This document shows positions 1 to 64,000 of a DNA stretch of 64,000 bases, in pieces. The notes beneath the pieces were generated by a model, which saw nothing but the letters and a program-made list of their open reading frames with translations, was not told where the DNA came from and did no database searches. Numbering within the stretch: position 1 is the stretch's first letter; the number at the start of each line of letters is the position of its first letter. The stretch is from an uncultured virus (IMG/VR IMGVR_UViG_3300008267_009160) (Duplodnaviria; Heunggongvirae; Uroviricota; Caudoviricetes): IMG/VR virus record IMGVR_UViG_3300008267_009160, positions 1-64,000 of that record, one strand, 5' to 3'. The position numbers and the translations under genes are program-made.

Positions 1-345
1 TTCTTCTTCTAACGGATCTCCATCTTCGAATGCCATATCCAATTTACCTTCTTTAGCCATTGCTCGTAAATGACTTCTTAACGGCTGCTGGTAGTGTACC
101 CATTCGTGAATCATAGTATCGATGATATCCATTATCGTCTTATTCTTATCTTTGCTTACGAAGATCGTATTTTCTATCCAATCATACTCTCCGTAAATTC
201 CTTCAGTAAGGTAGTCTTCTTTTCGATACTGCAAGTCCGGATATGGTCCGTTTATCTTGCTCCTCCCGTAATTAGATACACACCACCAATACACTTTTTC
301 GACATCTGCTCTAGTTGGCTTGCTCTGTTTAGTTCTCTTCTTCAT
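1..345 (-). CDS. HExxH zinc metallopeptidase-like protein, 3' end beyond window start
   Basis: Hand-translated (not in ORF track): MKKRTKQSKPTRADVEKVYWWCVSNYGRS...IDTMIHEWVHYQQ...DPLEEE; ATG at 345, open to base 1. Confidence 0.7.
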   Translation of the reverse strand, partial: MKKRTKQSKPTRADVEKVYWWCVSNYGRSKINGPYPDLQYRKEDYLTEGIYGEYDWIENTIFVSKDKNKTIMDIIDTMIHEWVHYQQPLRSHLRAMAKEGKLDMAFEDGDPLEEE

Positions 346-438
346 AGTTATACCTTTTACGTGGTTAAAGATACAACCTATTTCTTAGAGTTAAAACTAT
401 CCTCTGCTCCTAGCAGCAATTATAAATATAGAACTGCT

Positions 439-858
439 TTACTTTTCGTTGAGAACTTCTTTAAGAGGCTTAGTCCATCCACCGTACTGTGAGGTAGCAA
501 TCCAGCCTGTTTCGGGATCGTAAAGGTAGTTGAACTCCTCGGCGATCTTGTTACTGTAAAACTCTTCCAGGGTAGTGGTCTTAGCTTCTGAGTTTTTCTC
601 GTTTCGATCTCGTCCGTAGAAGACGCAAACATCTTCTTGAGGATCATCAAAGGTATGAGTAGCGTCTGAAGAAGCGGTGATCTTCTCGTTTAAGGAACTA
701 AGGTCTCCTAGTTCTAAAATCTGATCGATCAATTCTGGATCGGTATAATACTCTTGTAAGAGTACTCCGTTATGTTCAGGGTATCCGTCCCAGTGACAGT
801 ATACAGAGGTTACTGAACCATCAGAATTTAACTTGCCAATTCGTGAACGTGTTGCCAT
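439..858 (-). CDS. conserved phage hypothetical protein
   Basis: MATRSRIG...SVYCHWDGYP motif, typical of an uncharacterised phage family. Confidence 0.75.
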   Translation of the reverse strand: MATRSRIGKLNSDGSVTSVYCHWDGYPEHNGVLLQEYYTDPELIDQILELGDLSSLNEKITASSDATHTFDDPQEDVCVFYGRDRNEKNSEAKTTTLEEFYSNKIAEEFNYLYDPETGWIATSQYGGWTKPLKEVLNEK

Positions 859-883
859 GTGTTTATATATTTTTGGTTAGGAA

Positions 884-1732
884 TTAAGAACGGGAGTAGG
901 TTACTTGCTCCCGTGTGATGTTGAATGCGAGTCTTTCGCCAGCAGTTCCGAGACGGTTCTTACTGAACTCCATTATGCAACGATTCTCTTCTCTATCGCG
1001 AGACATTTCGAGCATTGCGGAAGTCATATGCTTAAGACGGTTGCTTCCTAAGAAGTCTCCGTTCTTAGTTACTTGCTGAATAATCAGGAAGCAGGTATAT
1101 AGGCTAGCTTGGTTGTAGCCTTCGTTATGCTTTTCCATAAGATCTAAAATCCAGCTCTCAGCTTGAGACTTAGACATTCCGGAGTAATCCTGAACGGTAC
1201 GGCACACCTCAGCCCAAGAGTCTATGAGCACAAGATCGTAACCGTTCTGCAAGATTCGTTCGATAGCTACAACAGGATTCGTCTTAGCATAGTCGGCCAG
1301 GAATAGGATATCCAGGTCAGCGAAAGCAGGGAAACGTTTACAGTAGCGGAACATATCTATTCGGCCCATCTCTCCGGAGATGAATAGAACTTTCTTACCA
1401 GATCGCTTCGCACGATCTACAAAGTCAAGACCTACAGTCGACTTACCTACACCGGGACTACCGATAAGGATTACGTTTGTAGCGGGCATAAAGCCGCCTT
1501 CGGAGGAAATAAACTGGTCAAGATTCTTATTACCAGTTCTGATTGGAGAGAAGATTTGCTGATCAAAATTTAGATCTTTAATCCTAACGGTGTTTACATC
1601 GAAGGTACCGTAGTTAGTTTCCATTTTAGGAACTGAAGGATTGTTGCTGATTAGTCCGAGAGTCTTTGCTCGAACATAACCTACCATCTTACCCGTAGCA
1701 GGGTTCAGGAATTTTTGTTGTGTTAGATTCAT
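884..1732 (-). CDS. RadA/Sms-like RecA-superfamily ATPase
   Basis: Walker A GSPGVGKS, ISGEM, Walker B LVLIDS, QVTKNGDFLGSNRLKHM, SKNRLG; no Zn finger or Lon domain. Confidence 0.8.
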   Translation of the reverse strand: MNLTQQKFLNPATGKMVGYVRAKTLGLISNNPSVPKMETNYGTFDVNTVRIKDLNFDQQIFSPIRTGNKNLDQFISSEGGFMPATNVILIGSPGVGKSTVGLDFVDRAKRSGKKVLFISGEMGRIDMFRYCKRFPAFADLDILFLADYAKTNPVVAIERILQNGYDLVLIDSWAEVCRTVQDYSGMSKSQAESWILDLMEKHNEGYNQASLYTCFLIIQQVTKNGDFLGSNRLKHMTSAMLEMSRDREENRCIMEFSKNRLGTAGERLAFNITREQVTYSRS

Positions 1733-1766
1733 AACCTATTATTGTTTTACTTTTGACTGATATAAC

Positions 1767-1800
1767 TAAAGATAGATACTTTTTTTCAGACTAGCAACTT
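1767..1800 (-). promoter_or_regulatory. Bacteroidota-type -33/-7 promoter
   Basis: Minus strand AAGTTG-N20-TATCTTTA; near-duplicate at about 1847-1880. Confidence 0.65.
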
Positions 1801-1896
1801 TTTGTTGATCTTTTTTTTCTATCTTTTGCTTTCTCATTAATATACCGAAAGATAGGAACTATTTTTCAGACTAGCAACTTTTTTTCAAACAAAAAA

Positions 1897-1951
1897 TAAC
1901 CCACTGAGAATCAATGAGTTATACCTAACTACTTGAGAATCAATGAGTTAT
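1897..1951. repeat. tandem 18-bp direct repeat within imperfect palindromes
   Basis: tgagaatcaatgagttat at 1905-1922 and 1934-1951, each preceded by a TAAC-starting half-site. Confidence 0.75.
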
Positions 1952-2238
1952 GATTTCTTAAATTTTCCCTTGGTTTGAGGGCCAAATTCTTCAACCGATA
2001 TAGGTCCGTATGGGAACTTTTTTAGGTCGTATGTCCATCGACTATCTACGTTTCCTTCTTCGTCTTTGTATAGGACTACAAACTTTGTTTCTTTCTGAAA
2101 CTTTTCTTCTTTGGCTTCTCGAGGACCTCTTCTACTAGCTAGTACCTGTTCTACTTTTTGAGATATATCTTGCTCGGGGAGAGCATTATTGGTTTTGCCG
2201 TAGAGTTGTTTTTTCTTTTCCTTACTTGCCTTTGACAT
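1948..2238 (-). CDS. hypothetical protein
   Basis: 96-aa ORF co-oriented with and packed against neighbours. Confidence 0.65.
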   Translation of the reverse strand: MSKASKEKKKQLYGKTNNALPEQDISQKVEQVLASRRGPREAKEEKFQKETKFVVLYKDEEGNVDSRWTYDLKKFPYGPISVEEFGPQTKGKFKKS

Positions 2239-2473
2239 TCTTTGCTCCCTTTACTGCTGGTTTTTTAGTGCTCTTGTTCGCCGGAGCTTTCTTTGCAGTA
2301 GATTTCTTTTCAGATTTGATAGCAGGTAATGCGCTTGCACCTGCAGTCGGAGTGACTACCGGGAAGTTAGTCATTTCAAAATCGATCTTGTCAGATTCAA
2401 CGGGGAGGATTTCTTCGGCAACAGCTTCTTTGTTTCCTGTAAACCAGCTCTTAAGTTTTTTTAAAAGGCTCAT
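2222..2473 (-). CDS. hypothetical protein with Lys/Ala-rich histone-like tail
   Basis: Likely start MSLLKKLKSWF (ATG 2473); tail KKSTAKKAPANKSTKKPAVK. Confidence 0.6.
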   Translation of the reverse strand: MSLLKKLKSWFTGNKEAVAEEILPVESDKIDFEMTNFPVVTPTAGASALPAIKSEKKSTAKKAPANKSTKKPAVKGAKNVKGK

Positions 2474-2549
2474 TGTGTTTTGTTTTGCGTTTTGGATTGT
2501 GAAATTGTTTATGATAAAAATACTATACTCTTCTTCGGTAAATGGTCTT

Positions 2550-2708
2550 TTAAGGAGTCCCATTTCTTTTATCTAGTTTGTTATAAATAGTTTGTTTTTT
2601 ACTACCAAGCTCTTTTAATTTAGCGAATCTACTGTCCGCTTTTAAGATCTTATTAGCTACTTTCTCTAACGCTTTTCTCTTTAGGGAGTCTTTCTTTTCT
2701 TCTTTCAT
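2550..2708 (-). CDS. possible small basic protein (52 aa)
   Basis: Hand-translated MKEEKKDSLKRKALEKVANKILKADSRFAKLKELGSKKQTIYNKLDKRNGTP; fills the gap between neighbours. Confidence 0.35.
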   Translation of the reverse strand: MKEEKKDSLKRKALEKVANKILKADSRFAKLKELGSKKQTIYNKLDKRNGTP

Positions 2709-2862
2709 CTACTAGTCTTTGAATTGCTGGTGTTAAATATCTGTTCCATGGGTTGGTATCTAACTCTACCTTTACTCTCGGTAACCTTGGATATTTAATC
2801 TTGTCTTGAAACCTTTCTTTGTAACCTGCTATTTTATTAGTTTGCATAAGCTGATCTTTCAC
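2653..2862 (-). CDS. hypothetical protein
   Basis: 69-aa ORF in operon-like run. Confidence 0.5.
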   Translation of the reverse strand: MKDQLMQTNKIAGYKERFQDKIKYPRLPRVKVELDTNPWNRYLTPAIQRLVDERRKERLPKEKSVRESS

Positions 2863-3097
2863 ATAGAATTGATTTCCACTCTTTACAGGTTCCGATTATG
2901 GCTGTAATGCTATGCGGTATAGCTTCTTTATCTAACAGCCTAAGTATCAGAGTCTGCATAGTCTTTCTCCTATCAACATGAAGTAGAGGATCAATTCCAG
3001 CTGGCACATACCTGTCAACAAGCTCACTGACTATTAGTTCAGTATCCTTATCTACTTTCATTTTAACCAAATTAGGCTTTTTTTGGCTTTTCAACAA
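2837..3097 (-). CDS. hypothetical protein
   Basis: 86-aa ORF; true start may be MKVDKD. Confidence 0.55.
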   Translation of the reverse strand: MLKSQKKPNLVKMKVDKDTELIVSELVDRYVPAGIDPLLHVDRRKTMQTLILRLLDKEAIPHSITAIIGTCKEWKSILCERSAYAN

Positions 3098-3392
3098 CTT
3101 GTTCTAGCTCCTTAATTAATCCTTGAATCTGGCTACACCTTTCATACATTTCATTTTCACTAAAAACTTCTAAGCATTTTGTTAGAGCAAAGCTCCATTG
3201 ATCTTTTTCAAGTTTAAACTTATATACGTTCAAAGGATCCTCTCTAAGCTGTACATCAAATACATTTACTGTCTTATACTTTTTAGTCATCCCTCTTTTT
3301 ATAGAAGCATATATTACTTCTGTTATCTCTAAGTCATTAGATTCTAACTTAGCTTTAAATTCACTTAAGGTACTTACAGCTATTTGTTTCAT
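3072..3392 (-). CDS. hypothetical protein with C-terminal UVR-like motif
   Basis: ENEMYERCSQIQGLIKEL; resembles 6386..6769. Confidence 0.65.
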   Translation of the reverse strand: MKQIAVSTLSEFKAKLESNDLEITEVIYASIKRGMTKKYKTVNVFDVQLREDPLNVYKFKLEKDQWSFALTKCLEVFSENEMYERCSQIQGLIKELEQVVEKPKKA

Positions 3393-3396
3393 TTAA

Positions 3397-4413
3397 TTAT
3401 TTTAATTGTTCAAGGATACTTGTCATATACTTCAACCAAGGCTCTTTAATAAATAGCTCCCTAGCAGTAGTATAAGCCTGTTTACTGCAGTACGCCCAAT
3501 ACTCCTCGTCTGCCCATAAATCGTAAGCTTTGTTACTTCCGGCGGGTACATCGTCTGCAGCGACACTTAGTTCTGGATGGCATAAACGTTGAGTGTCAAC
3601 TTGTTCGTTACCTATTACTGGTATTCCTAGGTATGCACAGTTGAGGGAAAAGGTTCCAGCTGCAACTGTAGGCATCATATGAACTCCTATTTTAAAGGTA
3701 GAAAGTTCTTTCATCCAATCTATCCACGACAGATAGGGAAGGTGTTTAACTAGGATTTCTTCTCCAGGTCTTTTATTGTGCATAGAAGGTACCCAAGCCT
3801 CGTATCCTTTGTCAATTAAGTACTTAGATACTTTGTAGCTTTTCATACCTCCATACCACCTACAGAAGTTTCCTCCTATTATGAGCTTCTTCTCACGAAT
3901 AGGAACTTTATCGACAATCTGTTTTACACTGTCTTCTATGAGGAGAGTTCTCATAACAGCTACTTGTTTACCGTAGACCGAGTAGTATGCCTTGTCTGCT
4001 TCATTGTGGCAGAAAATAGCATCACTTTGATCTAATATAATCTCATGGTATATTTGTTCTGTTAGACTGTAGTCTTCCGGGAACCAACTTGGCCCTTCTT
4101 GAACGAAACATACTTTACCGTTCTGGCTCTTAAGTGTTGGAATAATTTTGTCTAGAGTTCCACTACTGCAGAACATATTATACAACCTAGGCGGCTGTGT
4201 ATTAGACAGTGTTAGCCCTTCAGCATTTAACTCAACATTTCCTTTAGGCCAGATTATAAAGACAAAATCAAACCCGGAGACGCTTTTGTAATTAAAGAGA
4301 GAGAAGTGTTCTGCGTCTAAGGCATGCATCCAGGCAAACTCAGTTCGCATATTAGGGTAGTTTGCAGGAATCTTACCTGTCATGCCCATTTCGGTTAGGA
4401 AAGCAATTTTCAT
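3397..4413 (-). CDS. glycosyltransferase-like protein (GT-B type)
   Basis: C-terminal AAGTFSLNCAYLGIPVIG; sugar-gene context. Confidence 0.6.
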   Translation of the reverse strand: MKIAFLTEMGMTGKIPANYPNMRTEFAWMHALDAEHFSLFNYKSVSGFDFVFIIWPKGNVELNAEGLTLSNTQPPRLYNMFCSSGTLDKIIPTLKSQNGKVCFVQEGPSWFPEDYSLTEQIYHEIILDQSDAIFCHNEADKAYYSVYGKQVAVMRTLLIEDSVKQIVDKVPIREKKLIIGGNFCRWYGGMKSYKVSKYLIDKGYEAWVPSMHNKRPGEEILVKHLPYLSWIDWMKELSTFKIGVHMMPTVAAGTFSLNCAYLGIPVIGNEQVDTQRLCHPELSVAADDVPAGSNKAYDLWADEEYWAYCSKQAYTTARELFIKEPWLKYMTSILEQLK

Positions 4414-5343
4414 TTATACAACCTGTTTCGTGATCAAATATTCGTATGTATGTTTAACTGCAGCTTCAAACGGTGTTAGTTTGAAATTAGGGAATACTTG
4501 TTTTAATTTTTCGTTACTAGCATCTTTTCTGTACTGCCCATCTAAATCTCCGGAGTATCTAATTTCAAAATGTTCTAATCCTAAAGCTTTTAACGTAGCT
4601 AATGTTAGTTCGTTTATAGATAAAACTTCCGAGGGGCATACGTTAAGGTTAGTATAGGTGTTAGTCTCTATCATCTCTACTATTAGCCTAGCTAAATCTT
4701 TTGCATACATAAACTGTCTAAGAGGCTTACCTGTTCCTAGTAATTCAATATAAGACCTGCCTTCTTTTTGAGCAACTATAATTTTTTTCAACAAAGCGCT
4801 TACAAAATGACTTCCTTTATCGTCGTACTTATCGTATTCGCCGAAAAGGTTACACGGTGTAAGGTAGCAGTAATTACTGTTGTTATTCGTAGCATTGATT
4901 ACATCTACGTGGACTCCCATAACCCTCTTTGCATATCCGTATCCGTAGTTGGTAGGAGTCGGAGGTCCGAAATGTAGATCTTCTTCTTTCATAGGGTATT
5001 GAAACTCTTCTATACGGTCAAAGTTATCCGGGAATACACAAGTACTGAGAGCTGTGATAAAATTGTTTACTTTAAATTCTCGACAAGCTCTGACAATGTT
5101 AAAGTTCATCATTAAGTTATCTTCGAAATAAACCAGCGGTCTTTCAATATTATCTCGAATACCTCCCACTACTGCAGCTAAGTGTATTACAATTTCCGGC
5201 TTGTACGACTGTACGTAGCTGTAAGTATGAGAAGGATTTAATAAATTAAGCTGATGTGAGGAGGGGTAATCTGCTTGTGGGAGTAGTTCTCTTAAGTACT
5301 TACCTACCATACCACTTCCGCCTGTAACTAGTATTCTTTTCAT
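4414..5343 (-). CDS. fcl: GDP-L-fucose synthase / GDP-colitose synthase-like epimerase-reductase
   Basis: TGGSGMVG, HLAAVVGGI, LSTCVFP, YGYAKR, PCNLFG, GTGKPLRQFMY. Confidence 0.88.
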   Translation of the reverse strand: MKRILVTGGSGMVGKYLRELLPQADYPSSHQLNLLNPSHTYSYVQSYKPEIVIHLAAVVGGIRDNIERPLVYFEDNLMMNFNIVRACREFKVNNFITALSTCVFPDNFDRIEEFQYPMKEEDLHFGPPTPTNYGYGYAKRVMGVHVDVINATNNNSNYCYLTPCNLFGEYDKYDDKGSHFVSALLKKIIVAQKEGRSYIELLGTGKPLRQFMYAKDLARLIVEMIETNTYTNLNVCPSEVLSINELTLATLKALGLEHFEIRYSGDLDGQYRKDASNEKLKQVFPNFKLTPFEAAVKHTYEYLITKQVV

Positions 5344-5345
5344 AT

Positions 5346-5975
5346 TTAGTATCTTGATATAAATTCAGATCCATCTCGATCAGGATCTGCTGTATATTGA
5401 TTAATCCTATCTAAAACATCTCTATCTAAATCCCAATCTACGGGAACTGTTTTATGCTTAGCTGCTCCAAAATCTTCTAGAAGTCTCTGCTCTCGACTTG
5501 TAAATATATCTCCTACGTGAAGATAGTAGCAATTGTAGCAAAGTAATTCTAAATTCTCCAATCGCCAATCACTCTTAATACCGCTCTTAAAATTTAAAAG
5601 CAAAGGTACTTTAAAGTCTATAACTCTCTTTTCGTTAAAGCCACATTTACAACATTCATTAGATAGGTATCCCTCTACTAGTAGTCGATGCTTTAGCTTA
5701 TTAATATTGTAGGACTCTATACTCATACCTTCCTGAAGTAATTTATGAAGGTGAGGTTCTTTAGAAAGAGAGTTAAATTTAGGAATACCTTTACCGGCTT
5801 TATTCTTATGAAGATCAAATAAAGTTAATCCAGATTTTTCATCTCTATACAATTTAGAGTAAAGTCTATAGGTAGGAAAAGAAACATTCAAGAATCTTGC
5901 TGCACCGCGATTACTTTGAGTACGAGACATTGCGTACCTGATCTGCTGTTCAGTCAAAAGTACTGCTTTCGGCAT
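5346..5975 (-). CDS. HTH plus HNH-like/Zn-binding protein
   Basis: N-terminal SNRGAARFLNVSFPTY; CCKCG...LENLELLCYNC. Confidence 0.6.
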   Translation of the reverse strand: MPKAVLLTEQQIRYAMSRTQSNRGAARFLNVSFPTYRLYSKLYRDEKSGLTLFDLHKNKAGKGIPKFNSLSKEPHLHKLLQEGMSIESYNINKLKHRLLVEGYLSNECCKCGFNEKRVIDFKVPLLLNFKSGIKSDWRLENLELLCYNCYYLHVGDIFTSREQRLLEDFGAAKHKTVPVDWDLDRDVLDRINQYTADPDRDGSEFISRY

Positions 5976-5976
5976 A

Positions 5977-6396
5977 TCACTTTTCTAATTTAGGATTGAC
6001 TCTTAACATCAGGTTCCATAGATCGAGAGGAGTCTCTAGAGTAATCTCGTTTCCGTCCGTACCTATTAATGTGTTTAAGCTCTGGTCTGGGTTTGTTCTC
6101 TCCCAGAGATAAAATGTTATTAATTCAAAGCATTCTTTTCCATATTTAGCTAGTAGTAGCATATCTATAATTTCAAGAAAGCCTTCATCGTAGGTTCCGA
6201 AATCTACTTTTAAATCTGCATATAGTAGAGTGCTGCGGGTTGATACAGCTTCTAAGTGTTGTATTACTTGCAGGAAAAGTTCTCTTTGTTTATCAAATTC
6301 TTTCTTCGTTCTGCGCTTTAAGTTGGAATTTACATTCAAAATTTGATCTACTGCTTGTCTAACTATCTCTAACCCTTTTTGTTCATTACTGTCCAT
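5977..6396 (-). CDS. hypothetical protein
   Basis: 139-aa ORF with tight junctions to neighbours. Confidence 0.7.
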   Translation of the reverse strand: MDSNEQKGLEIVRQAVDQILNVNSNLKRRTKKEFDKQRELFLQVIQHLEAVSTRSTLLYADLKVDFGTYDEGFLEIIDMLLLAKYGKECFELITFYLWERTNPDQSLNTLIGTDGNEITLETPLDLWNLMLRVNPKLEK

Positions 6397-6769
6397 TCCT
6401 TTTACTTTTAGAACTTTTATTTCGGATTGTTGTAGGTATCTTATTGTACTGGTCTAGCTTTGAAAGTACTTCTTTTATCTCTATACATTTCTCAAAATCT
6501 TCTTCATCTGTATAGTACTCCATGCATGCATTTAAAGCATTCTTCCAAAACTTATAAGGTATTTCAATACAGTACCCGGAGTTATTAACCTCCATTATGG
6601 TTGCATCTTGCTTATTAGTCTCAATAGCTCTCTGTATACCTTTAGGAGTTTCTTTACGTACCAAGTCTAAAATTGGTTCATACTCCATTAACTCTTCTAC
6701 ACTAATCCCTTTTAGTGGAGTTATAACCAAGTTAGGTACTTTATTATTTAGCCCTACTCTTTTTTTCAT
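6386..6769 (-). CDS. hypothetical protein with UVR-like motif
   Basis: EEDFEKCIEIKEVL; resembles 3072..3392. Confidence 0.65.
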   Translation of the reverse strand: MKKRVGLNNKVPNLVITPLKGISVEELMEYEPILDLVRKETPKGIQRAIETNKQDATIMEVNNSGYCIEIPYKFWKNALNACMEYYTDEEDFEKCIEIKEVLSKLDQYNKIPTTIRNKSSKSKRNGQ

Positions 6770-6770
6770 A

Positions 6771-7100
6771 TTAAGCTCCTTTAATGACTCTGTTCATTAC
6801 AAAGTTAGCGATCGAGGCTAAAGGTAGCATAAAACCGATAACCGTTGGATCTTGAACTTCAGTGTCTCTATCTATTTGCAATCCCTGCTCGGCAAATTTC
6901 TTCTGTAGAATTACAGCTATCTTATTTGCTAGATCATTTAGCTTTCTAATATCTAACTGCTGCTCTGATTGAGGGTAGAATCTAATCTTAACTCCTCTCT
7001 TAGTTTCGTTGATATTAGTATCAAATTGAACTGCGAAAGATACTCCTTCGAGTTTAACTTTATACTGCGGTTTTGGAATTATAGCGGCTTCTTTAATCAT
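6771..7100 (-). CDS. hypothetical protein
   Basis: Likely start MIKEAA at 7100, just after a TATTTATTA motif. Confidence 0.65.
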   Translation of the reverse strand: MIKEAAIIPKPQYKVKLEGVSFAVQFDTNINETKRGVKIRFYPQSEQQLDIRKLNDLANKIAVILQKKFAEQGLQIDRDTEVQDPTVIGFMLPLASIANFVMNRVIKGA

Positions 7101-7117
7101 CGTTTTATAATAAATAT

Positions 7118-8332
7118 CTAGAAAATATTTTTGAACCAAGGTTGAATCATTTCTCGAGAATCAAGACTATCTACTCTTATGATAAATCTATCCCAATTAT
7201 AAACTCCGGGTTCTGCGGTTTGTTCAATTACAAAGGGTATATTCTGAATAAAATCAGTATAGTGTCTAGGGGTGAAAGAAGTTCCGTCGAATAGTATCGT
7301 TATAGCTGTTTTAGGAAGTCCGCTGCCAAGTTCGTGAAACTTACCGCTTAGATCAAACAAAGTCTTTTTTTGTTCAGAGACTAAATACTCCTCGTATGAG
7401 CAATCCACCCACATTTCATCACACCACGGTTCTAATAAATATATAAGCTCTTGATCACAGTTGGTAATTATAAAAGCAGTTTCATACCTCTTAGTTACAA
7501 TAGGGAGCAACTCTTCGTTATGTAGGACATTAATCTTCCACTTCCTCCACCACTCTCTAAATTTATTCTTTCTAAGCTGAGTATACTCTTCCGAGTCTTC
7601 TGGTTTAAGCCATACGTTTCCTTCTCCTAGATTTATTTTATTCTGTATCTTTACTCCATCTTTAAACCTACTTCCTCTACAAGTCATATGGTACACAAAA
7701 GCATCTCTAGCTTGTACAAATTTATATCCGGCTAAAAACATCCTATTAAAGAGATCCGAGTCTTCAAGCTCCATTGGAGCAAATAACTTATCATGACCTC
7801 CTATTTTTATAAAATCTTCTTTATACATAATCCACGGAGCAAAAACACCTTCGGTTATCCTTCCTTGCTCTTGCTCTGAAGTTTGTTTGGCAAAAACTTC
7901 AAACTCCTCGAATTTAAAATCTTCTGGTTCTAGTCCGAAATCCTTTACTATCTTTTCAGGTCCCGGTGGATGGAGGGGAGGTTCTATCCTAGTTAAAGAA
8001 ACAACAGTGCCTGGCTTTACATGCTTAGTAGCATTAATATAAGTTTCAGACATTACCATATCGGCATGAAATATAGCAAAGACTTCGTTAGAGCAAAGCT
8101 TAACTCCTTGATCATATAACACAGTATGTCCTACTCTCTCTTCTTCAAAGTTTCTATAAATCTCTACATTAGGATCTCTAGTCCTTATAACTTGTAGCCA
8201 CTCCCAGGTACCGTCTGTTGAAGCATCGTCTAGTAGTACTATCTGGCTGCTCCAATATTTTCGAATGCTATGATAGGCTTGTTTTAAATACTTAAGGTTA
8301 TTCCTACTTGGTATAATAAAGCTTATGTCCAT
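7118..8332 (-). CDS. glycosyltransferase family 2
   Basis: ISFIIPSRNN, LDDASTDGT, FHADM, EDSDL. Confidence 0.85.
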   Translation of the reverse strand: MDISFIIPSRNNLKYLKQAYHSIRKYWSSQIVLLDDASTDGTWEWLQVIRTRDPNVEIYRNFEEERVGHTVLYDQGVKLCSNEVFAIFHADMVMSETYINATKHVKPGTVVSLTRIEPPLHPPGPEKIVKDFGLEPEDFKFEEFEVFAKQTSEQEQGRITEGVFAPWIMYKEDFIKIGGHDKLFAPMELEDSDLFNRMFLAGYKFVQARDAFVYHMTCRGSRFKDGVKIQNKINLGEGNVWLKPEDSEEYTQLRKNKFREWWRKWKINVLHNEELLPIVTKRYETAFIITNCDQELIYLLEPWCDEMWVDCSYEEYLVSEQKKTLFDLSGKFHELGSGLPKTAITILFDGTSFTPRHYTDFIQNIPFVIEQTAEPGVYNWDRFIIRVDSLDSREMIQPWFKNIF

Positions 8333-8336
8333 ATAT

Positions 8337-8370
8337 TAAAGATATACTATTTTATTCTTATAACCAACTA
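8337..8370 (-). promoter_or_regulatory. Bacteroidota-type -33/-7 promoter
   Basis: TAGTTG-N20-TATCTTTA just upstream of ATG 8332. Confidence 0.6.
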
Positions 8371-9150
8371 TATCACTATCCAATCAGAGCAGTAAATATC
8401 TCTAGTATCCCAACTTGCATATGCTGGTCCAAACCATTTCTTAGGTGCTACAACAATCTTATTCTTATTCTCATTTAACCATGCTGCCCACCAGCTAAAT
8501 GTTGAGTTAACTATTATGTTATGGGTACAGCAGCTCATTAAAAGCAGGTCATCTGAGTCTTTATTTCCTTCTACAAAGAAGAAATTATCTCCTTGGAAAG
8601 TATACTTACACCACTCTATATCATCTGAGAAGATTAGATATTTTGTATCAGCAGGCATATTGCTCATTGCTTGATAATAGTATTCTAAAGGCTGAATAGG
8701 GTGGTGTTGCTGCCTGCTTAGGTAGTCTCCTCTTCTTACGTGTAGGGAGCATAGAGTCATACCTTCGTAATGCTTAAAAAGCTGCAGAGCTTCTTCTTTC
8801 TTAGTAGGTGTAAATAAATCTCTTATAAACTGCTCACAGTGTTTAAAGTATTTTTCACTTTGGAAATAACCGTCTAGCAGTATACTATTTTCGTAAACAG
8901 GTATTTCCTCATAATTAAAACTAGGTTCTTTATATCTTTGAAATTCTTGCAGAGGTAGGTTTACTGGGATTATTTTCTCGAAAAGATCTTCTCTATAAGT
9001 GTTAAAAGAATTATGTACAGGAAAAGTATCTTGTAGGGTTATTATAGGAGTATGTCCATTTTTAAGAGCATACCCGTATACAGCTGCTATCTGAAACATA
9101 AAGTTTCCTAATCCTCCTACTAGCTTAGTCGTTACTATTTTACTTGTCAT
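8368..9150 (-). CDS. alpha-1,2-fucosyltransferase family (GT11)
   Basis: GGLGNFMFQ, GYFQSEKYF, HVRRGDY, FSDDIEWC, NSTFSWWAAWL. Confidence 0.92.
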   Translation of the reverse strand: MTSKIVTTKLVGGLGNFMFQIAAVYGYALKNGHTPIITLQDTFPVHNSFNTYREDLFEKIIPVNLPLQEFQRYKEPSFNYEEIPVYENSILLDGYFQSEKYFKHCEQFIRDLFTPTKKEEALQLFKHYEGMTLCSLHVRRGDYLSRQQHHPIQPLEYYYQAMSNMPADTKYLIFSDDIEWCKYTFQGDNFFFVEGNKDSDDLLLMSCCTHNIIVNSTFSWWAAWLNENKNKIVVAPKKWFGPAYASWDTRDIYCSDWIVI

Positions 9151-9769
9151 AGTTTTTATTTTCCCAACATTCCCATATAAACTCGTATTCGTATCTTAGT
9201 TTAAATCCAAGAGATGTTAAACCTTGTTGTATTAAGTTTCTCCTTTCAGTACAGTTCTCTATAAAGCTATGAAACTGTACTTGTACAAATCTAAATCTTT
9301 TTAGAATATCACTTTGTATCCATTTTTCAAAAAGAGGATATTCTTCTCCTTCTATATTAACCTGTATTAGGTCGACTCTACCTATGTTGTACTTCTCTAA
9401 AAGAGCTTCTAAAGTTATACATTGAACATCATACTCTACTCCGAAAGAGCTATACGCTGTAGATGCATCTCCTGATGCATACAGTTTTATTACTTTAGGC
9501 TCGGTGCTTATTGCGATATTCTCTACAGAAATCTTTTCTTCGTAGTTTGGTATATTTGTAGTAAGTCTAGATACCATTCTGTTGTAAAAGCTAGGTATTG
9601 GCTCTACTGCTACAACTCTACAGTTATATCTTCGTACTATATTCTCTGTCCATAGCCCTTCGTATCCGCCTAACTCTAGAACTATAGAATTCTCAGTTAG
9701 AGGATAATCTAAGATGTGAGTATTGTCGCCATCACCCTTATTCCATTTCTTATGTGCTTCTGTTAACAT
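9140..9769 (-). CDS. FkbM-family SAM methyltransferase
   Basis: VLELGGYEG, AVEP, DLIQVNIEGEEY, QVQFH. Confidence 0.82.
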   Translation of the reverse strand: MLTEAHKKWNKGDGDNTHILDYPLTENSIVLELGGYEGLWTENIVRRYNCRVVAVEPIPSFYNRMVSRLTTNIPNYEEKISVENIAISTEPKVIKLYASGDASTAYSSFGVEYDVQCITLEALLEKYNIGRVDLIQVNIEGEEYPLFEKWIQSDILKRFRFVQVQFHSFIENCTERRNLIQQGLTSLGFKLRYEYEFIWECWENKNYDK

Positions 9770-10572
9770 TATGCTCTACTTAATATGTTATCCACTACCT
9801 GTTTAAGTCTATCTAACAAAGTCATATAGGGTTTAGCTGCAAAATAATTTCTTTGTACAGAATCTAACCTATCAAAATAATCTTCTACTCTGAGATTATT
9901 TACTGTTGTGATCGCTTCATCTGCGGACTGTACGATGAAGAAGCCTTTTGTATCAAAAAAATCACATATATTACTGCAACCGTAATATACGGGAATTGTC
10001 TTAGTTATCAAACAGTCTATGATTTTTTCTGTAAAACAATTCTTCTGTGCCGTATTTTCAATACAGAGGTGAAACATAGAATTAAACATAGGTGTTTTTG
10101 TATCTCCTAAAACTTTATTTCCATATAGATTAGGAACACCGCCGTGTCTACTTATATAAAAATCTGTAGGTATCTGTATTTCAGGTTGCCTAAAATAAAT
10201 TTCTTTTCGTAGTCTGTGACCGTAGGTTATTTCTTTAAACCCTGTTAAATGAGATACTTGAAATTTTTTCTGGGTTGTTAGGTCATAATCCCATACCCAG
10301 GCTGTACCGAAAGCCATAAACCAGGCGTTAGGACAGTTTTGAAGAATTTCTTCATCGTACGTGATAATAGCGTCAAATAGCTTCGCATAGCTAATAGCTG
10401 TCTGCTTAAACCTGCTTATTTCTTCGACTTCTTTTACCCAGAGTATATTAAAGGTATCTGAGAATATTTCAACATTTTCTACTGTATCTACGAACAAGCG
10501 TACCGGTCTTTCAAATTCTATTTCTATTTCAGGCCAGGTATTATCAGTTGTACTATATAAGATTTGTTTCAT
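9769..10572 (-). CDS. GT10-like (fucosyltransferase-type) protein
   Basis: FHLCIEN...FTEKIIDCLITKTIPVYYG. Confidence 0.75.
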   Translation of the reverse strand: MKQILYSTTDNTWPEIEIEFERPVRLFVDTVENVEIFSDTFNILWVKEVEEISRFKQTAISYAKLFDAIITYDEEILQNCPNAWFMAFGTAWVWDYDLTTQKKFQVSHLTGFKEITYGHRLRKEIYFRQPEIQIPTDFYISRHGGVPNLYGNKVLGDTKTPMFNSMFHLCIENTAQKNCFTEKIIDCLITKTIPVYYGCSNICDFFDTKGFFIVQSADEAITTVNNLRVEDYFDRLDSVQRNYFAAKPYMTLLDRLKQVVDNILSRA

Positions 10573-11440
10573 GTAGAACTTCTTTTAGTTTTACTAACTT
10601 CTCTTCATCTATATTAATATCCGGTATATGTCGGTTGTAAAATAGTTTGTAGTATAGTGCAAACCTTTCTAATGCCCATTTTCCATACCCGGGATTAGTA
10701 TCTTGCATTCCTTTATTATATATTCTCATACCGGTACCTATACCTGCAAAATGAAACAGTAGCTCCCCAAAGTCCATATCGCTATTTAAATAGGAGTACT
10801 TATTTACCCTACCTCTTTCGTTACTTATACCTCCGACTAAGTCTTCGTTTAATATAGCAATCTTACCTCCGTTATGTAAAATATCAAAAGCGACTGGATC
10901 AAAGAAATCTAAAACAGGATGATTAAGAGGGTTGTAAATACCTTCTATCATTAAGGATAGTACTTCTGGTTTAAGATCAGATATCTTGTTCTTGTTAAAG
11001 CCGAAAAAATATGTCTGAGTAACATCTGAATATCCTCGTATGTTATCTATTCCGTTTAAATTATTTTTATAGCAACGGACTGGGCCAATAAGGTCGTACC
11101 CTTCTTCGATCTTATCGTAAATAAGACTTAAAGCTTCTTTTCTAAAAATAACATCACTGTCAATATGAATAATGTAATCATATTCTTTTGCATATTCTTT
11201 TATTACCTGAGTCCATATATAAGCTGTGCCTGCGTGTCCTCTAGAGTAATGAAAATGGACTGAGGGGTCGAGTACATGGTAGTCTGCGTTGGAAAAAATA
11301 CCAACTTCATTAAAATCAGTATTTATACCAAAAACATTAATTTTAGTTTTAGGGTGATACTTGTAGAAAGACTCTAAACATTTTCGAGCTACAAAACCAC
11401 AGCTGTAAGCTTCTGTGAAAAGAAATATTTTTTTATCCAT
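10553..11440 (-). CDS. nucleotide-diphospho-sugar transferase-like protein
   Basis: YIIHIDSDVIF DxD motif; likely start MDKKIF. Confidence 0.65.
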   Translation of the reverse strand: MDKKIFLFTEAYSCGFVARKCLESFYKYHPKTKINVFGINTDFNEVGIFSNADYHVLDPSVHFHYSRGHAGTAYIWTQVIKEYAKEYDYIIHIDSDVIFRKEALSLIYDKIEEGYDLIGPVRCYKNNLNGIDNIRGYSDVTQTYFFGFNKNKISDLKPEVLSLMIEGIYNPLNHPVLDFFDPVAFDILHNGGKIAILNEDLVGGISNERGRVNKYSYLNSDMDFGELLFHFAGIGTGMRIYNKGMQDTNPGYGKWALERFALYYKLFYNRHIPDINIDEEKLVKLKEVLHETNLI

Positions 11441-12335
11441 TTTTAAACAGATCGCTTTTATACTTAAGAAATGCAAGACGGTCTTCTAGCGGTAGAGATT
11501 GGTAGTAATGCCAAACTTCTCTCATAGCTCCTTCTAATGGATTGCTATTCCATACAGGGTCGTGATACATATGAAATACATCGATATGAGGATTATCTGC
11601 ATATTCAATATGTCCAATTTCATCAAGTACCTTACTCCAAAACATCTGATCCTCTACCGCGTAGCCCCAGAATATCTCAGGATCAAAACCTCCTACTCTA
11701 GTGAAAGCTTCTTTAGTTATTAAAATAGAGCCTCCTTTAGATCCTTTGAGCTGCGGTTCTGAAACCCAAGGAGGGTTATTTTGTAGTTCGTTATGATCTA
11801 GAGTAGCTTCCAGTAATCTTTCAGTCCACGACGGGTTTACATATAGCACGCATCTGCCACCAAAAGGTTGTAAGCATTGTACTTCTGGGTTTAAGTTTTT
11901 TTCTAATCTAAGAAAGAAGTCTTTCTTAACTATTATATCTAAATCATGTAGAAGATAGTACTTTGCTTTATTTGAATACTTAACTCCGAAGTTATAAGCA
12001 AAGCTGCGGCTATAAGTTGCGCGTACGTTACCGGGAGTGTAAATGTAATTAACATCACCAGTAAGCTTTTCTTCACTGTAAGGTGCAATATCGTGTTCAA
12101 CAAAAGTTAAAAGTATGTTAGTAAACCTATTACTTTCTGTTTTATTATCAAAGTAATATCTTATAGCTTCTTTGAAAGTTCTAACTGTTGTATCTAAAAA
12201 GTTATACCTTCCTTGAAAACCTACTATGACGTTTATGTCGCAATCTTCGTCACTGAGGAGTTTAATCTTTGAAAGAGTTTGTATCTCTGCATAATCAATT
12301 CTATTCTGATCTACTACTCTGTATAGTTCATTCAT
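11433..12335 (-). CDS. glycosyltransferase (GT2/GT7C-like)
   Basis: SRSFAYNFG, HDLDII, VGGFDPEIFWGYAVED. Confidence 0.75.
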   Translation of the reverse strand: MNELYRVVDQNRIDYAEIQTLSKIKLLSDEDCDINVIVGFQGRYNFLDTTVRTFKEAIRYYFDNKTESNRFTNILLTFVEHDIAPYSEEKLTGDVNYIYTPGNVRATYSRSFAYNFGVKYSNKAKYYLLHDLDIIVKKDFFLRLEKNLNPEVQCLQPFGGRCVLYVNPSWTERLLEATLDHNELQNNPPWVSEPQLKGSKGGSILITKEAFTRVGGFDPEIFWGYAVEDQMFWSKVLDEIGHIEYADNPHIDVFHMYHDPVWNSNPLEGAMREVWHYYQSLPLEDRLAFLKYKSDLFKNG

Positions 12336-13089
12336 CTTCGTATAATTTTTCTAAAGGAGTATATACAGGCATATTCTGAATAACACGATCTACTCTCTTT
12401 ATCTCTTCCTGTAGATACTTTGATTCATTATAAGGATTTTCTACATTGTAGACATACAGTATCTCGGGAATATATTGACTTTTATCTATACCGCACATCT
12501 CTAACATAGGATATTGAAATACTCTATCTCCAGATAATGCGAAATGTTCTCCAGTATCCGGATCTATAAAGTCTTCAGATTTTATCTTTAAAAATAACTC
12601 TCGTTTGAAAGTCCTTAAGTGTGATCCTAACCAGGTATATGTTCTAAATGTTCTTAACGCCCTAACTGTTAAAGGATACTCTCTATAGTGGTATGTTACA
12701 TCTCTATAAGGATATTCTTCGTACGTGCCGTAAGTCATCCAACACCCGGTTTCTACATACTCTTTATTTACTCTCTGTAAAACTCCTGAATGCGGAAACC
12801 AGTCATCACCATCTAAAGTAACAATTATAGATCTAGCAGGTGCTAACTCGACTGCTAGACGGTAATTCTCTACTTGGTACTTTCGAGTCTCGTTACGTAT
12901 TACTCTTAGATTTTTATTTCTAGATTCAAACTCTTTGACTATTTCAAAGCTTCCATCGTCTGAGCAGGCGTCTATGTACAATATATTAAACGACGGGTAG
13001 TCTTGCTCTAATGCGCTAGTTAAAGATTTTTTTACATAACCGATTACATTTCGAGCTGCTATAACAATAGTCACGTGGTTATATGTCAT
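12328..13089 (-). CDS. glycosyltransferase family 2
   Basis: IDACSDDGS, LDGDDW. Confidence 0.85.
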   Translation of the reverse strand: MTYNHVTIVIAARNVIGYVKKSLTSALEQDYPSFNILYIDACSDDGSFEIVKEFESRNKNLRVIRNETRKYQVENYRLAVELAPARSIIVTLDGDDWFPHSGVLQRVNKEYVETGCWMTYGTYEEYPYRDVTYHYREYPLTVRALRTFRTYTWLGSHLRTFKRELFLKIKSEDFIDPDTGEHFALSGDRVFQYPMLEMCGIDKSQYIPEILYVYNVENPYNESKYLQEEIKRVDRVIQNMPVYTPLEKLYEDE

Positions 13090-14047
13090 ACTGCCAGTAT
13101 TCGATCATTTCCTGCAACATCGTTTCAAAAGTATACTTAGGCTTCCAACCTGTCCGCTCTCTTAGTTTTGTTGCGTCACCTTTTAGGTTATTCAGTTCTT
13201 CCGGTCTTAAAAACTTTTCATGCGTTACAACATACTCTCTATAATCAAGACCTAATTCGCTAAATACAAAATCGCACAGCTCGGCTACTGAATGAGATAT
13301 TCCGGTAGCACATACAAAGTCGTCTGGCTGGTCTAGTTGTAGAATTGAATGCATAGCTTCCACGTAATCTTTAGCATGTCCCCAATCTCGGGTTGCTTGT
13401 AAGTTACCTAGTACTAACTTATCTGATTTACCTTGTTTAATCCTGACAGCTTCTTTGCATACTTTATTTGTAACAAAATTTGTACCGCGGCGAGGCGATT
13501 CGTGGTTAAACAGTATACCGTTTGAGATATACATGCCGTAAGAATTTCTATAATTTCTAGCTATGTTATAGCCAAATACCTTAGCACAGCCGTAAGGAGA
13601 TACTGGATGCAAAGGGGTAGTTTCTCTCTGGTATCCATCAGCATCAATTGAGTTGCCGAACATTTCTGAGGAGGATGCTTGGTATATTTTTATCTTAGGG
13701 TTAATTTCTTTTACTGCTTCTAATAGATTTAAAACGCTTAGTCCTGTTGCATTAGCTGTATAAAGGGGCTGGTCAAAAGAGATACGTACGTGAGACTGAG
13801 CAGCTAGATTATAAATTTCATCAGGCTGTACTTTATTTATTACTCTATACAAAGAAGCGATATCAGTCATATCAGCGTAATGCAGTCTAATAAGTCCGAA
13901 AACTTTATCGAGTCTTGCTGTTTGATTCTCAGCTACAGAATTTCTCTTAAGTATTCCGTGAACGTGGTATCCTAATTCAAGCAAATACTCTGCAAGGTAA
14001 GAACCATCCTGTCCGTTTATTCCTGTAATTAAAGCTGTTTTATTCAT
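13079..14047 (-). CDS. gmd: GDP-mannose 4,6-dehydratase
   Basis: ALITGINGQDGSYLAE, YNLAAQSHV, YQASSSEMFG, FNHESPRRG, RDWGHAKDYV. Confidence 0.97.
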   Translation of the reverse strand: MNKTALITGINGQDGSYLAEYLLELGYHVHGILKRNSVAENQTARLDKVFGLIRLHYADMTDIASLYRVINKVQPDEIYNLAAQSHVRISFDQPLYTANATGLSVLNLLEAVKEINPKIKIYQASSSEMFGNSIDADGYQRETTPLHPVSPYGCAKVFGYNIARNYRNSYGMYISNGILFNHESPRRGTNFVTNKVCKEAVRIKQGKSDKLVLGNLQATRDWGHAKDYVEAMHSILQLDQPDDFVCATGISHSVAELCDFVFSELGLDYREYVVTHEKFLRPEELNNLKGDATKLRERTGWKPKYTFETMLQEMIEYWQYDI

Positions 14048-15200
14048 TATCGTTAACTATTTTAGATATTAACTCAATCTCCTGTTCTGATAGATCTTGA
14101 TGATTAGGTAAGTAAAAGCCTTGTTGGTGTAGTAATTCACAGTTAGGAAGATCTACTGGTTGGTAGTATGATTTCCAGAAAGGCTGTCTAGCCATTGAGC
14201 CAGCAATAAGGGGTCTTACTTCTATCTTAGCTTCTCTCAATGCCTGTACTATCTTCTCTCGGCTAGGACTGACTACCGGATAGGCAAAATTAGAAATTAA
14301 ATCACTATCTTGTACTTCTAAGGATAGTTTATTGTGTCTGATTAAATGCTTGTAGTATCTGAAATTTCTCTGTCTTTTAACTTTTATATCATCTAGTTTA
14401 CCTATTTGACGTAGTCCTAAGAAAGCTTGTAGGTCTGTTGCTCTAAGGTTAAAACCCGGGTAGTAGAAAGTGTATTGAGCATCAAAATCGGAAATGTTAT
14501 GTCCGTTTCTTAAATGTGCTTGTTCAGAAGGTTCTAAATCTCTATCCCATCCGTGATTTCTCATCATTAAAGATACCCCGGCTAAGAATCTATTATTTGT
14601 ACATACAAAACCTCCTTCTATGGTGGACAGGTGGTGGCCGTAGTATAAACTAAATACAGACATTTCACCAAAGGTTCCTAGCTTTTTGCCTTTGTATTCC
14701 GATCCCATTGATTCGCAAACATCTTCTAATAGCACTACATCGTGTTTTTTACATAGAGCTAGAATAGCATCCATATCAGGAACAAATCCTAAAACGTGTA
14801 CTAGTATAAATGCTGCAGGTTTATGTGTTTTAAATAATTTTTCTAGGTGAGTTAAGTCTACAGCTAAGTTTTCAAGATTACAATCACATAGTATAGGGCG
14901 AAGTCCTAGTTGAGTACAGGAAGTTACATCTGTTATCCAAGACAAGCCTGGAACTATGATCTTATCGTTCTTTAACTTTGCAGTATGTTTTAAGACTGAT
15001 AGCATCAACAACAAGGCTGATGAGCCAGAGTTTACATACGTTGTGTATTTTACTCCTAGGTACTCGGACCATTCTGCTTCTAATTGTCTAGTTAAAGGTC
15101 CTTTAGTTAATTGAGGTGTAGGATTTTGCTGTAGCCATCCTACTAAAGCATCTATATCGCTTCTATCTATAGTATCTGAGACTAGTTTAACTGGTTGCAT
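14040..15200 (-). CDS. PLP-dependent DegT/DnrJ-family enzyme, ColD-like GDP-4-keto-6-deoxymannose 3-dehydratase
   Basis: VNSGSSA, LLEDVCESMG, SLYYGHHLSTIEGG (His at the catalytic Lys position), HGWDR. Confidence 0.8.
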   Translation of the reverse strand: MQPVKLVSDTIDRSDIDALVGWLQQNPTPQLTKGPLTRQLEAEWSEYLGVKYTTYVNSGSSALLLMLSVLKHTAKLKNDKIIVPGLSWITDVTSCTQLGLRPILCDCNLENLAVDLTHLEKLFKTHKPAAFILVHVLGFVPDMDAILALCKKHDVVLLEDVCESMGSEYKGKKLGTFGEMSVFSLYYGHHLSTIEGGFVCTNNRFLAGVSLMMRNHGWDRDLEPSEQAHLRNGHNISDFDAQYTFYYPGFNLRATDLQAFLGLRQIGKLDDIKVKRQRNFRYYKHLIRHNKLSLEVQDSDLISNFAYPVVSPSREKIVQALREAKIEVRPLIAGSMARQPFWKSYYQPVDLPNCELLHQQGFYLPNHQDLSEQEIELISKIVNDNE

Positions 15201-15211
15201 ATAAAGTTTAT

Positions 15212-15880
15212 TTAGTACTTTAGTAAATGTCTACTATCTGTTACTTTCATTTCTATATCAGAATAGTCAGCTTTTTGCCAAGCTAATGCTGGGTAGAAGG
15301 AGTATGTAGGTACTACTGAATGTAGTAATGCTAGCCATACATCGGCGCTAACTACGTTAGTGTATGTAATAGGAGGAGTCATCTCGAGAATTCTGAGTAG
15401 GTGGTATTCTAAATTGTAATGTATGTACTCAAAAGCTTCTTTCCTGTAGCCTATTGCATGAGTAGATAAACTACTTTTACACCTTAAAATATTAGGGTGT
15501 TCTGTTGTATACACTCCGTTGCTGTGATTACCTCCGAAATATAACATACCCCAGTCGCCGGGTACTTGTTCGATATACTCAGCGAAACGTTGGTTAAAGT
15601 CTTCCGGAAATTCAACATCATCTTCTAAGAGCAGTACATTGCCTGCGCCCTCTGCAATTAGCTTATTAAAGAAGCCGACAAAACTATCTAGGTGAGCTAC
15701 ATTAGCTCTATATCTCTGCTCATACTCCGTATCAATAAAAATATCTTTCCAATCGGTAGCTGAATATCTTTCAACTAAGAGATTGTGTTTTTTAAAAACC
15801 TCTTGGGAAGTTTCCCATCTATCTGTTCTCCTATCTAGATTAAGGCAGTATGTTTTATCAAAAAACTGATTAGGTGTCAT
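15212..15880 (-). CDS. glycosyltransferase family 25
   Basis: YCLNLDRRTDRW, LLLEDDV, STHAIGY. Confidence 0.82.
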   Translation of the reverse strand: MTPNQFFDKTYCLNLDRRTDRWETSQEVFKKHNLLVERYSATDWKDIFIDTEYEQRYRANVAHLDSFVGFFNKLIAEGAGNVLLLEDDVEFPEDFNQRFAEYIEQVPGDWGMLYFGGNHSNGVYTTEHPNILRCKSSLSTHAIGYRKEAFEYIHYNLEYHLLRILEMTPPITYTNVVSADVWLALLHSVVPTYSFYPALAWQKADYSDIEMKVTDSRHLLKY

Positions 15881-16512
15881 AACGTGCTGTATAGTTCGTT
15901 CTGTTTTTCTTGGCGTTCAATAGTCTTAGGATGTATTAAATCATACCCTTCTGGAAGGTAGCTTGCTTCTCTTGCTCCGACTATACGTTCATGCACTTTA
16001 TTTACCCAGCCAATCTCAGAAGTATTCTTAAGTATACGTGTCTGATAATCAGGGTAGTTAACCCATCCATTTTCATTAACATACCATCTCCACTTCAGTA
16101 TATGTTCTTGAGTCAATCCTTCTACTGTATTAATTCTAGGAACAGCATAGAGTTCAACACTAGGGTTAAGTTCCAGTATCTCTGGCAAGGCCGTTAATAG
16201 CTCTTCGGAAGGGTATTCATCAGCGTCTATTTGAAAAATGTAATCTTTAGTACAGCGTCTTTTTAGGTTATTTTTATATGCTGAAAAGTCTTTATTTAAA
16301 GGATAGAAAGTTAGCTTTACGTTGCTGTAGATATTATCTCTAGAATCAGCTAACTGTTTCATAACTTTCTGAACTTCAACAGTAGTGTTCTTTTCATCTG
16401 CTTGTACGACAAGTTCATCTTCTTCTCTCAAAAAGGGTAGGAGTATTTTTCCTAACCTCTCTAATTCCCTATGTTCATTACAAACGGTTACTGCGTAGGA
16501 GATACTAGGCAT
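15877..16512 (-). CDS. glycosyltransferase family 2
   Basis: DFSAYKN, FQIDADE, PDYQTRI, NKVHERI. Confidence 0.82.
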   Translation of the reverse strand: MPSISYAVTVCNEHRELERLGKILLPFLREEDELVVQADEKNTTVEVQKVMKQLADSRDNIYSNVKLTFYPLNKDFSAYKNNLKRRCTKDYIFQIDADEYPSEELLTALPEILELNPSVELYAVPRINTVEGLTQEHILKWRWYVNENGWVNYPDYQTRILKNTSEIGWVNKVHERIVGAREASYLPEGYDLIHPKTIERQEKQNELYSTL

Positions 16513-16515
16513 CTT

Positions 16516-16968
16516 TTAAGGTTTGAAGTTGAAAACACCCACATAATCGCAAGCTTCTATAAAGTCTGTTCCGAAAAGCTTAAGCGTTTTTGTATCGCTT
16601 AAGTGTGTTATGTTCTTCTTAGCGTACTTTTCTTTTTCTTCTGCGGTTAATTCTCTAACCAATATACCTGCCCACTGCCAGTCTTCTGAATTAACTCCGT
16701 TAATAAACACTGTTCCTTTTTCCGGAATATTAATAGTAGACGGATACCATTTGCGTCCATCAGAGTCGATCTTTGCTAGGTCCTTATAAAGCTCTGGGTA
16801 TCCGATTTCGAGTTCCTCAAAGTCGAATTCTCCTACTCTCATTAAATCTGTTGTGTTATAACCACACCCCCAGCAAAAATAGCTATTAGCAAATTCACTA
16901 ATGGGAGCTATATAACATGCATCGCATTCGCATAGAGGACAGTGTCCTAAATTATCTCTACTTGTCAT
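16516..16968 (-). CDS. hypothetical Zn-binding protein
   Basis: CPLC and CWGC motifs. Confidence 0.7.
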   Translation of the reverse strand: MTSRDNLGHCPLCECDACYIAPISEFANSYFCWGCGYNTTDLMRVGEFDFEELEIGYPELYKDLAKIDSDGRKWYPSTINIPEKGTVFINGVNSEDWQWAGILVRELTAEEKEKYAKKNITHLSDTKTLKLFGTDFIEACDYVGVFNFKP

Positions 16969-17186
16969 AGTATTCTTTCTTCTGTTGTTGTATAACTATT
17001 AAATACAGGAATTTCTGTGTGATTTACAACTCCTGCGGGGTACCCTGGTATATAAGGAATGTTGCTAGGAGTGCTTATTTCATTGAGTTCCTCCATTATT
17101 AGTTCCCAATCCTCGGTACTAATTTCACCTTCTCGCTTAGCTGCTGCGAAGCCTTTAAGCCATGTTACGAATTCACTACTTGTCAT
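16965..17186 (-). CDS. hypothetical protein
   Basis: MTSSEFVTWLKGF small phage ORF. Confidence 0.65.
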   Translation of the reverse strand: MTSSEFVTWLKGFAAAKREGEISTEDWELIMEELNEISTPSNIPYIPGYPAGVVNHTEIPVFNSYTTTEERIL

Positions 17187-18498
17187 TGCTTGTTGCTTTT
17201 GTAAGTTTTGGAATATTGAGTGTTGGCATTTTAGGGAGAACTAAAGCTTGAAACTTCGGAGCTTTCTCGTTCAAGAACTTATTTAAGAGCTCCGACATTG
17301 CATCAAAGCTAAACTCTTTTTTTGCTTTATAGGCTTGTCGTTTAGCTAGGTCCAAGTACTTATCGTAGTTTTCATATAGTTCTAACATCATTTGATTAGT
17401 CTGAAGAGGGTCTGGTGCAAACCAGGATGCTTCGGCTATAATGGTGTTTTCTACGACTGCGCTTGGATGTACTTTAGTTAAACTACCGGACAATAGAAAA
17501 GTAAATTTAGGGTCTAGAAAATCTGTATGACCAGACCAACCGCTTGCTATAATAGGTTTTTTAACTTGAGTAAATTCAAGAAGGGGTCTTCCAAATCCTT
17601 CCCCTTTTGTGAAGTTAAGCATTGCTTTGACTTTAGGGTGGTTGTAGAGGTAATTAATCTCCTCCTCAGGCAGGTCTCCATATAGTAAATATATTCTAGG
17701 CAAATCTCCCTGTACTACATTTTGAATTTCAGAAAGTCTGCTAAGTATAACGTCTCTGTCAACAATGCTTGCACCGCTCATAGCAGTTTTCAAAATCAAG
17801 GCTGGTTTGTTCTTTCTATTTTTAAAAGTTTCTAAGAAAGCTTTTACCATGTAGCCTACATTTTTTCTATCCTCGTTTATGGAACCGGGTAGCCAATGCC
17901 CGACGAATAGGTAGCAGAAATCTTCTTCGATACTGTCTAAATCCTCTATTAATTCTGTTGCAGGGAGATCTGCATCCTCTATGGAGTAGTATTTATTAAG
18001 ATCAACTCCTTCAAATAAAACTTCAACTGGGACTTTTAATTCGATAACACCTGTGGTCTGATCTTGTTTATTTCTGATTTCTGCTCTAGAATTTACAAAA
18101 ACATTCTTAGCATGATTAGAAGAAACCAATACTAGGTTCATTCTATTACAACCTTCTATCCAAGAAGGATGACATATGTTAGTTTCAATCCCTGCCGTGA
18201 CTCCACAGTTCCATTTGCCTACAGGTTGAAACTCAGTCGGAATTGTAATTTGAAACCAGTAGTCCGGCTGTTTAGGAAGTTGGTTACCTGCCAACATATA
18301 CTTTTTCATCCATCCCCATTCTTGTTCGTGGTCTGATAAGTATCCGAAAGGTAAAGCACCCCATCTTTGAGACATGATTTTAATTTCCCATTCTTCTCCT
18401 TTCTCTTTTATTAGAGCTTTAATAAAATCTCTAGCACGAGCTCCATATCCGGAGTACGTATCTGGTGGAGCAGAAACTACGCATAACGGTTTATTCAT
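17176..18498 (-). CDS. glycosyltransferase (GT4-like)
   Basis: SGYGARARD, DRKNVG, TKGEGFGRPLLEF, SGWSGHTDFL. Confidence 0.85.
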   Translation of the reverse strand: MNKPLCVVSAPPDTYSGYGARARDFIKALIKEKGEEWEIKIMSQRWGALPFGYLSDHEQEWGWMKKYMLAGNQLPKQPDYWFQITIPTEFQPVGKWNCGVTAGIETNICHPSWIEGCNRMNLVLVSSNHAKNVFVNSRAEIRNKQDQTTGVIELKVPVEVLFEGVDLNKYYSIEDADLPATELIEDLDSIEEDFCYLFVGHWLPGSINEDRKNVGYMVKAFLETFKNRKNKPALILKTAMSGASIVDRDVILSRLSEIQNVVQGDLPRIYLLYGDLPEEEINYLYNHPKVKAMLNFTKGEGFGRPLLEFTQVKKPIIASGWSGHTDFLDPKFTFLLSGSLTKVHPSAVVENTIIAEASWFAPDPLQTNQMMLELYENYDKYLDLAKRQAYKAKKEFSFDAMSELLNKFLNEKAPKFQALVLPKMPTLNIPKLTKATSNDK

Positions 18499-18499
18499 A

Positions 18500-19942
18500 T
18501 TAGTAAATTAATTTGTGTGTTAGTTTTTTTCGAGGTAATTTAGCAGCATGTATAAGTTCATGTTGCTTTCTAGGTTTCCATGTCTTTAATGTTTCTTCTA
18601 CTCCTTCTATAATATTCTCTCCCATAAGCTCACCTGACATCATAGCTTCTCTAGAGGTAGCCCATTCACGGCCTTTTAAACCTCTTCTTACTCTTTCTTC
18701 AGAGTCAAGGTTGTAACACTCCTCCATTGCTTGTGCTAAGTCTCTAAAGTCAGCCCTATCGTCCCAAATGTAGGGTGTTGCTAGAGATCCCACCATTGAA
18801 GAGTTAGAAGGAAATACCGGTATAGCCCATTCACCACATTCCTTATACGTACCGAAATGGTTAGAGCAAAAATTCTCATTAAAGTCAATCCACTTACCAT
18901 TCTCATCAACAAACCTCATCTGGTCTTGCATACCACCTGTTACAGTTGCTATAAACATCTTACCGCACATCATCGCTTCAGTTAAAGAGAGACCCCATCC
19001 TTCGTTACTAGAAGGAAGACAGACAGCATCGACGCTGTTGTATAGGTACTTCATGTCTGCAGGAGCGTATTTCGCCGGTGTAAATTCTACATTAGTGTGT
19101 TCTGGGTCGCAAAGTAATTCTTTAACTGCTAGGAGGTCTGTACCGTTTTGATCTAGAGGGTCTGTGTGTAGTAGGAGTAAACATTTTTTTGCTTTCTCTT
19201 TTCCTATCTTTTCGCAGAAGACAGTGTAGCCAGCTATAAGATCTGAGGGACTCTTTCTTCTAATATTTCTAGAATTGTATAAAAATACGAAATCGTATTG
19301 CTTATCTTTAAAAAGATTCTTTTTGAATTCTTCAAGCTTTTTAAACTCTTCTTCGTTGTTCTGGTCAATAGGGATAAACATCTTAGAATTTATACCGTGA
19401 GGTACATACTTCAACACTTTATCCTTTGTTTTCTCTCCTAAGACTAGCTTGTTTATATTTAAAGTTTGCTTTGATATAGCAAATAAAGCGTCGCAGGATT
19501 CGTAAAAAGATTTATTATATAGCGGAGCAGGCAGATCATCCCAGATGTTTAAGTACATCATCGGAATTTTCTTTCTAATTTCGCTCTCTATTGCAAATAA
19601 CCAACCCCAGTATCTAGGATCTGTAAAAAAGATTATACCGTCTGGTCTTTCTCTATCGATAAGAAATCGTATCAGATCTGCGTTGCCATATCCATTAGTC
19701 GGGTATATAAGACCTGATGCGTCTGGAATGTTAGCGTTTTGACTTAAGTCCTGAGATATATCAATTACTTTTTGCTTATCTGGATGCTCTATCGCAGCAC
19801 CTAGTTGAACCCAGTTAAAACGGTGACAGGTTTGAACTACTAGCTCTCGAGACATAGTAGCAATTCCTGAATGAAGTCTTAGATCGTCTGATAAAAGTAG
19901 TAGTTTCTTTCTTTTTTCTTTTGGAATGTAACCTTCTCTCAT
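18500..19942 (-). CDS. glycosyltransferase family 4
   Basis: VPHGIN, RNIRRK, PSSNEGWGLSLTEAMMCG. Confidence 0.88.
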   Translation of the reverse strand: MREGYIPKEKRKKLLLLSDDLRLHSGIATMSRELVVQTCHRFNWVQLGAAIEHPDKQKVIDISQDLSQNANIPDASGLIYPTNGYGNADLIRFLIDRERPDGIIFFTDPRYWGWLFAIESEIRKKIPMMYLNIWDDLPAPLYNKSFYESCDALFAISKQTLNINKLVLGEKTKDKVLKYVPHGINSKMFIPIDQNNEEEFKKLEEFKKNLFKDKQYDFVFLYNSRNIRRKSPSDLIAGYTVFCEKIGKEKAKKCLLLLHTDPLDQNGTDLLAVKELLCDPEHTNVEFTPAKYAPADMKYLYNSVDAVCLPSSNEGWGLSLTEAMMCGKMFIATVTGGMQDQMRFVDENGKWIDFNENFCSNHFGTYKECGEWAIPVFPSNSSMVGSLATPYIWDDRADFRDLAQAMEECYNLDSEERVRRGLKGREWATSREAMMSGELMGENIIEGVEETLKTWKPRKQHELIHAAKLPRKKLTHKLIY

Positions 19943-19954
19943 AAACTAATTTAA

Positions 19955-20158
19955 TTACTTAACTTTTGATTCTTGTGGAAGCTGTAAATGATTGTGTGTT
20001 AATATTTGTTTTCTGAATTCTTCATCTGTTAAAAATAAATGTATACACCTGTCTGTTAATTTCTGAAGTGAAAATTTATGGCGTATGCAGAGTATTTTAA
20101 ATTCTTGAAATAAATCAGCGTCAACTTTAACACTGGTTAATTGTTGTTTCGTACTCAT
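19955..20158 (-). CDS. ribbon-helix-helix-like DNA-binding protein
   Basis: Likely start MSTKQQ; LTSVKVD strand followed by two helices. Confidence 0.6.
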   Translation of the reverse strand: MSTKQQLTSVKVDADLFQEFKILCIRHKFSLQKLTDRCIHLFLTDEEFRKQILTHNHLQLPQESKVK

Positions 20159-20204
20159 ATACTTGTTTATAAATAAATATATAAATACAGAGAAAAACAA
20201 TCAA

Positions 20205-21095
20205 CTATTGAGTATTATTTTTTTTATCACAAATATCGGGTCTATCATTAAAAGGACAAAACTTACAAGAATCCCCAACATTTTTATAATATTCTTTTTC
20301 TACATAAGCTCCTTCAGAAGTAAAGCACTCTGTGATAAAAGATTGAAAATCTTCATAAGCTTTCTTTACTTTAGTCTTTCCGTGAGCTGGTTTGAATTCT
20401 TGCACTCTGTGAATAGGAAACTCTGCTATTTCGGGAACTTTTCTTTTTACAATAAAAAAGGTAACATCTACATCTTCTTCCGATACTTGATTCATATCTG
20501 CAAAAAATCTCTTATAGAGTAGTACCTGATTTACTTTTTTCTCGTCTTTCTTATCTTGATCGGTCCATCCTCTTGTAGATGTTTTTATATCGTATATACT
20601 GTATCTCTTAAGTTTTTTATCGTATAAGATAAAGTCGATAGCACCTTTGAGTGTAACATTGTCTATTCCCTTATTAGCTTGGGTTAAAACAGGTATCTCT
20701 ATACCTATAAGGTCTACATCACGTACAGAAAAATACCTGCTTCTCTTCTTTCTAACCCAGTCTAAGATAGCTAACCCATCTAGGTAGAACTCTTGCAATT
20801 CTTCTTTACTGGAAAAATGCTCGCCGTTATATTCTTGTACTCTTTTTTTATACTCCTCTATAAACCTTTGTTTAAAGTCTAAACAGAGATCCATTTTATC
20901 TGCTGCGGAAGCAGATTGGGTGTACATGACTTTAAGCCATAGCTGTAGTGTCTCGTGAATACTTGTACCGAAGACTAGATGTATCGAAGGTTTAAAATTA
21001 TAGAGACCTTTTACATACTGGGAATACCATAGATAAGGACAAGTCTTATAGAGAGAATACTGTGAGTAAGAAACAGTTTTTTTCTTTCTAGCCAT
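20205..21095 (-). CDS. PD-(D/E)XK exonuclease (Cas4/RecB-like)
   Basis: SYSQYSLYKTCP, FGTSIH, GAIDF, IYDIKTS, QVLLY, CKFCPF...C. Confidence 0.85.
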   Translation of the reverse strand: MARKKKTVSYSQYSLYKTCPYLWYSQYVKGLYNFKPSIHLVFGTSIHETLQLWLKVMYTQSASAADKMDLCLDFKQRFIEEYKKRVQEYNGEHFSSKEELQEFYLDGLAILDWVRKKRSRYFSVRDVDLIGIEIPVLTQANKGIDNVTLKGAIDFILYDKKLKRYSIYDIKTSTRGWTDQDKKDEKKVNQVLLYKRFFADMNQVSEEDVDVTFFIVKRKVPEIAEFPIHRVQEFKPAHGKTKVKKAYEDFQSFITECFTSEGAYVEKEYYKNVGDSCKFCPFNDRPDICDKKNNTQ

Positions 21096-21303
21096 TTGTT
21101 TTGTTCTTCAGCTCCTGCTCTATTCGAGTAATATATAGAAGCCCGTCCATCAACTCTTCTCTAAAGTGCTGGATCCAGTCAAGCAATTCAAGGTCTGTTC
21201 TATCTAAATCAGTACCGTATTTAGCTTTGCCTTTCTTAGCTCTTTCAAGAAACATTTCTCTAACATTCTGAACGATAGAGTCTGGTTGGAAGTTATTCTC
21301 CAT
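21088..21303 (-). CDS. small MazG-like/all-alpha protein
   Basis: Start MENNFQ; RAKKGKAKYG...HFREELMDGLLY. Confidence 0.55.
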   Translation of the reverse strand: MENNFQPDSIVQNVREMFLERAKKGKAKYGTDLDRTDLELLDWIQHFREELMDGLLYITRIEQELKNKTNG

Positions 21304-21529
21304 CTTGTACTCCTTTAAGTGGTTCAGGGATGAACTCTTCGTTAACGTGACTGCATTTAGAGCAGGCAAAAGTGGGTATAGGTAGAACAGAATCTCTGCT
21401 TGAGGCTGTTAGAAATTTAGAAACCTTTCTCAGATATAATACCTCTTTGAAAGTATCGTTGGAGCATTCTTCACATACGATAGGAAGTGTTTTTTCTATC
21501 TGTAAATTAATCTGACCTTGTTCTTGCAT
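21293..21529 (-). CDS. Zn-ribbon protein
   Basis: CEEC...CSKCSH. Confidence 0.7.
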   Translation of the reverse strand: MQEQGQINLQIEKTLPIVCEECSNDTFKEVLYLRKVSKFLTASSRDSVLPIPTFACSKCSHVNEEFIPEPLKGVQDGE

Positions 21530-21577
21530 AATTGTTTATTTTAAAAATAAGAATTTAATATTAATGAGCAAACTTTT

Positions 21578-23887
21578 TTAGTGACCATCTCTAAGATTAT
21601 GTGCTAGCTCCGGTGGTGCTTTTAAGGTAATACCGGAAGGTTGAGTTGTTGTCTCCATTAAGTGTTTGACAATTTTAGCAGCTTCTTGTGCTTGTTCTTC
21701 TTTAACTAAAATTACTAGCTGGTCATGTATCTGGGCAACAACTTGTCCGTCCCAACCCTTCTCTCTAAACGCTCTGTTAATGGCTAGAGCAGCTCGGTTA
21801 ACTACTGATGCAGCGTAAGACTGGATCTGAAAGTTTAGTACGTTATTTAGTCCGTTACGGTAATCTCTATATAGATTCATAACTACTTCTTTGCCGTATT
21901 CAGTCTCTAATTCTTTTCGCACTCTCCAGTCCATTATCCTATCTTGCATACTCTCATAGACCTCTTTCACAACAGGTAAATGTCTGATGCGACCAACTGC
22001 ATTTTTAATATAGCCGTTTTCTTTAACAAACTCCCTAGATTTATTAATCCAGTTTGCAACTCCCGGGAATCCTTCTAGATAAGCAGCGTGAAGTCTTTCT
22101 CCTTCTTTCTGCGGTACTCCTAGTGACATTGCAAGAGCGTAAGGAGACATACCATAAGCAATACCCAGTGAGTAAGCTTTAGCTTTATTACGCTTAGGTG
22201 CATCTAGCTTCTTAAGAAAGTTAGGTGCTTTCTTATCTGCAGAGACTCCTTCTAGTTTTTCAGTCTTAATAGCCACGTAAGAATAGAAATCATATCCAGT
22301 ATCGAATATCTCTTGCAAGTTTTTATCATCCGATATAGATGCAAAAAGATGCGGTTCCAAGGATTCGTAGTCACAATCAATAAAAAGATATCCTGGATCT
22401 GATACAAAGAATGCTCGTATCTGGTTTGTATATTTGATGATAATTTCAGCAGCTTCGCCATCTTCCTTCGGTCTTGGCAGCTGTTGAAGGTCAGATCCGT
22501 ATCGTCCTGATACAGTTCCGTTTTGTTTAAAGTAGGGGTAAAATCTTCCATCTTCTGCGCTAGTTAAAAACCTATCTACATAGGCAGATTTAATCTTCAA
22601 AAGCTTATTATAAATACGTAAATTTTCTGCCCAGGTGTGTTTATCTGAGATAGCTTGGATCATATCGTCGTCAAATTGCGGCTTGCCTTTTGTTGTTTCG
22701 GATAAAGGTTTAATACCTAGTACATCAAAAGCTATCTTACCCATTTGATCTTTTGACTGTATATTAAAGTAATCCCCGTTAGACTCTCTCCACAACTTCA
22801 AGCTAATCCTGGCGATCTCGGTTATATCTAGAAAAGACTTGTCTCCTGTTAAAAGAAAAAACTTAAGGTTACTATCAGGTAGTATAGATATTACTGCTTT
22901 ATTTAAAGTATACTTTCCGGATTTATCCGATTTAGGTAGGTTAAGTTTGTGATGCTCTACAAGAGCTTGAGCAAAGCCTCCTTTGTGTGAGGGAGGGTAT
23001 TCGGCTGTTGCCTGGTCTATAATCCACTTTCGTATTTTAGTATTAGCTAGAAGTTCATCTGTGACTGCTTTTTTATAAGCTTCTAGATCTTTCTCAATTT
23101 CATTCTTAGTTGCTTGTATAAGAGGTATGTCTAACATAATACCTTTTTCCTCCATCGGAATAGTTACTTCTCTATAAAGAGGCATTACTTCGTCTTCAAA
23201 GAAAAACTTATGTAGTCCTTCCTCGACAAGCTTTGTCATAAAGTGGTTGTATATCCTCAAAGTTAAGTCAGTATCGGCTGCAGCGTATTCTGAGAGTATG
23301 TTTAGGTCTGCTTTGTAGATCTCGTAATTATCTTTAGTGGTTGAACCTCCATTCTTCTTAATGCTATCTTTGAGTGCAACCTGCTCTTTGTTAGCTCTCT
23401 CCTCTACATCTAATCCAATCTCTTTCTGTACCATAATTGCAATCTCTTTCAATCCGAAAGGTTTACCTCCGAATCCAAAAGCGCCTTCTTCCCTAACGGT
23501 ATGTACGAGTAATGCAGTATCAGCATGGAGAGAAGGTAGTAGGTCTACTCCATAAAAGTTTTTCGTGAATCGAACGTCGAAAGAGGCATTGTGCATAACA
23601 AGCTTCTTACCTACTAGCATTTCAATAATCTTTCTAGCTAAGGTATGTGCACCAGTCCCTTCTATAATGACTTCTTCTAGAGCTTGCTTATCAGAATTCC
23701 AGACCATAACAGGAAAGTAAAAACCTATTCCTATTTCTCCTGAGACTGAGAATCCAATTACTTTTCCTTTTCTTACGTTAAGACTGTTAGTCTCAGTATC
23801 GAAGGCAATATACTCTGAGTCTTTAATATGCTGGTAGAGTAGCTTTAAAGATTCTTTGTCTGTAACTGTATAGTACTTTTTTTCCAT
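21578..23887 (-). CDS. polA: DNA polymerase family A with 3'-5' exonuclease
   Basis: AFDTET, HNASFD, YAAADT; GTVSGRY, DYESLEP, RNKAKAYSLGIAYG, NFQIQS, QIHDQL. Confidence 0.95.
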   Translation of the reverse strand: MEKKYYTVTDKESLKLLYQHIKDSEYIAFDTETNSLNVRKGKVIGFSVSGEIGIGFYFPVMVWNSDKQALEEVIIEGTGAHTLARKIIEMLVGKKLVMHNASFDVRFTKNFYGVDLLPSLHADTALLVHTVREEGAFGFGGKPFGLKEIAIMVQKEIGLDVEERANKEQVALKDSIKKNGGSTTKDNYEIYKADLNILSEYAAADTDLTLRIYNHFMTKLVEEGLHKFFFEDEVMPLYREVTIPMEEKGIMLDIPLIQATKNEIEKDLEAYKKAVTDELLANTKIRKWIIDQATAEYPPSHKGGFAQALVEHHKLNLPKSDKSGKYTLNKAVISILPDSNLKFFLLTGDKSFLDITEIARISLKLWRESNGDYFNIQSKDQMGKIAFDVLGIKPLSETTKGKPQFDDDMIQAISDKHTWAENLRIYNKLLKIKSAYVDRFLTSAEDGRFYPYFKQNGTVSGRYGSDLQQLPRPKEDGEAAEIIIKYTNQIRAFFVSDPGYLFIDCDYESLEPHLFASISDDKNLQEIFDTGYDFYSYVAIKTEKLEGVSADKKAPNFLKKLDAPKRNKAKAYSLGIAYGMSPYALAMSLGVPQKEGERLHAAYLEGFPGVANWINKSREFVKENGYIKNAVGRIRHLPVVKEVYESMQDRIMDWRVRKELETEYGKEVVMNLYRDYRNGLNNVLNFQIQSYAASVVNRAALAINRAFREKGWDGQVVAQIHDQLVILVKEEQAQEAAKIVKHLMETTTQPSGITLKAPPELAHNLRDGH

Positions 23888-23922
23888 ACAGTAAATATAA
23901 GGAATTTATAGCGTTATTCAAA

Positions 23923-24702
23923 CTATAAAATGTTCTTAGAGCTTCTCTCAAGTCTCTGTTGTTCATCTTGGAACCACCTCCATTTTATATATCTCCAGTC
24001 TGATAACACTCTACTACCGGGGTGTCCTTCTCTTGCGTTTTGAGAATTCCTCATTAGCTCTTTAGTACTTTCAACTTCTCGATATCCCTTTTCCCAGCCT
24101 ATTTTTTCTATTAATTTTAGAGCTTCTGGTGAGTGGGTTGTTCCGTAATGTATATATCGGTAAGTAGAGTCTTTTGGTGCTCTTATTTCCGGGAAATACT
24201 GGGCGATACCGTGCATGTAACCGTCGAAGTATAGTATATCTCCGAATAAGCCGGATGAAGTATTGTTACCGTGTTTCTGCTCTATCCATTCGTATATACT
24301 ACGGTGTGTTGCAGGAAACCAGCAATAGGGTGCTGAGAATATAAAAGAAGGTATTTCGTAGTACTCTTCGAGTCTGTATTTTAAATCTCCCGGATCTGTT
24401 AGTATTGCATCATCATTCCAGATCTGTAAATAGCGCCCTGTAGCTACTCCGTAGAGAGAGTTGTGGTACTCCGGAAGATCCATATAACCTCGTCCTTGCG
24501 GGGATACGATAACTTTCAAATCCGGGCCAGCTAATTTTCTCAAAGCCTCAAAACTAGCAATATCATCGTCATCGATTTTCACACATATCTCTATTGACAT
24601 ATGTTGTCCAAATCCGTTTCGTAGACTTGAAATACATTGATCTAATATTTCAGCTCGGTTTCGAGTAGGGAATAAAATACTGAGCAGAGGGGTGTTGTTC
24701 AT
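23923..24702 (-). CDS. GT2-like glycosyltransferase
   Basis: SILFPTRNR, KIDDDD, IWNDDA; paralog of the next gene. Confidence 0.72.
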   Translation of the reverse strand: MNNTPLLSILFPTRNRAEILDQCISSLRNGFGQHMSIEICVKIDDDDIASFEALRKLAGPDLKVIVSPQGRGYMDLPEYHNSLYGVATGRYLQIWNDDAILTDPGDLKYRLEEYYEIPSFIFSAPYCWFPATHRSIYEWIEQKHGNNTSSGLFGDILYFDGYMHGIAQYFPEIRAPKDSTYRYIHYGTTHSPEALKLIEKIGWEKGYREVESTKELMRNSQNAREGHPGSRVLSDWRYIKWRWFQDEQQRLERSSKNIL

Positions 24703-25694
24703 AGTATATTCTCTTTTTTAAGTAATTCAAATAGATCACAGACTTCTGCTTGATATGCCTTCTTTAGCGTAGGCCTCTTTTTTAAAAAACTTAACTTCTG
24801 CTCAAGGGTAAGCTGTGTGTATTGGTACCAGTTAAAAAATACTAAGTCTAATATACTCCATTCGTCGTATGTTCTTCTAGCGCTAGGATGGTACATTAGC
24901 CCGGGGTCATTGCGATTTATACTACTTTTATCTTCTATTACCGGTTGCCATCCGGCTTCCCATCCTACCTCTGCTATTAATGCAGATACATCTTCTGATT
25001 TATATTCGTTGTGGGAGTTTATAATCCTATCACCTTCCCAGTGAGAATATTCGTAAGTTGCGATATCTTCAAACTGAAGGAGTTCATACTCTTCCGGGCT
25101 TATGTGTCCTTTGACAGAAACTTTTACGTGGTCTGCGAAGTAGACATCCACAAAGACCATACCTTCGAAGATATGTCTATCCCCTCTATACCCGTGTGTT
25201 TCTCTTAAACGTTCCCATATACCCCAGTGTATAATTCTAAAGTAACATTTTTCTCCTCGAGCCTCAGATCTAATAATACACGGTAGGTCTTTATTCCTGT
25301 TAAGGAGTATTTGCGCTAAATTACCGGGAGTATCCAACCAGGCATCGTCGTTCCACAACATAAGGTAGGTTCCGTTACTTATACTGGCTAAATCATTCCA
25401 GTACTTGCCCATAGACCCATATCCTTCTCCTCGTTCTGATATTATATAACGAACGTTTGGGTATTTAATTTTTGAGATCGCTTGAATTGTTTCATGGTCG
25501 TCTGTGTCTACTTTAATGCAAATTTCAATAGGTATTTGCTCTCCTATAGTATCTCTAAGTCTATCGATGTTTTTTTTGAGTATCTTACTTCTATAACGAG
25601 TGGGGTACATTATAGAAAGAAGCGGTATGTTTTCCGGACGTTTATAATTGCAATGCTCCCAAAAAGGAAAGCTATGTATGTACTCTCTAATCAT
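24699..25694 (-). CDS. GT2-like glycosyltransferase
   Basis: SIMYPTRYR, KVDTDD, LWNDDA. Confidence 0.72.
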   Translation of the reverse strand: MIREYIHSFPFWEHCNYKRPENIPLLSIMYPTRYRSKILKKNIDRLRDTIGEQIPIEICIKVDTDDHETIQAISKIKYPNVRYIISERGEGYGSMGKYWNDLASISNGTYLMLWNDDAWLDTPGNLAQILLNRNKDLPCIIRSEARGEKCYFRIIHWGIWERLRETHGYRGDRHIFEGMVFVDVYFADHVKVSVKGHISPEEYELLQFEDIATYEYSHWEGDRIINSHNEYKSEDVSALIAEVGWEAGWQPVIEDKSSINRNDPGLMYHPSARRTYDEWSILDLVFFNWYQYTQLTLEQKLSFLKKRPTLKKAYQAEVCDLFELLKKENIL

Positions 25695-26385
25695 AATTAT
25701 AAAAATATTTTACTAAATTCTCATAAGACTTACTTCTGTATGTGGAGTCTAAATCAAAGATAGGATTTTTGTAGTTAGACATGCTATTAGTGTATAAATC
25801 TACTCCTAGTTCTATAGTTGAATTAAAATAACGTTTTACTTCTTTTAGTTCAATAATATCCTCAGATACAAAATCAATAACACCGCTATAGTGTTTATAA
25901 TCTCCTGTTGTAATAAATCTGAGGATATCTTGCATTAGTATGTAGTTGAAAGTAGACTCTCCACTAATACCAATTCGTCCTATGTTTGCTTTTAGTTTTG
26001 TAGCGTGATTAGGTTTCATAGTATCTCCGAACATCATAGGACACCTTAAGATCAAGTCATAGCTATCTAATAGACTTTCCGCAAAGCGTTTAAAAAGAGC
26101 ATAGACAGTCGGAGAAGTTTGGTATACGTCAACTGTTGATATATAGACAAAATATTTATGCGGTAAAGCTTTTAGCTTTTGAGTCAAGAAGATATTATCT
26201 TCCATATACTTCTTGTAGTCTGTTATAGGATACTCCTTATTAAAAGCGCAGTGTATTATTGTATTGTAACCTTCTTCTGAAAGACTATCAAAATTAACTC
26301 TACTCAATCCCTGAGATCCTGGGATGTTTATATGTAAGTATTTACCGAGACCGCTTCTGATGCCTGTAATAAGAAAATCATTCAC
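25687..26385 (-). CDS. NAD-dependent epimerase/reductase (SDR)
   Basis: LITGIRSGLG, IIHCAF, YISTVDVY, YALFK. Confidence 0.75.
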   Translation of the reverse strand: MNDFLITGIRSGLGKYLHINIPGSQGLSRVNFDSLSEEGYNTIIHCAFNKEYPITDYKKYMEDNIFLTQKLKALPHKYFVYISTVDVYQTSPTVYALFKRFAESLLDSYDLILRCPMMFGDTMKPNHATKLKANIGRIGISGESTFNYILMQDILRFITTGDYKHYSGVIDFVSEDIIELKEVKRYFNSTIELGVDLYTNSMSNYKNPIFDLDSTYRSKSYENLVKYFYNYD

Positions 26386-26391
26386 AGTATT

Positions 26392-26928
26392 TTATTTTGT
26401 ATTATAGTACTCTGTGTGTTCTATAACCAAAGTTGACTTGGTATCTGAACGTAAGTATGCATGTTGGTAAGCGGATATTGCTTGGTCAGGTTCGGTTAGT
26501 TCAATAACATCTACGTCTGTTAACATTTGCTTTATAGCTTCTGTGTGATTTTGTGAATGTTGGGGTCCTGAATGTAGTGGTGTTTTTGCTCCGATTCCTA
26601 CTCGTATAATAACTTTAGGTGTTAAAATTCCTTTAGACATCTCATTCATCTTATCTAGATGATTTACGAGTTGATTCATAGCTAAAATAAAAAAATCAAA
26701 ACGAGGGTAGCAAGTGATCGGTACGAAGCCTTCTAATGCAAGGCCTGTCGACATTCCCATCTGAGTTTCTTCAAATACAGGAAGTTCTATTCTCTTCTCT
26801 AGAGGAACATTCACCAATGTGCTAGATAAAGCGTGGCCACTTACCTTTACTGCTTGTCCTAAAAAGACTGTATTAGGTTGATTCCCTAACCAGTTCATTG
26901 CTTCTATAATTGCTTCTCTATATTTCAT
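26392..26928 (-). CDS. TPP enzyme pyrimidine-binding subunit (transketolase/E1-beta N-domain only)
   Basis: IELPVFEETQMGMSTGLALEG, NQLVN, GPQHSQ. Confidence 0.82.
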   Translation of the reverse strand: MKYREAIIEAMNWLGNQPNTVFLGQAVKVSGHALSSTLVNVPLEKRIELPVFEETQMGMSTGLALEGFVPITCYPRFDFFILAMNQLVNHLDKMNEMSKGILTPKVIIRVGIGAKTPLHSGPQHSQNHTEAIKQMLTDVDVIELTEPDQAISAYQHAYLRSDTKSTLVIEHTEYYNTK

Positions 26929-27560
26929 TAGAAGTTAACCCATTTACCTGTTCCGTGATGTGGATATTTCATTTCATAAGTATAATATATAACTTTATTA
27001 GGAATTACACATCGCTTACCCCAGGCTGATTCTGTATTTGTATGTACACTATTGTTGTTATCTTCTACAACAAACTGCAAAGGTAGATCGAAGTTTTGAG
27101 AATACTTATAAGCTTCCCAAAATACACCTGTTTCAAAAGTCATATCTCCAATAAAGCACCAGACTTTATCTTTTGAATTCTTTAGCTTGAGTCCTTGTGC
27201 TACTCCTAAAGCAATAGGTATGATGCCTCCTACAATTGAAGATGTGTAGAAGTTAGGATCTGAGTTTATTATACCCATGCTTCTACCTTCTATGATCCAA
27301 TCGCGTAATTTACCGGGATTAACTCCGTGAAGTAATGCATGGTAGTGGTTTCTCCATGCAGAGAATACCCAGTCGGTAGGGGAGATATACTGAAAGAGTT
27401 TGATAAGTTCTGGTTCGTTATTGCCGGATAGGTGTATTGGACCTTTTATTTGCCCTTGCTCGTATAAAGCTTTTATATTATCTTCGAAAGAAGATAGATC
27501 TTCGGCAGTTAGTATAACGTCCCTTCTCTTTTCAAAACTAAAATTAACCGGAAAATGCAT
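26928..27560 (-). CDS. TPP enzyme diphosphate-binding subunit (E1-alpha-like, short)
   Basis: GPIHLSGNNE, WRNHYHAL, FIGDMTFETG...VVEDNN. Confidence 0.82.
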   Translation of the reverse strand: MHFPVNFSFEKRRDVILTAEDLSSFEDNIKALYEQGQIKGPIHLSGNNEPELIKLFQYISPTDWVFSAWRNHYHALLHGVNPGKLRDWIIEGRSMGIINSDPNFYTSSIVGGIIPIALGVAQGLKLKNSKDKVWCFIGDMTFETGVFWEAYKYSQNFDLPLQFVVEDNNNSVHTNTESAWGKRCVIPNKVIYYTYEMKYPHHGTGKWVNF

Positions 27561-27597
27561 TTGATGCTTTTATATAAATATGCATCAATCTAAAAAG

Positions 27598-27684
27598 TAC
27601 CTAGGGCGGGAATCGAACCCGCACGACCTTTTTCGGGTCAAAGGATTTTAAGTCCTTCGTGTCTACCTGTTCCACCACCTAGGC
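27598..27684 (-). tRNA. tRNA-Leu(TAA)
   Basis: Cloverleaf, AAGGA-CTTAAAA-TCCTT, long variable arm, GGTTCGATTCC; no encoded CCA. Confidence 0.93.
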
Positions 27685-27714
27685 ATACGCTACTGTTCTT
27701 TGACGTTTTTTATT

Positions 27715-28026
27715 TTATCCTTTTAAAATTTGTTTACTGCTCGATAACTTACTTTCAAGCTTATCACAGCGTGAATCTATTGTTCTGTAAATATCCTGTG
27801 CGATATCATCAGTCTGTTTTTGAACTTCGTTAATTCGCTGAAAGATATTTCCAGATTCGGTACTTATTGATCGGTAGATATGATCAGTGTTCTCATGTAA
27901 AACCTGTCTTAGGTCTCTGATCTGTGTGTTTAAATTGTTTACCCTAACGAAAGCATAAACAGCAACTGCTGCAATAGCAACAACCGCCACGAATGCTATC
28001 CCTAAACTAAATGATAATAGTTCCAT
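27715..28026 (-). CDS. membrane-anchored coiled-coil protein
   Basis: Start MELLSF (the longer ORF overlaps a tRNA); N-terminal TM; IDSRCDK. Confidence 0.7.
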   Translation of the reverse strand: MELLSFSLGIAFVAVVAIAAVAVYAFVRVNNLNTQIRDLRQVLHENTDHIYRSISTESGNIFQRINEVQKQTDDIAQDIYRTIDSRCDKLESKLSSSKQILKG

Positions 28027-28063
28027 AATTTGTTTCTCCTTATATGTCAAAGAACAGTAGCTG

Positions 28064-28145
28064 TGCTCCATGAGAGACTCGAACTCTCAAGCCTTGCGGC
28101 ACCAGATCCTAAGTCTGGCGTGTCTACCAATTTCACCAACGGAGC
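28064..28145 (-). tRNA. tRNA-Leu(TAG)
   Basis: CCAGA-CTTAGGA-TCTGG, variable arm GCCGCAAGGC, GTTCGAGTC. Confidence 0.92.
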
Positions 28146-28150
28146 GGTGC

Positions 28151-28228
28151 GTCCCAGTTTGAACAGATAATGTGCTGTTCTCTCATTGCTCCCGTATACG
28201 ACACCTGCGTACCTCGTAGGAGTGGGAC
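28151..28228 (-). ncRNA. candidate three-way-junction RNA
   Basis: Helices GTCCCA/TGGGAC, CTCC-TACGA/TCGTA-GGGAG and GAACAG/CTGTTC; GC-rich spacer. Confidence 0.45.
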
Positions 28229-28245
28229 TACAACATCAACGAGCG

Positions 28246-28788
28246 TTAATAGAGAATATTGGTTACTCCTGCTATTAACTGACCTTGTTTTTGAAAAGCA
28301 TCTTCTTCCCAAGGCCTCTTTTCATAGGTAACATTTTCTAAATTAAATTCTTCGCCTTTCCAGTATACAATTCCTGTATTTTGGTCATAGGAGATGTCGC
28401 CGTCTTGGTATTGTGTGAGATGTATTGTTTCGTGGGAAAGTACTTCGATAGCATCTTCTCTATCTAGCTCTGCAATAAACAGGTAGTATATGCCATTGAA
28501 AGACCTAATATGAGCTTTAAGTTCGCCGTCAAACTGCGACTTTGCTTGGTCTGAGAGAGGGTTAATAACAACGGTGATGCCTGTTAGTCCGGCTTGGTCT
28601 AGAGCTATGCTTAGAGCAGTGTCGTAGTAAGTAGGCATACTGTTATTTACTACAGAATTGTTAAACGGTAATTCGACTTGCTTATAAGGCTCTTCTTGAG
28701 TGAAGTTGTTAGCCATCAATATTCCCGCTACTATTAGCAGTGTAACTACTCCGGTAGCTATTCCAATTTTTTTCCAGTTTGATTTCAT
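28246..28788 (-). CDS. membrane-anchored HExxH metallopeptidase-like protein
   Basis: N-terminal TM; LSHETIHLTQY; YEKRPWEEDAF. Confidence 0.75.
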   Translation of the reverse strand: MKSNWKKIGIATGVVTLLIVAGILMANNFTQEEPYKQVELPFNNSVVNNSMPTYYDTALSIALDQAGLTGITVVINPLSDQAKSQFDGELKAHIRSFNGIYYLFIAELDREDAIEVLSHETIHLTQYQDGDISYDQNTGIVYWKGEEFNLENVTYEKRPWEEDAFQKQGQLIAGVTNILY

Positions 28789-28804
28789 TGTTGATAATTT
28801 TTAG

Positions 28805-28910
28805 CAGCCAGGGGAGGAATCGAACCTCCACGCTTAAATTAAGCGGACACTAAAAGTGCCTGTGTATATCCTTCGGTAGTCATATGCCTACACGTTTTCA
28901 CCACCTAGCT
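28805..28910 (-). ncRNA. tRNA-like element with enlarged D-loop and atypical anticodon arm
   Basis: Acceptor AGCTAGG/CCTGGCT, T arm GGAGG-TTCGATT-CCTCC, variable arm CGCTTA/TAAGCG; 106 nt. Confidence 0.6.
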
Positions 28911-28923
28911 TTTTATGCCTTTA

Positions 28924-29133
28924 TTACTTGATAGCTTGGTCGTGAGCAGATTTACCACCACCTACGGAGACGGTATCTTCACTACCTGAAATTTTAGCTA
29001 CAGTACTATCTGTTGCGACAACTGAGCTGTCTGCTACAGCGGTGCTATCAGCGCCGGTGTTTTCGGTTGAAGCGGATCCTCCGCAGGACATCATGGCAAA
29101 CATAACGGCAATTGCAAGAATTGTCTTTTTCAT
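28924..29133 (-). CDS. small lipoprotein
   Basis: MKK, hydrophobic stretch, MSC lipobox; ADST repeats typical of Bacteroidota lipoproteins. Confidence 0.75.
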   Translation of the reverse strand: MKKTILAIAVMFAMMSCGGSASTENTGADSTAVADSSVVATDSTVAKISGSEDTVSVGGGKSAHDQAIK

Positions 29134-29202
29134 ACTTTTTTTTTAATTTTGATTTGTTAATAATTGTAGAATAAATATAGAATAAAAACTTCAGACTTCC
29201 AA

Positions 29203-30111
29203 CTAAAGGCGGGCTCCTACCTTATTTTTTATAATTAACGTATCATTCTGTATATCTGTACAAGCTGTAGGGGTTGGTCCTATCCACCAGGATGCTAAAC
29301 AACTACTGCCAATAGAACCCATAATAGGACCTGTTAGACCGTTACATGGTTTGTATGTGTAAAGTAAATTACAATTAGCATCCCATTGGGCCTGGTGTAG
29401 TAAACCAACAGTATGTCCTGCTTCATGAGATACGCATACTCTAGTTCGTAAAGCATTGTAGCTTAGTGTATTAGTAAATACAAAACACGGAGTATCACTT
29501 CCCCAAAACATACTCCCTACATATGCTACACCTGCTACTCCTGGATATATTTCATTAGAAGTGGTAATTACTACTCTCATTCTTTTTGTTATACTAGCTT
29601 TAAGGTATACGCTTTCATCTGTAGTAACAATTACATTAAATTTAACATAGTCTTTAGATACACTATCTAATATTGTCTGTATATCTGCAGGGTATAATCC
29701 ACTTGGTAAGAGCTGTTTCGGTATACCGTTATTCCAAGATGGGCTGTTTAAGTAGTATCCATCGAAATCTAATAATATAACTGAGCTAGCACCCGGGTTA
29801 TTCCCGTACGGGTATGGATCACAGGCATTACCTATACCATCACCATCAGAATCTAATTGAGTTGAATTTGAAACTTTAGGACAGTTATCATTTATATCAG
29901 GGATACCATCTTTATCAAAATCTCTTAATTTGGTCGATCCTCCGACTCGAGCCATTTCAAACTCTATTCTAGTTTTGAATGAACTATTATCTAGAGGGCC
30001 AAAATCACAAATTTCAACTTTAGGATTACTTGGTTGATTAATTTTCTCTTTAGTACAGGTTGATAGCACTGCTATAAAAAGTATGCAGCAAAGCAATAAT
30101 CTAGTGTTCAT
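29203..30111 (-). CDS. secreted zinc metalloprotease with thrombospondin type-3 repeat
   Basis: Signal peptide; DKDGIPDINDNCP...DGDGIGNACD; HEAGHTVGLLH and PIMG (metzincin-like). Confidence 0.8.
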   Translation of the reverse strand: MNTRLLLCCILFIAVLSTCTKEKINQPSNPKVEICDFGPLDNSSFKTRIEFEMARVGGSTKLRDFDKDGIPDINDNCPKVSNSTQLDSDGDGIGNACDPYPYGNNPGASSVILLDFDGYYLNSPSWNNGIPKQLLPSGLYPADIQTILDSVSKDYVKFNVIVTTDESVYLKASITKRMRVVITTSNEIYPGVAGVAYVGSMFWGSDTPCFVFTNTLSYNALRTRVCVSHEAGHTVGLLHQAQWDANCNLLYTYKPCNGLTGPIMGSIGSSCLASWWIGPTPTACTDIQNDTLIIKNKVGARL

Positions 30112-30161
30112 TATAGTAAGGTTGTACTTATAATTAGTTTACAGCCTTAGCAGGACGTCGA

Positions 30162-30623
30162 TTATTTTTTGCATACTGAATCTGCAGCATAAGTCATCAG
30201 GGGGGAATTTCCTTTGTGTCTCACCTTATACCCCATCCCGGTTACTATACCTACTGCTGAAGTGAGAGCTTGGTTTGATTGGTATTTTGGGTCGGGATTA
30301 ATATCAATATCAATCCAGGTTGCTTTAATGTTTAATTCTGATCTTAGCAGTTCTGCTATTTCAACTGAAAACCAAACTTCGTTTAGTAGCCTTGGTGTGT
30401 TTTCTCTTTCTCTACCTGTGTTAAATTTTGAGAAAAGAACATGAGCTCCTTTTCCGGGCTTGTACAGCCCCACTACCAGGGCGTATACTGTTGTGAGTAA
30501 TCTATTTTGAGAATCGCATCCAATTAAAACTTCAACTCCGGGGTTCCTTTCTGTGTAATCTTTTACGTATTTAACTAGGTCTACTCTCTGCTTAGTGGAG
30601 AGTGTTTTAAACTCTCTTTCCAT
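30162..30623 (-). CDS. RNase H-like YkuK family protein
   Basis: LIGCDSQ, RLLNEVWFS, IDIDINP, YAAD. Confidence 0.78.
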   Translation of the reverse strand: MEREFKTLSTKQRVDLVKYVKDYTERNPGVEVLIGCDSQNRLLTTVYALVVGLYKPGKGAHVLFSKFNTGRERENTPRLLNEVWFSVEIAELLRSELNIKATWIDIDINPDPKYQSNQALTSAVGIVTGMGYKVRHKGNSPLMTYAADSVCKK

Positions 30624-30653
30624 AGTCTTTAATTTTTACGTTTTACCAATCAG

Positions 30654-30725
30654 TAGTCTCACCAAGAATCGAACTTGGATCCACTGCTTAGAAGGCAGTT
30701 GTTCTATCCGTTGAACTATGAGACC
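30654..30725 (-). tRNA. tRNA-Arg(TCT)
   Basis: ACTGC-CTTCTAA-GCAGT; D loop contains GGA (A20). Confidence 0.93.
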
Positions 30726-30731
30726 AAAAAG

Positions 30732-30860
30732 GAAGAGTTGCTAACGAGCTTTGAATCTTACCTACGCACTGTGAGGTATCTCGTCTTCTTTGTTCGCATT
30801 GCCTGTTCATGGTGCACCAATTCCAGGTTGCCGTGCGTGTCAGTGTTATAACAACTCTTC
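30732..30860 (-). ncRNA. candidate structured ncRNA
   Basis: 12-bp closing helix GAAGAGTTGTTA/TAGCAACTCTTC followed by a U-tract; inner helices. Confidence 0.5.
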
Positions 30861-30879
30861 AAATCGTTTCGTTATATTC

Positions 30880-31182
30880 TTATCTATTTTGATCTCCTGC
30901 TTTTTTAATAGCAAGGATTGCTTTATCTACTCTTGAATCAACTTTCTTAGAGAGTTCTTGAATTTTTTGATCTGTACTTTTTGATACACTTCCTAGAGTT
31001 TCTGTTATATCTCTTATATCTTCTCTAAATGCTCTAACTTCATCTCTCATCTTTCTATGATCTATAACTACGTATATAACCGTAACAATCATTATACCTA
31101 AAAGAAACATTGAGATTGGGTGTGGTAGTGATGATACTACTACTTCATCAGAAAAACCAGGAAGTGTTTGTAACAGATACAT
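30880..31182 (-). CDS. membrane-anchored coiled-coil protein
   Basis: TM segment, then VDSRVDK; resembles 27715..28026. Confidence 0.7.
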   Translation of the reverse strand: MYLLQTLPGFSDEVVVSSLPHPISMFLLGIMIVTVIYVVIDHRKMRDEVRAFREDIRDITETLGSVSKSTDQKIQELSKKVDSRVDKAILAIKKAGDQNR

Positions 31183-31211
31183 AATCTTTAATTTTTGGTT
31201 TATAAAAAGGT

Positions 31212-31359
31212 ATAGTACACTCTTAATATTGACTCCGACTCTTTTTCAAGCCAGCACCTCCGAAATGACGCTGACGTTGGGATAGGAGAGTCTAACCTTT
31301 TTTCAAAGTTAAACAATAGAATTGAACTATAACACAACTCTATATCGAAAGCATACTAT
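31212..31359 (-). ncRNA. candidate multibranch ncRNA/leader
   Basis: 11-bp closing helix ATAGTATGCTT/GAGTGTACTAT enclosing three hairpins; U-tract after. Confidence 0.45.
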
Positions 31360-31361
31360 TG

Positions 31362-31432
31362 TGGATGATACTGGAATCGAACCAGCGCTTCAAGAGTCGG
31401 AGTCTCGCGTCCTGCCATTAGACGAATCACCC
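31362..31432 (-). tRNA. tRNA with CCG (Arg) anticodon and atypical identity elements
   Basis: GGGTGAT/ATCATCC-A acceptor (G3:U70), CGAGA-CTCCGAC-TCTTG, C20 rather than A20. Confidence 0.85.
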
Positions 31433-31457
31433 ATCAGATCTGAAAAGATCTTTTCTG

Positions 31458-31531
31458 TTGACCCTGCTGGACTCGAACCAGCTACCCGCAGATTATGAGT
31501 CTGCTGCTCTAACCTGGTGAGCTAAGGGTCA
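31458..31531 (-). tRNA. tRNA-Met or Ile2 (CAT)
   Basis: GCAGA-CTCATAA-TCTGC; canonical arms; not initiator-type. Confidence 0.9.
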
Positions 31532-31556
31532 CTGTTAATATTTTAAATATAGTGAC

Positions 31557-31568
31557 TATTTATAAATA
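31557..31568. promoter_or_regulatory. palindromic TATTTATAAATA, candidate bidirectional promoter element
   Basis: Lies between the divergent tRNA (minus) and holin-like (plus) genes. Confidence 0.5.
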
Positions 31569-31608
31569 TACAAACGGTTTCAGTATCTTTAACTTAAATT
31601 TTTAAAAC

Positions 31609-31776
31609 ATGAAAGAACAAGTATTAGGCCTAGTAAGACACGCTTTAACTTTTGTCGGCGGTATTATCGTCGCTAAAGGACTTCTTGACGAGGCTCTTTT
31701 TCAAGAAGTACTCGGCGGAGTTATGACTCTAGTCGGTGCTGTTTGGTCAATTGCTTCTAAGAAGAAAGCAGCTTAA
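31609..31776 (+). CDS. small two-TM holin-like protein (55 aa)
   Basis: Hand-translated MKEQVLGLVRHALTFVGGIIVAKGLLDEALFQEVLGGVMTLVGAVWSIASKKKAA; below ORF-track cutoff. Confidence 0.8.
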   Translation: MKEQVLGLVRHALTFVGGIIVAKGLLDEALFQEVLGGVMTLVGAVWSIASKKKAA

Positions 31777-31800
31777 TCTAACTGTTCTCACTTTTTAATG

Positions 31801-31826
31801 AGCCGGCTTTATGCCGGCTTTTTTTT
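31801..31826 (+). terminator. intrinsic terminator
   Basis: AGCCGGC-TTTAT-GCCGGCT-TTTTTTT. Confidence 0.85.
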
Positions 31827-31827
31827 G

Positions 31828-31899
31828 TACTCGGTACGGGAATCGAACCCGTATCTTATCCGTGAAAGGGATACGTCCTAACCGTTAGACGAACTGAGC
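31828..31899 (-). tRNA. tRNA-Glu(TTC)
   Basis: TATCC-CTTTCAC-GGATA. Confidence 0.93.
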
Positions 31900-31902
31900 G
31901 TG

Positions 31903-31973
31903 TTACTCCGACTGGGCTCGAACCAGGAACTGCAGAATCAAAATCTGTCGTGTTACCATTACACCACGGAGCA
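31903..31973 (-). tRNA. tRNA-Gln(TTG)
   Basis: ACAGA-TTTTGAT-TCTGC; U1-A72. Confidence 0.92.
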
Positions 31974-31979
31974 ATGTAG

Positions 31980-32051
31980 TAGAGTAGACAGGGCTCGAAC
32001 CTGCACGCACTTGCTCCCAAAGCAAGGGACCTACCATTGGTCAACTACTCT
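31980..32051 (-). tRNA. tRNA-Pro(TGG)
   Basis: CTTGC-TTTGGGA-GCAAG. Confidence 0.88.
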
Positions 32052-32056
32052 ATTAG

Positions 32057-32128
32057 AGCTCCCATCCGGAATCGAACCGAATTATCTTGATTACAAGTCA
32101 AGTGCATCGCCTGCAATGCTTTGGGAGC
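32057..32128 (-). tRNA. tRNA-Thr(TGT)
   Basis: CTTGA-CTTGTAA-TCAAG. Confidence 0.9.
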
Positions 32129-32134
32129 TGTTAG

Positions 32135-32207
32135 CGCGGATGGTAGGACTCGAACCTACAACCTTCGGTTTTGGAGACCGCAACTCTACCAATTGAGCTA
32201 CACCCAC
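32135..32207 (-). tRNA. tRNA-Trp(CCA)
   Basis: GCGGT-CTCCAAA-ACCGA; G73. Confidence 0.92.
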
Positions 32208-32211
32208 GTTT

Positions 32212-32715
32212 CTACTTATTCAATATGTCAATGATCTTCTTCTTTATACCAGCTTCTTTCAGACCCTGGTTATCTTTAGTTCTAACAAACTTATCCCTTG
32301 CATCTCCCTTGTCTAATAGGTCTTTTAAGTCTAAGTCGTCTAGAATAACAAACTGTTTTAAATCAAAGTGATTAATGAAATCCAGCACTTCATTTGCTCG
32401 GTTTTTTTCGAGCCAAGAAAAGCTTACAGGTTTATTCTTTGTAACAGATCTTGGCATTTTATTAATACCGTTATGCTTAAAGATTTCAGCTAACTGAACT
32501 AATCCCCAATGGTGCCTCCAATCAGAACTTACTACAATCTCTGCTTCTGTTTCTTCTACTATTTCGTTTAGGATCTTAACGCATTTCTCATCGAAAGGAT
32601 AAGGTACTCCGAGTTCTTTTGCCCATTCGTATTTTTTCCAAAAGTTAACTCTATTCCTCATAAATTGCTCTTCTGTTGCTACTACTCCGTCGATGTCTAA
32701 AAAAATTACTTTCAT
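32212..32715 (-). CDS. HAD-family phosphatase (HAD_SAK_2, RNA-repair-associated type)
   Basis: IFLDIDGV, IVVSSDWR, FVILDDLD. Confidence 0.82.
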   Translation of the reverse strand: MKVIFLDIDGVVATEEQFMRNRVNFWKKYEWAKELGVPYPFDEKCVKILNEIVEETEAEIVVSSDWRHHWGLVQLAEIFKHNGINKMPRSVTKNKPVSFSWLEKNRANEVLDFINHFDLKQFVILDDLDLKDLLDKGDARDKFVRTKDNQGLKEAGIKKKIIDILNK

Positions 32716-32729
32716 ATACTTCAGTTAAT

Positions 32730-32761
32730 AAAAAAGCCCCAGATTTTTATATCCAGGGCTC
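32730..32761 (-). terminator. intrinsic terminator (attenuator) upstream of the HAD-tRNA operon
   Basis: GAGCCCTGGAT-ATAAAA-ATCTGGGGCT-TTTTT ending 15 nt before the HAD ATG. Confidence 0.82.
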
Positions 32762-32787
32762 TTTGTAAATTCTTATATTGGTAAAAG

Positions 32788-32868
32788 TTATCTTACAATA
32801 CATGCCCTGTTGCTTACTGGTTCTTGCCAGCTAGTCGTGGGGGTTGTGTATGTGTTAGATATCTTCAT
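32788..32868 (-). CDS. putative attenuator leader peptide (26 aa)
   Basis: MKISNTYTTPTTSWQEPVSNRACIVR; contains CAGGGC complementary to the terminator 5' arm. Confidence 0.7.
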   Translation of the reverse strand: MKISNTYTTPTTSWQEPVSNRACIVR

Positions 32869-32882
32869 ATGATTGTTACTTG

Positions 32883-32890
32883 TATAAATA
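32883..32890 (-). promoter_or_regulatory. TATTTATA promoter-like element
   Basis: 14 nt upstream of the leader ATG; the same motif precedes other genes. Confidence 0.5.
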
Positions 32891-32908
32891 CACTTGATAA
32901 ATAAAAAA

Positions 32909-33778
32909 CGACCTGAGACTACAGTCTTTATGTTAACTCTTTTGCAGCATTATTGATTCTCTGCTTGTCCAGTACCTTTTGAGCACTATGTTAACAATGC
33001 CGGTTGTTAGGTCAACCACCCCTTGAGGTGCTTTTATTGTGGTCTACTCTCTTCTTACTCTAACCGTTCTACCCTGCCGGGCAGATAAGTCCTTGCGGGA
33101 CTACGATCTTTTCATAAGAATCATTATTGGCTTGCGACCTTTAATGGCAATGGACAACCCATTACTGTGTAGGCATCTTTCGACCGCACCTGGCAAGCGC
33201 TTAAGCTTATTATGTTATTGTAATTTTGCAATCCAATGCAAATAAGTTTGACTTGTGGATTATAGAAGTAGTGGCTTGCCCTGAGCCTGCTCAGCTTTTG
33301 GCCGAGTTGATACTCAACTACTCCTTGAGATGTCCCCATCTCGGTTAACTTTAGACTACTTCATTACAACACCTTGGTAGGTAATCGTAAAGGATATTAG
33401 CAGCACCACCTGTTCTACATCTTACCTTTCGGTTTTAAGTACCCTTTCAGTTCTGGGCGTCGCAATAATATGGTTGGATAAACTATATGTCTTGCATGCA
33501 CCCTTCGGGTTAATCTTATTGCTCTTCCGAGCTCAACCAAACGACCCACATCGCTTAGTCTACCAACCACTTTCCCTACAGTGTTACCCTCAGTACTAAA
33601 GGTCAGTAGATATCCCGATTGCATACTCGAGCTCCTTCCGAAAGGAGCCGCAGATCCACTCAGTCAAATGAATCCACTTTATACCGGTTTCCCGGTTTAT
33701 TTAACGACTATATGCCGCCGACTGCTATTTACTACCGATCTTACTCTCGCAAGCGATTTCAGACCTTCGAAGGGATAA
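32909..33778 (-). ncRNA. large structured ncRNA, probably GOLLD
   Basis: About 870 nt, GC-richer, no credible ORF; many GNRA/UUCG hairpins; next to phage tRNAs; own promoter and 3' U-tract; family call from memory, not a search. Confidence 0.65.
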
Positions 33779-33822
33779 CAGTATGTCAAAGAACTTCTGT
33801 TGTTATCTTCTTATCTATAAAT

Positions 33823-33856
33823 TAAAGATAGCTTCTTTAATTCAGACTAACAACTT
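33823..33856 (-). promoter_or_regulatory. Bacteroidota-type promoter for the large ncRNA
   Basis: AAGTTG-N20-TATCTTTA; boxA-like GTTCTTTGACATA at 33782-33794. Confidence 0.65.
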
Positions 33857-33872
33857 TTTTTTAATTTTTTTT

Positions 33873-35519
33873 TTAAAAACCCATTCCCATATCCATCATC
33901 CCAGATCCTTCCTTCTTTTCTTCTTTCTTGTTAAAGATTACGGATTCGGTTGTAAGGATCGTACCAGCCACAGAAGCAGCATTCTCGATCGCAATACGCA
34001 CTACCTTGGTCGGATCAAGCAATCCAGCTTCGAAAGCATCGACTACTTTACCAGCTTTGGCATCGTAGGTGCTGTTACTTAATCCGGACTGCATTACTTC
34101 TGTTGCAATTTCATGCCAGTTCTCAATACCTGCGTTAGCAAGGATTCTAACAAAAGGAGCTTTACATGCTCTTAGTAGAATTTGTTTACCGATATCTTCA
34201 CTGTAATCGCTACCAAGAGTAATATTGTCAACAGCTTTATTAACTGCTTTATACAGAGCAATACCTCCGCCTGATACGATTCCTTCATCAAGAGCTGCTC
34301 GGGTAGCAAATAGTGCATCCTCTACTCTATCTTTCTTTTCTTTTATTTCAAGTTCACTATTACCTCCAACTGAGATTACTGCTACACCTCCGACAAGCTT
34401 TCCGAGCCTCTCTTGTAGTTTTTCTTTGTCGTAGAAGGAAGCTGCTTTTTCGATCTGATCTTTAATGTCTAAAGCTCTTTGCTGAATAGCTTCTTTACTT
34501 CCAACTCCATCAACAATTGTTGTTTTTTCTTTTTCAACTGTTACAGTTCTAGCTTTACCTAAATACTGTTCAAGTACATTGGCGTTAATTTTATCTAGCT
34601 TATGTCCTTTATCTTTAGACAGTACTTGACCGCCTGTAATGATTGCTAGATCTTCAAGTGCTAAGGTTCTTCTTTCTCCGAACTCCGGTGCTTTTACTGC
34701 AACACCTCTTACAATACCTCTTGCTTTATTCACAATTAGGGTAGCTAGAGCTTCTCCGTCTATGTCTTCCGCAACAATTAAGAGAGGTTTATTCTCTGCA
34801 TTAGCTTTAGTCATTACAGGGAGTAATTCAGCTGCTGTTGTAATACGGCCGTCGTACATAAAAATATACGCATCTTCAAGAACAGCTTGCATAGTGTTAT
34901 TGTTCGTCACAAAGTAAGGAGATTTGTATCCTCTATCAAATTGCATACCTTCTACTGTCTCTAATTCAGTTTCACCGGTCTTACTCTCCTCGATAGCAAC
35001 TACTCCATCACGTCCAACTTTTTCAAGAGCTGTTGCGATTAAGTTTCCAATCATCTCATCGTTATTACCTGAGATAGTTGCAACTTGTTTAATCTGCTCT
35101 TCGGTATCTAGTTCTTTAGAGACTTCTTTTAGTGCAGCTACAATCTCTTTTACTGCTTTATCTATACCTCTTTTAACTGCAACAGGACTTACTCCCTGGT
35201 TAATTGCTTTCAAACCTTCTTCTACAATAGTTGCGGCAAGGAGAGTAGAAGTTGTTGTACCGTCTCCAGCTTCATTAGCTGACTTGATGGATACTTGTTT
35301 AACAAGTTGAGCACCGATATTTTCAACCTCGTCTTCGATTTGCGAGAAAGCCTTCGCAACAGTAACGCCGTCTTTAGTAACTTTAATTCCATTTACGTTA
35401 TCTTCAATTAATACTGTTCTACCACCAGGTCCTAGTGTTGATGAAACACTGTTGTTTAATTTCTGGATTCCTTTTAGTAGTTTGTTTTTTAATTCAATTC
35501 CAAATAAGCTGTCAACCAT
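33873..35519 (-). CDS. groEL: chaperonin GroEL
   Basis: TLGPGGR, VTKDGVTVAK, AGDGTTT, GMQFDRGY, GSGMMDMGMGF tail. Confidence 0.97.
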   Translation of the reverse strand: MVDSLFGIELKNKLLKGIQKLNNSVSSTLGPGGRTVLIEDNVNGIKVTKDGVTVAKAFSQIEDEVENIGAQLVKQVSIKSANEAGDGTTTSTLLAATIVEEGLKAINQGVSPVAVKRGIDKAVKEIVAALKEVSKELDTEEQIKQVATISGNNDEMIGNLIATALEKVGRDGVVAIEESKTGETELETVEGMQFDRGYKSPYFVTNNNTMQAVLEDAYIFMYDGRITTAAELLPVMTKANAENKPLLIVAEDIDGEALATLIVNKARGIVRGVAVKAPEFGERRTLALEDLAIITGGQVLSKDKGHKLDKINANVLEQYLGKARTVTVEKEKTTIVDGVGSKEAIQQRALDIKDQIEKAASFYDKEKLQERLGKLVGGVAVISVGGNSELEIKEKKDRVEDALFATRAALDEGIVSGGGIALYKAVNKAVDNITLGSDYSEDIGKQILLRACKAPFVRILANAGIENWHEIATEVMQSGLSNSTYDAKAGKVVDAFEAGLLDPTKVVRIAIENAASVAGTILTTESVIFNKKEEKKEGSGMMDMGMGF

Positions 35520-35531
35520 TTTTTATAAATT

Positions 35532-35828
35532 TTAATTTTCTGAAACAATGCCGATTACTTCTACAGTTTTACAGAGGAAATACTCATCACCTCCTAGTGT
35601 AACTCTCATACTACCTACTTTAGGAATAAGCAATTTGTCACCTACGTCGAACTTTGTTTGAACAAATTGACCGGTTTGAAAGTTATAAAAATCACTATAC
35701 GCGATTACTTCGCCAATAGCTGGTTTTTCTTTTCCTAGATCAGGAATAATAATGTTGCCTGCAAGGATCTCTTCCTCTTCTACAGGCTTGAGCAAAACGT
35801 ATCCGTTTAGCGGTTTTAATACACTCAT
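35532..35828 (-). CDS. groES: co-chaperonin GroES
   Basis: LKPLNGYVLL, AGNIIIPD.GKEKP; adjacent to groEL. Confidence 0.92.
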   Translation of the reverse strand: MSVLKPLNGYVLLKPVEEEEILAGNIIIPDLGKEKPAIGEVIAYSDFYNFQTGQFVQTKFDVGDKLLIPKVGSMRVTLGGDEYFLCKTVEVIGIVSEN

Positions 35829-35852
35829 ACTTTTATTTTTAATATAGTAAAA

Positions 35853-36044
35853 TTATTTCAGTTCTTCAACTATTTCTAACTCGGGAATAAGCTCTACAAA
35901 GTATATCATATCTTCCTTTCTCAAAGCCACGTCAGCACCTGTAAAGTATTTCCAGGCTTCAATATTAGGGTTATACTCTGCTTTAACTTTCTTTTTAAGA
36001 ATGTAGAGCTTGTCGTCGAACTTTATAAACTCGTTTCTAAACAT
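35853..36044 (-). CDS. hypothetical protein
   Basis: 63-aa ORF between hsp20 and groES. Confidence 0.6.
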   Translation of the reverse strand: MFRNEFIKFDDKLYILKKKVKAEYNPNIEAWKYFTGADVALRKEDMIYFVELIPELEIVEELK

Positions 36045-36074
36045 AGAGATAATGACAGGTCTTTTATGTGTAAC

Positions 36075-36476
36075 TTATTGTATTTGTACTTTCTTAGGTG
36101 CTCTCTCTTCAGCAAAAGGAATAGTTAATGTTAATAATCCTTTCTCTAGCTTTGCTTCAATTTTGCCAAGATCAAATTTAGTAGCTATTTTCCAAGCTAG
36201 GTCAAAAGAGCTTTTTTTAATTCCTCTGTAAATAGCAGTTTTTTCGTCGTCGGGTTTTTTATACCTAATACGGAGAATATCTCCTTCAGTTAAAATTTCA
36301 ATTTCCTCTTTATCGAGGCCTACTGCTGCTACTTCAATTGCAATACCTGTCGGTGTTTCGTAGATGTCTGTGGGATGGGAAACTTTCTGGTTAATTCCAG
36401 AAAAGTGGTTTGAGTCTTTAAACAGATCCTTCCATAGAAGGTCGAATTCGTCCAGTGTGAATGGTTTAAACGTCAT
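36075..36476 (-). CDS. small heat-shock protein (Hsp20)
   Basis: PTDIYE, EVAAVGLDKEEIEI, AKLEKGLLTLTIP. Confidence 0.92.
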   Translation of the reverse strand: MTFKPFTLDEFDLLWKDLFKDSNHFSGINQKVSHPTDIYETPTGIAIEVAAVGLDKEEIEILTEGDILRIRYKKPDDEKTAIYRGIKKSSFDLAWKIATKFDLGKIEAKLEKGLLTLTIPFAEERAPKKVQIQ

Positions 36477-36591
36477 AGTTTTAAATTTGTGCTCCCCTTA
36501 GGTGAGCGAGTTAATAAATATGTAACCGAGACCTGTCAAGTATCTCTTGCTTATATAAATATACGTAGTAAAAAAAAGAAAGCCAACTTTT

Positions 36592-37209
36592 TTAGCGGCT
36601 TTTCAAATAGTTTGTAATCACTCCTCCGAGAACTGCTGCCTCTACTTCTAACTCTCCAATTTCACTTCGAGTTAACTCTCGTTTCTTTTTAGTGTATTCG
36701 ACTCCGAGAGTACCAATGAGTTTATTCTCAATACAGAAAATTGCAAATCCATAGTAGCTTTTACATCCGGTTTCATCAGCTAAGTATTTCATTCCGTAGT
36801 TTTCAGTATCAGGGTCTTTAAAATCTGGAACCGCTAAGTACCCTTTATCGTATACCTCGGCTGTTGTTTTTGCAAACAGAGAAACTGGTATATTCTGAAA
36901 CATCATCTTAGTAGGAGGGATATCTGGTGCTGTTACTTCGTAGAAGATAGAAAACTTCTGAATAGATTTACCTGTTGGTGCGTAGTGTCCTCCGTTATGA
37001 AATTGAGTAATCCAAACTCGATCAGCTTGGTACCTGTCTTTGATTTCTTCTATTTTATGATCAATCGCTCTAGAGAAATTAATCTCTTCAGCAACAGTGT
37101 CTTTTTTCTGAGATTGTCTTGCTTTTATCCACTGTACGGCTATTGGCCCAGCGACACCTGTTAAAAAAGCTCCTAAAATAGTTGCTACTACTTCTTGATT
37201 CCAAGTCAT
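36592..37209 (-). CDS. N-terminal TM plus GAF-like domain protein (possible holin T-like)
   Basis: TM; ADRVWITQFHNGG; LIGTLGVEY. Confidence 0.6.
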   Translation of the reverse strand: MTWNQEVVATILGAFLTGVAGPIAVQWIKARQSQKKDTVAEEINFSRAIDHKIEEIKDRYQADRVWITQFHNGGHYAPTGKSIQKFSIFYEVTAPDIPPTKMMFQNIPVSLFAKTTAEVYDKGYLAVPDFKDPDTENYGMKYLADETGCKSYYGFAIFCIENKLIGTLGVEYTKKKRELTRSEIGELEVEAAVLGGVITNYLKSR

Positions 37210-37265
37210 TATAAGTACGGGATTTACAGTTTTTAATACTAATAAATAGTATAATTTTTCCGTAT

Positions 37266-38321
37266 TTAAAAAGTACTCTGCTTTTCGAATAAACTTAAAG
37301 CTTTCTCATACTCTACGTTGTAAACCTTCTTATTTTTTTGACCTGATATGATTTCAAGTTCGCTACATAAAGCAAGGAATTCGTTAATATCCTTTAAAGT
37401 ACACTGTACTTTTGCGTTGGATGCTAAAGCTTTTAGCTTTGCATTAGAGATAACGGATTCACCTTCTTTTTTTCTTCCGTTTTGAAAATATAAACGAAGT
37501 AATGTTAGATTTAGTTCTAGTTGTTTATATTTAGGAGTTGCTAAGACTTGCTTCATTTCTGAATAAGAAGTCCATTTATAGTATGCGCTAAAAGCTACTC
37601 CAATCAGTATAATAAGTTCTAGAAAAAAGACCATCACGGCAAATGCCAAACTATTCTGTTGAATCTTATCTTCTTGCTTTGTTAACTTACTACCTGTTTT
37701 TTGCTCAAGAATAGCAATACGGGAATCTCTTTCTTGCTCGTATTTCTTAACATCTGCTTCTAACTGCTTAACGGTATTTTGTTGTCGTCTACTAAGCACA
37801 CCATCTTCGTCGTTTTGTTGTATTGCTTGTATTTGCTGTTCTTTTAAAGCTATACGCTGCTGGTATACTGCAGTTATAGAGTCTGCTCCTCTAGTCTGTA
37901 TTGTATCTAGTTTAGACTCTACTGTAGCACTTGTATCAATCAACCTATGTGCTCCGTTTAAAGATAGATAGAAAGATCCAGCAACTAAAGTAAGACATAC
38001 TATAATACCCGATGCTATGTTTACTGTTAATCTTTTTAGACGTAGTATAGTTGCTGTAAGCTGTTCAAAAGCAAATCTCTTAAACAACTCATACCCTGTC
38101 ATAAAGAGTATAATAAAAACGGAAAAGAATAGATCTTGTCCGGAAAATAAGCTAGGTATACTATTGGTTACATCCTTAATAAAAAAGTAACTAAATAGTA
38201 TTAGAAAAATATTTCCTAGAAAAGAAAAGTAATACAGAGTACTACTTAGGGGCTTGAAGTTTTTTTCGAAGTTAAAAGTTTCTAGGTCTGTTTTTAACTT
38301 GTTATACTTATCTAGTTTCAT
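37266..38321 (-). CDS. multi-pass membrane protein with coiled coil
   Basis: Three N-terminal TMs, coiled coil, fourth TM. Confidence 0.7.
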   Translation of the reverse strand: MKLDKYNKLKTDLETFNFEKNFKPLSSTLYYFSFLGNIFLILFSYFFIKDVTNSIPSLFSGQDLFFSVFIILFMTGYELFKRFAFEQLTATILRLKRLTVNIASGIIVCLTLVAGSFYLSLNGAHRLIDTSATVESKLDTIQTRGADSITAVYQQRIALKEQQIQAIQQNDEDGVLSRRQQNTVKQLEADVKKYEQERDSRIAILEQKTGSKLTKQEDKIQQNSLAFAVMVFFLELIILIGVAFSAYYKWTSYSEMKQVLATPKYKQLELNLTLLRLYFQNGRKKEGESVISNAKLKALASNAKVQCTLKDINEFLALCSELEIISGQKNKKVYNVEYEKALSLFEKQSTF

Positions 38322-38325
38322 AATT

Positions 38326-38496
38326 TTAGAATTCTTCTATGATTCCTAATATTTCAGCGCCAACCAGTAATCCTCCTGCTGCATTAAAATACCACTGATC
38401 GGCATACATAAATGCGAAGCCAGCAAATACTCTAACAATGGATTTAGCTATGCTGATTCTAAAATGCCAGGTTGATTTACTTTCTTTCGGTTGCAT
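38326..38496 (-). CDS. small membrane protein (56 aa)
   Basis: Hand-translated MQPKESKSTWHFRISIAKSIVRVFAGFAF...AEILGIIEEF. Confidence 0.7.
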   Translation of the reverse strand: MQPKESKSTWHFRISIAKSIVRVFAGFAFMYADQWYFNAAGGLLVGAEILGIIEEF

Positions 38497-38990
38497 TAGT
38501 AGTTGGTTTTATTTTGAAACTGTCCGTTATATAGTTCTGCAGGAGTTGGATTTTTAATCATATAAAGCTGACACACTCTAGCATTCTCTTCAATGAAAAT
38601 TGTATCCGATTCTACAAACATTGTTGTTCCCATTGTTTCAGTTTCGAAACCTGGATCCCAGATAGGACTGTTTATCTTAGCTCCTCCTCTGTAGATAGAA
38701 GATCTAGATGTGATAAAACCAGTTGCATTAGCAGGAATCTTAATACCTTCGTTAAAGGTTAATGCGTAGGGACCTTTTGTAAGTCTCCACACTTTCCTCC
38801 CGTCTATATTCTGAAGAGGTACTCTATCAAAACTTTCTGGTTTGACAATGGTTTTTTCTTTTAATACCATGATTCCTCCGAGTATTCTTTCAATCTTCTG
38901 AACGGATAAATCTATACCGACCTGATTGACTTTATGCAAGCTCTGTGGGGCTACTAGATGTGCTAGTACTTCTTCTCCTGTTAGTAACAT
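38496..38990 (-). CDS. dUTPase/dCTP deaminase family
   Basis: QVGIDLSV, SRSSIYR, WDPGF, RVCQL, YNGQFQ. Confidence 0.82.
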   Translation of the reverse strand: MLLTGEEVLAHLVAPQSLHKVNQVGIDLSVQKIERILGGIMVLKEKTIVKPESFDRVPLQNIDGRKVWRLTKGPYALTFNEGIKIPANATGFITSRSSIYRGGAKINSPIWDPGFETETMGTTMFVESDTIFIEENARVCQLYMIKNPTPAELYNGQFQNKTNY

Positions 38991-38996
38991 ATTAGT

Positions 38997-39389
38997 TTAA
39001 ATTGGCTCTATAGAATGTGATTGCAATAAGTTTTGTAGATGTATGTAGTAAACATCCCGGGTTGTTGATTCTAAAATATCTCCTACTTCAAACTTCTTTT
39101 CAAAATCTCCTGATTTGAGTAGGAAAGGACTGAGTACTCTAAATTGTCTAGTTCCTTCGTAGACATACTGTGATTCTAATACAGGAGTGGGGATTGTCGG
39201 AGGTGTAGTCTGTGCATAAGGAAATACTTTGTTAAGTACTTGACGTCTTTTATTACATCCACAGTCTTCTTTGCCCATAGCTCGAGCTACACCTTCTGCT
39301 ACTTTATCTATTCCTATTGCATGAGTAATTTTTGCAATAGTATCTCCTAAACCTTCGCTAGGATTTTGAGGGTTAAAATCTTGTGACAT
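38997..39389 (-). CDS. hypothetical protein
   Basis: GLGDTIAKITHAIGI...DCGCNKRRQVLN motif. Confidence 0.7.
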   Translation of the reverse strand: MSQDFNPQNPSEGLGDTIAKITHAIGIDKVAEGVARAMGKEDCGCNKRRQVLNKVFPYAQTTPPTIPTPVLESQYVYEGTRQFRVLSPFLLKSGDFEKKFEVGDILESTTRDVYYIHLQNLLQSHSIEPI

Positions 39390-39407
39390 ATCTATAAATA
39401 GTTAAAA

Positions 39408-40130
39408 TTAGCATTTATTTACTGCGTTTCTTACGTACATATAGAACTCCTCACGGCATTCTGGCTCGTTAAGGAATGCTCCGGAAAGCTTAGCTGTCTG
39501 CATAGAAGCACCTTGATGCTTAACTCCGCGGCATGATACACAACTATGTTTACTGTCTACAACCACCGCTACTCCTAGGTTATCTGGTATAACAGTATTC
39601 AGGGTATCAAAGATCTGCATAGTTAAATCTTCTTGAATCTGACCTCTTCTAGAATACTGTTCTACTATTCTGTTTAATTTAGAGAGTCCCATTACTTGCT
39701 TAGATTCTCCTGGTATGTAACCTACGTGACATACACCTAAAATCTGCTGATGGTGATGTGCGCATTGAGAGAATACCGGAATATTAGTCTCTACAATAAT
39801 ACCGTCGTAGTTCGAAGGAAAGGTTGTAATCTCACTCATAAGATCGTACCTACCTTTCCAGAGATCATTTACATAGGCCTTAGCTACGCGCTTAGGTGTA
39901 TTCTCACTATTCGGATCACTTTGCCAATTAACACCGAGGGCGTTTAGGAACTTACCGTAGTGGTGTGCTGCTTCAGTAATAATAGCATCTTTTTCTTCTG
40001 AGTTTAGAGAGCGATGCTCTCCTTTGTAAATTAAGTTTGCTAATTGAGTAGAAACTCCGTTAGCAAAACCTACTGTAGACTCTTCGAGTTTTTCAATATT
40101 AACTGTTAACGGTTTTTGCTTGTTGCTCAT
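39408..40130 (-). CDS. folE: GTP cyclohydrolase I
   Basis: TPKRVAK, SQCAHHH, GLSKLNR, QIQEDLT, HSCVSCRGV. Confidence 0.95.
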   Translation of the reverse strand: MSNKQKPLTVNIEKLEESTVGFANGVSTQLANLIYKGEHRSLNSEEKDAIITEAAHHYGKFLNALGVNWQSDPNSENTPKRVAKAYVNDLWKGRYDLMSEITTFPSNYDGIIVETNIPVFSQCAHHHQQILGVCHVGYIPGESKQVMGLSKLNRIVEQYSRRGQIQEDLTMQIFDTLNTVIPDNLGVAVVVDSKHSCVSCRGVKHQGASMQTAKLSGAFLNEPECREEFYMYVRNAVNKC

Positions 40131-40317
40131 ATTTCTTTAATTGTTCTTTTAATTTATCGATTTGTTCTTGAAGTTCCAACGTTTTTTGGGAATGCAAAGT
40201 AATTAATCCTACAATATTAACACTCACTACAGTTTCAAACTGAGTGAATCTGAACCATACGTAGGCTTGTGCACCACAGAGTGTTAGCAGTACTATTGTG
40301 AAGATGTCAAAGCTCAT
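40099..40317 (-). CDS. small membrane protein
   Basis: N-terminal hydrophobic helix plus coiled coil. Confidence 0.6.
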   Translation of the reverse strand: MSFDIFTIVLLTLCGAQAYVWFRFTQFETVVSVNIVGLITLHSQKTLELQEQIDKLKEQLKKYEQQAKTVNS

Positions 40318-40327
40318 TTATTTTGTT

Positions 40328-40699
40328 TTAATTTTTATCGTAACATTCTTTACATAATTGTCCTGCTCCTTCAACGTACCCGTACCTGAAGTTAATATTA
40401 ACATCGTAAGTGTAAGGAGTTTCTTTGCCGCAGATAATGCAATGCTCTATACTGTTAGAGTTTAACTCTCCTGGAACTTCAATACCCCAGCAGTTTGGGC
40501 CGCCGTCGTAAGTCATTCTCTTACTCCAAAGGTCCGGTGCTTTTCTCATAAAATAACCTAGGTCGTAGTTATTAGGAAGCAGTAGTGTAAGTCGTCTTAG
40601 AACCTCGTAGACATCTTCTGGTGTTTTAGCTTTTTTAAGCTTTTCTTCTAGGTTTGTAATAGCATTAAGAGTGTGCTGGTTAAAGGTGGGAGTATTCAT
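40328..40699 (-). CDS. hypothetical protein with C-terminal Zn finger
   Basis: CIICG...YVEGAGQLCKEC. Confidence 0.65.
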   Translation of the reverse strand: MNTPTFNQHTLNAITNLEEKLKKAKTPEDVYEVLRRLTLLLPNNYDLGYFMRKAPDLWSKRMTYDGGPNCWGIEVPGELNSNSIEHCIICGKETPYTYDVNINFRYGYVEGAGQLCKECYDKN

Positions 40700-40709
40700 A
40701 ATTAAACAT

Positions 40710-41573
40710 TTACTTTTCTAATTGTTGTATGTAGTTTAATAATCTGTCTTTAGGTGCCCATCCTAATCTTTCTACAGCATCACTATTAACACGTAAAGTC
40801 TTTCTATAATTACCTTGTTGCTCTGGGATGTTTATTGTTTCACATCCGAATTTATCGCAGAACATTTTAGCTACTTCGTTTACAGAGTAGTTACATCCTG
40901 TACCTAGCTCCCAAGCATCTTCATGCTTCTCATCAGACTCGGCAACTCTTATAAGCCCATCTACGATATCTTGAACGTGTGTGAAATCTCTACGTTGCTC
41001 TCCATCACCTACAATCGTCAGTTTCTCATTATTCTGAAGCTGTTTTCTCCACACCCCGATTACTGCAGCCATATGACTGTCTACTAGCTCACCAGGACCG
41101 TATACATTATAGAATCTAACGATTTCTGCGTTAAGCCCAAAACATTTAGTGCTCATCTTTATCCACTGCTCTCCCATGTACTTTGTCATAGCGTAGGGGG
41201 ATAATTCTGGGTTGTGGTGTTTAGATGATGATCCTGCGTATATAAGTTTAGCGCTTACTTTCAAAGCGTAATCAACTACCTGTCTAGTTCCCTCTACATT
41301 AGAGGTAAAAGTTTGTCTAGGTTGTGCAAAAGAAGGTTGAATTCTACTTAACGCGGCAAGATGAAAAATATACTTATAATTCTTTAAAGCAACATTTTCC
41401 ATGGCTCTTACATCACCTCCTAGGAAATTTGCACCTATCAGGTCAACATCCTTGGCTTCTTTTCCTATACTTAAATTATCTATTACATCGACATTATAGC
41501 CTCTGAGTAGAAGCTCTTTAGTTAGGGCATATCCTACAAAGCCACATCCTCCGGTTACTAGTACATTTTCCAT
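40710..41573 (-). CDS. NAD-dependent epimerase/dehydratase
   Basis: VTGGCGFVG, FHLAA, YAMTK, RFYNVYGP, GDGEQRRDFTHV. Confidence 0.9.
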   Translation of the reverse strand: MENVLVTGGCGFVGYALTKELLLRGYNVDVIDNLSIGKEAKDVDLIGANFLGGDVRAMENVALKNYKYIFHLAALSRIQPSFAQPRQTFTSNVEGTRQVVDYALKVSAKLIYAGSSSKHHNPELSPYAMTKYMGEQWIKMSTKCFGLNAEIVRFYNVYGPGELVDSHMAAVIGVWRKQLQNNEKLTIVGDGEQRRDFTHVQDIVDGLIRVAESDEKHEDAWELGTGCNYSVNEVAKMFCDKFGCETINIPEQQGNYRKTLRVNSDAVERLGWAPKDRLLNYIQQLEK

Positions 41574-41576
41574 AGT

Positions 41577-42413
41577 TTATACATTTAATGTTTTATTCCA
41601 AGCTGCAATATGCAAACGAGTTAATCCTCTAAAGCGGTATTTTTTAGCCATTTCAAGACAGAACTGAGTGCGTTCTTCAAAATCAGCTACATCGTCTAAT
41701 CCAGGCATACAAACTATATTCTTAAGAGGAATATTTAACGGAGTTACAAATTCTTCAAATATCTCCTTAACATCTTCTTCGGTACTGATAACGAATTTAA
41801 ACTGGTAGTTTTTATGCTCCATAATACGCTTAAGAGCTGCTTCATTAAAGCGTTGTGATTTAGTCATCCCCGAGTTTGCTAGCTTAGGAGAGCAATTAAT
41901 CTGGTCGAGCATTTTAAAGAGAGGTTCGTCAATATAGACTGTGCCGTTGGTTTCAATCTCGTAATACGGTCTGACAGTGTTATCGAGGTGTCTTGCAAGC
42001 CAGTAATTGGTAAAGTTAACGATTGATTGTTGATGTCCTTTTATTGTCGGTTCGCCGCCAGTCCAAATAATATGAACATTGCCATCTAGAATATCCTCGT
42101 AAACACCTTCTTCTTTCCATCGGTTAATTAGGTATTCGAATTCTTTATCTTCTCCTCTCCACAACCACTGGCTTGTACTATCACAAGTCCAGGTTGCTTT
42201 ACCTTCAGCATGTAAGTCTCCTATAAAGATTTCTCCATCTTCTAGCTTCTGCTCTTTAGCTAACATATTAGTGAATACTCTACTCATACCGCAAGTAAGG
42301 TTGCAGATACCTAAACGAACAAAGTAAGAAGGTATTCCCGAAGAGATGCCTTCACCTTGTATTGAGTAGAAGTCAGAGCTGATTAATAATTTTTTTGGAT
42401 CTATTTTACTCAT
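41577..42413 (-). CDS. queE: 7-carboxy-7-deazaguanine synthase (radical SAM)
   Basis: FYSIQGEG, RLGICNLTC with insertion before WTCDS, TGGEP, IETNG, SPKL. Confidence 0.9.
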   Translation of the reverse strand: MSKIDPKKLLISSDFYSIQGEGISSGIPSYFVRLGICNLTCGMSRVFTNMLAKEQKLEDGEIFIGDLHAEGKATWTCDSTSQWLWRGEDKEFEYLINRWKEEGVYEDILDGNVHIIWTGGEPTIKGHQQSIVNFTNYWLARHLDNTVRPYYEIETNGTVYIDEPLFKMLDQINCSPKLANSGMTKSQRFNEAALKRIMEHKNYQFKFVISTEEDVKEIFEEFVTPLNIPLKNIVCMPGLDDVADFEERTQFCLEMAKKYRFRGLTRLHIAAWNKTLNV

Positions 42414-42661
42414 AATTTACTTTTTTGTTCTTGTATAAATTGAAGATAAGGAATCCATTTTACATATGTAAGTTCTTCGTCTGGGAATCCTAATAGTATA
42501 TTGCCGGTTTCGTCTTTTGCTATCATAGTAAATCCGAAGCCTTCACATATCATATGAATTCCGTATTCAGGTTCTAGAGCTTCTGCTTCTTTTTCGATAT
42601 CGAAATCCCAAGGAAATTCCGGGTCATTTATTTCGCAGTATTGTTTACTAAACTCTGCCAT
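42410..42661 (-). CDS. hypothetical protein
   Basis: MAEFSKQYC...ICEGFG. Confidence 0.65.
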   Translation of the reverse strand: MAEFSKQYCEINDPEFPWDFDIEKEAEALEPEYGIHMICEGFGFTMIAKDETGNILLGFPDEELTYVKWIPYLQFIQEQKSKL

Positions 42662-42791
42662 TTGTAATCGTTTTTATATAATTTAAAACAAAACTAACAT
42701 TAGGCCATTCGGTTACTGCTGCAAAAAAACTAAGGTGTTTTTCTCCGCAGAGGCCTATTGCATGTTCTAAAGCGTGCAATACTTCGCTCAT
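42648..42791 (-). CDS. small hypothetical protein (47 aa)
   Basis: Hand-translated MSEVLHALEHAIGLCGEKHLSFF...; overlaps both neighbours' ends. Confidence 0.55.
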   Translation of the reverse strand: MSEVLHALEHAIGLCGEKHLSFFAAVTEWPNVSFVLNYIKTITNGRV

Positions 42792-43018
42792 CAGTCTTGT
42801 CTTTGTTTTTCTTTAATCTGCTTTCTACGAGCAGCTTTCTTAGAGATAGTCTTTTCTTTCTTCTGCTCTTGAACTTCTTGCTGTTCAGTTTTTTCTCGAG
42901 TTAAAGCTTTCCATTCGGATTTAGCTACATACTGCCATTCTCTGCCTACCATGTTGTAAGCTTGTTGATCTGTAACACGGATAATGTTTCCGGTCTTTTC
43001 GCTTTTTAAACACTTCAT
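42791..43018 (-). CDS. hypothetical basic protein
   Basis: 75-aa ORF. Confidence 0.65.
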   Translation of the reverse strand: MKCLKSEKTGNIIRVTDQQAYNMVGREWQYVAKSEWKALTREKTEQQEVQEQKKEKTISKKAARRKQIKEKQRQD

Positions 43019-43041
43019 TGGTTATTCCTCCATGTTTTAGG

Positions 43042-43560
43042 TTATAGAAATTTTGAAATTTGACTTAGACGCTCTTCTACCGTGCCTCTTAGTACCACTA
43101 CTTTTTCTTCTGGGATATGTTGCTTTATAAATTGTATGATAATATCGTCAATCTTACTTTGTAATTCTTGCCAAGCTCCACCGGGCCTACCTTCATCTAT
43201 AACATAACCAAACTCAATAGGTATGTAAAAAAAGTACTCTACCCGGTCTTTAGTTTCCTCAAACAAATTTATAATTCCTTCAACATCTACATCGGGTGCT
43301 AGTATTTGAGAGTATATAATACAGTCAATTACGCTTCGAGTACTAATTACGTTCTTATGAGTAAGGTAATTCTGATATGCCCAAGCAGAAAGTTCGTTAA
43401 TTACGTATTGCTGTTCGTCGAGAGAAAAATCTAACGATTTAGCAATCTTAGTTACCGGCCTTGAAAATCCATCTGTAACATAGTAATCTGGATAGTGCTT
43501 AGCAACTTCCTTAAGCAGAGTACTTTTGCCTACTCCGTGAGCTCCTAGTAGTATTTTCAT
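43042..43560 (-). CDS. P-loop nucleotide kinase-like (AAA_28/NadR type)
   Basis: GAHGVGKST, TRSVIDC, LRGTVEER. Confidence 0.78.
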   Translation of the reverse strand: MKILLGAHGVGKSTLLKEVAKHYPDYYVTDGFSRPVTKIAKSLDFSLDEQQYVINELSAWAYQNYLTHKNVISTRSVIDCIIYSQILAPDVDVEGIINLFEETKDRVEYFFYIPIEFGYVIDEGRPGGAWQELQSKIDDIIIQFIKQHIPEEKVVVLRGTVEERLSQISKFL

Positions 43561-43587
43561 TAAGTCTTTTGTTAAAGATAAGCTTTA

Positions 43588-44190
43588 TTATTGGAACTGC
43601 CAAACTTTAGTAAAGAAATATTTCCAAGATTCTAAGGAAGTTCTCCTCAGTAATGCATAAGCATGATCCGCATTAATAGTTATATTCTTTGTCCTAACCT
43701 CAGCTACTACTCTACCGGAATCTAATTGTGGGATTACTTCATGTATAACACTACCGCAGTCCGGATAGTCTGCTTGCTTTCCAGCAATTGCTTCTTGCAT
43801 ATTAAATCCTTTTAACTCAGGATACTTAGTTATAAGAGCAGGATGTCCATTGTAGATACTACCTGCGTATCGACCAAAAAACCCTGCTGGAATTATTCTC
43901 AAGTAACCGTGTAGTGTTATAAGTTTCTTGCTCAACAAAGTTTTACTTAGGTAGTCTTCTAAGACAGGCTTAAACGGTATAATCATTATGTCTACCTCAT
44001 TCTGCTTAAATATCTCCAGGTTTTCTGCTGTTATCTTACCTAGGTTATTGGTTACAACAAGACTGGGGAGATACCCAATCTCTTTACTTATAGCTATTAC
44101 TTCAGATCCAGTTTGAGAAATAAGTACTCCCCAGCTTTCTTGCTTTTTCATATTACTGTCCCATTGCTTTTTTAGTGTATACTTTTGCAT
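43588..44190 (-). CDS. PurN-like formyltransferase (candidate DpdN)
   Basis: LHGYLRII, NGHPALI, GSVIHEV...LDSG; true start probably MKKQES. Confidence 0.82.
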   Translation of the reverse strand: MQKYTLKKQWDSNMKKQESWGVLISQTGSEVIAISKEIGYLPSLVVTNNLGKITAENLEIFKQNEVDIMIIPFKPVLEDYLSKTLLSKKLITLHGYLRIIPAGFFGRYAGSIYNGHPALITKYPELKGFNMQEAIAGKQADYPDCGSVIHEVIPQLDSGRVVAEVRTKNITINADHAYALLRRTSLESWKYFFTKVWQFQ

Positions 44191-45067
44191 CGATTAATGC
44201 TTGTGGTATTAAATCCAGCCTAGTAGCACGTACAGGGTTGATATCTAAAGATCCTCTTCTAGAATACAGTAACATTACAACACAATCTTTTACTTGAGGA
44301 ACACTCGTTAGAGCTGTAAACAGCTTTTCACTACAAAATTCATGAAACTCATTAACTTCCCTCAAGGCTATAACCTCTTTTAATAAGGATTGTAAATCTA
44401 AAATACCACCCTCAGTTTTAATGTGAAAATAAGCTGCTCCAGTATCTTTCTGCTTAGTATGTCGACATCTAGAACGTAGTGCGTTAGTGAAAACTTTAAA
44501 CTCACTGCCATGCCCTTCTTTTATTTTAAAATGAAAATTCTCGGCAGTATAGTCTGTTATCTCCATTTTCTCTAGCTTTTCATCGCCGATATAACCTTCC
44601 AGTAGCCTGTATCCTGAAGCTGGATCTGCTTCTACTAGTACGTCAAGCTCATCACCAGGTCTAAAGAATCCAACTTCAACCGGAGCTTGAATAGCTTCTG
44701 AAATATCATGTTTAACTTGAGCTTCATATGCTGCGATTGCTTCTTTAATGGTACCTCCCATCTTACACATATCAAAAGTATTCAAGTAAAGTTTAAAAGA
44801 TTTAGACTCTACCATAAACTCTGATGATGCAGGATATACAATTTTTAAAGTTCCAGCTACAGGAAGTCCGTTGTTAAGTAGGAAAGTAGCTTCGTGACAA
44901 TGCCATGTATCGTATCCTACAAACTCGTCCCCTTTAATGCCCCAATCTTCTCTAGCTAGCTTTCTAGGCATCGGCACTAGGAAAGAAGAATCAAATTTAT
45001 CTGTTGTGATTGCGTAACTGCCCTGTTGACCTAGGTGCTTACTTGCAATGTCGTTCATTCCACTCAT
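44153..45067 (-). CDS. queF: NADPH-dependent preQ0 reductase (two-domain type)
   Basis: VESKSFKLYLN, LRSRCRHTKQKDTG, EFHEFC, YSRRGSLDINPVR. Confidence 0.9.
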   Translation of the reverse strand: MSGMNDIASKHLGQQGSYAITTDKFDSSFLVPMPRKLAREDWGIKGDEFVGYDTWHCHEATFLLNNGLPVAGTLKIVYPASSEFMVESKSFKLYLNTFDMCKMGGTIKEAIAAYEAQVKHDISEAIQAPVEVGFFRPGDELDVLVEADPASGYRLLEGYIGDEKLEKMEITDYTAENFHFKIKEGHGSEFKVFTNALRSRCRHTKQKDTGAAYFHIKTEGGILDLQSLLKEVIALREVNEFHEFCSEKLFTALTSVPQVKDCVVMLLYSRRGSLDINPVRATRLDLIPQALIDAKVYTKKAMGQ

Positions 45068-45873
45068 AGTTTTTTTCCTTTTATAATTTGACGAATAGTT
45101 AAGACGTTATGTGAGATAGATCTCATTTGATCTGGAGTTATTGTTCTATCCAGGTTATCGGCAAGCTTCTCTTTAGGTTTAGGTTTGTCTGTTCCTCCCC
45201 AGCTAAAGTTAATATCGTTCCAGCCGTATACAATAGGTGCAGAAGAATCTACAGAGTAGATAAGTTCTTTATCCTCTTTTGTATAGAGTACATACTCGGA
45301 ATAATTTTGAAGACCTAAGAGATGCACCTGTAAGTGATTATCCTTCAATACGTTCTTCATATGCTGAAAGACAATATAACGTATGTTATGGTAGTCTGTG
45401 CCTGGAATGGTATCGTAAGGCATAGCTACGATCTCAATTGCTGGGCATTGTCTTTTCCAGTAGGTAATCTCGTTAAGAGATTTGTATAGCTCTCCCATAT
45501 TGGTACCTTGTATAACAGCAATAAGCTTGAAAGGTATTCTATGTAAGCTTCCATATCTGTTTTCTAAAAACGAAAGGAATGCTTTTAAGAACTCGATAGT
45601 TTTATCACAATCGTTAACCCAGTCGGGAACTACTACATGGGTAGGTTTAACGCGTTCTGCTGCTTCAATTAAGATTTCAAAATCAACAGATTTTCCTAAT
45701 TCAAAAGCACTATTATCTAAAATAGAAAAAGTTGCATTTTTACACTTTCTAATATAGAAGTCTGTATACTCTTGATCTTGTCCAATCAAGTGAGCTAGCA
45801 CATAAGGGTAGTCGTTAATAAGGTCGTGAATAGGAAATAACTGCTTTGGAATTTCGTGGCTAATTAAGGTCAT
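45064..45873 (-). CDS. TGT/DpdA-like 7-deazaguanine transglycosylase-family protein
   Basis: ILDNSAFELG, AVIQG, VHLLG, SVDSS; lies between queC and queF. Confidence 0.7.
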   Translation of the reverse strand: MTLISHEIPKQLFPIHDLINDYPYVLAHLIGQDQEYTDFYIRKCKNATFSILDNSAFELGKSVDFEILIEAAERVKPTHVVVPDWVNDCDKTIEFLKAFLSFLENRYGSLHRIPFKLIAVIQGTNMGELYKSLNEITYWKRQCPAIEIVAMPYDTIPGTDYHNIRYIVFQHMKNVLKDNHLQVHLLGLQNYSEYVLYTKEDKELIYSVDSSAPIVYGWNDINFSWGGTDKPKPKEKLADNLDRTITPDQMRSISHNVLTIRQIIKGKKL

Positions 45874-45879
45874 TTTATT

Positions 45880-46740
45880 TTATTTTTGATATTCTGCTAA
45901 TACTTTTTCAACATGCTCTTTAGCTACAGTCCATTTTACAGGCCCAGTTTCGTCAGCATAAGCTACAGGATCAGGACGACCTAGCTTAATAAATGCTTCA
46001 ATACGCTCTACTGATGCTGCTGATTTATAGTCTGAATACCAGTCTAATTCAGTACTAGCATTTGTTGCGAAAGAGATCGGCTTGTAGCTGGTATTAGTAC
46101 GTTTATATACTTCGTTAAAATCTAAACCTAGTGCTTCGCAGCATTCTTCTCCATCTTTTAAAATATCAAATTTATTTAGTTCAAGATAAGGAGTATAGTG
46201 TGATACTAAATGCGAATCCCAATTACCAATTTTAAATGCTTCAAAATCAGCATCACGAAACTCTTGTCTACAATCAGGATAAATTGCATGATCGCCGGCA
46301 TGTATTCCCATTGCAATAACTACCTCTTGACCTACAGCACAATCATCTGTAATCGTTTTTGTTGCAATTGAAAGTGCTACTGCTTGAATAAGTGAAGCAA
46401 AGATTTTATTACGGTTAGGAACAACGGTATCTTTCATATTGTCCTGCTCATAATGTCCTTCTGGAACATCCCATCCTCCTTCTACGAGAGCAGAATTAAG
46501 GAGTTTTGTTATTCCGTCAATTTTAATAACCTGATGTCTTACAAAATTGTCTGTTTTTGTAAAAAACATTTTATCGTTAATATAACCCACTAGGGATTTA
46601 GCTCTTTCTAATTCGACTTTATGCTTTTGGCCATAGTCAAAACTAAGAGCTGTTACTTCGTAGCCGTTAGCTAGAAGGTGTAAAAGGAGAGTAGAGGAAT
46701 CCATTCCTCCTGAAAGGCTGAGAACTGCTTGCTTTTTCAT
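45880..46740 (-). CDS. queC: 7-cyano-7-deazaguanine synthase
   Basis: SLSGGMDSS, FDYGQKH, VVPNRN, YPDCR. Confidence 0.93.
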   Translation of the reverse strand: MKKQAVLSLSGGMDSSTLLLHLLANGYEVTALSFDYGQKHKVELERAKSLVGYINDKMFFTKTDNFVRHQVIKIDGITKLLNSALVEGGWDVPEGHYEQDNMKDTVVPNRNKIFASLIQAVALSIATKTITDDCAVGQEVVIAMGIHAGDHAIYPDCRQEFRDADFEAFKIGNWDSHLVSHYTPYLELNKFDILKDGEECCEALGLDFNEVYKRTNTSYKPISFATNASTELDWYSDYKSAASVERIEAFIKLGRPDPVAYADETGPVKWTVAKEHVEKVLAEYQK

Positions 46741-46784
46741 CTTTTAAAGTATATTGTTTGAGGAAGTATTTACTTATTAAACGC

Positions 46785-46985
46785 TTACTCCTCGTTCAAG
46801 CGTTGCATTTTATCTTTAAATTCTTCTTCTGTTAAATCTCTATAAGTAGGTCCTAAACCGTAATCCATATCTACAAGCACCCAGTCATTCTGAATTAAAA
46901 ACCGGTCGTTGTGTTTTTCGTTCCATTCATATTCTACAAAAACTAAATACTCTTCGTAAGTCTTAAAAGGAAGTTGTTGTGTCAT
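46785..46985 (-). CDS. hypothetical protein
   Basis: 66-aa acidic ORF. Confidence 0.6.
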   Translation of the reverse strand: MTQQLPFKTYEEYLVFVEYEWNEKHNDRFLIQNDWVLVDMDYGLGPTYRDLTEEEFKDKMQRLNEE

Positions 46986-46986
46986 A

Positions 46987-47433
46987 TTAGAATAATTGTC
47001 TTATAAGATAATTACTATTTACCGGTAAAGCAAATAAATCTTTATTTTTACCACATAGTTTAAAGTTTCGACCTTTAACGTAGTTTCTCATTTCGTTAAG
47101 ATCGTAAATGTAGCAATGATTATTGTCTAGATCGTAGGTAAGTATGCTATCGGCCTTGGAGGTATAAAACCATCCGAGAGTACCGGTTGGGTGTTTAATT
47201 ACTTCTAAGAAAGTAAATCCGTTCCTAATGTTAGTTTTAATATCTGCACGATCCCATTCTTGGGTACGTTTATTAAAAACTTCTACGTCAAAACCTTTCT
47301 TTTGCTTAAACTTATACTCTTGGTAATCGGTATAGTCTTTTAGTTCTATACCTCTCTCTAAAAGCTGTTCAATAACATTAACTTCACCTGCTCTACCTTT
47401 TTTGTAAGCTTGGGTACTTTCAAACTTATTCAT
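46987..47433 (-). CDS. PD-(D/E)XK-like endonuclease
   Basis: Likely start MNKFES; GRAGE, GFDVEV, ADIKTN, FLEV, GWFYTSKAD. Confidence 0.65.
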   Translation of the reverse strand: MNKFESTQAYKKGRAGEVNVIEQLLERGIELKDYTDYQEYKFKQKKGFDVEVFNKRTQEWDRADIKTNIRNGFTFLEVIKHPTGTLGWFYTSKADSILTYDLDNNHCYIYDLNEMRNYVKGRNFKLCGKNKDLFALPVNSNYLIRQLF

Positions 47434-47446
47434 AACTGTTTTATTT

Positions 47447-47911
47447 TTAATTTTCGTAAGTAGCGCTATTTCTTTCGTTTTCTCTAAACTCAACCTTTAC
47501 TACCTTAACTCTACCTTCTGTTTCTTCTTGTACGAAAGCATTTACTTTTTCAAAAACAAATTTAGCAAATTGCTCTGCTCCTACAGCAGGAAGCTCTCTC
47601 AGCTGTATAACTCCTAAATGATCCATAGTTCTAAATCCGTTAATACCCGGGTCATCTTGTGCTACCAATGTTGTATGGTCAAACATATAATCCATCCAAA
47701 CTTTAGGATTTTTACCATCTATAGTTCCTTTAGCTCGCTTCATGCCTCCAAAATCCCAAACCCAATTACGCTCATCTAATTCACCTTCGAACCAAATCTT
47801 AAAAGATACTCCATATCCATGTAAATACTTACAGTGCGTTCCTTCTGCTTTCCACTGCCTGAATACACAGCTATATCCGTCGAATACTTTTGCTGATGAA
47901 AACTTTGCCAT
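47447..47911 (-). CDS. queD: 6-carboxy-tetrahydropterin synthase
   Basis: HCKYLHGY, WVWDFGG, FDHT, FRENERNSA. Confidence 0.9.
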   Translation of the reverse strand: MAKFSSAKVFDGYSCVFRQWKAEGTHCKYLHGYGVSFKIWFEGELDERNWVWDFGGMKRAKGTIDGKNPKVWMDYMFDHTTLVAQDDPGINGFRTMDHLGVIQLRELPAVGAEQFAKFVFEKVNAFVQEETEGRVKVVKVEFRENERNSATYEN

Positions 47912-47931
47912 ATATTTTACTTTATTTTAAT

Positions 47932-48468
47932 TTAAGACTTTAATGTCAAATCTTCAACTCCTCTCTCCTCCTCAAAACTAACAGGGTAGTTCTTTACTAA
48001 ATGTGAAGGAGGAGCTTGCCGGACAGGTGTGTATTGAGAAGATATCTGCTGATATAAATCTAAAAGCGTACCATCGAAGTCTTCCATGAGTTGCTCTAGT
48101 ACTTCTTTAGCTATTCTAGTCGACTTGGTTACTTGCTTTTTAAAGTCTTCAAGACGAGTAGCTTCATCTTTATGATAATCTTCCATAAGCCTTCTATACT
48201 TTTCCATGTAAAGGCTTTCTATCTCTCTTCGTTTTTCTAAATCCTGCACCCCTACCTGCCTATCTTCTAACTCATACAAAGCGTATTGAGCCATCCAATA
48301 ATATGGAGAGTGGTCAAAATCACCGTTTTTTATCTTATCAGGAATAGGAGCGTAAGGATGTAAGGTATCCTTAACTTTGCAGTTTCGCCACCATTGAAAA
48401 CGGTTATACTTTATCCGAACAAGTTCAGATAGTTTTTGCTCGATAAAAGGTCTTGGATGACGTATCAT
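47932..48468 (-). CDS. hypothetical protein
   Basis: 178-aa ORF with its own promoter motif. Confidence 0.7.
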   Translation of the reverse strand: MIRHPRPFIEQKLSELVRIKYNRFQWWRNCKVKDTLHPYAPIPDKIKNGDFDHSPYYWMAQYALYELEDRQVGVQDLEKRREIESLYMEKYRRLMEDYHKDEATRLEDFKKQVTKSTRIAKEVLEQLMEDFDGTLLDLYQQISSQYTPVRQAPPSHLVKNYPVSFEEERGVEDLTLKS

Positions 48469-48484
48469 ACCTAAATATAACTAC

Positions 48485-50513
<2,029 letters not shown>

Positions 50514-50625
50514 TTTTAGCGATATTTTTTAAATTTTAGGAATAGAATAACCTTCTACAAATATATGTAGATTAAACCATAAAACCAATTTTTATTGAAA
50601 AAGTTATAAAGTTTTTCTACACTAC

Positions 50626-50937
50626 TTACGCAGACGGTGTAGGCGTCGGACTTGGCGTGGCAGCCGGGGTGGCGCTGATGCTTGGGGTTGGAGGAGGGAC
50701 GTCAGCGGCGATTCTTCCGCCATTACCTCCGGGAGATCCTCCTACTATTGTATCTTGAGAGGATTGTACAGATTGTACGTATGTATTTGCTCTCTTCTGT
50801 AGATCAGAAGACGGAGCAGCGGCCTGTTTAACTTGCTTTTCAAATTGCTGTTTTAGCAAATTATTTGCTGATAGTTGATTTATTTTGTCTAGTTGTGTTT
50901 TAGACTCTTTTTCGTACTTGTCCTGTAAACTGGCCAT
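50626..50937 (-). CDS. hypothetical protein with Pro/Thr-rich tail
   Basis: 103-aa ORF. Confidence 0.6.
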   Translation of the reverse strand: MASLQDKYEKESKTQLDKINQLSANNLLKQQFEKQVKQAAAPSSDLQKRANTYVQSVQSSQDTIVGGSPGGNGGRIAADVPPPTPSISATPAATPSPTPTPSA

Positions 50938-50973
50938 TATTTGTAGTTTAGATCTATTATAAATATCTAAGCG

Positions 50974-52362
50974 TTACTGAGATGGTCCTTGTAACTCAAA
51001 AAATTTCTTACTTAGAAAATCTCTCTCATCTTTGTTAAAGAGCATCGGATTACCGGATCCTGATTGAGTACTGCCAGATGGGAAGATAACATCGTCTCCT
51101 AACTCCTTATCTTGTATATCTATCGCTCCGGTAGAGGTATCCACTACTGCAGGATAGGTCATTCCATCCATACCGTATCTATTTTTCATAATATGAAAGC
51201 GACCTGTACCTCCAACTTTGTCTTGACGCTTTCTAGAAAGAGACATTGCAAAGTCAGCAATCATAATCTTATCGTATGAACCTGCTGCTTTATCTCCCTC
51301 GATAATTTCGTCTTTTGCACCTGCGCGATTAACTTGAGATACGGTCCAGATCGGTATTTTTAGTTCTCTAGCAAGTCCTTTTGAAGCGGTATATACGTCG
51401 TCAATCTCGTCTTTTCTCTCTGAGATTTTTCTAGGTGATCTTAGAAGATCAACATAGTCGATAATTACTAAGTCAGGCTTATACCCTAGATCGGTACATT
51501 TACGTATGTGCGATTCTATAGTGTTTATCGTAGCTTTACCCATAGGGTATTCTTTAATAATTAACTTCCCTGGTAAGGACTGTATAGTCTGTGCTACTTG
51601 TTCTCTATGTAAGTCTATTTGATCGACGGGTATCTTAGTGAAGAAAGCATCGTAACGTTTACCGACATATGATTGTGAAAGCTCTAGGGTGTAGTGTACT
51701 ACTACTAATCCCATTTGTACAGCAGATGCTCCCATATGTACAAGCGACCAGCTCTTACCTCCTCCTGGATTACCGAATATCAATCCGAAATCGCCAGAAC
51801 CTAGTCCTCCAGCTAGTAGTCTATCTACAACAGGCCATCCTGTAGCTACCGGACTTCTTTCTTCACCTCTATACCTTGTTTCGATATCTTTAAGGTACTC
51901 ATGTCCTATATTCTTATCCTGACCTGCTTTTAGAGCTGAGTCGACAAGTACTCGAATTTCATCGTAATTGCCTATATTTAAAAGGTCGACTGAAGAGAGG
52001 AGTGCTTTCTTTAGCTGTTGATTCTTACAGAAGTTCGAGAATTCTTGTTCTACATACTCTTGATCATCGTAGGTAGCTTTATAAGCTTCCTTCAATTGCT
52101 CGACGACAGTGGTCTTAAGTACTTCGTTATCTATCTTCTTAACTTCAATCTTAAGGGAATCTAGCGTAGGAGTTGTATTGTACTTATAGTAGTATCTTAA
52201 TAACTCTTTGACTACCCACTTGTGACTTGGATTATCGAAGTAGTCTTCGTCTAAGACATCGTGAATATTTTGTAGAAATTCTTTATGTTTCAGCAGTGAG
52301 GCTATAACCTTTATTTGAAACGAATTTCCATAACTTGATAACTGGTGGAGTGCTGTTGGCAT
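50974..52362 (-). CDS. replicative DnaB-like helicase
   Basis: GNPGGGKS, HYTLEL, IIDYVDLL, SQVNR, KNRYG. Confidence 0.92.
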   Translation of the reverse strand: MPTALHQLSSYGNSFQIKVIASLLKHKEFLQNIHDVLDEDYFDNPSHKWVVKELLRYYYKYNTTPTLDSLKIEVKKIDNEVLKTTVVEQLKEAYKATYDDQEYVEQEFSNFCKNQQLKKALLSSVDLLNIGNYDEIRVLVDSALKAGQDKNIGHEYLKDIETRYRGEERSPVATGWPVVDRLLAGGLGSGDFGLIFGNPGGGKSWSLVHMGASAVQMGLVVVHYTLELSQSYVGKRYDAFFTKIPVDQIDLHREQVAQTIQSLPGKLIIKEYPMGKATINTIESHIRKCTDLGYKPDLVIIDYVDLLRSPRKISERKDEIDDVYTASKGLARELKIPIWTVSQVNRAGAKDEIIEGDKAAGSYDKIMIADFAMSLSRKRQDKVGGTGRFHIMKNRYGMDGMTYPAVVDTSTGAIDIQDKELGDDVIFPSGSTQSGSGNPMLFNKDERDFLSKKFFELQGPSQ

Positions 52363-52375
52363 ATTTTATTTTAGA

Positions 52376-52570
52376 TTATTCAAAAAGAACAAAAGTGAGG
52401 CCGAGAGGTAGAATGGACTTAAATTTGTCATCTGAATGGATCTCTATAATCTGTTCAGGGTAGAAGAATTTAACTTCTGCGTTTCTGTAGAGAGTAGCTT
52501 TACTGTCAGGGTCATTGTAGTTAGTAATAGAAACTCTTTTCTGATCTACGTTGTAAACTAATTTAAACAT
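52376..52570 (-). CDS. hypothetical protein
   Basis: 64-aa ORF. Confidence 0.55.
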   Translation of the reverse strand: MFKLVYNVDQKRVSITNYNDPDSKATLYRNAEVKFFYPEQIIEIHSDDKFKSILPLGLTFVLFE

Positions 52571-52616
52571 ATAGCTTTTATTTTTTCTGTAATTTAAAAT
52601 AACTAATTCTATTCAA

Positions 52617-53699
52617 TTATCCAACTTTCTTCTTGTAGGCTTTTAGGTAAGTGAAGGTATCATGTAACCACATTTGGGGATTAGCAATACTCCCTCCTAG
52701 CATATCTTCATTGTACATCCTCAAGAAAGCGGCGTTGTTCATATCCTGTTGAGGGTCGTCTAGAACACTTCTTATAAGTTCTTTATTTTCTTCTGAAATT
52801 AAAGGTTCGTGTAGGTTCATTAGAGTCTCGTTTATCTCTAACTGCTTCCTGTATTGAAGTATGCTACCGTAGAGTTTATTTTGCTCTAATCGCTCTTCTG
52901 ATGCTTCTAGTATGTGAGGTAGTGTGTACCTTGTTGACTGTTTAAACTCTGGAAAAAGTTTAAGTATCTTTTTTGCTTGAAGGCCTCTAATACCGGGTAC
53001 ATTATCTGATTGATCTCCTGCAAGTATTTTATAGTTTAAGTAATTTTGAGGAGTAATACCTAATTCATCTACCACTGCTTTAGGAGAGTAGAATTTCTTC
53101 TTTATAGGACTGTACAGCGTTACTCTGTCGTTGACAAGCTGTAAGTAGTCTTTATCGGAAGATACGATGTATACTTCTTCTTCTAACTGTTTAGATAAAT
53201 ACCCGATTACATCGTCTGCTTCTACCTTATCTACTATAAGTAAATCAACAGGGAGTTGTCTTAGGTAGTCTATCAGCCTTACAATCTGGTTTGTTATAGC
53301 TTCTGATTCTTCTTCCTTCGTATCAAACCCGTCCCAGTTGGTAACTCTGGTTAACTTTCTATTAGCTTTGTATTCAGGGTAGAGGTTTCGTTTTGCTGTA
53401 GATCCTCCTAGTCCATCGAATACTAAAATAACTCGAGTTGGTTTTATAGTTCGGATAACAAATCCTATAGACTTTAAGTACCCGGTTAGACCTCCTATAT
53501 GGTGACCGTGAGCATTCAAATGCTTCACCATTACAAAGGATCTTAAAAAGGTGTTCATGCTATCGATTAAGAGAACCCTGCTATGTAAATGCAGGGTCTC
53601 TTGTTTCGATTCTTTTAGGCTATTAAATATAGCTTGGTATTCTTTATTCACTGTCGGATGCTTCAAATATGTCTTTAATATCTTCTTCTGTCTCTTCAA
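52617..53699 (-). CDS. 5'-3' exonuclease / flap endonuclease (T4 RNase H-like)
   Basis: LIDSMN, VFDG, YKANR, EADDVI, SSDKD, GDQSDNVPG. Confidence 0.93.
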   Translation of the reverse strand: MKRQKKILKTYLKHPTVNKEYQAIFNSLKESKQETLHLHSRVLLIDSMNTFLRSFVMVKHLNAHGHHIGGLTGYLKSIGFVIRTIKPTRVILVFDGLGGSTAKRNLYPEYKANRKLTRVTNWDGFDTKEEESEAITNQIVRLIDYLRQLPVDLLIVDKVEADDVIGYLSKQLEEEVYIVSSDKDYLQLVNDRVTLYSPIKKKFYSPKAVVDELGITPQNYLNYKILAGDQSDNVPGIRGLQAKKILKLFPEFKQSTRYTLPHILEASEERLEQNKLYGSILQYRKQLEINETLMNLHEPLISEENKELIRSVLDDPQQDMNNAAFLRMYNEDMLGGSIANPQMWLHDTFTYLKAYKKKVG

Positions 53700-54720
53700 C
53701 TACGTCAAAATCTTTACTGCCTAGTATCTGCAGCCATTCCTTTGAGTGTTCTTTTTTATAATTATCAATCGCTTTCTTATCATCAGGAATAAACCCGTGT
53801 ACAGTCATGATAATTCTACCTTCAGTTGTTACACCGGTAATATGGTTCTTATCACAGCTAACTTTTGTTCTCTTAGCAAACTCAACGTTCTTACCGTTTT
53901 TAGTTGCTTTGATCTTATTAGTACCACTGTTAGATACATTACCGAATGTAATAATAAGTGAAGCGTCGAAGAACATGGTATCACCTCCTTTATTCTTCAT
54001 CTTAGGTTGCTCCATCGGACTTCCGGGTTTTGCAACCCAGATCTTATTTACAGCAAGTAAGGTGTTAGTAAAAGGTTGAGATTCTTTTCTGGATAGTACA
54101 ATCTTCTGATTGATAAAGTTCCCGAATTGTTGAGACATTGCTCCGGCGTTCCATTCGTTATTGTTCTTGTTGGATTCAACCGAAAGTCGGGATGGTATAC
54201 TTCCTACAGAGTCCCATAAGAATAACAGGTCGTAAGGTAGGTTACCTTTCTTCTGCTCATCTAAAAGATCTGCGATAAAAGCTGCTACATCCTCGATAGT
54301 ATTTAAGGATGATCTATCCACATAGATAAAGAATCCTTTATAGTCTACAACTTCGCCAGTATCGGGGTCTGCAATTTCATCTACTTGAAAGCCCATCTGT
54401 TTAGCATGTTCCCAAGACCATTTCATCTCGGTTATAATGAATACAGGTAAGATACCTTTCTTCTGTGCAGACACTGCTGCTTCTAGAAGGGCGGTTGTCT
54501 TACCTGTATCAGAATGTCCTCTAAGTAGTGTAATATGGCCCATCGGTATTCCTGGGATAGATAGAACGTCTTGGTAAGATTGGGATAGTTCAATCCACTT
54601 ATCTTCTTTAAACTTTACATTCCCTACTAGGAATTTATTTTTCTTGAAACCTTCTAAATCAAATCCGCCTTTGATAGCTTTTGAAATAGTCGTATTTAAC
54701 GATTCTTTAGCTTTTGCCAT
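53644..54720 (-). CDS. RecA/UvsX-like recombinase
   Basis: GHSDTGKT, LWDSVGS, KGGDTMFF, KNH. Confidence 0.88.
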   Translation of the reverse strand: MAKAKESLNTTISKAIKGGFDLEGFKKNKFLVGNVKFKEDKWIELSQSYQDVLSIPGIPMGHITLLRGHSDTGKTTALLEAAVSAQKKGILPVFIITEMKWSWEHAKQMGFQVDEIADPDTGEVVDYKGFFIYVDRSSLNTIEDVAAFIADLLDEQKKGNLPYDLLFLWDSVGSIPSRLSVESNKNNNEWNAGAMSQQFGNFINQKIVLSRKESQPFTNTLLAVNKIWVAKPGSPMEQPKMKNKGGDTMFFDASLIITFGNVSNSGTNKIKATKNGKNVEFAKRTKVSCDKNHITGVTTEGRIIMTVHGFIPDDKKAIDNYKKEHSKEWLQILGSKDFDVVEETEEDIKDIFEASDSE

Positions 54721-54732
54721 ATTTTGTTTTTA

Positions 54733-55581
54733 TTAGAACGGAAGGTCATTACCGGGAGTATCTTCTTTAAAAAGATCATCGAACTCTTTATCGATATCCG
54801 GCTTTTGTTTTACGTTTAGAGAATACTTACTGTTCTTAGGAGCAGCAGGCTGTGCTGTTGCTGGAGCTGGTGTTTCAGTCTCTTCCTCTTCTTCTGTAGC
54901 TTCAGTACTACCGGGGTTCAACCATTCGTAAAGACCTTGCTTAAGTTCTTCGTATGTCGGCTTTCTGTACAGCTCAATCGGATCTGGTTGTGTTTCAAGC
55001 CAGACTTTAAGCTGTTTAGCATCTTCAGAAGCAGGAGTTTGTTTAGTCTTAACACGAACTGAAGTCTTGTTAAACTGACGTCCGCTCTGATCAGGACCTA
55101 CTGTCTCTACGATAAGATCGCGACCTTGGTAAGTATCGGTGTAATCTCCTACATCTTCGTCTTCTGCTACAGCAAGAAGCTCCATATAAACCTCTTTACC
55201 GAATTCCCAAAGACGTACGCCCTTGTCTTCTTCGCCTCTAACGATAACTGGTGCAAATACTCTCATCTTCGGTTCTAGCTTTTTAGCTAGTTTAAAATTC
55301 TCAACCGTGTAAGTTTGCTTTTTCAAGCTTTCTGAAAACTCTACGATTGGGTCTTTCTCTCCGAAGTTAACAAGAGAGATCATAGTACGGTTGTTAATAC
55401 CGTAGTGGAAAAAGACTTCCTTAAAAGGATTTTCTTTATTCCATTTGGCAGGAAGCATCCTTACCTGGAATTTGCCAATTGGCGCTTTCCAAATTGACTC
55501 AGCGATCTTGCTTTTGCCACCGCCACCGCGGGTTTGCAAGCTGGCCAATTTTTGCTTAATTAAACTTACGTTCATAGCCAT
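54733..55581 (-). CDS. single-stranded DNA-binding protein (gp32-like)
   Basis: VRMLP...NPFKEVFFHY, LWEFGKEVY, acidic tail ending DLPF. Confidence 0.82.
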   Translation of the reverse strand: MAMNVSLIKQKLASLQTRGGGGKSKIAESIWKAPIGKFQVRMLPAKWNKENPFKEVFFHYGINNRTMISLVNFGEKDPIVEFSESLKKQTYTVENFKLAKKLEPKMRVFAPVIVRGEEDKGVRLWEFGKEVYMELLAVAEDEDVGDYTDTYQGRDLIVETVGPDQSGRQFNKTSVRVKTKQTPASEDAKQLKVWLETQPDPIELYRKPTYEELKQGLYEWLNPGSTEATEEEEETETPAPATAQPAAPKNSKYSLNVKQKPDIDKEFDDLFKEDTPGNDLPF

Positions 55582-55659
55582 TTTGATGTATTTTAAAATT
55601 AAAAGTGAACATATATCTTAAACTAAGATAATGAAAAAAATGATAACAGCCAACTTTTT

Positions 55660-56082
55660 TTAGAGGCTAATTATCTTATGTATCTTAGTGCTTAGGAGGC
55701 GGATATCATCTCCCTGTGTTAGTAGTACTGTATTTTTATAATCCGCCCATGAAATTCTATAGCTTGTATCTAGAATCCCTTCGTTTAACTGCCTTATTAG
55801 AATGTTTAAGGCATTAATAGTATACAGTGTGTTTGATTCTTTCTTTCTGTGAAGAAGGATCGTATTGTTGAGAATATAAGGAGTTGTATTTTCTGTATCA
55901 ATATTATATGTGCAGAGCAAATCCGTACAATCCTTAGACTCTAATACAAATATTTTATTGTACAGAATCTTATAGTGGGATTTAATCTGATCGAGAGTAG
56001 TGTCTAAACTCTCCTTTGATGTGAATGTACAAAACAGTCTATTCATATAATCAATACCGCTGTAGTCGAAATTATCTATCAT
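55660..56082 (-). CDS. conserved phage hypothetical protein
   Basis: LHRKKESNTLYTINALN motif. Confidence 0.7.
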   Translation of the reverse strand: MIDNFDYSGIDYMNRLFCTFTSKESLDTTLDQIKSHYKILYNKIFVLESKDCTDLLCTYNIDTENTTPYILNNTILLHRKKESNTLYTINALNILIRQLNEGILDTSYRISWADYKNTVLLTQGDDIRLLSTKIHKIISL

Positions 56083-57410
56083 AAATAGTTGGTTTTCATT
56101 AAAGAATCGTAATCCTTACCGTACTTTGCTTTTACCGGATATTTACTTTCTCGCAAGAGGCTAACAATCTCTAGCAGGAGTTCTTTTCCGTCCTCTACGT
56201 TAAAATCTAATAAGAAAGAGTCGTATACTACTAGGCTTATAAAACTCTTCTTCCCTTCTAATATAGCTTGAAGTTTTGTCAGTAATTCTACGTTTGTTTT
56301 AGTTTCTAAATTTTGTATAAAGTAATTAAATAGTTTGAGTAAGTATATGTCTTCGGATACTTGTAAGGTTCGTCCAGTCGGTAATTGAACTCCTTTCCCG
56401 TACTGGTATGTATTCCAAAGATCATCAAGGTAGGTGCTTAGAGCTTTGTAGAAAGGAATCTCTCTATACTCTTCTTTAATGCCTCCGTATATGTTTTGGA
56501 AGGTTATTTGCTTAGCTTCCTTATATTCTTCTTCTGTGATAGTATCTCTGTTAAAGTACTGTTTTGCAAAATATGTATGAATCGATTGATCTTCTGGTAA
56601 TTCGAAGTTAATCAAATTAGCAATAAGTCTTACGTGGTATGCATCAAAATCAAACTCGACAAAGTAATGGTTCTGAGGTATGAAGCATTTTCTAGAGTGG
56701 TTTTCTTTATTTAGGGCTAGAAAGTTAATACCGTTGAATGCATTTGTAGGTCTCGCAGTTACATTGTACAGGTTATAGTTTGTATATATTATCTGATCTT
56801 CGTAAGAATCTGTTATACTGTGCGGAGTAAAAAATTCTCCAAAGCATTGAGTATCTATTTTAAGTCCTGCTTCTTCTACCTTTTTATAAACTTTTTCGTA
56901 TTGAGAATAAAATTCTAGATCTAAACGAAAAGTCTTAATACAGGTCTCAACTTTAATATAAAGCTCTTCCCAGTATTCGTAGAGTTTCGATATCGGTATA
57001 ACTCTGTTTATATCTTTGTAAACACCGGTGTATCGTTGATAGTAGATGTTTATAAGGGGTGAATCTCCCCTATTCTCCATAGGTTTCTCCCCTCTTTCTA
57101 AAAAACAATAATTGAGGTCTATTAAAGAAAGATCTAAGTAATATGAATGGTATTTACTGTTTAAACAGTATATCTTACTAGCTTTCGATAGTACCTTAAC
57201 TACTTCGAGTATATTAAGTGAAAAGCCTTCCGAATGATCTAGAACTACAATATATCCTTTGTTTTCCGATACGGGACGTATGTAAAGTAGAGAAGGTTTT
57301 GCTAGACGGGGATGCTGATTATCGTTATTAGAGATTAGATTTATGAAGCATGAATCTAGCTTCTCTCCTAACTTTTCTAACTGTTCTTGAGTTTCTACTA
57401 TGTAGTGCAT
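56079..57410 (-). CDS. second, compact family-A DNA polymerase-like protein
   Basis: TARPTN, EFDFDAYHVRL (motif A), EAKQITFQNIYG (B), VVYDSFLLD (C); degenerate exonuclease region. Confidence 0.78.
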   Translation of the reverse strand: MHYIVETQEQLEKLGEKLDSCFINLISNNDNQHPRLAKPSLLYIRPVSENKGYIVVLDHSEGFSLNILEVVKVLSKASKIYCLNSKYHSYYLDLSLIDLNYCFLERGEKPMENRGDSPLINIYYQRYTGVYKDINRVIPISKLYEYWEELYIKVETCIKTFRLDLEFYSQYEKVYKKVEEAGLKIDTQCFGEFFTPHSITDSYEDQIIYTNYNLYNVTARPTNAFNGINFLALNKENHSRKCFIPQNHYFVEFDFDAYHVRLIANLINFELPEDQSIHTYFAKQYFNRDTITEEEYKEAKQITFQNIYGGIKEEYREIPFYKALSTYLDDLWNTYQYGKGVQLPTGRTLQVSEDIYLLKLFNYFIQNLETKTNVELLTKLQAILEGKKSFISLVVYDSFLLDFNVEDGKELLLEIVSLLRESKYPVKAKYGKDYDSLMKTNYL

Positions 57411-57453
57411 TAACCTTTATTTACAATAAAAATATAGAAGTTATTTCTACTTA

Positions 57454-58116
57454 TCAACTTTTACTTGGTACCGCAAACTTGCTATACTCTTCACCGATAT
57501 AAGTCTTTAATCCAGGAAAAGTTTTATCTTTAGTCTCCACAAGTCTTTTATTCGTATCTACGATACCAGCAACAGGGTATTGCTTATTTACTCTATCGTC
57601 CTTTAGAGGTCCTGTTAGCTTCCAAAATAAGTCTATAACTTGATAAAGATAATCTTGTAGTCTAGACTTTCTATTCCTCATAGTATCATAATTCTCTTTT
57701 GAAATCTCTATAATGTTAGAAGATTCATTTACTTTTTTTGCAAAGTACCTTAAAAAATAACCTCGTTCATAATCCTCCTGGGTGGGTTGTGGGTAGTAGG
57801 GAGTCAACTCTCTTAAGACAACTCCATAAGCGTCTGTATCAGGCTCTCCTTGTGCGAGAGAAACATTTTTAATTTGTTCGTAGCTCAATACAGCGTCTAG
57901 GTCAAACTTACCAGTGCTAACTGATAAATTAGAGGCGGTTTCTATCGGTGTAAGTTTTACATTAGCGTTACTATCAAAAGGATCTGATCCTGTAAAAAAT
58001 TTTCCATCAAAAGTCTTATAATAAGAACCTCTGTATTCTTCTCCTTTTATTGTAAATTCACCTCCGGTTGTTACCTGGTTTGTTATTATTCTGTTTTTAG
58101 GATAATATCTAATCAT
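57454..58116 (-). CDS. hypothetical virion-module protein
   Basis: 220-aa ORF downstream of tail genes. Confidence 0.65.
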   Translation of the reverse strand: MIRYYPKNRIITNQVTTGGEFTIKGEEYRGSYYKTFDGKFFTGSDPFDSNANVKLTPIETASNLSVSTGKFDLDAVLSYEQIKNVSLAQGEPDTDAYGVVLRELTPYYPQPTQEDYERGYFLRYFAKKVNESSNIIEISKENYDTMRNRKSRLQDYLYQVIDLFWKLTGPLKDDRVNKQYPVAGIVDTNKRLVETKDKTFPGLKTYIGEEYSKFAVPSKS

Positions 58117-58129
58117 ACTACATTTAGTT

Positions 58130-61100
58130 TTAACCAGTCCAGTTTATAGAAGGTAGAGTATCTTTTTTTCCACTTGCTGCAATAACATCTAGTTCTGATA
58201 GCATATCCAGTAAATTGCTTTGAGGCATCGTATCTATCTTTCTGCTAGGGTCTTGTCCTGTACCGTGTGTTACAACACAAGGTTTAGGCGCTGTTCGTAA
58301 ACCTTTATCTGGGAATAATATATCATAGCCGGGATTAAATTTGAATCCAGGAGCTAAGATACCGTCCTTGATAAAGGTTAGTAGTAGATTAGCTAATGCT
58401 GATATTTGAACGCTTGTTAGAGATTGCCATAAGTTATGTCCTCGATAAACCGGATAAGAGAGATGACACTCATCGTAAGGTATGGCTCGCTCGCCGCTAT
58501 AATTTAATATTTGACCGCTAGAAGTACACAGCAAGGCAGGACCGTAAGATTCCATTTCAATTCCTATACTATTAGCATTCATACTAGGAGATGCACCCCA
58601 AGTCGGATCACCGTAGTGGTTAGATTTCCATTTTTTAAATCCTCTAAATCCAGCTATCTTTCCTGTTCGTCCGATAGTAAAATCAGCACTGGCAGGGTTT
58701 ACATCTACGGATCTATTCCAGGTGTTTTGATAGTGTGTTAGCGGATTGTCGTAACTCGATACCGTGTAGTGTATGGTTACATATTTAAAGATGCCGCTGG
58801 CATTACCTTTTGCTGCTCTGGTCCAAGTCTTTCCATCGGTAATAGATGCCATTTGGAAAGCAAAAGGTTGATTATTATAGTCTGATGCTTTTTCTTTACA
58901 GTTGAGTACGGCTTGAACTGGAACTCCTTGAGCAGCTGTTCTTAGAGGAAAAGTTTTCTTTACATCAGCCCATTTCTTAACACCGATTTTTCCACGTTCT
59001 GCTGCGGGAACATACTTATTAATATCCTCCAGGGTTGCAATTTTAAGAGCTTTGCCGGAACATTTAGCTGCTTTCTTTGTTGTACTGTAAGTCGGCGTAC
59101 CTACTACTTCTTGCTTTTCAGGTGGTTTGTAAGCTCCTTTCTTTATAGACTGGTTTAAGACAGATGCTGCTACCTTAACATTTTTAGGTAGATTAATCAT
59201 AGATCCCTTTATGGTAGTATTCCATGCGTTATTAGAAATATCATGTGTTATTCCGGATACAATAAATCCTACTTTAGGGAGTCCGTTAGTTTTGTACTTT
59301 GAAGGAAGTCTATCTCCTGGAATGCAAAATCCTTCATACAGCACCAGGTTACTTATTCCTGCCATAGTCAAGTTGATTGATATCGGCATAATACCGTTAG
59401 CACTTACTCCCATAGTCGCTCCTCCTGCTTCACCGGGGTTCGATTTAAGAAGAGTTGCAGCAGTAATGTAGTAGTTCTTAGCAGCGTCCAGATTTTGAAT
59501 TTTAACCTCTCTAGGAGCTGCTAAGGAGTTAGCAGAGTAGAATCGAAACATAAACTCATTAAAGCTTTGAGCTTCTTGTAGCACTCCAGCATTATCTACC
59601 GGTTGAACCGGCCCTGATTTTTGCTCGGTTTTTTGACCGGCATCAGTAGTTTTATTTTTCATAAGTCTGTCTACTACACCGGCATTAAACTCGGCAAAAG
59701 TAGAACCGTCTTTATTAAGGGTTGATACCTGATTGCCGGGGTCCATTGCTGTGATTGCAAGCATAGATCCTAGCTTGGTGCTAAATTCAGTATTAAGGGA
59801 GAAGCTCTTAGCAACCGAAGGTAGTCCTGTAACAGGTATTCCTTGGTATATACTCGACTCTTTACCTTTTGGGTTTGCATCTAATATCTGGTCGTCGTAT
59901 ATTGTAAGAGTATTGCTGTCGTCGTCATATCCTACTCTAAATTCATTAACATTACCTAAACTTTTTTGTACATCTGTTAGAATTTGCTCTAAAAAAGCTG
60001 CTAGAGTAACGTTAAAATTTCTATCACTATCTGTAAAATTTCTTATAACTCCTAGAAGGTAATCTACATTCAAATAGATCTCCATTATTCTTCCTTCGGT
60101 ATCACTTGCTTTATACTTGCAGTTTTTTAAAAAAGAAGAACCGAAAGGACTTCCCGTTGGTGAAAAGAGCTCTGCTGTGTTTACAGCTGTATTAGGTACA
60201 CTACCTGGGCTTACTTTGTTAATTGTGAAAAGCTTTCCGTAATCAGCATCTGATGCATCTAAGGGTACTATGCAGACTGTAGGATCGGCAGAAAACTGGT
60301 GATTAGTTCTATAACAGAGGTTATTGTTAGGATTAAAGTTTAAGTAGATTAAGGGTTTTTTCTGATTAGCGCTTTTGTTAAACTCGTAAATCATGGCCGA
60401 GTTATGTATGTAGGCTAATAGCAATCCTAGTTTGATATAGCAGTAGAGAGATTGAGAGGTGGTTGCTTCATCTCCGGTATCTCCAGATACTGAACTGAAA
60501 GGTACTAGTAGAACGCTATCTAATCCAGCAAGAGCGTTTCCGCCTGTTGATTTTCCTGTTAGTAAATATTCAGGGTCGTTTCCGTTTTGAAAAGCACTCA
60601 CTACCTCGGGTGCTGCTGTCGAACCACCAGACCATAGTCCTAACCCTGGTGCAAAGTAAGTAGTCGCAATATCCGGAATTGTTGTCTCCACAGGGGTGGG
60701 GTCAGCAGCCGTTAACGTAGTTGTTGCGATAGGTTCAGAAAGAGATCCGGTAGATCCAAATCTTAGTTTCATATCTACTAAGAATCCTTCTAGAGCAGAA
60801 GCCGGTGCAGATCTACCATCTAATAAAGCTTGGTATTGGGATACTGCATCAGCAGCCTCTCCGTTACCGGCTGAAGGAGCTCCTTCTCCGCCGCTATTTG
60901 ATCCGGCGTTTGCACTTGCTAGTAGTTGTTTTCCAATTTTTGAATCAGGGAAAGAAGATATGTTATTTATCTTCAAAGAATCTGTAACGCTACCTATACC
61001 TGTTAATTTTAAAGTACAGTCGTAACTACCATCCGGACCAACACTCCAGTTGAAGTTAGTTACTGTTCCTAACATACCGTCGTAGTTGCCGTCTGTCTTT

Positions 61101-61717
61101 CTTCTAATCTGGTAAATCTTTCTTAGAAGATCTTCTTTAGAAAGGTCTTCATCTTTAAAGACGTCCACCGTGATTGAATCATCTGCTGTATCGAAAGTGT
61201 CATTGTTCTTAATGTATGAACTATGTCCCCACTCTAATAAACAGGTAAATCCGGTTCTAAAAAATAAAGCATCTATAACATCTAACTGAGCTAGGTTATT
61301 GACTCTAAATTTAACATCAGCTACTTTAAGAGATCCTAGGGTACCTACTGTATTTATTGTTGCTGATGTGATGCCGGGCATAGGTCTGTATCCGAATTCA
61401 TCTAAAGCTTTTACTCCTATGTTGTAGGAAGCATCCCAAGATCTCAACCTAGATCCTCCACCAGCAGTCTCAATTGCTGTACCTCCAAACAGTACCCATT
61501 TTCTAGCAAGATTTACTCCACCTTCACCGAGACTTTTTACTAAGTCGCCACCAATAACGGATGCTAGAGAAGTAAGTTTGATCCAGCAGTTATTATCGGA
61601 TATAAATTCTATGTTTTTATTATCCCTAGCTTCGGTCTTAACTAGTTGTCTACTTCTAGCAAAGATCTGCCCTATAGCTTCGTTATTTATCGGAGAACCT
61701 ATTAAATTTTTTGCCAT
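58130..61717 (-). CDS. baseplate hub/tail protein with C-terminal amidase_2-like domain
   Basis: Hub-like motifs (PMPGITS, LLEWG, ITHDISNNAWNTTI); C-terminal TIHYT, ADFTIGRTG, NSIGIEM, VVTH, KID. Confidence 0.72.
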   Translation of the reverse strand: MAKNLIGSPINNEAIGQIFARSRQLVKTEARDNKNIEFISDNNCWIKLTSLASVIGGDLVKSLGEGGVNLARKWVLFGGTAIETAGGGSRLRSWDASYNIGVKALDEFGYRPMPGITSATINTVGTLGSLKVADVKFRVNNLAQLDVIDALFFRTGFTCLLEWGHSSYIKNNDTFDTADDSITVDVFKDEDLSKEDLLRKIYQIRRKTDGNYDGMLGTVTNFNWSVGPDGSYDCTLKLTGIGSVTDSLKINNISSFPDSKIGKQLLASANAGSNSGGEGAPSAGNGEAADAVSQYQALLDGRSAPASALEGFLVDMKLRFGSTGSLSEPIATTTLTAADPTPVETTIPDIATTYFAPGLGLWSGGSTAAPEVVSAFQNGNDPEYLLTGKSTGGNALAGLDSVLLVPFSSVSGDTGDEATTSQSLYCYIKLGLLLAYIHNSAMIYEFNKSANQKKPLIYLNFNPNNNLCYRTNHQFSADPTVCIVPLDASDADYGKLFTINKVSPGSVPNTAVNTAELFSPTGSPFGSSFLKNCKYKASDTEGRIMEIYLNVDYLLGVIRNFTDSDRNFNVTLAAFLEQILTDVQKSLGNVNEFRVGYDDDSNTLTIYDDQILDANPKGKESSIYQGIPVTGLPSVAKSFSLNTEFSTKLGSMLAITAMDPGNQVSTLNKDGSTFAEFNAGVVDRLMKNKTTDAGQKTEQKSGPVQPVDNAGVLQEAQSFNEFMFRFYSANSLAAPREVKIQNLDAAKNYYITAATLLKSNPGEAGGATMGVSANGIMPISINLTMAGISNLVLYEGFCIPGDRLPSKYKTNGLPKVGFIVSGITHDISNNAWNTTIKGSMINLPKNVKVAASVLNQSIKKGAYKPPEKQEVVGTPTYSTTKKAAKCSGKALKIATLEDINKYVPAAERGKIGVKKWADVKKTFPLRTAAQGVPVQAVLNCKEKASDYNNQPFAFQMASITDGKTWTRAAKGNASGIFKYVTIHYTVSSYDNPLTHYQNTWNRSVDVNPASADFTIGRTGKIAGFRGFKKWKSNHYGDPTWGASPSMNANSIGIEMESYGPALLCTSSGQILNYSGERAIPYDECHLSYPVYRGHNLWQSLTSVQISALANLLLTFIKDGILAPGFKFNPGYDILFPDKGLRTAPKPCVVTHGTGQDPSRKIDTMPQSNLLDMLSELDVIAASGKKDTLPSINWTG

Positions 61718-61718
61718 A

Positions 61719-62021
61719 CTACTTTACGTTAAGCCTATTGTACTGTCTTAAGATAGCACTTACATCAACGGGTACTCTGAGCTGTATTCCCGGTTCTGGG
61801 AATAGAGTATCACAAGGTAGGTTGTTTGCTGTAGGTATAATCCACCATAGTGTCTTATCTCCGTAGTAGTTATGTGCTAGGAGATCGTACCTATCTTGTT
61901 GAGTTGATATAAGGTAAATATCGTTATTTGTTGGCGCAATATGCGGGTAGTAATTGGTTGTATAGAGCCTCTTACCTGAATCGCTTTTTACTACTTCTAT
62001 ATCTTGGTATCTGCGGTTCAT
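61719..62021 (-). CDS. LysM-like baseplate wedge protein
   Basis: DRYDLLAHNYYGDKTLWWIIPTAN, PGIQLRVP. Confidence 0.8.
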   Translation of the reverse strand: MNRRYQDIEVVKSDSGKRLYTTNYYPHIAPTNNDIYLISTQQDRYDLLAHNYYGDKTLWWIIPTANNLPCDTLFPEPGIQLRVPVDVSAILRQYNRLNVK

Positions 62022-62025
62022 ACTT

Positions 62026-64000
62026 TTACGCTTTTAACTGTTGTTGGAAAGAAAGAGGTGTTATATTAGTAGCACTTGTACTACGGCGAGGTAAGAAGTC
62101 ATGTATAGGCGTAAACTGACAGCTAACATCTACTAGCTGAGGAGCTTCAAACATATCACCGTCTAGGTTAATTTCCCAAGGGTAACTGTCTGCAACTGTT
62201 ATATTCATACTAGTAAGAAATCCGGGTTGTTTATAAATATAATCACCTAGAGTCAATTTAACAACTGGGCTTCTCATAAATCCGCTAGATTGGTAATCTG
62301 GATATAGTTGTGATTGTAGGAAGTTCAACTTCTGATACATGGGTTTAAGTTCTTGCTTTGATTCTGCTGCAAGCTTAAAATTAAAAGAAAGAGTTCTTGA
62401 AAATCCATTGTATACGTAAAAGTTCTCACCTCTACCTACATATCTAAACGGTGATAATTCTGCAGTATTATTATCAGAGAAAGAAGTTAAATAGGCTCTA
62501 AAGAGGACAGGTATAACAGCTCCACTGTACATTAAGGCTTCAAATCTAAACTTAATAAGATCTGCAATAGATTTTTCCGGGTCATAGTCTTGCCCGACTG
62601 GTGCTGCTGTTACTTTATCAGATCGGCCAGGTCCTGCAATACCGATTCTACTCTGAAGATTGTTAGTAGTGTAATCTACAAGCTTGTAGCCTATTTTATC
62701 TGGAGAGAAAGAACCTGCTCCACCTGCTGCTCCTTCTATCGTACTTCTAAAATCAGTTAAGTTAGCATCAGTCCATTTTTTTCCAGATGCACCTAATACC
62801 GATTGTTTGTAGAGTAAGCTATAGTTAAAAGTTTTAGCCCCGTTATTAGAGTTGTTTGGGTCGCCTGGGTTAGCACTAGAGTTAAGGGTATCGGTTTTAT
62901 CTCCAGTATTTGTTTCTCTTTTTAGAATTACTTTATCACTAGGGCCGATTGGGTACTCATATATAACATTTGGATTAGAAGGATTAGTAGTTACCTTATC
63001 GTTTCCTTTTATAATTTGCTTATCGGAAAAATCAGCAGACTTGCCGATTAGTTTTCCTGCTAACACTGCTAACCTACTCTCGTTATTAACGTCTACGGTA
63101 TTGTTTGTTAAAGTTTGACCGTAAGGAACAGATCCGAAAAGACCTGCTTTAGCAACTGTTACAGTTTTGTCGACATACGCTGTTGTCTGTAAAAGTTCTT
63201 TTAATGTTTTATAGGTTCCGTTTTGATACAAAGGTATCGGCGGGTTTACGTCGTATAGCGGACTTGTATCAAAATCTGGATTTCTTTTTATAATGGTTTG
63301 GCCAATACCTCTCTTTGCTCCTGGACCTCCTTCATACTTTAGTAAGGTAAATCGATCTTCTGGAATAAAAAGGTTCTTATTAGCAGTTGTGGTTTGCTTA
63401 GTAAATATTTTAGCTTTTAAAAGAGCTACAAGTCTATTGTCTGTATCAGGTTTTGCTTTATTAGAAGTCTGAGTATATTTTACGTAGCCAGGAGCGTTAG
63501 CTTGTAGATCTTCTGGTTTGGTAATAAGAATATCCTGCAGTGTTGCATTTACTCCTTGAGCATTTGCGTAGAGAGATGTTGCAGGATTGGCTTTATATAG
63601 ATCAGAGTTATCTTGGTATCTCTGTATAGTAGTTGTTCCGAGACCTCTTTCAGAATTAGGGCCTCCCGGATACTGTATTAAGGTTGTTCTATCTTGAGGA
63701 ATGTACAGGTTCTTATTTGTTGTTGTTTCTGCACTATACATCTTAGAGCGGAGTAAAGCTACTAATCTGTTATCGGTATTAGGTCTTTCTAGATTCGACT
63801 GTTCTGTGTATTTGAGATAACCTGCTTTAGTTGACTTTAATCCTTCTTTTGTAAGTACGTATATATCCGCCAAAGTAGTAGTCTCTCCTTCTTGATTCTT
63901 ATAAAGAGAAGAAGCAGGATTTGTTCTCAGCAAATCTGAGTTATCAGCATATCTAGGGATGGTTGTTAATCCTATACCGTATACTGATCCAGGTCCGCCT
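62026..64000 (-). CDS. baseplate/tail-tube-initiator-like protein with N-terminal repeats, 5' end beyond window
   Basis: Frame stays open to the window end; C-terminal FRAYLTSFSD, YVGRGE, LTLGD, PWEI. Confidence 0.72.
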   Translation of the reverse strand, partial: GGPGSVYGIGLTTIPRYADNSDLLRTNPASSLYKNQEGETTTLADIYVLTKEGLKSTKAGYLKYTEQSNLERPNTDNRLVALLRSKMYSAETTTNKNLYIPQDRTTLIQYPGGPNSERGLGTTTIQRYQDNSDLYKANPATSLYANAQGVNATLQDILITKPEDLQANAPGYVKYTQTSNKAKPDTDNRLVALLKAKIFTKQTTTANKNLFIPEDRFTLLKYEGGPGAKRGIGQTIIKRNPDFDTSPLYDVNPPIPLYQNGTYKTLKELLQTTAYVDKTVTVAKAGLFGSVPYGQTLTNNTVDVNNESRLAVLAGKLIGKSADFSDKQIIKGNDKVTTNPSNPNVIYEYPIGPSDKVILKRETNTGDKTDTLNSSANPGDPNNSNNGAKTFNYSLLYKQSVLGASGKKWTDANLTDFRSTIEGAAGGAGSFSPDKIGYKLVDYTTNNLQSRIGIAGPGRSDKVTAAPVGQDYDPEKSIADLIKFRFEALMYSGAVIPVLFRAYLTSFSDNNTAELSPFRYVGRGENFYVYNGFSRTLSFNFKLAAESKQELKPMYQKLNFLQSQLYPDYQSSGFMRSPVVKLTLGDYIYKQPGFLTSMNITVADSYPWEINLDGDMFEAPQLVDVSCQFTPIHDFLPRRSTSATNITPLSFQQQLKA

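What the first reader, a model, noticed from the sequence alone, without database searches (positions are those of the whole stretch)
31362..31432. tRNA with Arg(CCG) anticodon but alanine acceptor identity and Glu-like D arm
Seen: acceptor G1-C72, G2-C71, G3:U70 with A73; anticodon CCG; position 20 is C; the D arm (TTCGTCTAATGGCAGGACG) and 4-nt variable loop resemble the nearby tRNA-Glu. Known: G3:U70 is the main AlaRS determinant and A20 is a major ArgRS determinant. Inference: it may be charged with Ala and mistranslate or reassign CGG, which should be rare in this AT-rich phage, or it may act as a decoy.
Basis: partly seen in the sequence, partly recalled or inferred. Interest (0 to 1): 0.72.

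Follow-up and report, generated by a model that had tools for sequence, protein, structure and literature searches.

The report
Phage tRNA: alanine end, arginine anticodon
A freshwater phage carries a well-conserved tRNA that should read the arginine codon CGG but has the complete signature for being loaded with alanine, so it probably puts alanine where arginine is meant, for a purpose still unknown.

Summary
On the minus strand at 31362-31432 lies a canonical 71-nt tRNA (Rfam 58.6 bits). It has anticodon CCG, G1-C72, G2-C71, G3:U70, A73 and C20, with a Glu/Gln-type D arm and a 4-nt variable loop.

It is not an error. Three phage lineages whose shared proteins are about 51-58% identical keep all seven acceptor pairs, A73 and the anticodon loop, while the T, anticodon and D stems change by compensation. 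Acceptor stems of neighbouring tRNAs do vary. The same 7-bp stem occurs in two genuine phage tRNA-Ala(UGC) genes. Its T stems give EF-Tu affinities typical of tRNA-Ala, not tRNA-Gln.

Reassignment of CGG is not supported. CGG is the rarest codon (23 credible sites in 181 kb). Those sites align with R, R, R, K and Q in relatives, never with A. CGG also alternates with AGA/CGA in repeat units. Its rarity is compositional.

Best reading (about 0.5): a chimeric, alanine-accepting CGG decoder that is neither codon supply nor a new code. Its purpose is open: host-directed mistranslation, stall rescue or decoy. Charging is untested.

I found no published phage example in four full-text searches. Earlier notes of this scan report other alanine-type phage tRNA-like genes on other DNA.

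The parts
31362..31432 (-). 71-nt tRNA with anticodon CCG, Ala-type acceptor stem (G1-C72, G2-C71, G3:U70, A73), C20, Glu/Gln-type D arm, 4-nt variable loop and no encoded CCA
   Evidence: ARAGORN; Rfam 58.6 bits; sequence; cloverleaf is the MFE fold; conserved in G002 and G006
31426..31432 (-). 5' strand of the acceptor stem (GGGUGAU); G3 is the complement of 31430
   Evidence: identical in all three lineages and in two real tRNA-Ala(UGC) genes
31362..31369 (-). 3' strand of the acceptor stem plus discriminator (AUCAUCC A); U70 is the complement of 31365 and A73 of 31362
31398..31400 (-). anticodon CCG (+ strand reads CGG) inside the loop CUCCGAC
   Evidence: the anticodon is invariant in all 9 aligned family members, and the full loop CUCCGAC in 8 of 9 (d_L013 has A at position 38)
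31414..31414 (-). position 20 is C, so the main bacterial ArgRS determinant A20 is absent; relatives have C or U here
   Evidence: identity rule from PMC9976931 passages
30654..30725 (-). the phage's tRNA-Arg(UCU), an internal control that carries A20 and U3-A70
   Evidence: body identity 38/58
31903..31973 (-). tRNA-Gln(UUG); its acceptor end (U1-A72, G2.U71, C3-G70, A73) matches that of the CCG tRNAs of the L001/L003 group
   Evidence: body identity 39/57
32212..32715 (-). ORF just upstream of the tRNA cluster with an HAD domain of 'Swiss Army Knife' RNA-repair proteins (context only)
   Evidence: Pfam PF18143, E 6.5e-26

Best explanation
This is a functional, selected, chimeric tRNA. It joins an alanine-type acceptor stem to a Glu/Gln-type body and an arginine (CCG) anticodon. 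Inferred mechanism: host RNase P/Z and the CCA-adding enzyme mature it. Host AlaRS reads only the acceptor end, so it loads the tRNA with alanine. ArgRS charges it poorly because A20 is missing. EF-Tu delivers it, and it places Ala at CGG codons in competition with the host's tRNA-Arg(CCG). It is not there to supply a much-used codon, and it does not define a new code for the phage, whose few CGG codons are arginine sites. The benefit is unknown. The options I rank highest are mistranslation aimed at host (or defence) proteins, which the CGG-poor phage largely escapes, and keeping ribosomes moving at CGG when the host's decoder is scarce or attacked. Shown here: the gene, its fold, the conservation of its identity set, and the way CGG is used. 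Inferred: charging, delivery and purpose.
For: (1) The tRNA has the universal Ala set G1-C72, G2-C71, G3.U70, A73. The review passages say this set is conserved in all known non-mitochondrial tRNA-Ala, and that G3.U70 transplanted into tRNA-Tyr confers alanine acceptance (PMC9976931). G3:U70 is called 'sufficient for AlaRS recognition' in PMC11415595. (2) Selection acts on the acceptor end. G002 and G006 share proteins only 51-58% identical with this phage, yet they keep 7/7 + 8/8 acceptor and discriminator bases. In G002 the orthologous Leu-TAA, Leu-TAG and Met tRNAs keep only 5/7+6/8, 6/7+7/8 and 5/7+6/8. The other stems of the CCG tRNA change by compensation (T stem GCUGG/CCAGU, ACAGG/CCUGU, AUGGG/CCCAU; 27:43 C-G to U-A). 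(3) A scan of IMG/VR for this exact stem returned 7 loci: 5 are this tRNA and 2 are true tRNA-Ala(UGC) genes; none is of another isotype. (4) Under the Schrader-Uhlenbeck T-stem model the three tRNAs score -10.2, -9.7 and -10.6 kcal/mol (mean -10.17). Class means are Ala -10.0 to -10.3, Arg-CCG -9.5 and Gln-CUG -8.9. Six relatives without G3:U70 average -9.38. Eight other tRNAs of the window deviate from their class means by 0.29 on average. (5) A20 is absent (C/U20), while the phage's tRNA-Arg(UCU) has it. (6) It is not codon supply. CGG is the rarest codon in all three lineages (34/55,443; 4/14,572; 1/1,795). The other tRNAs mostly read A-ending codons that the phage uses heavily. In G006 it is the only tRNA called in the 6.3-kb locus around it, and the only one above the Rfam cut-off in the whole 48.9-kb record.
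Against: No charging or expression data exist, and no RNA run was listed. CGG sites in phage genes align with R, R, R, K and Q in relatives and never with A (5 of 15 non-repeat sites could be aligned). In the repeat context PTQT_X_TQTP, CGG (5 units) alternates with AGA/CGA/AGG (18 units) and never with Ala codons (0 of 41). So Ala insertion would be an error at the phage's own sites. Carriers show no extra avoidance of CGG: its share of the CGN box is 5.6% in G001, 3.8% in G006 and 5.8% in the immuto phage, which lacks the tRNA. C35, G36, A73 and G2-C71 are ArgRS determinants, so some arginylation is possible. Host ArgRS rules are unknown, as the host is only guessed to be Bacteroidota. The EF-Tu difference from Arg-CCG is only about 1.2 sigma. 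The strict conservation of the anticodon across the wider family could reflect recognition by a protein rather than decoding. Two complete relatives (G007, G008) lack the tRNA.
Confidence: 0.5

Rival explanations
1. It is still (mainly or partly) an arginine tRNA. ArgRS recognises C35, G36 and A73 well enough without A20, so it reads the phage's rare CGG codons as Arg, for example in late fibre genes. G3:U70 then adds at most a second (dual) identity.
For: CGG sites look like Arg sites. Eight of the 23 credible CGG codons lie in two large repeat proteins. C35, G36, A73 and G2-C71 are listed bacterial Arg determinants. A phage tRNA-Arg(CCG) with A20 (L029) shares the D stem and has the same T arm as G002. 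Double-identity tRNAs are known (tRNA-Tyr with G3.U70).
Against: A20 is described as the strongest E. coli determinant and the first recognition step, and it is C/U here. ArgRS does not explain the perfect conservation of all seven acceptor pairs, including a wobble pair that any C70 mutation would 'repair'. The T stems are about 0.7 kcal/mol tighter than the Arg-CCG class mean. Contig L013 carries both an A20 Arg-type CCG tRNA and an A20-less family member, which suggests different roles.
Confidence: 0.2
2. It is loaded with alanine but is not used for decoding. It could be a private alanine donor for a tRNA-dependent transferase. Alternatively it could be a decoy or sponge for a host factor that recognises the Arg anticodon loop or the Ala acceptor end, such as an anticodon nuclease or an acceptor-stem toxin.
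For: Its codon is almost absent from the phage. The phage invests in RNA repair: an HAD_SAK_2 gene beside the tRNA cluster and an Rnl1-like ligase, kinase and phosphoesterase elsewhere. Earlier notes of this scan list several alanine-type, anticodon-less tRNA-like genes in phages (unchecked leads).
Against: No Fem-type, aminoacyl-PG-synthase, L/F-transferase or aaRS family was found among 199 ORFs at E <= 1e-5. The anticodon loop and a normal 5-bp anticodon stem are strictly kept. The T stems predict normal, not weak, EF-Tu binding for an Ala-tRNA, unlike known non-ribosomal donors.
Confidence: 0.17
3. It is charged with Glu or Gln through its Glu/Gln-type body, so that CGG is read as Glu or Gln, as proposed for Gln in Peptacetobacter.
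For: U11-A24, U13-G22, no residue 47, A37 and G10 are present (rules). The best matches of the body are phage tRNA-Gln genes. Family members sit next to tRNA-Gln(CUG) genes with a one-base-different loop. One CGG site aligns with Q.
Against: U35, a strong determinant for both GluRS and GlnRS, is C here. 1:72 is a strong G-C pair and 73 is A. The acceptor end is Ala-type rather than Gln-type, unlike its U1-A72 relatives.
Confidence: 0.08
4. It is a decaying tRNA gene or an assembly artefact with no function.
For: The fold energy alone is not unusual (z -0.56). Two complete relatives lack it.
Against: It scores 58.6 bits as a tRNA. Compensatory changes keep 97.9% of cells paired across 9 family members, with 0 of 500 shuffles as good. 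It is the most conserved of the four tRNAs shared with G002 (89%). The same sequence types recur in independent assemblies.
Confidence: 0.03

Closest known systems
tRNA-Ala with non-alanine anticodons, and G3:U70 variants of other tRNAs (yeast CUG-Ala clade tRNA-Ala(CAG); human tRNA-Ala anticodon variants; tRNA-Pro/Cys/Thr/Gly G3:U70 mutants) - PMC11415595 passages; PMC5389508 and PMC12084884 seen as search listings only
   Same: An alanine acceptor identity is combined with an anticodon for another amino acid. AlaRS ignores the anticodon, so Ala is expected at the 'wrong' codon.
   Different: Those are cellular (eukaryotic) genes, mostly tRNA-Ala bodies with a changed anticodon or point mutants. 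Here a phage gene has a non-Ala body and a full Ala-type stem, and it is conserved across diverged lineages.
tRNA-ProX family of Streptomyces/Kitasatospora (dual-identity bacterial mistranslators) - PMC11415595 section 17 passages
   Same: Natural, conserved bacterial-type tRNAs whose identity elements and anticodon disagree.
   Different: Those have Pro identity, A34/A33 oddities and (recalled) a dedicated ProRS paralogue. Here the loop is canonical, no synthetase gene was found in the phage, and AlaRS needs no partner.
CGG reassignments in low-GC bacteria (Peptacetobacter CGG to Gln; Anaerococcus, RFN20 Bacilli and Absconditabacteria CGG to Trp) - PMC8629427 passages
   Same: A rare CGG in an AT-rich genome, with a tRNA(CCG) lacking A20 and carrying marks of another amino acid. 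[quoted passage not shown]
   Different: There the reassigned codon aligns with the new amino acid at conserved sites. Here CGG aligns with Arg/Lys and never Ala.
Ordinary phage tRNA-Arg(CCG) (for example the second CCG tRNA of L013 and that of L029)
   Same: Anticodon loop, phage tRNA cluster context, and in L029 the same D stem.
   Different: Those have A20 and no G3:U70.

Membership tests
tRNA (Rfam RF00005) | Cloverleaf covariance-model score at or above the gathering cut-off (29 bits) | tested here: met
   58.6 bits, full length 1-71, no non-standard pairs flagged
tRNA-Ala (acceptor identity) | G3:U70 wobble pair | tested here: met
   kept in G002, G006 and all 4 metagenome hits
tRNA-Ala (acceptor identity) | G1-C72, G2-C71 and discriminator A73 | tested here: met
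   rule from PMC9976931
tRNA-Ala (acceptor identity) | Alanine anticodon NGC and a tRNA-Ala-like body | tested here: not met
   The anticodon is CCG. Body identity to two phage tRNA-Ala genes is 55-60%, against 71% to phage tRNA-Gln(CUG). AlaRS does not require either feature.
tRNA-Ala (acceptor identity) | Aminoacylation with alanine by AlaRS | not testable with these tools
   Needs an in vitro or in vivo charging assay
Bacterial tRNA-Arg | A20 in the D loop (strongest determinant) | tested here: not met
   C20 here, C or U in relatives; rule
Bacterial tRNA-Arg | C35, G/U36, A/G73 | tested here: met
Bacterial tRNA-Arg | C3-G70 (minor determinant listed in Table 1 of PMC9976931) | tested here: not met
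   G3:U70
tRNA-Glu (E. coli identity set) | U34 U35 C36 anticodon; U11-A24, U13-G22:A46, no residue 47 | tested here: not met
   The D-arm features U11-A24 and U13-G22 and the 4-nt variable loop are present. The anticodon is CCG and position 46 is G.
tRNA-Gln (E. coli identity set) | Weak 1:72 pair, U35, G36, G10 | tested here: not met
   G1-C72 and C35 are present; G36 and G10 fit
Sense-codon reassignment (Codetta-type evidence) | The codon aligns with the new amino acid at conserved positions of homologues | tested here: not met
   5 alignable sites give R, R, R, K, Q. The Gmd site aligns with V/K in solved homologues. In the repeat context there are 18 other Arg codons and 0 Ala codons.
Dual-identity mistranslator tRNAs (tRNA-ProX type) | Identity elements of one amino acid with the anticodon of another, conserved in a clade | tested here: met
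Dual-identity mistranslator tRNAs (tRNA-ProX type) | Demonstrated misincorporation | not testable with these tools
   Needs mass spectrometry of a CGG reporter

The most novel reading that the evidence does not exclude
Phages deploy tRNAs whose anticodon and loading signal are deliberately mismatched. This one is an alanine-loaded CGG reader that the CGG-poor phage can afford. It would corrupt newly made host (or defence) proteins, or free ribosomes stalled at CGG when the host's arginine tRNA is attacked. It belongs to a wider, phage-only family of CCG tRNAs without A20, found in 17 IMG/VR loci; the D-arm plus CCG-loop motif gave no tRNA in one genome each of 185,579 bacterial and archaeal species. 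In that family the acceptor end has been swapped between Gln-like and Ala-type forms.
Probability: 0.25. Interest if true: 0.88.

Novelty: new variant of a known kind. Interest (0 to 1): 0.68.

Why it matters
Natural tRNAs that mistranslate on purpose are known from a few cellular lineages: yeast CUG clades, Streptomyces tRNA-ProX and human variants. I found no description of a virus-encoded one. Four full-text searches returned none, and a 2024 review of tRNA-based mistranslation contains the word 'phage' zero times. These searches cover only the held library. If the tRNA is alanylated and used, it would be a new kind of phage tool acting on the genetic code itself. It would also give a compact, portable Arg-to-Ala decoder for one rare codon. 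If it is arginylated despite lacking A20 and carrying G3:U70, it would show that synthetase rules in its host differ from the textbook ones. Either result can be obtained with simple charging and reporter assays.

Tried and rejected
- Near-identity search of the tRNA cluster against cultured phages: no match.
- Scan of one genome per bacterial and archaeal species for the D-arm plus CCG-loop pattern: 2 hits, neither a tRNA.
- Gmd CGG site: it aligns with V/K/V/K in solved homologues, which is uninformative.
- CGG codons of the L006 group looked Q-rich, but they sit in what are probably wrong-frame readings of repeats, so I dropped them.
- Special avoidance of CGG: rejected. In-frame CGG is rare (8, against 109 and 407 in the other frames), but its share of the CGN box equals the G-ending share of other four-fold boxes and equals that of a relative without the tRNA.
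- A conserved programmed CGG site: none of the alignable CGG sites is CGG in another lineage. Only 30% of G006 and 5% of G002 are available.
- An 'EF-Tu-excluded alanine donor' idea: not supported by the T-stem model.
- GroEL-linked synteny: 34 relatives' loci hold one tRNA (Met) and no CCG tRNA. Five larger relatives have no copy, only a 17-base T-arm match.
- Expression: no RNA holder was listed.
- Population variants: of the 40 variant places shown, none falls inside 31362-31432, but 36 further rows were not shown, so this is only weak support.
- Metagenome scan with an acceptor-independent body pattern: 4 hits, all of the three known sequence types.
- tRNAscan-SE isotype models could not be run.

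Full report
WHAT IS THERE. The window is a 99.993% identical piece (5 mismatches in 74,185 bases) of a 180,934-base IMG/VR phage contig that CheckV rates complete (G001).

The phage is a T4-like myovirus with gp23-type capsid, portal, sheath and baseplate genes. It also carries GroEL/GroES/Hsp20, a set of 7-deazaguanine synthesis genes, many glycosyltransferases, a TonB-receptor-like outer-membrane protein and RNA-repair genes.

Its closest cultured relatives by large terminase are Flavobacterium phage immuto (54%) and Microcystis phage Mel-JY01 (49%). The nearest bacterial clusters of its TonB-receptor-like protein are mostly Bacteroidota. A Bacteroidota host is therefore a reasonable guess, not a result.

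Near-identical DNA occurs in freshwater, lagoon and soil metagenomes of about ten studies.

Ten tRNA genes lie on the minus strand, and the complete genome has the same ten. Most read A-ending codons that the phage uses heavily: TTA, CTA, AGA, GAA, CAA, CCA and ACA. The exception in terms of demand is the tRNA at 31362-31432.

The tRNA scores 58.6 bits on the Rfam tRNA model with every pair standard. The cloverleaf is its minimum-energy fold, although the energy itself is unremarkable (z -0.56).

Read:
- acceptor stem GGGUGAU/AUCAUCC, giving G1-C72, G2-C71, G3:U70, U4-A69, G5-C68, A6-U67, U7-A66
- discriminator A73
- D arm UC-GUCU-AAUGGCA-GGAC with C at position 20
- anticodon loop CUCCGAC
- a 4-nt variable loop
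- no encoded CCA

The phage's tRNA-Arg(UCU) has A20. None of the other nine tRNAs has G3:U70.

According to the passages I read in the Giegé-Eriani review (PMC9976931):
- The bacterial arginine set is A20 (the strongest determinant), C35, U/G36 and A/G73, with G2-C71 and C3-G70 also listed.
- G1-C72, G2-C71, G3.U70 and A73 are conserved in all known non-mitochondrial tRNA-Ala.
- Putting G3.U70 into tRNA-Tyr gives a tRNA that accepts both amino acids.

So this tRNA has the whole alanine set. For arginine it has the anticodon half but not the D-loop half.

IT IS SELECTED, NOT AN ERROR. Pattern scans of IMG/VR and a protein-anchored search found the same gene in two further lineages. These are G002 (a 7.8-kb contig) and G006 (a 48.9-kb contig). 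Their shared proteins are only 51-58% identical to this phage's.

All three lineages keep the seven acceptor pairs, A73 and the anticodon loop unchanged. Elsewhere they differ, mostly by compensation:
- T stem GCUGG/CCAGU, ACAGG/CCUGU, AUGGG/CCCAU
- pair 27:43 C-G or U-A
- D stem GUCU/GGAC or GUUU/AGAC

As a control I compared the three other tRNAs shared with G002. Leu-TAA, Leu-TAG and Met are 71-78% identical and all have changed acceptor pairs. The CCG tRNA is 89% identical with 15 of 15 acceptor and discriminator bases kept.

I aligned nine members of the wider family. 97.9% of cells pair, 14 of 21 pairs show double changes, and 0 of 500 shuffles reach the covariation score.

A body-based pattern that ignores the acceptor stem found four more copies in metagenome contigs. 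All carry the same stem.

In four runs from four studies, contigs that differ from the window at 15-20 places near the gene show no listed difference inside it. However, 36 rows of that table were not shown.

In G006 it is the only tRNA that ARAGORN calls in the 6.3-kb locus around it. It is also the only one above the Rfam cut-off in the whole 48.9-kb record.

WHERE THE PARTS COME FROM. The tRNA body (positions 8-62) matches annotated tRNA-Gln genes best among cultured phages, up to 83.6%. It is 71% identical to phage tRNA-Gln(CUG) genes and 55-60% identical to tRNA-Ala bodies.

In IMG/VR the same D arm and CCG loop occur in 17 loci. Apart from the three lineages above, most of these tRNAs start with U1-A72. 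Some share the first three pairs and A73 with this phage's own tRNA-Gln(UUG). Two sit next to a tRNA-Gln(CUG) whose loop differs by one base, CUCUGAC against CUCCGAC.

One contig (L013) carries such a tRNA beside an ordinary A20-bearing tRNA-Arg(CCG). Another phage (L029) has an A20-bearing tRNA-Arg(CCG) with the same D stem, so an arginine-type ancestor cannot be excluded.

The pattern is absent from tRNAs of one genome each of 185,579 bacterial and archaeal species: there were 2 chance hits and no tRNA.

A scan for the exact acceptor stem with any body gave 7 loci. Five are this tRNA and two are genuine tRNA-Ala(UGC) genes of other phages. So real alanine tRNAs use this stem.

IS IT BUILT TO BE USED ON THE RIBOSOME WITH ALANINE? 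I applied the published three-base-pair T-stem model of EF-Tu binding (PMC3239215, sections 5, 9, 10 and 11 read).
- The three tRNAs come out at -10.2, -9.7 and -10.6 kcal/mol (mean -10.17).
- Class means are -10.0 to -10.3 for Ala, -10.3 to -10.4 for Glu, -9.5 for Arg-CCG and -8.9 to -9.1 for Gln.
- Six family members without G3:U70 average -9.38.
- Eight other tRNAs of this window fall within 0.29 kcal/mol of their class means on average. The ninth has a pair the model does not cover.

The shift is in the direction expected for a body that now carries a weakly bound amino acid such as alanine. It argues against an EF-Tu-excluded carrier. The effect is modest, about 1.2 sigma from Arg-CCG.

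WHAT CGG MEANS IN THE PHAGE. CGG is the rarest sense codon in all three lineages: 34 of 55,443 in G001, 4 of 14,572 in G006 and 1 of 1,795 in G002. In G001, 11 of the 34 lie in doubtful plus-strand ORFs. That leaves 23 credible sites: 15 ordinary ones and 8 in two Thr-X repeat proteins.

Five of the 15 ordinary sites could be aligned with a relative at E <= 1e-6. The partners are R (Mel-JY01, RNA ligase), R (immuto), R and K (G006) and Q (immuto), with no A. The Gmd site aligns with V or K in solved homologues.

In the repeat context PTQT_X_TQTP there are 41 units. X is CGG in 5, another Arg codon in 18, and Pro, Ser, Asn or Thr in 18. It is never an Ala codon.

So the coding sequences treat CGG as arginine, and reassignment is not supported.

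CGG is also not specially avoided. Its share of the CGN box is 5.6% in G001 and 3.8% in G006. This matches the G-ending share of other four-fold boxes (4-14%) and the 5.8% of phage immuto, which has no such tRNA. No CGG site is conserved as CGG between lineages, so a programmed site is unlikely within the DNA available.

HOW IT MOST LIKELY WORKS. Shown: a conserved, canonical tRNA gene with a complete alanine acceptor set, a CCG anticodon and no A20, in phages that barely use CGG and use it as arginine.

Inferred: host AlaRS, which reads the acceptor end only, alanylates it. EF-Tu then delivers it, and it inserts Ala at CGG in competition with the host's arginine tRNA.

Because demand from the phage's own genes is negligible and those sites want arginine, the selected benefit must lie elsewhere. 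I rank the options as follows:
- Mistranslation aimed at host or defence proteins. The CGG-poor phage largely escapes it, and its own chaperonins might buffer it.
- Keeping ribosomes moving at CGG if the host decoder is scarce or cleaved. The RNA-repair genes hint at tRNA-directed defence.
- A decoy or non-ribosomal role.

None of these is tested. The main rival is that ArgRS of the unknown host still charges the tRNA, alone or together with AlaRS.

COMPARISON AND NOVELTY. It works like the known anticodon/identity-mismatched tRNAs: yeast tRNA-Ala(CAG), human tRNA-Ala anticodon variants and G3:U70 mutants, and Streptomyces tRNA-ProX (PMC11415595 passages). It recalls the A20-less tRNA(CCG) of CGG-reassigned bacteria (PMC8629427 passages).

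It differs in four ways:
- It is viral.
- It carries an Ala stem on a non-Ala body.
- It needs no dedicated synthetase; none was found among 199 ORFs.
- It is not accompanied by a change in how the codon is used.

I found no published phage case. The searches cover only the held library, and supplements were not consulted.

Earlier AI notes of this scan describe other alanine-type phage tRNA-like genes, mostly without anticodons, on other DNA. I used them only as a lead. The one check I made, for a Fem-like partner, was negative.

Noticed in passing
window 28805-28910 (-): A weak tRNA-like element (27.3 bits, below the cut-off) with a Leu-like acceptor stem and T arm. It has a 29-nt insertion in the D loop and a broken anticodon arm, and it is also present in G001. 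It may be a decayed or interrupted tRNA-Leu.
   Followed up: partly
window 32212-32715 (-); L032:6295-8495 (G001 46292-48495): RNA-repair genes. An HAD domain of 'Swiss Army Knife' RNA-repair proteins lies directly upstream of the tRNA cluster. Elsewhere there is an Rnl1-like RNA ligase followed by an AAA_33 kinase and a metallophosphoesterase. Together they suggest that the host attacks tRNAs.
   Followed up: partly
L013:294-473: One IMG/VR contig carries two CCG tRNAs 30 bases apart. One is an A20-less U1-A72 family member and the other is an ordinary A20 tRNA-Arg(CCG), which argues that the two kinds do different jobs.
   Followed up: no
L021:265-421; L025:214-367; L001-L010: A phage-only family of CCG tRNAs without A20 and with Gln-like acceptor ends (U1-A72, A73). 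Two of them sit next to tRNA-Gln(CUG) genes whose anticodon loop differs by one base. What amino acid they carry is unclear.
   Followed up: partly
L038:13727-18885 and L030:3647-7054 (G001 173724-178885, 3644-7054): Three very large proteins are made largely of Thr-X repeats (TPTQTPTNT...). They hold 8 of the 23 credible CGG codons. Given the many glycosyltransferase genes, they may be glycosylated fibres.
   Followed up: partly
window 31458-31531 (-): The tRNA with anticodon CAT has C4-G69 and C5-G68. ATA is the phage's most used Ile codon (658 of 1,544). It may therefore be a lysidine-type tRNA-Ile2 rather than tRNA-Met. The determinant rule is recalled, not checked.
   Followed up: no
window 33873-36476 (-): GroEL, GroES and an Hsp20 small heat-shock protein are encoded in a row about 2 kb from the tRNA cluster.
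   Followed up: no
window 39411-47911 (-): A 7-deazaguanine pathway: GTP cyclohydrolase I, QueE-like, QueF-like, QueC and PTPS/QueD. It is probably used for DNA modification.
   Followed up: no
L032:15109-17361 (G001 55109-57361): A phage-encoded TonB-dependent-receptor-like outer-membrane barrel (Plug + OMP_b-brl_3). Its own Atlas cluster is 99% viral, and the nearest bacterial clusters are mostly Bacteroidota.
   Followed up: partly

Follow-up and report, generated by a model that had tools for sequence, protein, structure and literature searches.

Between a GOLLD RNA gene and five tRNA genes of a large freshwater phage lie a tiny reading frame and a transcription stop, and the codons of the frame match the anticodons of the tRNAs beyond chance. 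We tentatively read this interval as a ribosome-read (leader-peptide type) transcription attenuator placed between the GOLLD RNA and an operon of one HAD-family gene and five tRNAs, an interpretation that we regard as possible rather than probable. The window is a stretch of 64,000 nucleotides (positions 1 to 64,000 of IMG/VR record IMGVR_UViG_3300008267_009160), and the record is that of a phage, for which an identical 180,934-bp contig is rated 100% complete. GOLLD, the leader, the terminator and the operon behind it share the minus strand.

A GOLLD RNA unit directly upstream of a HAD-tRNA operon

All elements that an initial annotation of this DNA had described are present on the minus strand where it placed them. 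The annotation treated the leader and its operon as a free-standing unit and overlooked the GOLLD RNA directly upstream (33325-32910). The free-standing arrangement is not borne out: the GOLLD transcription unit has the leader at its 3' end.

33823..33853, minus strand: GOLLD-unit promoter of the canonical Bacteroidetes type, TTG-N20-TATCTTTA plus an extended -33 motif, GTTGTTAGTCTGAA (regular expression TTG-N17-21-TAnnTTTR)
33326..33815, minus strand: presumed variable 5' half of the GOLLD RNA (start near 33815 inferred from the promoter)
32910..33325, minus strand: conserved 3' domain of the GOLLD RNA (Rfam RF02032; covariance-model match)
32896..32925, minus strand: weak GOLLD terminal hairpin and U-run (-2.6 kcal/mol, z = -0.3)
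32212..32715, minus strand: HAD_SAK_2 phosphatase-like gene, 167 aa (Pfam)
31827..32207, minus strand: five-tRNA array (this and each tRNA by ARAGORN and Rfam)
32207-32134, minus strand: tRNA Trp(CCA)
32128-32056, minus strand: tRNA Thr(TGT)
32051-31979, minus strand: tRNA Pro(TGG)
31973-31902, minus strand: tRNA Gln(TTG)
31899-31827, minus strand: tRNA Glu(TTC)
31800..31820, no strand assigned: closing GC-rich hairpin of the operon, with an A-run and a T-run on its flanks

The match to RF02032 scores 260.5 bits against a gathering score of 150 (E = 5e-73) and covers model positions 1-416 of 416. This score, the location in a phage near tRNA genes and the RNA evidence place the element within GOLLD, the published structure of which is reportedly a 14-subunit nanocage. 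The presumed 5' half contains no ORF-based gene, and part of it (33719-33502) is matched by two uncultured huge-phage records (blastn). GOLLD is transcribed in nature, as exact (0-difference) metatranscriptome contigs from three studies span 33592-32911; given that an RNA library can contain DNA, these contigs are good evidence of RNA, short of formal proof. Ten tRNA genes occur within 5.3 kb downstream of GOLLD.

A hairpin followed by a T-run is conserved at the 3' end of GOLLD relatives, and the GOLLD RNA contigs of two studies stop at 32911 and 32913. Because the terminal hairpin of this phage is weak, GOLLD transcripts probably continue to the strong terminator beyond it. The interval 32910-32290 (leader, terminator, HAD) is uncovered by the RNA contigs of three metatranscriptome runs, and missing cover of this kind proves nothing. 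RNA pieces that fall on the tRNA-Trp, tRNA-Thr and tRNA-Glu genes have 4-6 differences and loose ends, and thus probably derive from other organisms.

The HAD gene matches HAD_SAK_2 (PF18143), named after RNA-repair proteins, with 91.8 bits (cut-off 27.5). Across 34 homologues the two motif I aspartates (D7 and D9 in FLDIDGV) do not vary. Homologues P0001-P0006 are 74-89% identical. The protein belongs to PHROG family phrog_1818, annotated as of unknown function, and no informative solved relative was found by sequence. Among the 57 window proteins scanned there is no RNA ligase or polynucleotide kinase. A tRNA occurs within 3.5 kb in 14 of 80 viral HAD loci. GOLLD and the HAD gene also occur together in other phages: 5 of 49 viral records that carry HAD have the two within ~7 kb of each other.

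Promoters and start signals

The same regular expression that recovers the GOLLD promoter also finds a canonical promoter for tRNA-Met. Exact copies of the extended -33 motif occur at 1798-1785 and 1878-1865, and a copy with one mismatch at 29203-29190. The HAD gene and the five tRNAs have the GOLLD promoter as their sole canonical promoter upstream. The expression has zero matches in 32910-32715, so the leader has no canonical promoter of its own, and none occurs between the terminator and HAD. The HAD gene and the five tRNAs therefore require some read-through of the terminator that precedes them.

The TATTTATA element (32889-32882), which the initial annotation had set in front of the frame, turns out to be merely a one-mismatch -7 box that lacks a TTG at the right spacing. 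The nearest promoter candidate to the leader, TGTATTTA, has one mismatch and no correctly spaced TTG. The motif GTATATTTATAA is marginally enriched (33 matches versus 22.4 +/- 4.6 expected), and a scan for sigma-70-type promoters gave counts equal to the shuffle level and is uninformative. Transcription from the GOLLD promoter could substitute for a promoter of the leader's own.

32882..32893, minus strand: GTGTATTTATAC, which contains the TATTTATA element; two mismatches to GTATATTTATAA, a weak promoter at best
32788..32868, minus strand: mini-ORF of 26 codons followed by its stop (TAA, 32790-32788), encoding MKISNTYTTPTTSWQEPVSNRACIVR
32781..32865, minus strand: hairpin 1:2, coextensive with the ORF; 5' arm CA-rich, 3' arm UG-rich, apical stem-loop CUGG-CAAGAA-CCAG (by folding)
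32792..32809, minus strand: segment 2, CAGGGCATGTATTGTAAG, the 5' strand of the proposed antiterminator
32754..32769, minus strand: segment 3, TTTACAAAGAGCCCTG, overlapping the terminator 5' arm
32730..32764, minus strand: intrinsic terminator (14-bp stem, 6-nt loop, U-run; by folding)

The mini-ORF has an intermediate start context: ranked among 65 true starts it falls at the 11th percentile, and among 1010 other ATGs at the 82nd. Since Shine-Dalgarno sequences are missing from the genes of this phage, the lack of one before the leader is no argument against its translation. This feature and the promoter type suggest a Flavobacteriia-type host.

Codons that match the downstream tRNAs

The codons TGG, ACA, CCA, CAA and GAA of the mini-ORF are exact complements of the anticodons of the five downstream tRNAs, as had been claimed. 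Thr codons occupy positions 6, 8, 9, 11 and 12 and make up five of the seven codons of segment 1, and TGG-CAA-GAA-CCA follows as codons 14-17. Across the 364 window ORFs of 20-35 codons, only two hold all five cognate codons, the leader included, and the leader alone has four distinct consecutive cognate codons. A control set of 4830 ATG ORFs of the same length range, from 1.39 Mb of other phage loci, yielded 12 with all five codons, one with such a run and none with both. The codon match exceeds chance.

The structure accounts for part of the codon pattern: TGG and CCA are reverse-complementary and form the two strands of the apical stem, and the Thr codons lie in the CA-rich arm. W, Q, E and P are each represented by a single codon at the hairpin apex, and Thr alone is repeated.

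Three alternative helices

Hairpin 1:2 begins just behind the ATG, ends just beyond the stop and folds with -22.7 kcal/mol (z = -3.99; 0 of 200 shuffles fold as well). The leader stop codon is at the 3' end of segment 2. The terminator consists of a 5' arm (32764-32751), a loop (32750-32745), a 3' arm (32744-32732) and a U-run to 32730, folds with -18.4 kcal/mol (z = -5.4, 0 of 200 shuffles as good), and its U-run ends ~14 nt before the HAD ATG.

The proposed antiterminator can pair as claimed, CAGGGC (32809-32804) with GCCCTG (32759-32754) and TTGTAAG (32798-32792) with TTTACAA (32769-32763). This two-helix form evaluates to -12.1 kcal/mol, and CAGGGC:GCCCUG is present in the minimum-energy fold of an RNA truncated before the terminator 3' arm. 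When the 99 nt from the ATG are paired with a 19-nt stretch containing the terminator 5' arm, the best duplex reaches -16.1 kcal/mol; shuffles average -8.7 +/- 2.2 kcal/mol, 0.6% of 2000 reach that value, and none of 134 natural terminator-like sites in other loci does.

The attenuator interpretation of the initial annotation thus stands in part. The layout (1:2, 2:3, 3:4, with the stop in segment 2), the codon match and the 2:3 complementarity beyond chance argue for it, and a short ORF before the regulated genes, matching control codons and an intrinsic terminator are all found here. On whether a stall would free the antiterminator the signals diverge: the complementarity is exceptional, but predicted minimum-energy folds retain the terminator wherever the ribosome is placed (10 of 10 simulated positions), and hairpin 1:2 re-forms in its lower part when the stall is at Gln15 or Glu16. 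The antiterminator has -12.1 to -14.2 kcal/mol versus -18.4 for the terminator, 3 nt of whose 5' arm stay unpaired. Only the Thr run is in segment 1, where a stall would be most effective; the single W, Q, E and P codons are at the apex.

Three mutually exclusive helices, each better than chance, and a terminator with no promoter behind it would also suit a conditional terminator that is not read by ribosomes and is flipped by a protein, another RNA (possibly GOLLD or a tRNA) or a phage antiterminator, or a hairpin-plus-terminator RNA of ~150 nt that acts in trans. Factor-dependent antitermination is common in phages, and many terminator-bearing sRNA models score 17-19.5 bits on the leader stretch. 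We nevertheless consider such a switch quite improbable, with no candidate binding factor, no conserved relatives to define a ligand-binding core and the in-frame codon match left unexplained. No Rfam family, T-box and other riboswitches included, reaches its threshold in the leader stretch. The best three sub-threshold matches on 32700-32910 all belong to amino-acid leader families, which agrees with an attenuator: His_leader with 21.8 bits, Thr_leader with 20.5 and, with 19.9, the trpB motif. Their cut-offs are 49-59 bits, and they score only 1-3 bits above the generic terminator-bearing sRNA models.

The 3' end of GOLLD units in relatives

In distinct GOLLD relatives the conserved 3' hairpin is followed after ~10-100 nt, or after a tRNA-Met, by a strong hairpin with a T-run, beyond which the next gene has a new canonical promoter. 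Of 17 distinct non-self loci, at least 13 show a plain, strong terminator here (by eye), and none has a leader after GOLLD. A terminator is therefore an expected feature at this place, and the hairpin and terminator might simply be the 3' end of the GOLLD unit, with the 26-codon frame a chance ORF and the HAD gene and tRNAs expressed constitutively but weakly, whether through a leaky terminator or from an unrecognised promoter type, the tRNAs being cut out by RNase P and RNase Z. With its end only 42 nt from the ATG, the sole canonical promoter upstream and a weak terminal hairpin, GOLLD agrees with this explanation, as do the stem strands and the CA-rich arm, which already explain some of the codon pattern. 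So does the published association of GOLLD with tRNA islands (bioRxiv 10.1101/2024.12.08.627333; PMC6582537). We judge it somewhat unlikely all the same: the new promoter that follows the terminator in relatives is absent here, the spacer between GOLLD and HAD (190 nt) is ~100 nt longer than in most of them, and the codon run (0/4830 in combination with all five codons), the 2:3 complementarity (0/134) and the coextension of ORF and hairpin must all be coincidences.

Three GOLLD relatives (L207, L208, L219) instead have a tRNA-Met 13-26 nt after the GOLLD 3' motif, and two others (L235 and L213) have tRNA-like T-arm fragments after GOLLD (by eye). By analogy, the spacer hairpin might be a decayed tRNA or tRNA-like element. 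This is very improbable, however, since the hairpin is one long helix and not a cloverleaf, neither ARAGORN nor Rfam detects a tRNA in 32910-32716, and the spacer shares nothing beyond 13-17-nt chance words with any of the fetched DNA.

No homologous leader or spacer was found in viral, metagenome, genome or GenBank phage collections. A search of viral contigs with the HAD protein returned three identical contigs and nothing else, and one with an alignment of the seven closest homologues returned three identical viral contigs and zero genome contigs. An alignment of 34 sequences reached 80 viral loci with identities of <=53%. With an alignment of 13 sequences against metagenome contigs, 53% identity was the best among the matches listed, and the 74-89% homologues were absent among them; tblastn against GenBank phages gave one match (36%). 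None of 34 non-identical records of GroEL relatives has GOLLD, and none has the HAD gene or a tRNA array downstream. A Trp-Thr-Pro anticodon-loop pattern matched 40 loci, with a tRNA at the match in 0 of 37 non-self cases. The leader and terminator are unchanged in the one DNA run that carries them, which leaves no population variation to read.

Comparable arrangements were also sought at other tRNA and HAD loci. Cognate codons are not enriched in mini-ORFs upstream of 82 tRNA blocks at other loci (observed 0.233 versus permuted 0.303 +/- 0.040), and no codon-matched leader is obvious by eye in three large phages with 25-33 tRNAs (G036, G005, G028). A strong hairpin just upstream of HAD is present in none of the 16 homologue loci inspected, of 160 fetched, where the last 80 nt before HAD fold with -4.0 to -11.4 kcal/mol. 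No convincing leader precedes the other tRNA genes of this phage. A second candidate, the ORF at 30810-30688 before tRNA-Arg(TCT) with AGG, AGA, AGA and CGA codons, was rejected as an attenuator because its start context ranks low (5th percentile of true starts), because it runs into the tRNA gene, and because a stall would favour, not prevent, the enclosing hairpin.

How a ribosome-read attenuator could operate

If the leader is an attenuator, transcripts would start mainly at the GOLLD promoter (33853-33823), perhaps with a weak start near 32880, pass the GOLLD terminal hairpin and enter the spacer. By default the HAD gene and tRNAs would be off. Were the frame untranslated, hairpin 1:2 would form and then the terminator; were it translated smoothly to the stop, the terminating ribosome would cover segment 2 and the terminator would again form. 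A stall at the Thr codons of segment 1 or, with less effect, at the apical TGG, CAA, GAA or CCA would leave segment 2 free to pair with the terminator 5' arm, and polymerase would read through into the HAD and tRNA genes. The new tRNAs would then relieve the stall, a negative feedback. We infer translation of the frame, stalling, antitermination and any link to host tRNA-cleaving defences.

Phage tRNA genes have been proposed to counter host tRNA depletion or cleavage, and spare tRNAs with a HAD-family gene in one operon would be in keeping with this. The fullest version of the idea is a translation-surveillance circuit fused to the GOLLD unit, in which the mini-gene, written in codons of the five phage tRNAs, would serve ribosomes as a test track. 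Ribosomes stalled when host tRNAs are depleted, uncharged or cleaved by a defence nuclease would open the terminator, and the phage would then make tRNAs to replace those lost, along with a HAD phosphatase, possibly an RNA end-healing enzyme. We regard this larger circuit as unlikely.

Relation to known systems

Attenuators of amino-acid operons include thrL, hisL and trpL of E. coli and Salmonella and the multivalent ilvGMEDA leader. The phage leader resembles them in having control codons in the hairpin 5' arm, a stop in segment 2, a 2:3 pairing that overlaps the terminator 5' arm and a terminator directly before the regulated genes. Classical leaders, however, use codon runs, whereas four of the five matched codons here are single, and the antiterminator is comparatively weak. 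Amino-acid leaders regulate biosynthetic enzymes, and the phage unit comprises tRNAs and a HAD phosphatase. A further difference is that the phage leader lacks a clear promoter and occupies the 3' end of a non-coding RNA unit of ~0.9 kb. Its scores place it outside the Rfam families Thr_leader RF00506 (20.5 versus 55 bits) and His_leader RF00514 (21.8 versus 49 bits). T-boxes bind tRNA directly, sense uncharged tRNA and control genes for aminoacyl-tRNA synthetases, transport and biosynthesis. They share the logic of a terminator/antiterminator decision tied to tRNA status; in the phage, which has no T-box match here, sensing would instead go via the ribosome.

A literature search found no leader-peptide-regulated expression of phage tRNAs. 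If correct, the attenuator would be the first of the leader-peptide type shown for tRNA genes. The phage would measure the decoding of particular codons and answer with the matching tRNAs, applying the logic of the trp operon to the translation machinery, plausibly as a counter to tRNA-depleting host defences. GOLLD, tRNAs and the HAD phosphatase would then form one regulated unit, and GOLLD would gain a genetic link to ribosome and tRNA status. The locus bears on why phages carry tRNA genes, on when these are expressed and on the function of GOLLD RNA.

Like GOLLD loci next to tRNA islands in general, this one has the full-length model in a large phage, directly adjoins a tRNA cluster on its upstream side and is represented in environmental RNA. 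The GOLLD relatives examined have a plain terminator and then a new promoter, or a tRNA-Met, whereas here a hairpin-embedded mini-ORF and a terminator precede a promoter-less HAD-tRNA operon. Should the interval be merely a GOLLD terminator and a chance ORF, it would still provide a precise map of a GOLLD unit in a Bacteroidetes-type phage, with its promoter, RNA-supported 3' end and downstream architecture.

A GOLLD RNA upstream of the HAD and tRNA operon

A GOLLD RNA (RF02032), absent from the initial annotation, occupies 33325-32910 on the minus strand, scoring 260.5 bits against an Rfam gathering score of 150 and covering model positions 1-416 of 416. It is certain that a member of the GOLLD family adjoins the tRNA island of this phage. 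Because the match ends at 32910, GOLLD stops 42 nt upstream of the ATG of a mini-ORF, in the spacer that leads to a HAD gene. The association of GOLLD with tRNAs and the GOLLD nanocage have already been described in published accounts (bioRxiv 10.1101/2024.12.08.627333; PMC6582537). A leader-peptide attenuator had been proposed in this spacer, and its elements (the TATTTATA motif, the 26-codon ORF, the terminator, and the CAGGGC/GCCCTG and TTGTAAG/TTTACAA pairings) are all found where the initial annotation placed them.

Features of the locus
33873-36476, minus: consecutive Hsp20, GroES (Cpn10) and GroEL (Cpn60) genes, immediately preceding GOLLD (GroES and GroEL-like at 35828-33873)
33872-32716, minus: gene-free stretch
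32889-32882, minus: TATTTATA, the motif of the initial annotation
32868-32788, minus: 26-codon mini-ORF, peptide MKISNTYTTPTTSWQEPVSNRACIVR
32764-32730, minus: intrinsic terminator (-18.4 kcal/mol, z = -5.4)
32715-32212, minus: HAD gene, 167 aa
32207-31827, minus: tRNA genes Trp(CCA), Thr(TGT), Pro(TGG), Gln(TTG) and Glu(TTC)
31820-31800: GC-rich hairpin flanked by A- and T-runs, end of operon

The GOLLD promoter (33853-33823) is a perfect match to a regular expression for the promoter type of this phage, TTG-N17-21-TAnnTTTR, which also matches before tRNA-Met (31573-31544) and several protein genes; there is no match between 32910 and 32715. An extended motif, GTTGNTAGTCTGAA and then TAnnTTT, is common to the GOLLD promoter (33854-33841) and to 1798-1785, 1878-1865 and 29203-29190 (minus strand), and may mark a temporal promoter class. 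The leaders of this phage's genes are A-rich and lack Shine-Dalgarno sequences, which, with the promoter type, suggests a Bacteroidetes-type host.

The stretch is present in sequencing runs of 11 studies, and six runs are metatranscriptomes. Contigs were mapped for one DNA run and for three RNA runs, each of the latter from a different study. RNA contigs with 0 differences cover 33592-32911 (run X15), 33546-32913 (X18) and 33592-32962 (X17). In two studies the contigs end no more than 3 nt from the 3' limit of the Rfam match, while the contigs of the DNA run (records 4 and 5) cross this point with no loose end listed there. These ends hint weakly at ~32910 as the 3' terminus of the stable GOLLD RNA. 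No contig of the three RNA runs covers the mini-ORF, the terminator or HAD, which counts neither for nor against their transcription. The terminal hairpin of GOLLD is weak (-2.6 kcal/mol, z = -0.3), so many primary transcripts probably extend into the spacer before being trimmed. One X15 RNA contig joins 33182 to 33502, skipping 319 nt inside GOLLD, and the RNA runs have a cluster of several variant letters at 33557-33564. Both features are probably due to related variants of GOLLD present in the samples.

Codon content of the mini-ORF

The codons TGG, ACA, CCA, CAA and GAA, read by the five operon tRNAs, were said to be matched by the mini-ORF. All five occur in 2 of the 364 window ORFs of 20-35 codons, one of which is the mini-ORF, and it alone among them has a run of four different cognate codons. 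In the control set (4830 ATG ORFs of 20-35 codons from 1.39 Mb of other phage loci), 12 have all five codons, one has the run and none has both, so the chance of the pattern is roughly 1e-4 to 1e-3 per ORF. The match therefore exceeds chance, but the hairpin formed over the ORF explains part of it, because TGG and CCA are reverse complements that form its apical stem (CUGG-CAAGAA-CCAG) and the Thr codons fall within a CA-rich arm paired to a UG-rich arm. The chance estimate also has to make room for multiple testing across the scan. A switch or small RNA that is not read by ribosomes would leave the in-frame codon match unexplained, and we regard it as improbable.

Folding of the spacer

The hairpin (1:2) and the ORF span the same stretch (-22.7 kcal/mol, z = -3.99, 0 of 200 shuffles as good). 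Segment 1, the 5' arm, corresponds to codons 2-10, including the Thr run, and segment 2, the 3' arm, to codons 21-26 and the stop. The best duplex between segment 2 and the terminator 5' flank and arm has -16.1 kcal/mol, a value reached by 0.6% of 2000 shuffles (-8.7 +/- 2.2) and by none of 134 natural terminator-like sites in other loci, one of which has z <= -3.5. Together, the hairpin, this 2:3 complementarity and the terminator (3:4) therefore make up the classical 1:2, 2:3, 3:4 arrangement; the stop codon is placed where a terminating ribosome would cover segment 2.

Folded as one molecule, the two-helix antiterminator of the initial annotation has -12.1 kcal/mol, and an alternative form (a local hairpin plus a 6-bp CAGGGC:GCCCUG helix) has -14.2 kcal/mol; both are weaker than the terminator (-18.4 kcal/mol), and each leaves 3 nt of the terminator 5' arm free. 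Minimum-energy folds, which represent equilibrium and cannot settle a kinetic decision, keep the terminator at all ten positions of a 30-nt ribosome mask, and a mask at Gln15 or at Glu16 lets the lower 1:2 stem pair again. The complementarity behind the antiterminator exceeds that of nearly all shuffles and of all the natural terminator-like sites, but the antiterminator is the weaker structure and no simulated stall displaces the terminator. The modeled geometry would best fit a stall on the Thr run; W-Q-E-P, statistically the most striking part, lies at the hairpin apex and would make a less effective stall site.

So, is this a ribosome-read attenuator? We favor this reading tentatively, at somewhat short of even probability. 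Its costs are that four of the five tRNAs have only one control codon each, that the antiterminator is weak and that the start site is mediocre, and the proposal derives from one sequence without relatives found. A full-text literature search found no paper linking leader-peptide attenuation to tRNA arrays. If true, the attenuator would be striking and directly testable.

Relatives of the locus

No homologue of the spacer was found in viral, genome or GenBank phage collections, or among the metagenome matches listed. A GOLLD-derived pattern identified 28 viral loci. After removal of three loci from this same phage and of one chance match, they reduce to 17 distinct downstream sequences. By eye, at least 13 of these have the conserved GOLLD 3' hairpin and T-run, then a strong hairpin and T-run within ~100 nt, and in several relatives a canonical promoter of the following gene comes after these; loci L234 and L236 have the same plan, terminator then promoter. 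Because GOLLD relatives carry a terminator there, one is expected after GOLLD, and the spacer could hold just the ordinary terminator of the GOLLD unit, through which some transcription leaks, and an ORF that arose by chance. We consider this rather unlikely, since pure chance must then yield a codon pattern and a 2:3 complementarity seen in none of the control ORFs and natural terminators, respectively, an ORF and hairpin of the same extent, and a promoter-less operon behind a terminator. Unusual in this phage are the ~130-nt hairpin/ORF insert and the lack of a fresh promoter ahead of HAD and the tRNAs; none of the relatives has a mini-ORF or HAD directly after GOLLD.

In L207, L208 and L219, tRNA-Met lies 13-26 nt past the conserved GOLLD 3' hairpin, and L213 and L235 have, by eye, tRNA-like T-arm fragments downstream of GOLLD. 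That the spacer element is itself a decayed tRNA-like element is very improbable, and a small share of the probability belongs to none of these readings. GOLLD is absent from all 34 GroEL-relative records.

The HAD gene belongs to HAD_SAK_2 (Pfam), a family for which the literature search found no paper. None of 16 inspected loci has a strong hairpin just upstream of the HAD homologue. tRNAs occur within 3.5 kb of HAD at 14 of 80 viral HAD loci, and six of 49 HAD-bearing records contain GOLLD. In five of the 49 (L037, L044-L046 and L050; records G068, G075-G077 and G081), GOLLD, HAD and a tRNA array lie together within ~7 kb, with tRNA-Leu(CAG) inside the GOLLD match in L044-L046. A loose GOLLD-tRNA-HAD module therefore recurs.

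The top three sub-threshold Rfam matches at 32700-32910 are Thr_leader (20.5 bits, cut-off 55), His_leader (21.8, cut-off 49) and the trpB motif (19.9, cut-off 59), 1-3 bits over generic terminator-bearing sRNA models. The element is similar to these families without belonging to any of them, and no Rfam T-box match was found at it.

Other tRNA arrays

Across 82 tRNA blocks of other loci, cognate codons are not enriched in the best upstream mini-ORF: it has codons for a fraction of 0.233 of the anticodons in its block, versus 0.303 +/- 0.040 for permuted anticodon sets, 483 of 500 of which score at least as high as observed. By eye, there is no obvious codon-matched leader in a GOLLD-bearing phage of 197 kb that has 33 tRNA matches or in two complete GroEL-related phages with 29 and 30. 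The element, if real, would be a lineage-specific invention.

In this phage, tRNA-Met and tRNA-Arg(CCG) have a promoter directly upstream. Before tRNA-Arg(TCT), at 30859-30729 (minus strand), a 12-bp long-range stem (GAAGAGTTGTTA / TAGCAACTCTTC) encloses ~88 nt and is followed by a T-run. The ORF inside (ATG at 30810) starts MNRQCEQRRRD and uses AGG, AGA, AGA and CGA. Of 319 ATG ORFs with 15-50 codons, three contain AGA-AGA in tandem. We rejected this Arg-rich ORF as an attenuator for its poor start context and wrong geometry.

One identical contig of 180,934 bp is rated complete and has only the same ten tRNA genes and one weak tRNA-like match. In that contig, a 106-nt element (window 28805-28910, minus strand), missed by ARAGORN, reaches 27.3 bits with the tRNA model of Rfam (cut-off 29) and has a clear T-arm (GGTTCGATTCC); it could be a decayed tRNA or one that carries a long insert. 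A 55-aa holin (Phage_holin_10, 69 bits; 31609-31776) is encoded on the plus strand, opposite the tRNAs in mid-region, between the five-tRNA operon and tRNA-Met / tRNA-Arg. Genes for GTP cyclohydrolase I, QueF-like, QueC and PTPS/QueD-like proteins (39408-47911, minus strand) form a 7-deazaguanine pathway set, which suggests modified phage DNA or tRNA. Glycosyltransferase, sugar epimerase/dehydratase, aminotransferase and methyltransferase genes form a long block (3397-19942, minus strand) of a size unusual for a phage.
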